DNA of 64,000 nt from Octopus sinensis (taxonomy: Eukaryota), in assembly GCF_006345805.1 (NCBI RefSeq), contig NC_043014.1, forward strand, positions 46,624,001 through 46,688,000, given 5' to 3'. Below, one piece after another: positions 1 to 64,000 of the stretch (the stretch's first letter is position 1; each line of letters starts with the position of its first letter). The notes below the pieces were generated by a model. The model had not been told where the DNA came from. It saw only the letters and a list, made by a program, of their open reading frames with translations, and made no database searches. The translations under genes and the position numbers were made by a program.

Positions 1-547
1 GCTAATATGGCAGTCCAGAAATATAGGACGGATGCTGCCGTTGATTAGCACCAAGAGGCCATCGCCTCTAGCTAGCTATGTGACATATGAACCTGTGTCC
101 ATTATAACCTTTGAATAGGGGAGGTCAGCCACTTCCCCATGCTGGTCAGGCGTTTGCAGACTAGTTTCAGGGTATTTGCTCCTTATCAATTCAGAGCAGC
201 CAAACCAAGCAGGTGTCGCTACTGACAGTCTGTTCGAAGGATTATTTACCTAAATTCAGTGGAATACATCCACTGGTTTTCAAAAATAGAAATATTAAAA
301 TTTCTAAGTCTCTCTAAAGGAAACTACAGCAGCGGTACTGGATATTAATAGTTATCGCCAAGCTAATATGGCAGTCCAGAAATATAGGACGGATGCTGCT
401 GTTGATTAGCTCCAAGAGACCATCGCTTCTAGCTAGCTATGTGACACACTGACCTGTGTCCATTATAACCTTCAAACAGGGGAGGTCAGCCACTTCCCCT
501 TGCTGGTCAAGCATCTACAGACTAGTTTCAGGGTATTTGCCCCTTAT
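1..547. repeat. 361-bp tandem repeat (about 1.5 copies visible, runs off window start)
   Basis: gctaatatggcagtccagaaatatagg starts at 1 and again at 362; similarity continues to about 547 with scattered substitutions. Confidence 0.9.
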
Positions 548-920
548 GGTGAAAAGGTTGTTTGATATAAACTTCACATTTAAGTATCAATTGATGTTAG
601 AAAAGACATCTGACTTGGAAATATAATTACATCGATAATATAAAAAACAAAAAGAAAAAAAGACAACTAAAGAAGAAACTGAAAGAATTGCAGGAACCTC
701 CAAGTTTTTTTTTTTTGCTTTTTTTTGTTGTCATTGTTTTACTTTTGATGTCTTTCATTTGAAATGTTTTTTGCCTCTTAAATGTGTTATTTATTTGTTG
801 CTGTTGTTGCTTTAGAAAATGTTAAGTTTTAAAAAGTAGTCAACCTTCTGTTCTGTCTAATCCCAACTCATCTACATAACCAGAAGACACATACCGATTC
901 CTCTTGGATACTTAGGTTTA

Positions 921-1102
921 TGGAAGCACTCTGTCGGTTACGACGACGAGGGTTCCGGTTGATCCGAATCAACGGAACAGCCTGCTCGTGAAATTAATGT
1001 GTAAGTGGCTGAGCACTCCACAGACACGTGTACCCTTAACGTAGTTCTCGGGGATATTCAGCGTGACACAGAGAGTGACAAGGCCGGCCCTTTGAAATAC
1101 AG
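921..1102 (-). mobile_element. tRNA-derived SINE (family T), 3' part
   Basis: Reverse complement of the 3' half of the full copy at 38381-38760. Confidence 0.85.
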
Positions 1103-1359
1103 GTTTGAAATACTTAGGTTATGACTTCATAAATCGGATCTTTTTTATAGAAAGTTACTGAAGTTCTCTTGAATTGACTTAACCTATTGTTTTGACATAA
1201 TTTTTCGTTAAAAGTTTAATATGGAGAGGCAGTTGAATTACCTTCTTGCAATTAACTAAGAGCACAGATTGGCCACTATTTCTTCTTGGGATACTTGTTG
1301 ACTTTAGTGGCCAGTAACATTTGATAGAGTGATCTGTGGAGGCACAAGTGTCCTATAAA

Positions 1360-1879
1360 AAATAATAAATGCCCCCTTTTAAAGCCTAACCAGGTTCATG
1401 GGCCCGGTTTCTCAGTTTCTATGGCATATGTGTTCCCCAGCTGAACGGGACGCCAGTCCATCTCAGCGTTACTCATTTTTGCCAGCTGAGTCGACTGGAG
1501 TAATGTGAAATGAAGTGTTTTGCTCAAGAACACAACGCATCGCCCGGTCCAGGAATCGAAACCACAATCTTACGATCATGGTGCTGACACCCAAACCACT
1601 AAACCACGTGTCACCACATAAAATAAATGCGCCCTTTTATAAAGCCTAGCCAGGCTCATGGGCCCGGTTTCCCTGTTTCTATGGCGTATGTGTTCCCCAG
1701 CTGGATGGGACGCCAGTCCATTGCAGCATTACTCATTTTTGCCAGCTGAGTCGACTGGAGTAATGTGAAATGAAGTGTTTTGCTCAAGAATACAATGTGT
1801 CACCTGGTCCAGGAATTGAAACCACAATCTTACAATCATGATGCTGACACCCTAACCACTAAGCCACGCACCTCCACAC
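1360..1879 (-). mobile_element. Two head-to-tail tRNA-derived SINE copies (about 260 bp each)
   Basis: On the minus strand each begins with a tRNA-like head (tggaggtgcgtggcttagtggttagg...ggtttcaattcc) and ends in a shared tail; units at about 1360-1618 and 1620-1879. Confidence 0.8.
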
Positions 1880-1884
1880 AAATG

Positions 1885-2710
1885 TCCTACAGGCATAAGT
1901 AACAGTAATGTTTTGTAAATCCTGCTCGCATGTCCATTAACATCCCAGTAACTTTGGGGTCTCCACGGAGATTCCATGGGTGGACATGCTTTTGGATGAT
2001 CACGGATAATGTATCCATTTATATCTTATGGCTTTACTAGGTGAGCAGTGGGTAGTGAGGGTGCCCAGATTTATATTCCCCAGGGGCAGTAAAACTGCTT
2101 CAAGGTTATTTGTGATGAATCAACAAAGAGATGCCAGTCGGATGCTTCACGAGTCTGAAAATCTGAACCAAATTTGTGAAGCGTTCATTGATGTCATTAC
2201 AATACTGCAAGTGGACCAACTACTGTAAAGTGTGTTGCCAAATTTTGCTTTTGATAGAAACTCCCTTGCGCATATTGATTGCTCAAATGACTTCTGTCTT
2301 GAGCAAGAAACACTTCCTTCCCTTTGGACACTGAGAAGTCTCTGACAGAATCCTTCAAATCCTTCAAATTGTTTTCAGCAATATATTCAGTCTCTAAAGT
2401 AGGCTTAGCACCTTTGTTTTATCGTCACTGGGAGCTAGTTCATCATTTAGAGAAAAGGGACAGGCATTCTTTCATAATGTCAAGTCGGTCTTTTTACTGA
2501 GTATGCGTTTGGATAGACAAAGTTTTGTTTGTTCTTTGCTGGAAACCCAGTTCTGTTAATGCTACAAAAATAGCAGCCAATATGAGAATCCTTCTGCTCT
2601 CTCTTTATCAAAGGCCTTGATCAGCTCTCATTGTTCAATCACTCATGTTGTCTACATGATTAGTTGAACAAAATTTTTACATTCATGAGGCATACGGAAT
2701 AAATGGCAAC
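1885..2710 (-). pseudogene. Degraded DNA-transposon transposase relic (probably Chapaev/CMC-like)
   Basis: Minus-strand fragments NLKDLKDSVRDFSVSKGKE, DWHLFVDSSQITLK and GDPKVTGMLMDMRAGFTKHYCYLCL* match in order the motifs LNDLVRDLxLSK, WRLFIDSSKxSLK and GDLKVxxxLxGxQxGxTKxCCFLCxWDSR of a widespread eukaryotic transposase. Stops and frameshifts present. Superfamily assignment is from memory. Confidence 0.7.
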
Positions 2711-2840
2711 AATCTGAGAAAATATTTTGAAAAATATAAAACATTTCACACATAATTAGAAAAAATATAATTAGTCTCATCACAAAAGCTTTATATGTTA
2801 CTGAGAAACTAGAAGCATTTTACTTTAGAAATCACCATTA

Positions 2841-3054
2841 CCCCTTCGGGATTTATACTGGTCATATTGGGCCCAAATATTCTGCTTGTTTCATTTTCGA
2901 ACTGACCAGATCTGGCCTTTCACATCTACCTTACAATGTCAGTTTAAAAATAATCACATCAAACTTCCACAACTGTAAGATAATCTATGATTAATTCAAA
3001 ACAATGTGAATAAATTAGCATTGCATTTGATGGAGTAATCTGAATGCTAAAGGG
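2841..3054. mobile_element. piggyBac-type MITE (degenerate left end)
   Basis: Ends ...gtaatctgaatgctaaaggg|ttaa; internal similarity to the copies at 6809, 10103 and 20621. Confidence 0.7.
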
Positions 3055-3136
3055 TTAAAAATTCTTTCTGTTCTGCTCCAAATTATCTCTGAAGGAATTA
3101 TTTGGTTAATCAGTACAATTTATAAATGGTATTGAG

Positions 3137-3765
3137 CAGTGATTCTCAACCATTTTTCTCCTGTGGACCTCCTCGATTCCGGTTTCACTTAGATGGATCC
3201 TCAACCATTTGATATTTAAAGAATCTTATTGTATTTTTGTAATTAAATATTATTTAATTTTGCTCAGGTTTGTTTCGACCCTTTAGAATTGGAATTTTTG
3301 GAAAGTAAAAATTTCGCATTATGTAGCTTGTTATTCTCTTTAAGTGAACATTTTTCTGGTTGAAATACACAGAAAAATGGCAACACAGCAGTCAAAAAAT
3401 CGTAAAAAATAGGGATTTTCATAGAAAAAAAAAGCACCTTTTTCATGTAAATAATCTTTGGTGTTAACATTGTCTGATTTGAATTTTTTCTTCTACGGGA
3501 GGAAGAACAAGCCTTCTTCTATCATACTCTCAATTTTGGTCAACTTGCACCACAGGGTCTCGGAGAAGATAGTGTTAGTTGAAGGCTACTAAACCTGCCA
3601 TACACAGACAACTTCAGCTTTTATTGAGATTCTACAAAAAAAAAAAATAGTTGTTAAAATGCTTTGTCTTGTAGAAATAAAACCAATTTATTGCAAATAA
3701 ATTTTAATGATAAACTCTGATATGGACCCCTAAGGGTCATGCGGACCCTGGTTTGAGAACCACGG
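3137..3765. mobile_element. hAT-type MITE with nested Helitron-like element
   Basis: Termini cagtgattctcaa / ttgagaaccacgg; 3262-3635 is the reverse complement of the element at 61209-61597. Confidence 0.7.
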
Positions 3766-5409
3766 GTGTAGAACGTTGCATGTTAGTCAGGGATTCAGTA
3801 CAGTATCACACCACTATATAGATGTGTCTCTACAAATTTTGGCTACTTTTTTCTTTTCTTTTTTTTTCTTTTCCCCCTGTAGCTACAATGATTTCGTTTT
3901 TTGCTGTTCATGTATTCAGTTTTGCCTTTTGTTTATAATTTTTTAGTTGTTCTTATTGTAACATGCCGTCAGTATATTTGAGTTTTTGTTCATTTGATGT
4001 TTTTGTTACATTATTTTTTTTTATTGCCCTGCATGGCATGGAGATGTATAATAAGCAAGGTACTTGTCCGTTTGTTAACGTTTTCTTTTTATCCCTTTCG
4101 GGGGGTGACACTCAACTTCTCACACTCTCACTCCTTATTTTTATCCCCTTTTACAGATAGCCTACCTTTTATTCTTTCATACTCTCCTCTCTCTCTCTCT
4201 CTGTAGCTCACTTCACAAAGCGCTTTGAATATTACAATAAATTTTGGTTAAATATTTCAGAGAATGAGGGTGCATAGTTTGTTAGGCTGTGGTGTATATA
4301 TATATAAATTTTTTGTTTTTAGGTTATTTCATTGCCTCAGGTACTTGACTGGATGACTTACCATAGATGGGTTTCCATTCAATATCGTGCACCATTATCT
4401 GGATTCTGACAGGAGGCTTTTTGATGTTTCCTCTTACTGTCAGCCATCCAGATGATTGGTGCTGAGGCAATGATTTGCGGTTGTCACTAGACATTTCACT
4501 AAAGTACAAGTTCTTGTATTTTTCTCTCATTGCATGCTGGTCTAAATTTGCCTCCTCTCTCTCTCCCTCCTTTCTCCCTCTCTCTCCTCTCTCTCTACTT
4601 CATATTCCTCACACAATTCCACGGTTTTCTCTTTTTCTTTACTCCTTCTCTTTGTCTTTGTTCTCTTCAATTTCTCTCTCCTACATAATAGTGCATGTTA
4701 GTTTAAGCTCGCCTCTCTCTCTCTCTTTCTCTCTCCTGTCCATTGTCAACCACTATATAGTCTGTTGCTGTGGCCAGTTTATCAATTTAGACAGGTAATG
4801 GGGAAATTATGAGCAGCTGATGAAGACAGTATGGGAGTGTGGTTTCAAGTATAAACTGTACAAGGGATTGATTGTATAATTGTGCAGCTATGACACCTGG
4901 TAGCAGAACTAAACCCAATAGGTTGGAGTGTTTGCTTAAGGCCCTACCTTGTTACTACTTACTTTTGATTTAAGGGGTTATTTACTTTATATTGAAATGT
5001 CTGCAATGGGCCAAACATTGATTTACTGCTTTTCTGACAATGAGAACGACAAGGGAGTGTCTGTAACTTGTTACAGAACAAACATCACAAGGGACTTAAT
5101 TTGAAGAGCACTGGTAGGCTGATATTTACATACCTTTTCGTTTCATCCTTTTGGGGCCAAGAGGTAGAGGAAAGAGTCTTGGGTAGCTCTTTGCACTTTG
5201 AACTCAAACCCTGCTTCCGGTTGCAAGAGTTGCTAAGAATGATGATGGTAGACTTGGAAAGTTCTTAAGCAAGTGTTTTAGTATCACTTTCATTAGCGGC
5301 ACATGAGCTGACTGGAGAAAATGCAAGTAGGCTTTGCACTTGAATCATCATCACCATCATCATCATTATCTGTCCATCTTCCATGCTGTCATGGGTTGGA
5401 TGATTTGAC

Positions 5410-5852
5410 TGGAGCTGGCAGAAACGTTAGCATGCCGGGCGAAATGCTTAGCAGTATTTCGTCTGCCGTTATGTTCTAAGTTCAAATTTCGCCGAGGTTG
5501 ACTTTGCCTTTCATCCTTTCGGGGTCGATAAATTAAGTACCAGTTACGCACTGGGGTCGATATAATCGACTTAATCCATGTGTCTGTCCTTGTTTGTCCC
5601 CTCTATGTTTAGCCCCTTGTGGGCAACAAAGAAATAAGAAACATTAGCATGCCAGGCAAAATGCTTAGCGGTATTTCGTCTGTCTTTGTGTTCTGAGTTC
5701 AAATTCCGCTGAGGTCGACTTTACCATTCATCCTTTCGGGATTGATTAAATAAGTACCAGTTATGCACTGGTGATCGATGTCATTGACTTAATCCCTTTA
5801 TCTGTCCTTGTTTGTCCCCTCTATGTTTATCCCCCTGTGGGCAATAAAGAAA
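5410..5852 (+). mobile_element. SINE family M, two tandem copies
   Basis: gagctggcagaaacgttagc...gaggtcgactttgcctttcatcctttcggggtcgataaattaagtaccag...ccccttgtgggcaataaagaaat; the same unit occurs more than 15 times in the window. Confidence 0.9.
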
Positions 5853-6808
5853 TATATTATAGATGCTTCAATTACAGCAGCACATATTCAAGTAAAAAAC
5901 GGTTTTAGCACATTGAAGCATGTTAAACATGGGTCATTCTTCAACATAGAGGACCTGGGGTGATTTCTTTTTAAATAAATACATCTCATATACTATCAAA
6001 TATGGTATTTATACACAGGGTAGGATTCAGTACAGTTTCTACCTATCAGGTTCTAATCAGTTCTGGACTGACTAGTGAAGGAGATACTTGTTCAAGGTGC
6101 TGAATAAACATCTGAATAAACATTGCTGGACAGCAAATAGGGACTCGGACATTACATAGAAGATAGTTTTCATTTTTAGCCTCGTATATAGTACGCACTA
6201 GGGATTTTGACCTTTAAATTATTTTGGGGGAAAATGTGAATTATACTCGAGGATTTACAGTACATCTCAGAATGTCCGAGATCTCTGGCACCCACCATGG
6301 GGGGAATCTCACAGCAGACACTACCTCCCCCCTACACATTCCAGTAGACCACCATTTGTATCCTCCCCGCCAGTTCTTGTCTTGCACTTTTAACAATGTG
6401 CGGCAAGAGAGGTAAAACCCACAACGCATCTTAGAATATCCCTGGTGCCACGACAGTTTACTTCTCCAGCTATTTTTTTTTAACCCCTTCACCACACACA
6501 CACACACTCACACTCACACACGCACACGCACACACACACACACACACCACCTCTGATTCTTTTTCTTAACCCTTTCACCCACCAAATCCCCTTTCTCCTT
6601 CCCGTTGCACTGACTCGACCAATTATTGACGCACACACAGATGGTTCTGGAGAGATTTTCATGGTTCGGAGGTCGACATTGTTTTTTGCTTCTTTTGTTT
6701 GTTTGTTTTGGGTTTTTTATGAAATATTTAATTTTTTTTATATATGAATTTTTTTAATTTTAAATTTTATTTCACCTTTTTTTTTTCTATCTTAATCTTA
6801 CCTTTTAA

Positions 6809-7029
6809 CCCTTTGGTGTTCAGATTACTCTATTAAATGTAATACTTTTTCACTCAAATTGTTTTGAATTAATCATGCATTATGTTATATCTTTGAGGTT
6901 TCAATGAAGTGATTATTTATTTTTTAGAATGTCAATGTAGGTTAGGTGTGAGAGGCTAGATATGGCCAGTTTGAATATAAAACATGTAGAATATTTAGGC
7001 CGGATATGGCCAGTTTAAACACTAAAGGG
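6809..7029. mobile_element. piggyBac-type MITE
   Basis: TTAA|ccctttggtgtt ... aacactaaaggg|TTAA: CCC/GGG terminal inverted repeats with TTAA target duplication. Confidence 0.85.
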
Positions 7030-7111
7030 TTAAATCTGATCAGTTTTGTTTGTTACACACACACAAGGCGAAATTATAAATAAAAATAAAGCAAAGTTTA
7101 TCAAAGTTTAT

Positions 7112-7277
7112 AGGTGCAGGAGTGGCTGTGTGGTAAGTAGCTTGTTTACCAACCACATGGTTCCGGGTTCAGTCCCACTGCATGGCACCTTGGGCAAGTG
7201 TGTTCTACTATAGCCTCGGGCCGACCAAAGCCTTGTGAGTGGATTTGGTAGACGGAAACTGAAAGAAGCCCGTCGTA

Positions 7278-7325
<48 letters not shown>

Positions 7326-7530
7326 TGTGTGTATTTGTGTGTGTCCCCCTAGCATTGCTTGACAACCGATGCTGGTGTGTTTATGTCCCCGTTACTTAGC
7401 GGTTCGGCAAAAGAGACCGATAGAATAAGTACTGGGCTTACAAAAGAATAAGTCCCGGGGTCGAGTTGCCCGATTAAAGGCGGTGCTCCAGCATGGCCAC
7501 AGTCAAATGACTGAAACAAGTAAAAGAGTG
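7112..7530 (+). mobile_element. SINE family C (tRNA-like head, CORE-like ccttgggcaagt box, internal AT/GT microsatellite)
   Basis: gcaggagtggctgtgtggtaag...ggttccgggttcagtccc...aatgactgaaacaagtaaaagag. Other copies at about 9165, 27470(-), 33770, 39040(-), 39760, 40380, 42730, 43350(-) and 58420. Confidence 0.9.
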
Positions 7531-7950
7531 TAAAGCTGTTTTTGCATAAAATGTAACTGAATCATTTCGTGATAATAGCACCAATAGCAATCCTTCATTC
7601 TCATTACAGATTCCTGGGTTTTAGTTCTGCATATCAATATTATTGAACCCCTGTCTGTGTGTGTGTGTGTGTGTGTGTATGTGACCTCTTAGTATTGGTT
7701 TATAGTTTTTTAAATTTAGTTTCCAGTTACACATTTGAAGATGGTGGTGGTGGTGGTGGTGGTGGTGGGGGTGGCGGTAGTAGCGGTGATAGTATTAGTA
7801 GTGCTAGAAATAGTTCTTGTTGATATTATAGTTATTTTTATGCCATTAGTCTTATTCTGTGTGCGTACATGCGCGTGTGTGTGTGCATGCACACGCGTGC
7901 AGTAATGCTTCTATTTTTAGAACAATTTTGTCATCAGAAAGCAAAGTATT

Positions 7951-8027
7951 CTAAGTGCTGACATTGATTTTAAGCAACCTGGTGGCACAGCTCGCAACAT
8001 AGGTTACCAAAAAATAGAATATATATA

Positions 8028-8077
<50 letters not shown>

Positions 8078-8161
8078 CATGTGCAAACATATATAAATAT
8101 ATATATATATACATGTGCAAACATATATATATAAATATGTGTGTATATATATATATGTGTG

Positions 8162-8196
<35 letters not shown>

Positions 8197-8197
8197 G

Positions 8198-8228
<31 letters not shown>

Positions 8229-8261
8229 GAATGTGCAAACATATATATAAATATGTGTATA

Positions 8262-8304
<43 letters not shown>

Positions 8305-8375
8305 GTGCAAACACATATATATATATACATGTGCAAACATATATATATATATATATACATGTATGTATGTATATG
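7951..8375. repeat. (AT)n/(ATAC) compound microsatellite
   Basis: Direct inspection; source of several Y/I/H-rich pseudo-ORFs. Confidence 0.95.
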
Positions 8376-9164
8376 TAGCCCTACCCCGCCACACTTAACT
8401 GGATCTCTTGATCATATAACCTTTGGCATTTATTTAATTTTATCCATCTATTCCTTTACCCACCTTCCAGCAGCAGCATCATCATCACCACCACCACCAC
8501 CACCGCTGCCACCACCACCACCACCACCAATAACTAAACATAAGACAAATCCGTAATGAAAGACAAAATTGTTCAGTCGTACAAATTTATTGATTAATAA
8601 AGAGAAGATGAAAATTATTGTTATTATTACTGTGAAAATGAAAAGTGGTGCGAGGGGGGGGAAGGGAATTCGTTGAGCTTATGGGAACATTAAGAAAAAT
8701 ACCTTGTGGTGTTTGTTCTGGCTTTTTTTGTATGTTCCTAGTTCAAATTCTGCTGTGGTCAAGTACTCCTTTTTTTACCCTTTCAGGGTCGATAATCAAG
8801 TACCATTCAAGTACTGGATCGATTCAAGTCGGCAGTTGCTCCCTCCTGTCGTTATATAAGAACGAAAGGAAATGGAGTGTGTATAGGTGTAGATTTGAAG
8901 AACTTTTGCTCCCTTATCTGGGGTAGCTATCAGGATGTCAGCCTCTAACTTGTTCTCCATTCCAGGAGTCTAGAATGTGGAACGTAATGAACCATTTGAC
9001 CCTTTACTCAGAGATTAAGTTATTTAATTTACATGTGAATTATTTACTTTTACCTAATTTGTGTGTGTGTGCATTCAGTGATGGATCAGTTCTATAGCTT
9101 TGTAGCTCTTAGTGAATTCTCTATGAGATTTGACACACTGATCACTAAAGATTGTGATCAGTGG

Positions 9165-9552
9165 TGTAGGAGTGACTGTGTGGTAAGTAGCTTGCTTACC
9201 AACCACATGGTTCCAAGTTCAGTCCCACTGCGTGACACCTTGGGCAAGTGTGTTCTACTATAGCCTTGGGCCGACCAAAGTCTTGTGAGTGGATTTGGTA
9301 GATGGAAACTGAAAGAAACCTGTCGTATATATGTATATATATATATATGTTTGTGTGTCTGTGTTAGTCCCCCCAACATTGCTTGACAACCGATGCTGGT
9401 GTGTTTACGTCCCCGTAACTTAGCGGTTTGGCAAAAGAGACCAATAGAATAAGTACTAGGCTTATAAAGCATAAGTCCTGGGGTCGATTTGCTTGACTCA
9501 AGGTGGTGCTCCAGTATGGCCACAGTCAAATGACTGAAACAAGTAAAAGAGT
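9165..9552 (+). mobile_element. SINE family C copy
   Basis: Colinear with 7112-7530. Confidence 0.9.
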
Positions 9553-10102
9553 GGAGTCTTATCTTAGACCAATGCTTACAAAATATTTCTGAAAAGACAT
9601 ATAACAAATGACATAGTTATTGAATGTTAAATTAATATTTGTAATTTGAAAATAATTTTACTAATTAACGTTCATGTACTAAATTGTTTCTATGAATATC
9701 ATTTTATGAAATTTATTTACAAAAATTACGGAGATGTACTTACATAGCAAGTGACCTGATCTGAGATCGTGTACTGGAACGAAAACAATTGCAGCGTGGA
9801 AGGTGTTTATTTTGTCAGTGAACAGGTCGCGGTCTCAAAGCGACAAAAATATTTTGGCAAATTAAAATTTAAACACCTTCCACGCTGCAATTATTTACAA
9901 AAATATCTTCATTATTTTGTTAAGAATTGTAGAAAGTATTTCTGTTTTCTTGCATAGCTTGGGGTTTTTGTAGTAAATCTTTGCTCTGTAGATTTAGCCC
10001 CATTTACAATTGGTAAGCAATTTTGTGGGTATGTGGGCCCTCCTTCACCATATGAGCTGATGACTTTGCTGTATTTTTACTGCTTCCACTAGAGTCTCTT
10101 AA

Positions 10103-11161
10103 CCCTTTAGCATTTAAACCCGCCATATGTAACCCAAATATTTTACCTGTTCAAACCAGCCAGATCCAGCCTCTCACACCTACCTTACAATGTCGTTCTA
10201 TAAATAAACAATCACATTGTCAAAATCTTGAAGCAATGAGATAATGCATGATTCATCATCATAACCGTTTAACGTCCACCCTCCATGCTAGCATGTTGTG
10301 GGACGGTTCCACAAGAGCTGGCCAACCCAAAGCCTGCACCAGACTTCTGTGACTGTTCTGGCAGGATTTCTACAGCTGGATGCCCTTCCTAACACAAACT
10401 ACTCAGCAGAGTGGACTTGGTGCTTTTTTCATGATACATGCACAGGCGAGGTGAGAAATACTTTTTACATGGCACTAGCACAGGTGAGATCAGTTTTGGC
10501 AAGGTTTTTACACCTGGATGCCCTTCCTAACACCAACCACTTTACAGAGTGGACTGGGTGCTTTTTTCATGGCACAAACACAGGCAAGGTGAGAAGTGCT
10601 TTTTACATGGCACTAGCACAGGTGAGATCAGTTTTGGCAAGGTTTTTACACCTGGATGCCCTTCCTAACACCAACCACTTTACAGAGTGGACTGGGTGCT
10701 TTTTTCATGGCACAAACACAGGCAAGGTGAGAAGTGCTTTTTACATGGCACAAGCACAGGTGAGATCAGTTTTGGCAAGGTTTTTACACCTGGATGCCCT
10801 TCCTAACACCAACCACTTTACAGAGTGGACTGGGTGCTTTTTTCATGGCACAAACACAGGCAAGGTGAGAAGTGCTTTTTACATGGCACAAGCACAGGTG
10901 AGGTCAGTTTTGGCAAGGTTTTTACACCTGGATGCCCTTCCTAACACCAACCACTTTACAGTGTGGACTGGGTGCTTTTAAGTGGCACCTGCACTGACAG
11001 GGTCACCAAGTACTTGCAAGACAAGAAAAAAAAAACTTTCAAAATAATGTGAATAATAAATAGGAATTCCTCCTCCTCCCCATCATCATCGTTTAACGTC
11101 CGTTTTCCATGCTAGCATGGGTTGGAATTGTATTTGATAAAGTAATCTGAATGCTAAAGGG
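10103..11161. mobile_element. piggyBac-type MITE interrupted by an RTE 3'-tail-derived insertion
   Basis: TTAA|ccctttagcattt at 10103 and atgctaaaggg|ttga at 11161, with an insert of about 850 bp between. Confidence 0.8.
10345..10985. repeat. 138-bp tandem array (about 4.5 copies) derived from an RTE 3' UTR
   Basis: ggtgagatcag at 10483, 10621 and 10759, ggtgaggtcag at 10897. The unit contains ctggatgcccttcctaac, the reverse complement of the tail motif at about 30080-30100. Confidence 0.9.
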
Positions 11162-11546
11162 TTGAGATATATGTGTTAGCCTCGAAAACATTGTTGAAAT
11201 AAAGATTTTTTAAAAAATAAACAAAAGACTTAAGATGTCAAATAGATTTCATACCTATTTTTTAAACTACTAATAAAAGTATTACTTAAACATACCGTGA
11301 AATGGTCCTTTTTCATACCGAATTCTACTTGGTGAAATTATTAATTACTTCTTAATTAATTAATTTTACCCTTTGTTATTGTTTTTTAAACTATTTATCA
11401 TGACTGCATCAAATATTTGTAATGCCTTTTTTTTTACTGAAACTCTTGTTTGATAAATGACTTATCTCTCTTTTTTTTCTTTTTCTTTTTCTTTTCTTTT
11501 TCTCACCTTCTCTCTTCTCTCCGTCGTTGCCGTTCCGGACTTCCAG

Positions 11547-11814
11547 CATCGCAGGCCTCTATGTTTCTTTTATTCTGTTGATTGCACGCTTCCTTCGCAT
11601 GGGAACCATCAACATGCATCCGTCAATAATGTACCGTGAACTGCCGTTTGTTGACCGAATCCTCAAGCTGAGCCTCGACATTTACCTTGTGCGTGAGATG
11701 CATGAGTTCCGTCTGGAAGAAGATCTCTATGCCAAACTCATTTTCCTCTATCGATCACCAGAAACACTCATTAAGTGGACCCGACGTCGAATCGAAAGCA
11801 AAAAGGACAACTAG
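11547..11814 (+). CDS. Piezo: Piezo channel terminal coding exon A (inner helix + intracellular C-terminal domain)
   Basis: Acceptor ttccag|C after a long pyrimidine tract; phase 2, as expected for the G|I junction of Piezo last exons. Translation (G)IAGLYVSFILLIARFLRMGTINMHPSIMYRELPFVDRILKLSLDIYLVREMHEFRLEEDLYAKLIFLYRSPETLIKWTRRRIESKKDN* aligns without gaps to the PIEZO1/2 C-terminus (GLYVS...ELPxVDRILKL..DIxLVRE...LEEELYAKLIFLYRSPETMIKWT). Confidence 0.96.
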
Positions 11815-11847
11815 CTTTATTGATATAACTGCTCTTATTATTATTAC

Positions 11848-11884
<37 letters not shown>

Positions 11885-11916
11885 TATTATTATTATTAGT
11901 AGTAGTATTATTATCG

Positions 11917-12135
11917 AGGCGGTAAGCTGGCTGAATTGTTAGCGTACGGGACAGAGCTGTTTAGCGGCATTTCGTCTGCCGTTACGTCCTGAGTTCAAAT
12001 TCCGCCGAGGTCGACTTTGCCTTTCGATCCTTTCAGGGTTGATGAAATAAGTACCAGGGGGGAGTGCTGGGGGTCGATTTAATCGATTTACCCCAGCCCC
12101 TAAATTTCAGGCCTTGTGCCTAAAGCAGAAAGGAT
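11917..12135 (+). mobile_element. SINE family M copy just downstream of Piezo exon A stop
   Basis: gaggcggtaagctggctgaattgttagc...ggtcgactttgcctttc...aaatttcaggccttgtg. Confidence 0.85.
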
Positions 12136-12183
12136 TATTACTATTATTATCATTATTATCTATTATTATTATTATTATCATTA

Positions 12184-12221
<38 letters not shown>

Positions 12222-12489
12222 TATCTCAAGCTTTTGCTTGATTGTGCTTTCTATCTAATCAACCCCTCTTTCTGAGTAATTTGCTTTATATCTGTTTGAT
12301 ATTTATATCATTGCTCTACAGTTGTATGTGCATTATTTATTACATATCTCTGCATAATACAGGATTTTTTAATTTTTTATTTTCATAACCCACAAATATA
12401 TTTTGCTTAAAATGTTCCCCAACTTCTTAATAAAAAAAATATTGTTTACCAATGATGTCCGCAGACCTACTTTCACACATTTCTATAGA

Positions 12490-12520
<31 letters not shown>

Positions 12521-13263
12521 CATGCACACCTGTGTACACCTATGTATCTACACTAATTGCAAACATACACACTCACCTACTGGAATAATCTAATGAGTCT
12601 CTGGAGACACACAAAAGATTATCTAACGACATTTTCTGATATTTTAAAAGATAACGAATTGTAAGGATACAAACAGTACACTGATTAATACACACGCGCA
12701 CACACGCACACACACACACACACACACACCCACACACGCACACACACACACACACACATGTATTCATGTACGTTTTTTTGCAAATATCTGTACGTATTTA
12801 TGGTTTTAAATGTATTAGTAAATCTATGTGTGTGAAGGGGGAGTATGCACGCACACACATGCATGTGCACACAGACAGACAGACACATGCATTACATTCA
12901 TGTGGAAACCTTGTTTCACTTTCACTTTCTCAAAACTGTTACAACGAACAAAAAAGATCCCACAAAAACAAAATCGGAAAAATGAACACCAATACCTCCC
13001 CCAACACCTCCACTTTGTATTTATTTGCTGTTTCTAATTTATATTTCAGTATTATCTGTAGCACAAGTATTAATGGCATTATTAGTATTACTACATGTAG
13101 TAGTAGTAGCAGTAGTAATTGTTGTAAAAAAGTGTTTTGAATTTCTAACGAAAATACGAAAATGGCTCAGGATTTTCATAACAACTTAATTGATTTCCTG
13201 CCCTCAACCTTTGCTCCTCTACCAATACTATCTTACTGGAAAACTGTCTAGTACATTGTTTAC

Positions 13264-13299
<36 letters not shown>

Positions 13300-13854
13300 C
13301 TTTCCATCAAAGAAACCATATTGGTATTACTAATATGGATCTGGCAGAGTGATTAACTTTTCTTCTTTTTTCCCGTTTTTTTATTTTTGGTGGTACGGGG
13401 TGGTGGTACGGGGTGGTGGTGCCTATGATTCATGTAGAGCCTTCACTCCCAGGTTGGTGACTGTAGTGGATGTCCAACCTCAACATCTGCGGGAATGTTT
13501 ACTTGTTCCGTGTTCAAACCCCACAAAATGACAACTTTTGTCTTTCATCCTGCTACGGTCGACCAGCTGTACCCCTTTCTTATAAATTTGTGGCCTTCTG
13601 CCAATCTTAGAAATCATTATTATTATTAAGGTGAAGAACTGGCAGAATCGTTAGCATGCTGGGCAAAATGCTTAGCTGCACTTAATCTGTCCTCACGTTC
13701 TGAGTTCAAATTCCACCGAGGTCGACTTTGCCTTTCATTCTTTCGGGGTTGATAAATTAAGAACCAGTGGAGTACTGGGATCGATGTCATCGACTTAACC
13801 CCTCCCCTAAATTTCAGGCCTTTGTGCCTATAATAGAAAGGATTATTATTATTA

Positions 13855-13895
<41 letters not shown>

Positions 13896-13904
13896 TTCCT
13901 TCTT

Positions 13905-13962
13905 TCTTCAAATTTTCTTCCGTTTCTCATCGAGTGTTTTCCGTACACCTAGGGCAGAGAAG

Positions 13963-13965
<3 letters not shown>
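13905..13965 (-). mobile_element. Very short 5'-truncated R4/Dong 3'-end remnant inside an (ATT)n array
   Basis: gagtgttttccgtacacctagggca resembles the reverse complement of the 3' UTR end at about 52380-52410; (ATT)n lies on both sides. Confidence 0.55.
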
Positions 13966-14015
<50 letters not shown>

Positions 14016-15486
14016 AGAGTTCTCATTTCCAAAAGTTTTGTGTCACAAGTAAATATGAGATATACATATCCAGTAGATAACTCTATTTCTGCCTTTCCTA
14101 TAATTGTAACAATTCAGTTTTATGTGAATTTTCAGGGCAGTGGACTGGCAAAATTTTTTAAGCATCCAGCAAAAAATTCCTTACACTATTTATTCCAGCT
14201 CTTTTACATTCTGAGTTCAGCTCATTTTTACCTTTTTTTTTTTACCTTCTGGGATTGCTGTGAGGCAGGGGTGGTGTCTATAAAATTAACCACCAGTTTA
14301 AGTAATGAAGTTGATATGATTGACTGACTGCTTTCTTTCTCTCTCTCTCTCTCTCTTCAAAATTTCTGCTCCCTGTGCCTATGTTAGAAGTGACTACCTT
14401 TAATTACTGCAGTCAGTATGGCCAGTAAATTGTGTTACCTGCAGTTTCCTCTTGATGGCCCTGAGCTCCCATCATTACTCAGCATTGTAAATAGAAAATT
14501 TATGGTTCAGTTTTCTCCGTAAAAGATGAATATACAATTTGAAAACAAAAAGTTTGTGATCAAAACACATTTTTATTTTTGTCTGTTTTTTTTTATAAAC
14601 CTTTTTCATTTAAACGTGTATTTAAAAAAGAAAAAAAAACAAAACAACAACAACACAAAAAACCCCCAAAAAACAAATACATGTTCCTCAGTATTTGCCG
14701 TTTGTTTCTGTCTGTTTATGTAGCTGTATTACTGAATTACTAACCAGAAAAAACTATATTTAGTGTTCTATGTTTTTGTACTTTCTATCATGTGAACCTT
14801 AAATTCTAAATCTGTGTTTTTATATTGAAACCGTTTCCGAATGTGACAGTGTGTCTTATTATCAGTGTTCAATTGAGTACGTCGTCGTTCATTCTGTTTA
14901 CAAAAAGCATTACATGGCAGTCTAAGTTTTCCACGCAACCCCGTATCACAATCCAAAAGTTGATGTCGTAACGTGACACCTTTTTCTGACAACACTTCAG
15001 GAGATACTGGAATGTCTCTTATTTCAATCTGATCTCTGATTATATTTAGGTAAATCAGTTTATTCCAATACCATCCAAAATACTTGTGTCTATCACATGA
15101 ACTTCCTGACCTTCTCAATCAGTTGCTGTGCTTCTAGTACTATTATTTCATACTAACTTTATTATTATTATAAGAATCAAGCTGACGGAATTATTATTGC
15201 ACCAAACAAAATGATTTGTGTGATTTCTTTGGGTGTTTTATATCACGAGTCAAACACAACCATGATTGAGCTGGCAGAATTGTTAGAAATGTTTAATGGC
15301 ATTTCGTCTGTTCTTGCAGTCTGAGTTCAAATTCCACCAAGGTCTACTTTGCCTTTCATCCTTCTGGGGTCAATATAATAACTACTAGTTTGAGAACTGG
15401 GGTCGATGTAATCAACTTACCCCACTGCTTCTCAAACCTGCTGGCCTTGTGCTAAAATGTGAAACCATTATTATTATTGTAATTAC

Positions 15487-15517
<31 letters not shown>

Positions 15518-15822
15518 GATATCGCACAGTATCGTAAGGTTGTTGATTGGCATGTTTCTGTTGATCAGATCGGCTGGAACCCTTGTCATCATAACCAATG
15601 GAATGCCAGTTTAGTACTGCAAAGACACATATATCAGTGGTTTGCTAGATTCTTTATATTGTCCAATGTTTTCTAAAACAGAATACACTCAAAATGATCA
15701 TCTTTTGATAAACACATGTCTTTCCAATATTTGTTTTGATTGGCTGTTGTTGTTTGTTGTAATAATTTTCAGAATATGGTATGTATTTTCTATTCTAATT
15801 TGGCTGTTGTATTTTAAGTAGT

Positions 15823-15841
15823 TTGTATATGTATATATATA

Positions 15842-15888
<47 letters not shown>

Positions 15889-16274
15889 TACATATACATA
15901 TATATATATATACACATATATACATACATATACATATATATATATACATACACATATATATATACATACACATATATACATACATATACATATATATACA
16001 TACATATACATATATATACATACATATACATATATATACATACATATACATATATATACATACATATACATATATATACATATATATATATATATACATA
16101 CATATACATATATATATACACACATATATATATATACATATATATATACACATATATATATATATACACATATATACATATATATACACATATATATTTA
16201 TGTTTATATATATATGTGTGTGTGTGTGTATATATATATGTGTGTATATATATATATATGTGTGTATGTATATA

Positions 16275-16345
<71 letters not shown>
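15823..16345. repeat. (AT)n/(ATAC)n/(GT)n microsatellite
   Basis: Direct inspection. Confidence 0.95.
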
Positions 16346-17178
16346 CTTAATGAAAGCTTTTGTATATTTGTGTTGTTAGTTAATTCCAGCAGTCAGTTGT
16401 ATAAGGAAAGTCCCTGTTGTGGAAATATCTGAGGTGGTGGCCAGCAGAGGTAGAAGTGTGCACCAGTGTGTATCAATTACAGTCACTTCTTTTGACTAAA
16501 CCATCCAATGGCAGTGTGCCAGCATGGGTCGCAGTCCAATGACCGAAGCAATTAAAATGTGGAAGACACATAGAAATTCACAGAATGGGGGGTGATTGCC
16601 ATAACATAAGCACACGGCAAATTACACAAGCTTATAATCTAATTTTTATTATCAGTTGCAACCATTTACATCTCTGACACTTTGCTATGAGTCTGCTAAT
16701 CTCCCAGTAGTGTTTTTCTAAAAAAAAAAACAGAAAAAAACCCCTGAATTTTATTGGTGTTAACATTCCTTTACTGCTGATTGTTTCCAATGAATGGTTT
16801 TTTCTTTTGTTTTTTAAACATTTATTTCTAATTTTATGGGCTTATCCTGTCTTTTCCTGGTTGTATCGTTGTGTTGTTGTTGTTGTTGTTCCTTCTCTGT
16901 ATTCCCTGATATTCATCACCAATTGTTGTTGTTGTTGGATCGAAAAAAAAAACAAAACAAACAACGACAACAACAAAAACCAGATTAAAAGAAAATAATG
17001 AAAGGAAATTATGGATTACTATAAAAACAGTTTTTACATTTTTTTAAAAAAAGAAAATTTTTATTTTGCTTTAAACTTGCCCTACCAACTTACACACACA
17101 CTCACTCACTCACTCACACACACACACACACACACTCACACACACTCACACATACACACACACACACACACACTCTCA

Positions 17179-17225
<47 letters not shown>

Positions 17226-17512
17226 TCACACACACCAGTCCTAATGTGCAGCACGTGCGTCTACAGCCTCACATTTCATCTTGGCAGCCAGTCATATCAA
17301 TAATAATAATAATAATAATAATAATGATAATAATAATAATAATAATCATGCAGAGGACCCTACTTTCTTACTCCCAAAGCCCTTATATCTGTTCAGTCCC
17401 AAACTATTACTACCAAGAGGTGTTAACAATTGACGATGAGAAGATAACGGAAGTTAGATATTGGCCAGTCTTGTACCTCTTGGTAAACTGTGACATTTCT
17501 GGCATCTTTGTG

Positions 17513-17557
<45 letters not shown>

Positions 17558-17561
<4 letters not shown>

Positions 17562-17591
17562 CTGTGATCAAAAGCAAATGCCTAAACAACA

Positions 17592-17645
<54 letters not shown>

Positions 17646-17880
17646 GGTTCAGCAAAAAAATTGCTTTACCAAATGTGGTAAAGCAAATTTTTTTTGTTGA
17701 ACCCTAATTATATAAAGTAATGTTTAAGTTCACTGTAAATGGTCCTTTTAACATACTGAACACTGCTTGGTAAAATTATTAATTAATTAATTAATTTTAC
17801 CCTTTATTATTATATATATATATATATATTATATATATATATAGCCTAGTGTTTAAGCATTTGCCTTTGATCACAGACAA
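17558..17880. mobile_element. Foldback MITE-like element with about 40-bp TIRs and an internal hairpin
   Basis: ttgtctgtgatcaaaagcaaatgcctaaac (17558) is the inverted repeat of gtttaagcatttgcctttgatcacagacaa (to 17880); inner arms at 17641-17671 and 17676-17709. Confidence 0.8.
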
Positions 17881-18827
17881 ATGATCTATCTTCTGTTCAT
17901 ATGTTTAGATTCCATCAGTATTGAGGTGTTTAATTCTGTGTGTGCGTGTGTGTGTGTAAAAAAGTGTGACTGGAATCTATCTTATTTCCTCCTCTTAATT
18001 TCCTTAATTCTTATCCCACGTTTTTCACTCCTCCTTCTATTTGCTAATCTCACCCTTCAATACTATTACTACTACTATTTCTTGCATGAGTTCTTGCCCT
18101 ATACTTGGGTGGAAAGCGGGGGTGGAGTGGGTCGGGGTGTCTTTCCCTGCATTTGTTTTTTTTTTCTCTTTATATTTTCTTCAGCTAAAATATTAAGGTA
18201 CTTCACCCCCAAGTACCCGTTTACTTTATAACAGTTTTCTCTCTGTCTCACACTTTGGAAATGATTGGAGTAATTCCTGAACAGGTATTTAAAAGAAGAA
18301 GAAACAAAAAAAATGAAATGAAATGAAATATTTGCCTTTAAATGTTTGGATGTATGGGGAACATTTTATGGGTTAACAAGAAATATTTTCTGTGTTTTTT
18401 TTTTTGTTTTTTGTTGTCTACATGATTATTGTATTTTTTTTTTTCCTGAAATTATTTTTTTAAATATTTTTTTCTAAATGTCCAAATGGGGAAATGGCTC
18501 ACCATGACATTCTACAACAAAACATGTTTGTATCCAGTGGCAGATGTTTGTATTCTAATTCTTGGACAACGCATCAAAATTTCCTCATTTAACTATATTC
18601 TATTTAACAGAGTTTAATTATGACAGGCTAACACTCTCTCTTTTCTTCAGTTTAACCCACTAGAAACTACATTCTGTTCCCTTTTTTTTTTTCCATGTTA
18701 AAATACACAAGTCTTTAATGACTTATCCAAGAGGAAGTAGAGACTCTAAAACTGGTACTAAGCATTACAAATCTTGTACTGAACGTAAAGAAAAGTTTAG
18801 CTTCAATGTTAACATTTTAGCCTTTTA

Positions 18828-18968
18828 TAAGGTTGTCCCAAAAGTTCGTAAACACTTGCGAAAATTGAATTTTTACTCACCAAGTACTAACAAAAACAAC
18901 AAAAATTATTCCTCAAAATAAAGACCATTATTTTCCAAGACTTTCTACGAACTTTTGGGACAACCTTA
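18828..18968. mobile_element. Tc1/mariner-type MITE
   Basis: TA|taaggttgtcccaaaagttcgta ... tacgaacttttgggacaacctta|TA; TIR resembles that of the mariner at 46658. Confidence 0.85.
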
Positions 18969-19467
18969 TATTTATTTGTTCAGCTTCCTGAGAGAGGAGT
19001 TGATCTTGGTGTCTAACCACTTCAGAACTCAGATCTCGGAGTTGTTCTCTCTTCTTTCATAGCCGTGTTCCTACCAGCTAAGTGAGGTACGGGACAATTT
19101 ATTTAGTATCTTACCAAATTACTGCTGCTTTTGATGCAATACAAACTCAAATTCTGCAACCAACTGACTGGCATTTTATTCCCTTGGCCATTGGGACTTG
19201 TTTTTTTCTTTTCACAATTAATATTCAATATTTTTGATTTTTTTTTTTTTTGATTGATTCTAGTTTCAGCTTATGAGCTGTGGCCATGCTGGGGCACCGC
19301 CTTTTGTTTAATTTTGTTTAATTTTTTTTTTTTTCGTTTTGTTTTTCAATTTTTATATGCTTGAAATTTGTTTTTAGTTTTTCTTATGCTTGTGTGTGTT
19401 TGTGTGTGTGTTTTCTTTTTGCATTCAGGCAATGTTCTTGTCAACCGTAATCTCATCTCTGTTTCAG

Positions 19468-19720
19468 CATAATTGGCCTGTATGTGTCAATGGTGTTTGT
19501 AATCGGACGCTTTGCTCGTATGTTTGTCAGTGAAGTTTCCTTCCGTATCATGTTTATGGAGCTGCCCCGTGTTGACAACATCTTAAAACTCTGCTTGGAC
19601 ATCTACCTTGTTCGCGAATGCTCTGATTTAGGTCTCGAAGAGGAACTGTTTGCTAAGCTTATATTTTTGTACCGCTCACCAGAAACCATGATCCGATGGA
19701 CTAAACCAAAATATGACTGA
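19468..19720 (+). CDS. Piezo: Piezo channel terminal coding exon B (second inner helix + C-terminal domain)
   Basis: Acceptor ctctgtttcag|C with branch-like ccgtaat; same phase 2 as exon A. Translation (G)IIGLYVSMVFVIGRFARMFVSEVSFRIMFMELPRVDNILKLCLDIYLVRECSDLGLEEELFAKLIFLYRSPETMIRWTKPKYD*. Intact and carries the Piezo signature AKLIFLYRSPET. Confidence 0.96.
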
Positions 19721-19829
19721 AATATCCTCCCACAACATCCTTTCACTGCTCTCTCTCTACTCAAGAGGTCTCTCTACACTATTTTGTTTTACGAGATAAA
19801 TGTATATACTCTGTATTTATTTCACGAAA

Positions 19830-20461
19830 TATATGTATATAATATATACTTATACATACCCTCAAACTCCATACACTGTAAAAGTTATGTAAAAATTCTG
19901 AAAATTGTAAGGTTGTATACTTTGATATTAAGAAGATGCAGGTTCAATTTCAGACCCATTCTCTTAACATTTTTTTTTTCTGTTTGTTTTAAACATACAC
20001 ACTCTCACTGTGTGTGTGTGCGTGTGTGTACACAAACATACATACATACATACATGGATTGATTGATTGATAGATAGATAAATAGATGATTAATTCAATA
20101 ATTGTTATATTTAAATTAGCTATTTCTGAACTAAAATATATGTATATAATATATACTTATACATACCTTCAAACTCCATACACTGAAAAAGTTATGTAAA
20201 AATTCTGAAAATTGTAAGGTTGTATACTTTGATATTAAGAAGATGCAGGTTCAATTTCAGACTCATTCTCTTAACATTTTTTTTTCTATTTATTAGTGAT
20301 TTATATGTTTTAAACATACACACTCTCACACTGTGTGTGTGTGTGTACACAAACAGACAGACATAGATACATACATACATACATGGATTGATTGATTGAT
20401 AGATAAATAGATGATTAATTCAATAATTGTTATATTTAAATTAGCTATTTCTAAACTAAAA
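19830..20461. repeat. About 307-bp tandem duplication downstream of Piezo exon B
   Basis: tatatgtatataatatatacttatacatacc at 19830 and 20137; copies colinear to ...ttagctatttct(g/a)aactaaaa. Confidence 0.9.
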
Positions 20462-20620
20462 GGGAAGAATAAGAAGTGTGTTTCTACTTTGATGTAGCTG
20501 TTGTGGTTTAAGTACTGGTCAATGTGGATCAAGTAGAACTATAAACAAAGGCATTCCAGTTGCGTGACCATCCTCCCTCTGACTTAGTATATCCAAGATT
20601 ACTCTAATTAAATATATTAA

Positions 20621-20839
20621 CCCTTTAGTGTTCAGATTATTCTATCAAACATAATGCTTATTGATTCCCATTGATTTGAATTAATTATGCATTGTCTCAT
20701 ATCTTCAAGATCTTGATGTTGTAATTACTTAATGTAGAATAACATTGTAGGGTAGGTGTGAGAGCCTGGATCTGGTCAGTTTGAACATAAAACAGATTAA
20801 ATATTTTGGCCGGATATGACCGGTTTAAATACTAAAGGG
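20621..20839. mobile_element. piggyBac-type MITE
   Basis: TTAA|ccctttagtgttcagatta ... aatactaaaggg|TTAA. Confidence 0.85.
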
Positions 20840-21024
20840 TTAAATATATTCTTCCTTTGATTTAGGAAGGGAGACTGTGAATCGAGGAAAGAAATTGGCT
20901 TCTATTTCTAGAGACTGCAGCATGTATGTAGTTGGTGCTTGACCCTTAAATGTAATGTTGCAGATACAGATTATCCCTTAAGCATTATATCTGTATTTAT
21001 AAAATGATAAATAAAAGGGACAAG

Positions 21025-21340
21025 TGGTTTGGGTATTCGGTTCATGATCGTAAGGTTGTGAGTTCAATTCCTGGTGGCGTGTTGCATCCTTGAGCAAGAC
21101 ACTTTATTTCACATTACTCCGGTCCACTCTTCTGGCAGAAAATCAGTAGTACCTCTATTTCAAAGGGGCCAGCCTTGTCGCATGACTTCTGAGTCATGCT
21201 GAATCTCCCTGAGAACTACATGAATGGTCCGCATGTCTGTGGAATATTCAGCCACTTGCACTTTAATTTCATGAACTACCATGTTTCTGTTGATCAGATC
21301 GGCTGGAACCTTTGTCATCGTAACCAATGGAGTGCCTGTT
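21025..21340 (+). mobile_element. Degenerate tRNA-derived SINE (family T-like)
   Basis: tRNA-like head remnant, ccttgagcaagacac box and family T tail; flanked by ataaataaaag(g/t)gacaagt direct repeats. Confidence 0.7.
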
Positions 21341-22429
21341 TAGTACTGCAAAGACACATATATCAGTATTTATAAACCGATAAATAAAAGTGACAAGTCA
21401 GATATTTAAAATATACGGATGAGAGTGGCAAAAGTTGAGAGATTGGAATCAATGCGTCAGGCATTGACCAGGAAGGATAGATTTGATTTCATTGATTCTT
21501 TTAGTTTTGTAGTAGTTTCTCATTTGACACACACGCATACACACACACAGTTGTTAGAATATATTGTAATTATAAAATGAAAATTTTTTTTTTTTTTTAA
21601 GCTGTAAAGCTGAAACTGCCATCTTGTTTTTTTTTTTTAACATTCTTGAGTTATTTTGACTGTTGTTTTGAAAGTGAAGTGTTGTTCATTTTCATTTTCT
21701 GCTGAGAACATAAGTCTGAAACCCCGTCATAGTTCTTCCCATATCAACATCACTTTATCTCTCTCATACTGGGCGACTCCAACCACTTTGTCATATTCTC
21801 CAAACACCACTCCCCCCCTGGCAAAAGATGGAGTTTATTACAGTCGTAACTTCAATGTTTAATGGGGGGGGGTTTATAATCTGTCTTATTGTTTGAGATG
21901 GTAACTACATATGTGTGTGTGTGTCTTCATTATCCTTTCCAACGTTTCCTTAGCAACAGTATTAGTGAGTAGGGGCTTGAAGCATGTGTGTGTGTGTGTG
22001 TGTGTGTGTGAAATAAAATGGAAAATCTTTAAAGTGTTTGACAGAATGTCATTGTTTTACTGTCTGAGAGAAAAATGTCAGATGTGAGTCAATATACTTT
22101 TTCTCTTAAAGAAGCCACTTTTCTACATTTTGAGAGGTAATGGATGGCTTGAGGTACAAATGAAAAACTAGGATAAAAAATTTATTCCCTGTAAATGTCC
22201 TTCTGTTCCCAGTAATGATTTTATATTCATATTTACTGGACCACAGCTCCCTACAACATTCATGGTTATTGTTCCCTCTTCAGACAACAATGTTAGATCT
22301 GTTGTGTGTTTATTCCAGATACATATTTTATTGGTGGGATTTGCAATTTCTTATTTTAAGTATATGAATAAATTGCATGTCTGTGATATCTATGGGGGGA
22401 GGTGAAGGAGGACTGTGACATTGCGGTGT

Positions 22430-23220
22430 CAAGGCGGCGAGTTGGCAGAATCGTTAGCACGCCGGGCAAAATGCATAACAGCATTTCATCTGTCTTTATG
22501 TTCTGAGTTCAAATTCCGCCGAGGTCGACTTTGCCTTTCATCCTTTCGGGGTTGATAAATTAAGTACCAGTTATGCACTGGGGGTCGATATAATCGACTT
22601 AATCACTTTGTCTGTCCTTGTTTGTCTCCTCTGTGTTTAGCCCCTTGTGGGTAGTAAAGAAATAGGTATTTCGTCTGCTGTTACGTTCTGAGTTCAAATT
22701 CCGCCGAGGTCGACTTTGCCTTTCATCCTTTCAGGGTTGATAAATTAAGTACCTGTTATGCACTGGGGTCAATGTAATTGACTTAATACCTATGTCTGTC
22801 CTTGTTTGTCTCCTCTGTGTTTAGCCCCTTGTGGGTAGTAAAGAAATAGGTATTTCGTCTGCTGTGTTACGTTCTGAGTTCAAATTCCGCCGAGGTCGAC
22901 TTGCCTTTCATCCTTCAGGGTTGATAAATAAGTACCTGTTATGCACTGGGGTCAATGTAATTGACTTAATACCTATGTCTGTCCTTGTTTGTCTCCTCTG
23001 TGTTTAGCCCCTTGTGGGTAGTAAAGAAATAGGTATTTCGTCTGTGTACGTTCTGAGTTCAAATTCCGCCGAGGTCGACTTTGCCTTTCATCCTTTCAGG
23101 GTTGATAAATTAAGTACCTGTTATGCACTGGGGTCAATGTAATTGACTTAATACCTATGTCTGTCCTTGTTTGTCTCCTCTGTGTTTAGCCCCTGGTGGG
23201 TAGTAAAGAAATAGGTATTT
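22430..23220 (+). mobile_element. SINE family M tandem array (full copy plus 3 repeats of about 183 bp)
   Basis: aggtattt junctions at about 22665, 22849, 23032 and 23214. Confidence 0.9.
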
Positions 23221-37298: not shown

Positions 37299-37425
37299 CT
37301 ACTATACAAACAGTTTTCGGCAGGTTGCAAAATGTGATGTGTTCTTGAACATTTACTGTAAATGTTCGAAGTATATTTTAAACGGCCTAGAGGGAGTCGA
37401 AGTTTGGAAAGCGGTTGGAAAGACT
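37299..37425 (+). other. Candidate internal exon of an unidentified gene
   Basis: ttttctcttatattttcatcacacag|C...AAGACT|gtgagt. 127 nt; one open frame YYTNSFRQVAKCDVFLNIYCKCSKYILNGLEGVEVWKAVGKT. No homology recognised. Confidence 0.3.
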
Positions 37426-37469
37426 GTGAGTAACATGTTCCTTTGGTTAATTCTTTTCACCTGCTTTTT

Positions 37470-37476
37470 ATCTATG

Positions 37477-37559
<83 letters not shown>

Positions 37560-37706
37560 GGAGGAAAGACAGACAGATAGATAAATAGATAGACAGGTAG
37601 ATTGATTGATAGATAGATAGACAGGTAGATTGATTGATAGACAGGTAGATTGATAGATAGACAGACAGACAGATATATATATATAGATAGACAGACAGAC
37701 AGATAT

Positions 37707-37798
<92 letters not shown>

Positions 37799-37876
37799 GC
37801 AGGTAGATTGATTGATAGATAAACAGGTAGATTGAGAGATAGACAGACAGACAGATATATAGACAGAGAGACAGAC

Positions 37877-37955
<79 letters not shown>

Positions 37956-37972
37956 CAGATAGACAGACAGAC

Positions 37973-38051
<79 letters not shown>

Positions 38052-38060
38052 CAGACAGAC
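37470..38060. repeat. (TAGA)n/(CAGA)n tetranucleotide microsatellite
   Basis: Direct inspection. Confidence 0.95.
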
Positions 38061-38380
38061 ACACATACACAAATGCAACGTAGATAAATAACCATTTGTA
38101 ATGCTAATGAATGAATGTGATTCTAGAGATGGATAGAGATTGCAAATTCTTTTTATTTAATTACAGTGGAAAGAATCCATTGATTGTCCTAGTTCCAATC
38201 AATACAAGGAATTTAAAAGTATATCAGAGAGCGTAGCGTGCGACAAAAATGGCTGCATATATGAAATGGTAACGTGGCACTCATAAAAATATATACAATT
38301 ATTAGTTCTTGTATGTTAAAGCCAATTGAAAATCACAGCAGTTTATAACATAGTGTGGCAGAGTCTATACCTATTTCTGC

Positions 38381-38760
38381 GGAGGCGCAATGGCCCAGTG
38401 GTTAGGGCAGCGGACTCGGGGTCGTAGGCTCGCGGTTTCGATTCCCCGACCGGGCATTGTGAGTGTTTATTGAGTGAAAACACCTAAAGCTCCACGAGGC
38501 TCCGGCAGGGATGGTGGTGATCCCTGCTGTACTCTTTCACCACAACTTTCTCTCACTCTTACTTCCTGTTTCTGTTGTACCTGTATTTCAAAGGGCCGGC
38601 CTTGTCACTCTCTGTGTCACGCTGAATATCCCCGAGAACTACGTTAAGGCTACACGTTTCTGTGGAGTGCTCAGCCGCTTGCACGTTAATTTCACGAGCA
38701 GTCTGTTCCGTTGATCGGATCAACCGGAACCCTCGTCGTCGTAACCGACGGAGTGCTTCC
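38381..38760 (+). mobile_element. tRNA-derived SINE family T, full length
   Basis: ggaggcgcaatggcccagtggttagggcagcggact...ggtttcgattcc head; tail ...gtaaccgacggagtgcttcca. Resembles, from memory, the tRNA-derived octopus SINEs. Confidence 0.9.
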
Positions 38761-40297
38761 ATCCCATACCTATTTCTATTTCTTTATTACCCACAAGGGG
38801 CTAAACACAGAGGGTACAAACAAGGACAGACATAGGTATTAAGTCGATTATATCGACCCCAGTGCGTAACTGGTACTTATTTAATCGACTCCGAAAGGAT
38901 GAAAGGCAAAGTCGACCTCGGCGGAATTTGAACTCAGAACGTAGCGGCAGACGAAATACTCCTAAGCATTTCGCCCGGCGTGCTAACGATTCTGCCAGCT
39001 CGCCGCCTTTTCTAACGTTTCTGCCAGCTCGCAGAGTCTATACTCTTTTACTCTTTTACTTGTTTCAGTCATTTGACTGTGGCCATGCTGGAGCACCGCA
39101 TTTAGTCGAGCAACTCGATCCCGGGACTTATTCTTTGTAAGCCCAGTACTTATTCTATCGGTCTCTTTTGCCGAACCGCTAAATGACGGGGACATAAACA
39201 CACCAGCATCGGTTGTCAAGTAATGCTAGGGGAACAAACACACACACACACATTTCAGTTTCCATCTACCAAATCCACTTATAAGGCATTGGTCGGCCCG
39301 AGGCTATAGCAGAAGACACCTGCCCAAGATGCCACGCAGTGGGACTGAACTCGGAACCATGTGGTTGGTTAGCAAACTACTTACTACACAGCCACTCCTG
39401 CGTACATGATTATGTTATGTGATTGTTTATGGTTTAGGTAAGAGGCCAGAAATTTTGGAGTACATTTAATCCCAGTTCTTGATTAGTACTTGAGGTTATC
39501 TATCCCGAAAAGATGAGCTAGAATACTTAAAGACATTTTGTCCGATGTTGCAACGATTCTGTCAGTCCGTAATATAAACTGCGAGAGTTTGTCTTTCATT
39601 ATTGCATGGTAAGAGAGTATCAGGGAAAAAAATGAGCAGCGTGAGCGAATATGGGAAAATGTCGAGTTAGTTGTACGGTCAGGCATAGTGTTGGATAAGC
39701 ACTGCGACAATCTTTGCTTATCTACGTGAAAACACGATTTTAATAAATATTATAATAGATAGGTGCAGGAGTGGCTGTGTGGTAAGTAGCTAGCCTACCA
39801 ACCACATGGTTCAGGGTTCAGTTCCACTGCGTGGCACCTTAGGCAAGAGTCTTCTACTACAGCCTCGGGCCGACCAATGCCTTGTGAGTGGATTTGGTAG
39901 ACGGAAAATGAAAGAAGCCTATCGTGTGTATATATATAGTGTGTTTACGTCCCCGTAAGTTAGGGGTTCGGCAAAAGAGACCGATAGAATAAGTACTAGG
40001 CTTACAAAGAATAAGTCCTGGGGTCGATTTGCTCGACTAAAGGCGGTGCTGCAGCATGGCCACAGTCAAATGACTGAAACATGTAAAAGAGTATAGGTAG
40101 TAGAGTTTGCAAAAATCAGACTTATAAAAATAAGTTAATTTGTAAAATTTGGATGATTATCACAAGAAAAGAAAATAAGACATTAAGCCACCTTTTAAAG
40201 AGGATTATTCTGCATTTGATCCAAAATTTGACAGGCATAAAAGATCTGACTAAAATACCGGGTAGTGAAAATAGTCAGTGCTTAGATCTCCGTACTT

Positions 40298-40371
<74 letters not shown>

Positions 40372-40604
40372 ATGTTTGTGTATATGTTTGTGTGTCTGTG
40401 TTTGTCCTCCGCCCCCACCATCGCTTGACAACTGATGCTGGTGTGTTTACGTCCCCGTAACTTAACGGTTCGACAAAAAGAGACCGATAGAATAAGTACT
40501 AGGCTTACAAAGAACAAGTCCTGGGGTCGATTTGCTCGACTAAAGGCGGTGCTCCAGCATGACCGCAGTCAAATGATTGAAACAAGTAGAAGAGTAAAAG
40601 AGAT

Positions 40605-41209
40605 GCCGACAGGATTTTCCAGATGTATATCACCGCATATCTCTCCCGCCTCCGCTCTAGGGAGAAGAGGTTTAATACTTTCAGTCTTTCCCAGTAGCTG
40701 ATATTTTGCATTGAGACGATCTTCTTTGTGTAGCTTCTCTGAATTGCTTCGAGTTCTGCGGTTAGTTTTATATTGTGTGGTGACCACAGTTGTGAGCAGT
40801 AGTCCAAGCGGCTGAGGACGAACGTTTTCCAGAGGACCATCAGTGTCTCCTTTTCTCTTGTTCTGAAAGTTCGGAGAATCCATCCAGCTAGCCGTCTGCA
40901 TTTTATCACCAGATTAGTAATATGCACTTGGAAAGATGCATCATTGCTCATGTCAATGCCCAGGTCACGCACTGATTTTGACTCAGGGATTGCAATTCTT
41001 CCTGGGCCAGTGTATCCAGTCTGCACGTCGTTTACCTTTGTGTGCCGGTAGCGCAGGGCCTGGAACTTACCTGCATTAAACTGTATGTTGTTGTCCTCAG
41101 CCCACTTGTATATTGTATCCAACTCCTGTTGCAGATGCGCAATATTTTCAGGGTTTTGTATTGTGTGGGAGACTTTTGTGTCATCTGCATAGCTAGCAAG
41201 GGTGGCCAT
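40605..41209 (-). mobile_element. CR1/Jockey-group LINE reverse transcriptase fragment, truncated at both ends
   Basis: About 200 aa open: LASYADDTK, FNAGKFQAL, VRDLGIDMS, RLDYCSQLWSP, LEAIQRSYTK, YWERLKVLNLFSLERRRER. Confidence 0.92.
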
Positions 41210-41227
41210 CGTAGCAATATATATATA

Positions 41228-41280
<53 letters not shown>

Positions 41281-41564
41281 ATGTGTGTGTGTATACATAT
41301 ACTTATATGTAAACGTGTACACAAAACTACACAAAGAAAATCTACCACACCTGACTTTACTTTGCATGTTCTAGGATTTTATCACCTGCCCGTTGAGGCA
41401 AGGTATATTCACTGTAACGGTAAATAAATAATTTCTTCAAAACTTCAATCACTGTTCTTTCATCTTTACATAATGGCAATCAACAAAGAACCAATCCTTA
41501 CAGATTACATCCATCGTATTGTTTACAAATCAACCTCAACTGTTATAAAATTAATCTTCACCGT

Positions 41565-41602
<38 letters not shown>

Positions 41603-43960
41603 CATATACATATATATATATACATACATATATATGTATAGTTGGAATTTACAAAAAAACAAAACAAAAGACGAAGACACGTGTGTAAGCAACAAACAAA
41701 TATATTAGTTTAAATAAGCATACTCTAAGTGAGAAAGTCTTTTACGTTTCGAGCCTACACTCTTCAACAGAAAGGAACACAGAAATAAACAGAGAGGGAA
41801 AATAAGTTTAGTGGCTAGCGATCAATCATTTATATAAACATATATACACATTTATATATACACACACACACACATCTTGTTTTTAGGAATTCCCAATGAG
41901 TTATGAAAACCCAAATTGTGAAGTCAGTTAAGTTATAACATTAAATTAGTTGCCCGATAGCAAGAATTCAAATAAAGTAGCCCCGAAAAGGGCTTTAATG
42001 CGTTCCCAGGGTATATAGAACAGAAAAATTAATAAGTTATGTATAATAAAATCGAGAAGCATGTTATGTAGTAACAGGCTAATCAGATATGAGTAAATAA
42101 CTCTGAAAAGGGCTATTGTGCATTCCCAGAGAATATTACCCTCAGAGGCGCTAGTGTTGGTATATTCGTGAATAAGTCACTAACAGAAATAAGTGGATCT
42201 ATTGTATAGGAAAATACTATTGACTTGTTTAAGAGTTGTACTTGATAAATTGCGAAAATAACTGAGAAATAAGCATACTCAATTTCATTTGTACCGAATA
42301 ATTTAGGAAAATGAATAGATTATTTCCCTTGGCTATATATAAGGATCCCTTTCAGGGGCCCTATTATCAATTTTTTTAACAATCTGAGTATGCCATGACG
42401 TTTCCAGACATGAGTTCTACTCACGTGTCAAGTTTCATCAAAATCGATAAAACGATATAAGGGGAGTTAGCTAACAACTCCATAAACACACTCACAGACA
42501 GAATTTCCCACATATGTTGTATATACATATATAATGTGACCTCGTGTGTACCGTTGGCGATTTTTTTCCCTCTGTCTTCCATTCTCTGGATCGAAACGTT
42601 AAACCCTCCTTCTTCCCTTCTTTCCTGAGCGCCCAATAATACTATATTTGTTCCACGTCCTCACGTTGTTGTGTTTTCTCTTTGTGTTTTCTTGTTTGGA
42701 TTAACTTTATATATATATATATATATATATAGGAGTGGCTGTGTGGTAAGTAGCTTGTTTACCAACCACATGGTTCCGGGTTCAGTCCCACTGCGTGGCA
42801 CCTTGGGTAAGTGTCTTCTACTATAGCCTCGGGCCGACCAAAGCCTTGTGAGTGGATTTGGTCGACGGAAACTGAAAAGAAGCCCGTCGTATATATATAT
42901 ATATATGCGTGTGTGTGTTTGTGTGTCTGTGTTTGTCCCCCTAGCATTGCTTGACAACCGATGCTAATGTGTTTATGTCCCCGTAACGGTTCGGCAAGAG
43001 AGACCGATAGAATAAGTACTGGGCTTACAAAAAAAAGAATAAGTCCCGGAGTCGAGTTGCTCGATTAAAGGCGGTGCTCCAGCATGGCCGCAGTCAAATG
43101 ACTTAAACAAGTAAAAGAGTAAAAGAGTAAAAGAGTAAGAGTAAGAGTATATCATACGTCTCTTTCATCTCTTCATTCCTCCCCTTTCATTGTATCACCT
43201 CTTCACTGTTGTACATTCTTTTCACTGTAACATAACATTCTCAATGTAACACTCGCATCTCTGTGTGTAACACAGCTCTCAGTGTATCGCATACTTCTCA
43301 GTATAACGCCTCTCCTCCTTTATAACAACACACACACACACACACACTCTTTACTCTCTTTACTCTTTTACTTGTTTCAGTCATTTGACTGCGGCCATGC
43401 TGGAGCACCGCCTTTAGTCGAGCAACTCGACCCCGGGACTTATTCTTTTCGTAAGCCCAGTACTTATTATATCGGTCTCTTTTTGCCGAACCGCTAGGTG
43501 ACGGGGACGTAAACACAATGCTAGGGGGACAAACACAGACACACAAACACACACACACATATATATATATATATACATATATACGACGGGCTTCTTTCAG
43601 TTTCCGCCTACCAAATCCACTCACAAGGCATTGGTCGGCCCGGGGGCTATAGCAGAAGACACTCGCCCAAGATGCCACGCAGTGGGACTGAACCCGGAAC
43701 CATGTGGTTGGTTAGCAAGCTACTTACCACACAGCCACTCCTGCACCTATGTATATAGATCTTGTATACTTTCAGACGCATACATATATATATATGTCTA
43801 CCAAATCCACTCACAAGGCATTGGTCGGCCCGGGGCTATAGCAGAAGACACTTGCCCAAGATGCCACGCAGTGGGACTGAACCCGGAACCATGTGGTTGG
43901 TAAGCAAGCTACTTACCACACAGCCACTCCTGCGCCTATCTATCTGTGTAACATCACCCC

Positions 43961-43997
<37 letters not shown>

Positions 43998-44343
43998 ACT
44001 TGCACTCCGCTCTTTTCTCTATAACGCTTTAATTCCGATTTGTTCCATGCCATTATTGCTTATGGTAGTAGTGATAATGCCGGTCGTAGCAATGTCTGCA
44101 GAAAAACACCGTGGAATCCACATCAAACCAACAGACTGATAGACTGGTACTGACCAAACACATTCCTGTTGATAACTCCTCTCTAACGGATTAGATTAAT
44201 CGACGTAACATATGGTTTCTTAGTGCCATGCTAGCAAAAACAATACAGGAAACAAAACGTCAGACTACGAAACAAACATCTTTATGGCTTTAAAGTCTTT
44301 CGTCATTAGTAATCACTCGTCCTACCCTGCTTTTCCTTCCTTC

Positions 44344-44396
<53 letters not shown>

Positions 44397-46657
44397 TTCC
44401 TTTCTTCCTTTCTTCCTTTCTTCCTTCCTTCCTTCCTTCCTTCCTTCCTTCCTTCCTCACTCAAACGCGCACGCACATTGACATATAATGCATACGTAAA
44501 TACATACACCACACATACACACACATTCACGCATACATGTACATACGCACAGACTAACAAACGCACACACAGCGACATACATACACCCCCACACACATAT
44601 ATACATACAGACTTACGTATACAAAGTCACATACACACACAGAAAAACATACGCACACACACACATACACACACACTGATATATATCCATTCACTTACAC
44701 ACAGATATACATACACACAGACTAACAAATGCATACACAGCGACATACATACACCCCACACACATAAATACATACAGACTTACCTATACAAAGTCACATA
44801 CACACACAGAAACACACATACGCACACACACACATACACACACACTGATATATATCCATTCACTCACACACATATATACATATACACAGACTAACGTTCT
44901 TATACACTAACACACACGTATATACACATGCACGCACACACGCACGCGCATACACAACCTCATTATCAGACGACATTTTAATTCAATGAAATATCGACAT
45001 GTTAAAATACTATTACAACAAGAATAAGAAAAAAAAATGAAGAAAAGCCACGCGTTTCTGGTCGATTGCTCTAACACTCCCCACGAGGAAAGATATGTCG
45101 ATGGAAGTATAGTTTAATTTATCAATAATCTTCAATTATTCCAACCAACTAAGAACTAAAATAGTCTACTGAAAGATGGATTATACATCGATTTCAGAAA
45201 CGATATGGAGAACAAAAATATCAACAACAAAAACTAACGTCGTGTCCTTTCTAAAACGTTGGTTCTCAATGGCGGCTACAATGGTTTGACTTCGACAATA
45301 AGGGATTATCGAATCGATCTTTTCACAGGATATTGAGTATCAATTGATCACCACTGCTTCTCCGTTCTCTAACCAATGTTGGGAGGCGGGACTTTTATAC
45401 AAGATTTTTACTGTAATCATTTCCAAAGACGCTGAACTTTAAGTTAATGCTACGCGCCTGCCCTTCGAACCGCTTCTACTTCTGGTTCGATTACATGAAA
45501 TATATACACATAAATATGTACGTATATACTAATGTTTGTGTGTATATGTATGTGTCTGTGTCCATAGGTGCTTAATCTTATATGTGTATCTATCTCACAT
45601 CTCTCTCTCTCTCTCCACACACACATATGTAAAGACACTGCGTCAACCAATGCATATTAGTAACTCCAAAATGAAAGCATGACGAAATAATAGAGAAAAG
45701 AAATTTAGAGACGGTACACAGGGAAGCTGAAAGGCTCACAGCTTGTCTTAGATTCATTGAAGTTTTGTTTGATGCTTATAACACAATGGAGGAGAAAACA
45801 GAGAATACAGCATAAAGGGAATGTGGAGGTTTTTACGAGGTGATTTCCTGTTTCAGACCAGTACAAGTTCCCAGCATAGAAGGAGGCGACGCGGTTGTAG
45901 AATACTGCCATAAAAACTAAAGCTGGAAAAAATGGAAGAAAGGTGGTTAGCAGAGCAGCAATACCAAGCAGCTAGAAGAGATGAAAATCGGTATTTTTTG
46001 CTTGGATAGAAGGGAAAAACTAAGAGGTCGGCAGATGTTTTGTGATCTGGTGATCACAGCGAGTTTGAGAATGTCGAGAAATCGTCTGGAGGAAGTGTAT
46101 TGAGAATGATGGCGGGGCACTGAACTACATACGCGCGCGCACACACACAGATACACACACAGTCACACACACATATGCACTCGCATACACGTACGCACTC
46201 ACACATACACATGTACGCACATACACACACACGTATGCATATACACGTACACACATACGCGCACACATAAGCACACGGACGCACGCTCACACACATACTC
46301 ATACACATACACACACATATGTACGCACACACACGTACACACACATACGCACACACACGCGCACACAACGCACATACACATGTACGCAATCACACGCACA
46401 CATGTACTCACGCATACAAACACGCACACAATACGCGTACGCACACATACAGGCACACAGCACATACATGTACGCACAAACGTACACACACAAACACACG
46501 TACGCATGCACACACACACACAAGTACACACGCACGCACACACATACGGTTTTAGAATTTCAGCTTGTATTCAAGTTTTCGAAAAGGTACACCTTATCCC
46601 TGCATGTCTTAAGAGGACACCAAAAAGACTTGGCGTCAAGAAGGGCATCCAAAAGTA

Positions 46658-47223
46658 TTGGGTTGTCCGGAAAGTTCGTGCCGATTTATAGTAGCTTAAC
46701 TTTCGACTTATTTTAGAACATGGTTGAATCCATAAAGTAGGATTTGACTACACCTCCATTTAGAGCACAGTTTAAGCTATCTTTTCGTGGAGGAAGGTTT
46801 ATGTTCATATAACCTGTGTTAATTTTGTAAGCCTTCAAAATGGAAGATAAGAAAGGTCATTTTCGACACTTGATGCTTTGGGAACCAGACAAAAATTGCT
46901 GTAGTTCGGCTGGGAAGTGTTACCCCACCCTCCATATCCACCAGATATTGCTCCTTCGGATTTCCACTTATTCAGGTCTCTGCAGAATAGTCTTAATGGT
47001 AAAAATTTCAATTCCTTGGATGACGTAAAAAGATACCTTGATGAATTCTTTGCCATGAAAGCACCTCAATTCTGGGAAGAGGGTATTTTCAAGTTAAAGG
47101 AAAGATGGAAACGCATTGTGCAACAAAATGGTTCATATTTGGTTGATTAAAAATGTAATAGCAAGAATTTATTGACCGTTTTCTTTCCTTTAAAAATCGG
47201 CACGGACTTTCCGGACAACCCAA
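46658..47223 (+). mobile_element. Internally deleted mariner element with both TIRs
   Basis: TA|ttgggttgtccggaaagttcgtgccgattt ... aaatcggcacggactttccggacaacccaa|TA. ORF 46917-47150 PHPPYPPDIAPSDFHLFRSLQN...KLKERWKRIVQQNGSY is a mariner transposase C-terminus. Confidence 0.95.
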
Positions 47224-47821
47224 TAAAATGCTGCAGGAAAAAACCCGTTCAACCCACGTCTACTTTTCCTTGCTAGCATAGGAATGCCTCGTAAAAACGA
47301 CGTTAATAATGACGATAAAGATATGTACTATGCATAGAAATTTGAGAAATGATATTGATTTTAGAGACAAACTTCTTACTTATAAACATTTCCTAAGTGA
47401 AAATGGTAGAGATTTTCAGAAATATGTTCAATATAATATCATCTTCTATAAGTTGTAATCTAATTATATTTGCTGGATACACAGAGTAAGTTATTGTCGC
47501 TGTAGAATAATAATGATTGAATTTTTTATTCTGTTCACAAGCCATTTGATCAATGGTGCTTTGTTGGAAACATCTTTGAATTTTGCAACAATTGGCAAAG
47601 ATGTATCACCACCTGAATTAGAAAACAACTTATTGTATTTCATTTGCTGAGATTAACTCACCAAATGAAATGCTCTAGACTGTATCAACAAACATAAATT
47701 AAAGCATTGGGTTTAAAATGTACTCTAGTGTCTAACAATTTTAACCAGCACCCTTTTAAAGCAGGGCTATACTGGAAGTTGCCTACTGACTTCACAGATT
47801 TAGGAGACTACTTCTGATATA

Positions 47822-47985
47822 TTGGGTTGTCCGGAAAGTTCGTGCCGATTTATAGTAGCTTACCTTTCGATTTATTTTAGAATATGGTTGAATCCATGAA
47901 ATAGGATTTGGCTACACCTCCATTTAGAGCACAGTTTAAGCTACCTTTTCGTGAAAGAAGGTTTATGTTCCTATAACCTGTGTTA
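47822..47985 (+). mobile_element. Mariner 5' end fragment
   Basis: Matches about 46658-46820, including the TIR. Confidence 0.9.
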
Positions 47986-48049
47986 AGATATACAGACACA
48001 ACAAAGTAAGCAGTTATATCCACAGGACAATATGCCAATATTACAACAT

Positions 48050-48480
48050 CAAAACTGCCAACAGGTGGTATAAAAAAGTACCAAGTAAAATACAAGATAA
48101 TGACCAGGCTACAATCATCTGAGATATGCCGGTTCAAGTCGAAAAAGAAATAAAAGCTAATCGCCCAGACATAATAGCTAAGGATTGGAGGAAAACACCT
48201 GCTTACTGATAGACATTGCAGTCCTTTTTGATCATAATATAGTAAAAAACGAAGTGGAGAAATTGTCCAAGCACAATGATCTCGAAATTGAAATATTCAA
48301 AATGTGGAGCATGAAGGTTAAAACAATACCAATTGGAGCATTGGGGCTGATAAAAAAACCATATGAGCAAAAATGTAGAAGCAATACCTGGATTCTCAAC
48401 ACTACACACTGTCAAAAAGATAATCTTGCCAGGAGCAGCCCACATCCTACGCAAGATACTATCAATCCAATAATACAGCC
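48050..48480 (+). mobile_element. Degenerate R4/Dong-clade non-LTR fragment (restriction-like endonuclease region)
   Basis: Frameshifted RPDI, LLIDIAVLFDHNIVKNEVEKLSKHNDLEIEIFKMWSMKVKTIPIGALG. Confidence 0.85.
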
Positions 48481-48780
48481 TAAACAAAACAACCCTCAAA
48501 TACAAGACACACATTATACCCAGTGAAATAAATGAAATAAACGCCCATCAGCAGGCAAGGAAACTAAAGCATTACACATTCAACCCACAGTATAAGCAGT
48601 AACAAAACAAAAAAAAACAGCATCACAGCTCAAGGAAAAACAGAAAAAAAAACTAACACAATACAGCACCGGGAAGAGTTCGTACACTCTCAACCACAGA
48701 AAAGAAGACACAATGCTGCACACACCCCAGCAACACGGCAGCGTAGCAGGCGATGCAGTAGAAATTTCCCTCAATACTGA

Positions 48781-48814
<34 letters not shown>

Positions 48815-48914
48815 TAATAATAATAATATTAATAAATGATGATAATAATAATAATAATAATGATAATAATAATAATAATAATAATAAATGATAATAATGA
48901 TAATAATGATGATG

Positions 48915-48975
<61 letters not shown>

Positions 48976-49096
48976 TAATAAATGCCCTAATGCAGTACCC
49001 ATCATGACTAGCCGTCTGATAAGGGTACACCAGGCACACACCCCAGCAACACGGCAGTGTAGCAGGCGATGCAGTAGAAATTTCCCTCAATATTGA

Positions 49097-49139
<43 letters not shown>

Positions 49140-49186
49140 TTAAATGCCCTAATGCAGTACCAAACAGTGGCTCTCATGGCTTCTGA

Positions 49187-49220
<34 letters not shown>

Positions 49221-49372
49221 TTTATTGAGTGAAAGAGCTGTGCATGCCATCAAAGTGACACTGGGGTAAAATATACGAAGCCCAGTATACCCATCATGAC
49301 TACCCGTCTGATAAGGGTTCACCAGGCACATGCATCACAACCACTTTGATGGCATGCACTACTCTCTCACTC

Positions 49373-49418
<46 letters not shown>

Positions 49419-49454
49419 GATGCATTGGGAGCTCTGTGGAAATCACAGCCTACA

Positions 49455-50467
49455 ATGAGCAAAGACGTGGTATGAGCAATCCAAAGAAAGAGTCACCGAG
49501 AATGAGAATTGCAAAATTCTGTGGGATGCGATGATTCAGTGCGATCACCTGACCGGACACGGTTGTGGTGAATAAGAAAGAAAGAATACGCATGGCAATC
49601 AACATGGCATGCTCCGGTGACAAAAGGGTCAATGAGAAAGAAGAAGAAGAAGAAGAAGCAAGCAATTATGACGATTTGAAGTGGGAAATAGAAAGGTTGT
49701 GGTCAATGAGGAGAGTAGACGTGATACTTATTTCTTTACTACCCACAAGGGGCCACACACAGAGGGAAAAAACAAGGACAGACAAACGGATTAAGTCGAT
49801 TATATCGACCCCAGTGCGTAGCTGGTACTTATTTAATCGACCCCGAAAGGATGAAAGGCAAAGTCGACTTCGGCGGAATTTGAACTCAGAACATAACGGC
49901 AGACGAAATACCTATTTCTTTACTACCCACAAGGGGCTAAACACAGAGGGAAAAAAACAAGGACAGACAAACGGATTAAGTCGATTATTTCGACCCCAGT
50001 GCATAACTGGTACTTATTTAATCGATCCCAAAAGGATGGAAGGCAAAGTCGACCTCGGCGGAATTTGAACTCCGAACATAACGTCACTCAAAATACCTAT
50101 TTCTTTACTACCCACAAGGGGCTACACACAGAGGGAACAAACAAAGGCAGACAAACGGATTAAGTCGATTATATCGACCTCAGTGCGTAACTGGTACTTA
50201 TTTAATCGAGCGGAGAGTAGACGTGATACCAATAGTAATTGGTGCACTTGGAAGTATCAGCCCTCGACTACCAGCATGGCTGAAAAAGATTAGTGCAAGT
50301 GTGAAAGTAGAACACCTATAAAAATCAGCATTGCTTGGAATTGCAAAATTTCTTTGCAGGGATCTTGAAACATGACAAGTAAACAAGTGTCAACTTAGTC
50401 TACTGGCTGTGGACAGCTGACACTTTCCATCATACCCAGCAAAATAAGCAGTGAGTTTTAATACAAC

Positions 50468-50470
<3 letters not shown>
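49455..50470 (+). mobile_element. R4/Dong fragment interrupted by a SINE M trimer (49728-50211, minus)
   Basis: ENENCKILWD...YDDLKWEIERLWSMRRVDVI continues after the insert as RVDVIPIVIGALG. 18-bp TSD ggagagtagacgtgatac at 49710-49727 and 50212-50229. 3' end abuts (AAT)n. Confidence 0.85.
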
Positions 50471-50518
<48 letters not shown>

Positions 50519-50519
<1 letters not shown>

Positions 50520-51092
50520 GTTTTACATTTTGCCACAAGAGCAGCTATTTTGGGGGAGGGGATAAGTCAATCACGTCGACCCCAGTGTTTCACTGATACT
50601 TAGTTTATCGACCCCGAAAGGATGAAAGGTTAAGTCGACCTCGGTGGAATTTGAACACAGAACGTAGTGGCACACGAAATACCGCTGAGCATTTCGTAAC
50701 TAACCAAGTGACATCTTAATCTGCTGGCTGTGGACAGCTGACACTTTCCCCTCATAGCCAGTAAAATAAGCTGAGAGTTTTCATCAAATGATAATAATAA
50801 AATAATAATAATAATAAAATGGTTTTACATTTTGCCACAAGAGCAGCTATTTTGGGGGAGGGGATAAGTCAATCACGTCGACCCCAGTGTTTCACTGATA
50901 CTTAGTTTATCGACCCCGAAAGGATGAAAGGTTAAGTCGACCTCGGTGGAATTTGAACACAGAACGTAGTGGCACACGAAATACCGCTGAGCATTTCGTA
51001 ACTAACCAAGTGACATCTTAATCTGCTGGCTGTGGACAGCTGACACTTTCCCCTCATAGCCAGTAAAATAAGCTGAGAGTTTTCATCAAATG

Positions 51093-51110
<18 letters not shown>
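50519..51110. repeat. 302-bp near-perfect tandem duplication (SINE fragment + LINE 3' UTR-like + TAA)
   Basis: ggttttacattttgccacaagagc at 50519 and 50821. Confidence 0.9.
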
Positions 51111-51138
<28 letters not shown>

Positions 51139-51155
51139 TAATAATAATAATGATA

Positions 51156-64000: not shown

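Follow-up and report, generated by a model that had tools for sequence, protein, structure and literature searches.

Introduction

Does Octopus sinensis have one or two versions of the last exon in its large, single Piezo gene? In the window analysed here, the whole 64-kb stretch of octopus DNA, two exons resembling the end of a Piezo mechanosensitive channel lie in tandem, and a sequence-only reading of this stretch had proposed that one gene chooses between them as alternative last exons. The gating and inactivation of Piezo channels are usually probed by point mutants and Piezo1/Piezo2 chimeras. We herein describe the anatomy of both exons, their use in transcripts, their distribution over molluscs and the residues in which the two encoded ends differ.

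Results

Two open terminal exons of Piezo identity

The coding part of the first exon, exon A, occupies positions 11547–11814 of the window and that of the second, exon B, positions 19468–19720, both on the plus strand and with 7,653 nt between the end of A and the start of B. As read from the sequence, exon A follows an acceptor AG at 11545–11546, located behind a long pyrimidine tract (approximately 11466–11544), and its first base, C at 11547, is the third base of a Gly codon, corresponding to phase 2; 88 further codons lead to a TAG stop at 11812–11814. Exon B follows an acceptor AG at 19466–19467 and starts in the same phase with C at 19468, completing the same Gly codon, after which 83 codons lead to a TGA stop at 19718–19720. 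Either acceptor is followed by C, giving GGC together with an upstream GG. The earlier description of two intact exons on one strand, about 7.65 kb apart, with a common codon start, phase-2 acceptors and a stop codon each, holds in all of these respects.

From BLASTP, 49 of 81 residues are identical between the two peptides in a gap-free alignment (E = 2e-33), in agreement with the 49 identities counted before, and the stretch AKLIFLYRSPET, previously reported as invariant, is found in exon A and exon B alike. At the DNA level identity is only 59%, which is much too low for A and B to be two haplotypes. Codons differ at 32 of the 49 identical residues (first 80 codons compared) and synonymous sites are saturated (pS 0.84, pN 0.28), bearing out the claim that residues are shared while the underlying DNA has diverged.

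Both peptides match positions 219–298 of the Pfam family Piezo_cap (PF12166), with 120.6 bits for exon A (E = 1e-34) and 140.1 bits for exon B (E = 1e-40) at a curated cut-off of 26.9 bits. Residues 1–81 of exon A align without gaps to mouse Piezo1 2466–2546 and Piezo2 2740–2820 in sequences of solved structures (E ~1e-26), and exon B is colinear with the same segment of mouse Piezo1 in a MAFFT alignment of 50 ends. R2482, E2496 and the LP and YRSPET motifs are kept in both exons. Homology of this kind confirms the assignment of A and B as the C-terminal pore module of a Piezo channel. Each exon had been taken to encode the pore inner helix together with the C-terminal domain (CTD); the CTD is indeed encoded, but only part of the inner helix is, since both exons begin at the equivalent of mouse Piezo1 I2466, from where the encoded segment presumably comprises the C-terminal part of that helix and the CTD.

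A shared donor upstream and repeats in between

The full O. sinensis Piezo models of 2,421 and 2,443 aa lie on the same 55.35-Mb scaffold as the window, C18. Exons for residues 2106–2360 map to C18:46608699–46619658, upstream of the window and on the same strand. The last of these is the shared penultimate exon at C18:46619451–46619658 (window −4549 to −4342, i.e. outside the window), in which the predicted upstream exon ending in GG|gt could be located. Its 3′ end reads ...GGCTATGG|gtatgt, with a single intact donor GG|gtatgt at C18:46619658. A partial copy of this penultimate exon is present at window −1828; it looks decayed, unlike A and B.

From the donor at window −4342, the last intron of the A isoform spans 15,888 nt, and its 3′ part fills positions 1–11546 (plus strand) without any Piezo-coding match before ending in the pyrimidine tract and AG. 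For the B isoform the last intron spans 23,809 nt and takes in positions 1–11814 as well as the interval 11815–19467 (plus strand), which is skipped when B is used, contains no Piezo exon and ends with the acceptor AG of B. Microsatellites, namely (ATT)n, (CA)n and (TA/TACA)n arrays, occupy this interval together with three SINE-like copies. A tblastn search with the full O. sinensis protein found no further Piezo exon in the 64-kb window besides A and B. The interval was therefore correctly described as repeats devoid of Piezo exons, and exon B is hardly the end of a second full gene starting after A.

Behind exon A, a hexamer scan delimits a putative 3′ UTR at 11815–12434 (plus strand), ending at the first AATAAA (12429–12434), and use of a poly(A) site after A is inferred from this one AATAAA. 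For the B isoform, the same scan suggests a 3′ UTR at 19721–21015 (plus strand) and offers ATTAAA at 20607 and 20796 and AATAAA at 21010 as possible poly(A) signals. As A and B each terminate the reading frame and the window contains no Piezo exon behind them, they do not splice onto a common downstream exon.

Isoforms and transcripts with either end

In RefSeq, the O. sinensis isoform X1 (XP_036366872.1) runs ...FSLITGYG| and continues with exon B, its C-terminus being identical to B, while isoform X2 (XP_029647893.1) carries the same ...FSLITGYG| followed by exon A, with a C-terminus identical to A. The two octopus isoforms are thus already recorded as predicted isoforms. A-ending and B-ending isoforms are likewise both present in O. 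bimaculoides, and some of these models date back to the initial annotation of its genome. Two assembled cuttlefish mRNA contigs, one with an A end (L008) and one with a B end (L007), are 99.9% identical over 7.8 kb and split exactly at the GG| boundary, after ...GGATATGG; their 3′ UTRs are unrelated to each other. Where aligned, both are ~98% identical to Piezo of Acanthosepion pharaonis. An oyster-like transcript fragment (P0327) spans the junction into a B end. Junction-spanning transcript fragments among the matches came from other species and none from octopus, and the octopus protein clusters contained no transcript-assembly members; usage of both ends in octopus is supported by the NCBI model pair and by conservation.

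Mutually exclusive internal exons were considered and rejected, given that both exons stop, that no Piezo exon follows and that the cuttlefish 3′ UTRs are unrelated.

That B might belong to a second Piezo gene, or owe its position to misassembly or a collapsed haplotype, was suggested by a third Piezo C-terminal match in the genome, on the unplaced contig C13496, and by the two Piezo-family genes reported for O. vulgaris (PMC12919962). The C13496 copy is, however, a different sequence (31–48% identical), the window contains no further Piezo exon, be it between A and B or beyond B, and paralogues would not be 99.9% identical for 7.8 kb upstream of the split, as the cuttlefish mRNAs are. Moreover, fused gene models of O. 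vulgaris and Mya arenaria place A before B inside one gene model. Together with the low DNA identity of A and B, this makes an origin of B from a paralogue or an assembly error hardly credible.

With the X1/X2 models, the O. bimaculoides isoforms, the cuttlefish mRNAs and the purifying selection described below, the initial proposal of one gene with alternative last exons is upheld, and we consider it very likely that the single large Piezo gene of O. sinensis ends in this way. The O. vulgaris model, CAI9737891.1, is odd in its composition: it consists of the first 48 residues of A, a linker 'PKIL' and the whole of B, and the linker is not encoded in the 64-kb window.

Both ends are under purifying selection

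Comparison of octopus with cuttlefish yielded a pN of 0.067 and a pS of 0.75 for A, and a pN of 0.092 and a pS of 0.62 for B. Purifying selection is strong on A as well as on B, and the expectation of such selection on each exon, raised from the sequence of octopus, is borne out with pN far below pS in both. Between O. sinensis and O. bimaculoides, A and B are each near-identical.

These data bear on the view that A or B is a non-functional relic left behind when the region was partially duplicated in tandem, and that isoforms using it are prediction artefacts. Automated annotation can build any homologous exon with an open frame into an isoform, and CAI9737891.1 is clearly odd. Nevertheless, both frames are open with intact acceptors, the substitution pattern is the same constrained one in A and B, both ends occur on assembled cuttlefish mRNAs and the pair is kept in gastropods and bivalves. 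A pair kept open for so long contradicts a relic, which we therefore regard as very improbable.

An ancient pair shared by three molluscan classes

The search for a conserved pair beyond octopus was successful in gastropods and bivalves. A-ending and B-ending isoforms of one gene were found in the abalones Haliotis asinina and H. rufescens, the oysters Crassostrea virginica and Ostrea edulis, the zebra mussel Dreissena polymorpha and the freshwater mussel Sinanodonta woodiana, while the Mya arenaria model joins A and then B in tandem. Outside octopus, the order of A before B is known from this fused Mya model alone; on a decapodiform genomic contig carrying the B exon (L009), no A exon lies within 10 kb upstream. 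Among the isoforms listed for Littorina and Physella only A ends occur, and B may be dispensable there or merely unannotated.

A tree of Piezo ends, built on 82 columns, unites 18 of 18 mollusc A ends in a single clade (support 98/97), which was present in 100% of the 200 bootstrap trees. For the B ends this tree shows no such single clade. Exon B of octopus has its nearest matches in vertebrates, echinoderms and annelids, and B ends in general resemble the usual bilaterian end, so that sequence relationships support B as the canonical bilaterian end and A as a derived, mollusc-specific type. Since the A ends constitute one clade and the pair is present in cephalopods, gastropods and bivalves, the duplication is older than the split of these classes. 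By this phylogenetic reasoning the A/B pair is ancient and shared by the three classes, rather than an octopus or cephalopod novelty.

Residues that distinguish the two ends

F2473, I2474, L2476, T2485 and M2516 (mouse Piezo1 numbering) are fixed or nearly so in the 18 A ends, but occur in 0 of 11 B ends and in at most 1 of 17 outgroup ends. The gate valine of mouse Piezo1, V2476, is thus invariably replaced by leucine in A ends, a conservative change. At position 2495 no A end carries an acidic residue, M2493 is relaxed in A ends and the linker 2483–2491 is rebuilt. L2475, K/R2479, R2482, E2496 and P2536/E2537, in contrast, are kept in both types. In mouse Piezo1, the hydrophobic gate L2475/V2476, K2479, R2482 and the M2493/F2494 constriction matter functionally (PMC10531961, PMC6349400), and cation selectivity involves E2487 and E2495/E2496 (PMC7815867). 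Because the A-specific sites lie in or adjoin positions at which mutations alter inactivation or ion selectivity in mouse Piezo1, A-ended and B-ended channels would, by this analogy, likely be distinct in inactivation, gating and/or permeation.

Alternative last exons often act via their 3′ UTRs, and both exons could accordingly be in use while their choice affects only the mRNA, through its localisation, stability or translation in sensory endings, with equivalent protein ends. The unrelated 3′ UTRs of the cuttlefish A and B mRNAs would fit such a role, as would the fact that A and B do not differ in most known gating residues (L2475, R at 2479, R2482, E2496, P2536/E2537). However, type-specific residues are retained phylum-wide (18 A ends vs 11 B and 17 outgroup ends) and the A clade is strongly supported in the tree. 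Type-specific coding residues that are kept point to selection on two different protein sequences, and we consider an effect through the 3′ UTR alone unlikely.

Discussion

We propose a model in which the splice donor that closes the common penultimate exon (...GGC TAT GG|gt) would be joined to either exon A or exon B. Joining to A at 11547 would be followed by cleavage and polyadenylation shortly after A, while upon skipping of A the donor would be joined to B at 19468, 7.9 kb beyond the start of A. Each choice would complete the same Gly codon, bring a separate stop codon and 3′ UTR, and supply the CTD as well as that end of the pore-lining helix which lies towards the cytoplasm. The outcome would be two subunits that share blades, anchor and cap and differ in their pore ends; as the earlier reading suggested, they might also assemble into heterotrimers. 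The terminal exon would have been duplicated in tandem before the divergence of cephalopods, gastropods and bivalves, with both copies since retained by purifying selection, B as the canonical and A as the derived form. Beyond the gene structure itself, we lean somewhat towards the view that one gene has provided molluscs with two Piezo channels of distinct biophysics since before cephalopods, gastropods and bivalves split, through a swap of the cytoplasmic pore end only. Octopus suckers, statocysts and muscle receptors would possibly use the two ends in a cell-type-specific manner.

Alternative splicing of one Piezo gene is shared with vertebrates, where Piezo1.1 lacks exon 30 and Piezo2 variants involve exons 18, 19, 33, 35 and 40, tuning mechanosensitivity, Ca2+ permeability and inactivation, and where homo- and heteromeric isoform channels have been proposed (PMC12490864). 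The vertebrate events, however, are cassette exons in intracellular regions (lateral plug, blade loops), whereas in molluscs a paralogous copy takes the place of the whole terminal exon, with its part of the inner helix and the CTD, and the exchange would go along with alternative 3′ ends. C. elegans pezo-1 likewise gives many isoforms from a single invertebrate Piezo gene, but its three representative isoforms with solved structures (G, K and L) differ in the extent of the N-terminal blade (PMC12951647), while in molluscs the blades are common to both forms and it is the end of the pore that varies.

Alternative pore exons of paralogous origin are also represented by the snail T-type calcium channel LCav3, with its exons 12a/12b, and by the TRPM3 pore variants, where the choice gives differing ion selectivity from one gene. 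In these systems, as here, a duplicated pore-segment exon is chosen alternatively, LCav3 moreover being molluscan. Their events are internal, mutually exclusive or alternative-site, and take place in four-domain or tetrameric channels, in contrast to the alternative last exons of a trimeric channel, here known from sequence. With the vertebrate Piezo1/Piezo2 pair the mollusc system has in common that one animal possesses two pore ends, those of vertebrates differing in kinetics; yet vertebrates employ two whole genes, whereas molluscs duplicated the last exon only and left the mechanosensing body identical.

In open-access papers and bioRxiv we found no publication on alternative pore or last exons in Piezo. 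While the isoforms themselves are in RefSeq, the reading of A and B as a swap of the pore module, and its antiquity, appear to be unreported. Within the exchanged segment lie the hydrophobic gate, the MF constriction and the acidic residues of the lateral portals, while the remainder of the channel is the same in both forms. If our model is correct, it would represent a natural, phylum-wide pore swap separating force sensing, carried out by identical blades, from gating and permeation, and a one-gene counterpart to the division of labour between vertebrate Piezo1 and Piezo2. Comparison of A-ended and B-ended channels could then reveal residues setting inactivation speed, conductance and Ca2+ permeability, and exon-specific probes could tell if sucker epithelium, proprioceptors and statocyst use different pore ends. 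The A/B pair also explains the fused gene models of Mya and O. vulgaris with their two tandem pore ends.

Results and discussion

In the window, the two terminal exons A and B are alternative ends of a single Piezo gene, since four lines of evidence, namely the RefSeq isoforms, the isoforms of O. bimaculoides, cuttlefish mRNAs and selection on both exons, bear out the sequence-only reading of one gene choosing between two last exons. Exon A (plus strand, 11547 to its TAG at 11812–11814, 88 residues) and exon B (plus strand, 19468 to its TGA at 19718–19720, 83 residues) each follow a pyrimidine tract and AG and begin with a C that forms the third position of a Gly codon, putting both in phase 2; direct reading confirmed every particular of the earlier description as open same-strand exons with phase-2 acceptors and own stops. 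The claimed gap-free alignment with 49 identities was recomputed as 49/81 (E = 2e-33). Both peptides match positions 219–298 of Pfam Piezo_cap (PF12166) far over the cut-off and are the aligned counterpart of residues 2466–2546 of the solved mouse Piezo1, a segment made up of the inner pore helix's cytoplasmic portion and the C-terminal domain, in agreement with their proposed identity as Piezo pore ends. Many third-position differences had been noted, and indeed 32 of the 49 identical residues (first 80 codons) use different codons, with A–B synonymous sites saturated. Between octopus and cuttlefish, pN and pS are 0.067 and 0.75 for exon A and 0.092 and 0.62 for exon B, as expected from the long purifying selection suggested for both; with pN far under pS in each, relic status of either exon was rejected.

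Using the full-length O. sinensis Piezo protein, tblastn matched only exons A and B in the 64-kb window, while the preceding Piezo exons are present, in order, in the 20 kb upstream. The penultimate exon (C18:46619451–46619658, window −4549 to −4342) ends ...ATT ACT GGC TAT GG before gtatgt, which places the predicted upstream exon ending in GG before gt outside the window, and its single intact donor faces two acceptors, A at 15.9 kb and B at 23.8 kb. Nothing coding was found in the A–B interval, where tblastn and repeat content agree with the earlier statement that no Piezo exon lies there. Its repeats are (ATT)n, (CA)n and (TA/TACA)n arrays, including a palindromic (TA/TACA)n array of 600 nt at 15750–16380, and three copies of a SINE-like element of ~100 nt (11955–12057, 13666–13768 and 15287–15389; 67–100% identity to the reference copy), with an (ATT)n tail after each. 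The penultimate exon also has an incomplete duplicate at C18:46622172–46622317 (window about −1828 to −1683), 2.5 kb downstream of the real one. It comprises 146 nt at 94% identity, spans ...GRVDWWYVTE...FSLI, is missing the 5′ portion of the exon as well as the GG/gt donor and is flanked by short direct repeats (AGCAACTCATTG); its appearance suggests a fragment recently duplicated, or captured by a transposon, within the last intron and now decaying.

Whether databases list both isoforms had been left open; NCBI already holds them as automated predictions on the window's scaffold, X1 (XP_036366872.1, 2,443 aa) running from ...FSLITGYG into exon B and X2 (XP_029647893.1, 2,421 aa) from ...FSLITGYG into exon A. 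In O. bimaculoides, XP_052831049.1, XP_014782010.1 and UniProt A0A0L8GDH1 end in B and the remaining isoforms in A, with one residue differing from O. sinensis in B and two in A. Transcript contigs assembled from public cuttlefish runs (L008 from SRR8281668, 8,244 nt, A-type end; L007 from SRR8281690, 8,635 nt, B-type end) each encode Piezo in an unbroken ORF of ~7.1 kb, the protein being ~98% identical to Acanthosepion pharaonis Piezo over the aligned part. The two contigs are 99.9% identical over 7.8 kb, as far as ...GGATATGG, after which they part into C ATC GTC GGT ... (A-type) and T ATA ATT GGC ... (B-type) and unrelated 3′ UTRs. This is direct RNA evidence for both ends in a cuttlefish.

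Besides the end, the X1 and X2 models differ at three further segments, ...ERQ(IIERKSLLAFQV/VVPPNASDK)GLVETG, TTMAS(CSSASVVWSFFPKTRS)YLDV and QKR(NVLAVLEAR/K)FVSV, so that the gene has several more alternative-splicing events 5′ of the window. The O. vulgaris model CAI9737891.1 joins exon A residues 1–48 (to ...DIYLV), 'PKIL' and the entire exon B, and thus carries two inner-helix ends in tandem. No PKIL-encoding sequence occurs in the O. sinensis window; GTGCGT following ...CTT within exon A could be a cryptic donor. An artefact of annotation or an aberrant transcript may explain the model.

The event would be of the alternative last exon type. Use of the proximal exon A would require its acceptor and a nearby cleavage site, the first AATAAA lying at 12429; with A skipped, the donor would reach exon B, for which ATTAAA at 20607 and AATAAA at 21010 are candidate signals. 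From these motifs we infer poly(A) site use after A and after B.

The swapped region is the counterpart of mouse residues 2466–2547. Among 18 A ends, 11 B ends and 17 outgroup ends, F2473, I2474, L2476, T2485 and M2516 (mouse Piezo1 numbering) are fixed or nearly so in A ends, never occur in B ends and are found in at most 1/17 outgroups. In A ends the 2483–2491 linker is rebuilt (L-S-T-T-G vs F-F-S-G), the M2493 position is variable and position 2495 is R, L, Q or K, never acidic; R2482, E2496 and the YRSPET motif (P2536/E2537 constriction) are common to both. In mouse Piezo1, the hydrophobic inactivation gate consists of L2475/V2476, voltage-dependent inactivation is set by K2479 and R2482, and the M2493/F2494 constriction contributes to inactivation (PMC10531961; PMC6349400); cation selectivity is governed by E2487 and E2495/E2496, which line the intracellular fenestrations (PMC7815867). 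Extrapolating from mouse mutagenesis, the A/B differences at these sites suggest two differently tuned channels, most likely with the same force-sensing body and differing in inactivation kinetics and/or conductance and selectivity. The alternative, in which the choice of end matters through the 3′ UTRs only, is weakened, since type-specific protein residues are conserved throughout the phylum.

As the sequence-only reading had stated, known Piezo splice variants affect the blade or lateral plug: the published splicing events of vertebrate Piezo1/2 involve cassette exons of the lateral plug and blade loops (PMC12490864) and C. elegans pezo-1 isoforms vary in blade length (PMC12951647), whereas in mollusc Piezo the pore end is swapped. 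In octopus papers Piezo serves as a marker or candidate gene, with no distinction between its ends (PMC12036646; PMC12919962), and a search of the full text of open-access papers and bioRxiv found alternative pore-end exons described for no Piezo. The isoform sequences are public as predictions; new is their reading as a paralogous pore-module swap conserved across Mollusca, which belongs with alternative splicing that retunes a channel pore and is not categorically new.

Exon B is 72–73% identical to vertebrate, echinoderm and annelid Piezo ends vs 60% to exon A, which is closest to gastropod and bivalve ends (72–74%). The conserved pair sought in other molluscs was recovered by protein comparison. 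Among the isoforms listed within mollusc protein clusters, both ends occur in Haliotis asinina (B in X2, A in the others), H. rufescens (A in X2 and X8, B in the others), Crassostrea virginica (B in X6, A in the others), Ostrea edulis (B in X3, A in the others), Dreissena polymorpha and Sinanodonta woodiana; Patella vulgata shows A, P. caerulea B, and Littorina and Physella only A among their listed isoforms. An oyster-type Logan transcript fragment crosses the junction into a B end. One Mya arenaria model has an A end then a B end in series, and fused gene models indicate the A-before-B order outside octopus. In a maximum-likelihood tree of 50 ends over few (82) columns, 18/18 mollusc A ends from cephalopods, gastropods and bivalves form one clade (98/97 support; 100% of 200 bootstrap trees), with B ends unresolved among canonical bilaterian ends. 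Duplication of the terminal exon therefore predates the divergence of these three classes, which established palaeontology places in the Cambrian or earlier. B is the ancestral form retained and A the derived copy.

Other observations concern repeats and further Piezo-like sequences. Within the intron directly preceding exon A, a ~38-residue unit (FLHLDALPNTNHFTEWTGCFFHGTNTGKVRSAFYMA.AQVRSVLAR) is repeated in tandem about five times in an open 229-codon frame (10292–10981, plus strand), with a related motif about 33 kb into the window (32974–33456, minus strand); against Pfam the frame gave sub-threshold noise only, and the unit probably represents a satellite or derives from a SINE. Downstream of Piezo, open frames at 40505–41302 (minus), 51072–52277 (plus) and 55197–55673 (minus) show weak sub-threshold reverse-transcriptase matches (RVT_1, zf-RVT; Pfam) and are fragments of decayed non-LTR retroelements. 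No other host gene was recognised among the window's open frames of at least 130 codons, six of which were scanned against Pfam. The genome contains a third match to the Piezo C terminus (C13496:116207–119443, match at 117707–117943, minus strand). This divergent, Piezo-like sequence (31–48% identical) has its C-terminal ~550 residues in about 1.7 kb, with no long introns and spread over all three frames; it is a compact paralogue whose introns are very short, or else a retrocopy carrying frameshifts. Two Piezo-family genes are reported in O. vulgaris (PMC12919962). In gene models of the biting midge Culicoides sonorensis and the bdelloid rotifer Adineta steineri, the Piezo terminal segment likewise occurs twice in tandem. 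The tree groups the two copies of each model together, indicating independent, lineage-specific duplications of the terminal exon, and pore-end duplication may thus be recurrent in Piezo evolution.

What the first reader, a model, noticed from the sequence alone, without database searches (positions are those of the whole stretch)
11547..11640. The two Piezo exons differ at residues known to set selectivity, conductance and inactivation
Seen: the differences concentrate in exon positions 8-30 (A: FILLIARFLRMGTINMHPSIMYRE; B: MVFVIGRFARMFVSEVSFRIMFME), while the distal CTD is conserved. Established (mouse Piezo1 numbering, mapped by ungapped alignment with position 1 = I2466): L2475/V2476 form the hydrophobic inactivation gate; E2487, E2495 and E2496 affect conductance, Ca2+ selectivity and ruthenium-red block; M2493/F2494 form the cytosolic constriction. 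Mapped: the gate is L/L in A and F/V in B; E2487 is N in A and E in B; E2495 is R in A (charge reversal) and M in B; F2494 is Y in A and F in B. R2482, M2493, E2496 and P2536/E2537 are kept in both. Inference: A should be the more atypical pore, with less negative charge, and the isoforms should differ in kinetics and ion preference.
Basis: partly seen in the sequence, partly recalled or inferred. Interest (0 to 1): 0.75.

Follow-up and report, generated by a model that had tools for sequence, protein, structure and literature searches.

The report
Two alternative Piezo pore exons
The window holds two tandem versions of the last coding exon of a mollusc Piezo mechanosensitive channel gene, an ancient pair also found in oysters, mussels and snails, which lets one gene make two channels that differ only in the pore-lining helix and its cytoplasmic end.

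Summary
Exon A (11547-11814) and exon B (19468-19720) are two intact copies of the final Piezo exon, which encodes the inner pore helix and the C-terminal domain. Both have the same acceptor phase and their own stop codon. Sixteen of 23 residues differ at positions 8-30, against 12 of 48 at positions 31-78.

The pair is not peculiar to this genome. The same upstream/downstream pair occurs in two named gastropods and four unnamed assemblies. In Crassostrea gigas and Mytilus edulis, one upstream exon is joined to either copy (RefSeq isoforms X1/X2; spliced RNA contigs). The A-type exons form one clade (99% bootstrap, 75% with more sequences). Both window exons are under strong purifying selection.

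A is the derived, atypical pore. However, several residues it stressed (2487, 2494, F2475 in B) are lineage noise. The conserved A-type marks are I2474, L2476, S/G2484, T2485, R2495, M2516 and Y2526. Other A-type exons also lose M2493 and P2536.

The functional difference is inferred, not shown. I found no paper describing this.

The parts
11507..11546 (+). 3' end of the intron before exon A: pyrimidine-rich tract ending in the acceptor AG (…cttccag)
   Evidence: Sequence. Pyrimidine fraction 0.70 at -23..-4. The layout AG + 1 base + codon is the same as at exon B and at the copies in the other genomic loci, except the downstream copies of the two heterobranchs.
11547..11814 (+). Exon A: A-type last coding exon of Piezo. 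One base completes a Gly codon, then 88 codons and the stop TAG at 11812-11814. It encodes the inner pore helix and the C-terminal domain.
   Evidence: Pfam PF12166, 120.6 bits. Ungapped match to mouse Piezo1 2466-2546. dN 0.077 with dS saturated against the closest relative.
11569..11640 (+). Codons 8-31 of exon A (mouse 2473-2496): the segment where A and B differ most. It includes L/L at the 2475/2476 gate, G-T at 2484/2485 and R at 2495.
11698..11712 (+). Codons 51-55 of exon A (MHEFR; mouse 2516-2520): a second block that differs from B at 5 of 5 positions. M2516 is invariant in A-type exons.
12429..12434 (+). AATAAA hexamer 615 nt after the stop of exon A: a candidate polyadenylation signal for an A-only mRNA
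   Evidence: This is a hexamer match only; usage was not tested.
11815..19467 (+). 7653-nt spacer between the stop of exon A and exon B. It is intron for the B isoform and 3' flank or 3' UTR for the A isoform. It is full of microsatellites and interspersed repeats.
   Evidence: No further Piezo-like exon lies in it.
19428..19467 (+). 3' end of the intron before exon B: pyrimidine-rich tract ending in the acceptor AG (…ctgtttcag)
   Evidence: Pyrimidine fraction 0.75.
19468..19720 (+). Exon B: canonical-type last coding exon of Piezo. One base, then 83 codons and the stop TGA at 19718-19720.
   Evidence: Pfam PF12166, 140.1 bits. Ungapped match to mouse Piezo1 2466-2545. dN 0.097, dS 2.2 against the closest relative.
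19490..19561 (+). Codons 8-31 of exon B (F/V gate, F-V at 2484/2485, E2487, M2495)
20607..21015 (+). First candidate polyadenylation hexamers after exon B (ATTAAA at 20607 and 20796, AATAAA at 21010)
   Evidence: Hexamer matches only.

Best explanation
The window carries the 3' end of a mollusc Piezo gene whose last coding exon exists in two tandem, homologous versions. The animal is probably a cephalopod, but the species was not identified.

The penultimate exon lies more than 11.5 kb upstream, outside the window. It is spliced either to the proximal acceptor (exon A, 11547) or to the distal acceptor (exon B, 19468). Each version carries its own stop codon, so a given mRNA encodes only one of them.

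The exon encodes the whole inner pore helix and the cytoplasmic C-terminal domain. The blades, anchor, outer helix and cap therefore stay the same while the pore lining is exchanged.

B is the canonical pore. A is a derived pore type that has been kept, with its own invariant residues, since before bivalves, gastropods and the window's lineage separated.

**Shown here:**
- The two exons, their shared phase, and their homology to the solved Piezo1 pore.
- Purifying selection on both exons.
- The same tandem pair in six other genomic loci.
- Use of both versions with one upstream exon in oyster and mussel.

**Inferred:**
- That this species also uses both exons.
- That the two channels differ in permeation and/or inactivation. 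The main candidate causes are the polar S/G-T at 2484/2485 in place of F-F, the basic residue at 2495 in place of an acidic or neutral one, and L in place of V at the pore-facing position 2476.
For: **(1) Anatomy.** Both exons start AG|N + codon in the same phase, follow pyrimidine tracts, and end in a stop codon. No other Piezo exon lies in the window.

**(2) Identity.** Both match Pfam PF12166 positions 219-298. Both align without gaps to mouse Piezo1 2466-2546.

**(3) The pair is conserved.** An upstream copy is followed by a downstream copy on the same strand in each of these loci:
- L001, a bivalve-like assembly: spacer 5.6 kb.
- Aplysia californica L006: 4.3 kb.
- Lymnaea stagnalis L007: 3.9 kb.
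- L008, a caenogastropod-like assembly: 2.6 kb.
- L010: 6.3 kb.
- L011: 2.1 kb.
In L001, L006, L007 and L008 the upstream copy belongs to the A clade. In L011 it is A-like. In L010 it is divergent and falls outside the clade. The Mya arenaria gene model WAR12852.1 reads A and then B in a row.

**(4) Both versions are used.**
- Crassostrea gigas XP_011438487.1 (isoform X1) ends in the A type and XP_011438488.1 (X2) ends in the B type. Their upstream sequence is identical.
- Mytilus edulis CAG2248323/4 end in A and CAG2248322 ends in B, all on one contig.
- Intron-free Logan contigs from oyster runs join the same upstream exon to A (L012, SRR8489867) or to B (L013 and L014). The sequences part exactly at the last base of the split Gly codon.

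**(5) Age.** The nine A-type exons are monophyletic in 99% of bootstraps, and bivalves group inside that clade at 89%. Support for the nine falls to 75% when five more unnamed sequences are added.

**(6) Constraint.** Window A against its closest relative gives dN 0.077 with dS above 4. Window B gives dN 0.097 with dS 2.2.

**(7) Type-specific constraint.** I2474, L2476, T2485, M2516 and Y2526 are invariant in A. R2495 occurs in 10 of 15 A-type exons, whereas 115 of 168 other Piezo exons are acidic there.

**(8) Precedent that this region sets pore behaviour.** Mouse/fly chimeras place conductance and ruthenium-red block in the C-terminal region (PMC4445471). The inner helix sets the rate and voltage dependence of inactivation (PMC6349400; PMC5938756).
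Against: - No transcript from this species or from a close relative was available. The closest relatives (84% and 86% identical) are known only as genomic fragments.
- The locus of the closest B-type relative (L002) shows no A-type exon within 10 kb upstream. This may only mean a longer spacer.
- The penultimate exon is not in the window, so the link to one upstream exon rests on orthologues.
- Positions 2483-2491 vary in all Piezos, so part of the A/B difference is ordinary drift.
- The gate substitutions are conservative.
- No electrophysiology exists for any mollusc Piezo isoform in the papers I could search.
- The tree rests on about 80 residues and neighbour joining.
Confidence: 0.8

Rival explanations
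1. Both exons are used, but the pore differences are functionally neutral. On this view the alternative ending chiefly serves regulation: different 3' UTRs, mRNA stability or localisation, trafficking, or partner binding through the C-terminal tail.
For: - The gate changes are hydrophobic for hydrophobic, and L2475F behaves like wild type in mouse Piezo1.
- The 2483-2491 linker varies across the whole family.
- The two versions have different tails after W-T-R/K and different 3' flanks.
- In oyster the A mRNA contig carries the whole B exon in its 3' UTR. The two mRNAs therefore differ greatly outside the coding change.
Against: - A-type exons keep their own invariant residues inside the pore helix (I2474, L2476, T2485) across three mollusc lineages, and carry a basic residue at 2495 in most species. 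Drift would not preserve these.
- Across A-type exons as a group, the two otherwise near-universal constriction residues are lost. M2493 is kept in 2 of 15 against 148 of 168 others. P2536 is kept in 3 of 15 against 165 of 168.
- Mutating E2495/E2496 in mouse changes selectivity, conductance and block.
Confidence: 0.15
2. In this species one of the two copies is a silent relic of an exon duplication and is never spliced in. Exon A is the likelier candidate, because it is the atypical one.
For: No transcript evidence exists for this species. The spacer is long (7.65 kb) and full of repeats.
Against: - Both copies have intact reading frames, correct phase and good acceptors.
- dN/dS against the nearest relatives is about 0.02 for A and 0.04 for B, with synonymous sites saturated. 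A relic would not show this.
- A-type endings are expressed in oyster and are annotated as the protein end in Aplysia, Lymnaea and Mytilus.
Confidence: 0.04
3. The two exons belong to two separate Piezo genes or to a partial gene duplicate, not to one transcription unit.
For: [quoted passage not shown] The upstream exons are outside the window.
Against: - No other Piezo exon lies between or before the two copies in the 19 kb available.
- In oyster and mussel the two endings share an identical upstream protein sequence and one contig.
- The same close pairing, 0.6 to 7.7 kb apart, recurs in the six other genomic loci and in the oyster contig.
Confidence: 0.02

Closest known systems
Mammalian Piezo splice variants: Piezo1.1 (exon 30 skipped) and the Piezo2 cassette exons (10, 22, 33, 35 and others)
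   Same: Alternative splicing of a Piezo gene changes channel behaviour. Piezo1.1 has higher conductance and pressure sensitivity. Piezo2 exon 33 changes permeability and exon 35 changes sensitivity or kinetics (PMC12934605; PMC12490864).
   Different: Those are cassette exons in intracellular loops (the lateral plug and the THU7-8 loop), included or skipped. Here two homologous versions of the exon that encodes the inner pore helix and C-terminal domain replace one another. One search calls Piezo1.1 the only known Piezo1 variant, and none of the described variants touches the inner helix.
Laboratory chimeras between mouse Piezo1 and Drosophila Piezo (Coste et al. 2015, PMC4445471)
   Same: Exchanging the C-terminal region carries conductance and ruthenium-red sensitivity from one Piezo to another. 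The mollusc gene makes a natural swap within that region.
   Different: The chimeras exchanged about 570 residues (1974-2547), including anchor, outer helix and cap. The natural swap is only the last 82 or so residues. Like the A type, fly Piezo has L-L at 2475/2476, but fly Piezo is not an A-type exon.
C. elegans pezo-1 isoforms
   Same: One invertebrate Piezo gene gives many isoforms (PMC12951647).
   Different: The three isoforms whose structures were solved differ in how much of the N-terminal blade they keep. Isoform k and the full-length protein match the window exons over the same C-terminal residues. The pore is not exchanged.
Alternative exons encoding pore parts in other channels (from my own knowledge, not tested here): the Drosophila Shaker alternative 3' ends, which include S6 and set C-type inactivation; and Lymnaea Cav3 exons 12a/12b, which change Na+/Ca2+ permeability
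   Same: One gene, two versions of a pore-forming segment, and different gating or selectivity.
   Different: These are unrelated channel families and folds. They are cited as analogies of mechanism only.
Automatic annotations of the same event in other molluscs: C. gigas XP_011438487.1/XP_011438488.1 and M. edulis CAG2248322-4
   Same: They are orthologous isoforms with an A-type or a B-type ending.
   Different: These are database entries without any description. The searches of the held library that addressed this found no paper on an alternative last exon or inner helix in Piezo. The Mya arenaria model even fuses both exons into one protein.

Membership tests
Piezo channel, C-terminal pore module (inner helix + CTD) | Match to Pfam PF12166 (Piezo_cap model, C-terminal part) above the curated cut-off of 26.9 bits | tested here: met
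   Exon A scores 120.6 bits and exon B 140.1 bits, both on profile positions 219-298 of 298.
Piezo channel, C-terminal pore module (inner helix + CTD) | Collinear alignment with the inner helix and CTD of solved Piezo structures | tested here: met
   Ungapped phmmer alignments to mouse and human Piezo1, Piezo2, a 2551-aa chain (9w7x) that I take to be Drosophila Piezo, and C. elegans PEZO-1 chains. Position 1 corresponds to mouse residue 2466.
Piezo channel, C-terminal pore module (inner helix + CTD) | Conserved landmark residues: R2482, I-M-F/Y at 2492-2494, E2496-L-P, and Y-R-S-P-E at 2533-2537 | tested here: met
   All are present in both window exons.
Piezo channel, C-terminal pore module (inner helix + CTD) | The rest of the gene (blades, anchor, outer helix, cap) lies upstream on the same strand | tested here: not met
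   No further Piezo exon was found in window 1-11546 with mouse or mollusc probes. It must lie outside the window. In Lymnaea (L007) the gene model that ends in the A-type exon carries PF15917, PF23188, PF24874 and PF12166.
Alternative (mutually exclusive) terminal coding exons of one gene | Two homologous exons in tandem on one strand, with the same intron phase and usable acceptors | tested here: met
Alternative (mutually exclusive) terminal coding exons of one gene | Each version ends the reading frame by itself | tested here: met
   TAG at 11812-11814 and TGA at 19718-19720.
Alternative (mutually exclusive) terminal coding exons of one gene | Transcripts join one upstream exon to either version | tested here: inconclusive
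   Met in orthologues: oyster RefSeq X1/X2 and Logan RNA contigs L012 against L013/L014, and the mussel models. No transcript data could be reached for the window's species.
Alternative (mutually exclusive) terminal coding exons of one gene | Both versions are under purifying selection | tested here: met
   dN 0.077 (A) and 0.097 (B) with dS above 2 against the nearest relatives.
Alternative (mutually exclusive) terminal coding exons of one gene | A separate polyadenylation site after the proximal exon (true alternative last exon), as opposed to proximal/distal acceptor choice with one shared 3' end | not testable with these tools
   AATAAA lies 615 nt after exon A, but usage is unknown. In oyster an A-type contig reads on through a 642-nt spacer into exon B, which points to acceptor choice with a shared distal end, at least there.
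Mollusc A-type Piezo exon (group defined here) | F2473-I-L-L-I2477, L2481, S/G2484-T2485, V-R-E-M2516, Y2526 | tested here: met
   Window exon A has all of these. The nine A-type exons are monophyletic at 99% bootstrap (75% with five more sequences added).

The most novel reading that the evidence does not exclude
Molluscs, and perhaps other lophotrochozoans, have for more than half a billion years made two biophysically different mechanosensitive channels from one Piezo gene by swapping only the pore-lining helix and cytoplasmic neck. This would be a splice-level counterpart of the vertebrate Piezo1/Piezo2 gene pair. The derived A pore has a basic residue at the lateral-portal position 2495 and polar residues at 2484/2485. 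In most species it also lacks both conserved cytoplasmic constriction residues (M2493, P2536). It would then have clearly different Ca2+ permeability or cation selectivity and different inactivation from the canonical B pore. Mixed trimers would extend the range further.
Probability: 0.45. Interest if true: 0.75.

Novelty: new variant of a known kind. Interest (0 to 1): 0.62.

Why it matters
Piezo pore properties have been mapped by artificial mutants and chimeras. Here evolution offers a ready-made, long-conserved exchange of just the last 82 or so residues on an otherwise identical channel.

The exchange includes natural changes at sites that mutagenesis has singled out: 2476, 2493, 2495 and 2536. 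This gives a compact, directly testable system for three questions:
- What the inner helix and C-terminal neck contribute to selectivity, conductance and inactivation.
- Whether the cytoplasmic constrictions are needed.
- How invertebrates with a single main Piezo gene diversify touch and stretch sensing.

It also flags annotation errors, such as fused A+B gene models, and a missed isoform class in mollusc genomes.

Tried and rejected
**Looking for the penultimate exon.**
- I searched for upstream Piezo exons in the window with a mouse Piezo1 C-terminal probe and with cap-domain sequences of oyster, mussel, Mya, Aplysia and Lymnaea. I also ran a motif-plus-donor scan for the penultimate exon end. 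Nothing was found. The penultimate exon is outside the window.

**Looking for transcripts or the species.**
- The two short-query homologue searches returned only short ORF fragments of 154 aa or less. They could not show spliced transcripts of close relatives.
- I tried to name the species from a retrotransposon ORF. Relatives at 60-68% identity occur in many phyla, and the one 99% hit is unnamed, so this was uninformative. Cluster look-ups of the closest A and B relatives gave no names either.

**Comparing neighbouring DNA.**
- The locus of the closest B-type relative (L002) has no A-type exon within 10 kb upstream.
- I looked for conserved neighbours or conserved intron elements between the window and the related loci. 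Only the two exons are conserved.

**Other checks.**
- ARAGORN found no tRNA in the repeat just after exon A.
- The tick Piezo isoforms all share one C-terminus, so they are not a further case.
- The effect of V2476L in mouse is not stated in the text of PMC6349400.

**Rejected explanations.** Pseudo-exon, two separate genes, and chance similarity. Reasons are given under the rival explanations.

Full report
**What is in the window.** The DNA is animal DNA, AT-rich and full of microsatellites and retroelement fragments.

On the + strand a pyrimidine tract ends in AG at 11546. An open frame follows from 11547 to the stop TAG at 11812-11814. It begins with one base that completes a codon, then 88 codons: IAGLYVSFILLIARFLRMGTINMHPSIMYRELPFVDRILKLSLDIYLVREMHEFRLEEDLYAKLIFLYRSPETLIKWTRRRIESKKDN.

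A second copy lies 7653 nt downstream. Its acceptor AG ends at 19467. One base and 83 codons follow, with the stop TGA at 19718-19720: IIGLYVSMVFVIGRFARMFVSEVSFRIMFMELPRVDNILKLCLDIYLVRECSDLGLEEELFAKLIFLYRSPETMIRWTKPKYD.

Both copies match the C-terminal part of Pfam PF12166, at 120.6 and 140.1 bits. No other Piezo-like coding piece is found anywhere in the window, even with mollusc cap-domain probes. The window therefore holds only the 3' end of the gene.

**Checking the observation.** phmmer against all PDB chains aligns both exons without a gap to the inner helix and C-terminal domain of Piezo1, Piezo2, a 2551-aa chain (9w7x) that I take to be fly Piezo, and worm PEZO-1. Exon position 1 falls on residue 2466 of the 2547-residue mouse Piezo1.

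The per-residue table confirms each stated substitution.

A and B differ at 34 of 83 positions. Sixteen of 23 differ at positions 8-30 and 12 of 48 at 31-78 (p = 2e-4; p = 0.004 after allowing for the choice of window).

The literature statements also hold:
- The L2475/V2476 hydrophobic gate and the MF and PE constrictions (PMC6349400).
- E2495/E2496 for Ca2+ selectivity, conductance and block (PMC7796548).
- E2487 and E2495/6 for cation selectivity (PMC7815867).
[quoted passage not shown] Both positions are basic in A and in B.

**The pair is old and widespread.** Homologue searches found A-like exons in other animals at 64-84% identity, with a striking shared signature. They also found B-like exons.

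I fetched the DNA around several of them. The same arrangement appeared each time: an upstream copy and a downstream copy on one strand, each with AG plus one base plus codon.
- A bivalve-like assembly (L001): spacer 5.6 kb.
- Aplysia californica (L006): 4.3 kb.
- Lymnaea stagnalis (L007): 3.9 kb.
- A caenogastropod-like assembly (L008): 2.6 kb.
- Two further unnamed assemblies (L010 and L011): 6.3 and 2.1 kb.

In the two heterobranch snails the downstream copy is very diverged and seems to start 16 nt earlier.

A profile search of 1.84 billion representatives, followed by cluster look-ups, put names on several of the hits:
- Crassostrea gigas RefSeq isoform X1 ends in the A type and X2 in the B type, after identical upstream sequence.
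- Mytilus edulis has both endings among three models on one contig.
- The Mya arenaria model WAR12852.1 runs A and B together.
- The annotated Aplysia and Lymnaea proteins end in the A type.

**Direct evidence of alternative use, in oyster.** The Logan contig L012 (SRR8489867) is intron-free across many Piezo exons and continues into the A exon. L013 and L014, from other runs, join the same upstream exon to the B exon. The sequences are 98-99% identical up to GGATATGG and then part at the last base of the split Gly codon.

L012 then runs from the stop of A through a 642-nt spacer, past the B acceptor (ttgtag|C), and into the B exon. In oyster, therefore, the choice looks like proximal versus distal 3' splice site. 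At least some A mRNAs carry B as untranslated sequence.

Whether the window's species instead polyadenylates after A is unknown. An AATAAA lies 615 nt after the A stop.

**Selection and history.** Against the nearest relatives, known only as genomic fragments, window A has dN 0.077 and window B has dN 0.097. Synonymous sites are saturated, with dS above 2. Outside the exons the loci no longer align. Both copies are thus kept by selection in this lineage.

In a neighbour-joining tree of 29 last-exon sequences the nine A-type exons form one clade in 99% of bootstraps. Bivalves (89%) and heterobranchs (99%) group inside it, and the window groups with its relative (99%). The B-type exons sit among the canonical Piezo exons of echinoderm, hemichordate, amphioxus and vertebrates. 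Support for the nine A-type exons falls to 75% when five more unnamed sequences are added.

The duplication therefore predates the split of these mollusc classes, and A is the derived copy. The upstream copy of L011 joins the A clade only weakly, at 48%. A rotifer model and a stick-insect model also contain two inner-helix copies. I did not follow these up.

**Which differences matter.** I compared 15 distinct A-type exons with 168 other Piezo last exons (the sample is biased by what the searches returned).

The A type is defined by these residues:
- I2474, where 151 of 168 others have V.
- L2476, the pore-facing gate residue, where 128 of 168 others have V. L also occurs in 33 others, including fly Piezo.
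- L2481.
- S/G2484 and T2485, where others have hydrophobic residues, mostly F-F.
- M2516 and Y2526.

A basic residue, R, sits at 2495 in 10 of 15 A-type exons. Elsewhere that site is acidic in 115 of 168 and rarely basic: five basic cases were listed, one of them an A-like exon outside my A-type filter.

Most A-type exons have also lost M2493 (kept in 2 of 15, against 148 of 168) and P2536 (kept in 3 of 15, against 165 of 168). These are one residue of each of the two cytoplasmic constrictions seen in the Piezo1 structures. The window's own exon A keeps both M and P. Its closest relative has Q and S there.

By contrast, position 2487 is Gly in most Piezos of either type. Y2494 in A, and F2475 and M2495 in B, are not shared by the bivalve or heterobranch exons of the same type (F2475 recurs in Nucella). 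L2475F was like wild type in mouse.

Net charge over 2479-2502 is +2 in A, +1 in B and -1 in mouse. So A is less acidic than B by only one charge, because B has extra arginines at 2491 and 2499.

**Most likely mechanism.** One Piezo gene yields two channels with the same force-sensing scaffold and cap but different pore linings, by choosing between two acceptors for the final coding exon.

The region exchanged lies within the part that carries conductance and ruthenium-red sensitivity in mouse/fly chimeras. It contains the residues that set inactivation.

I therefore expect the A channel to differ from B mainly in ion selectivity or conductance, through R2495 and the polar 2484/2485 pair. I expect a smaller difference in inactivation, through L2476. 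This last step is inference. No recording of any mollusc isoform turned up in the searches.

**Comparison with what is known.** Alternative splicing of Piezo channels is established, but it works by cassette exons in cytoplasmic loops (Piezo1.1; Piezo2 exons 10, 22, 33, 35) or by N-terminal truncation (worm PEZO-1).

I made nine searches of the held literature library. The five that addressed alternative splicing of the pore end or mollusc Piezo isoforms found no description of alternative versions of the inner-helix exon. An Octopus vulgaris study counts 'two genes' of the PIEZO family from a transcriptome, and these could be the two isoforms.

The event is present, unremarked, in RefSeq and ENA gene models of bivalves. 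I therefore rate it a new variant of a known kind. It is real, conserved and testable, but its functional meaning is still open.

**Limits.**
- The species is not identified. 'Cephalopod' is my guess from the position of the window's exons outside the gastropod and bivalve groups and from the long, repeat-rich spacer.
- Several related loci are unnamed assemblies.
- The tree uses about 80 residues.
- The residue statistics come from a search-biased sample.

Noticed in passing
window 10355-10979: A tandem array of a 138-bp unit, 4.5 copies at 95% identity, lies in the intron about 570 nt before exon A. It gives a spurious 227-aa ORF at 10298-10981.
   Followed up: partly
window 11820-12230: Directly after the stop of exon A, (TTA)n microsatellites flank a roughly 200-bp GC-richer insert at about 11900-12130 that looks like an interspersed repeat. 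ARAGORN finds no tRNA there.
   Followed up: partly
window 15826-16344, 17092-17235, 25976-26732, 34600-38100: Very long dinucleotide and low-complexity arrays: (TA)260, (AC)72, and kilobase-scale CA/TA-rich tracts with strong GC skew at 34-38 kb. They produce many false ORFs.
   Followed up: no
window 40505-41209 (-), 49565-52277 (+), 55197-55661 (-), 58055-58453 (+): Fragments of non-LTR retrotransposons, with weak RVT_1 and zf-RVT Pfam hits. The 51150-52274 ORF has relatives at 54-68% identity in shrimp, hydrozoan, starfish, coral and killifish, plus one unnamed 99% match.
   Followed up: partly
window 28000-32000: A GC-rich island (GC 0.46-0.48, against about 0.35 around it) with Arg/Pro-rich ORFs on both strands and no Pfam match. 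It may be a CpG-type island or a repeat.
   Followed up: no
L012 3806-5030 (oyster RNA contig, SRR8489867): The A-type oyster transcript contig continues past its stop, through a 642-nt spacer, and into the complete B exon. B is thus carried as 3' UTR in that contig, which implies acceptor choice rather than separate 3' ends in oyster.
   Followed up: partly
P0187 (Mya arenaria WAR12852.1), residues about 1221-1396: The deposited gene model fuses the A and B exons into one protein with two inner helices in a row. This is very likely an annotation error.
   Followed up: partly
P0193 (rotifer Didymodactylos carnosus CAF1285104.1); P0196 (stick insect Timema genevievae CAD7588074.1): Gene models outside molluscs also contain two inner-helix copies in a row. 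In Timema the first copy is a shorter piece ending at ...VDRILQ, which would suggest a true internal mutually exclusive exon. Alternative pore exons may therefore have arisen more than once.
   Followed up: no
L006 21020-21356 (Aplysia); L007 60821-61082 (Lymnaea): The downstream copy in the two heterobranch snails is only 43-47% identical to the window exons. It has a 1-2 residue insertion in the 2483-2491 linker and seems to use an acceptor 16 nt further upstream, adding a conserved (P/W)VRGG. It is fast-evolving but has an intact frame.
   Followed up: partly
L010 3494-3757 and 10064-10315; L011 7616-7873 and 9977-10228 (unnamed ENA assemblies): Two more tandem pairs. The L011 upstream copy is A-like but has V-V at 2476/2477 and S at 2495, an intermediate form. 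The L010 upstream copy is divergent and has K at 2495. Their taxa are unknown, so the age of the duplication could be greater than Mollusca.
   Followed up: partly
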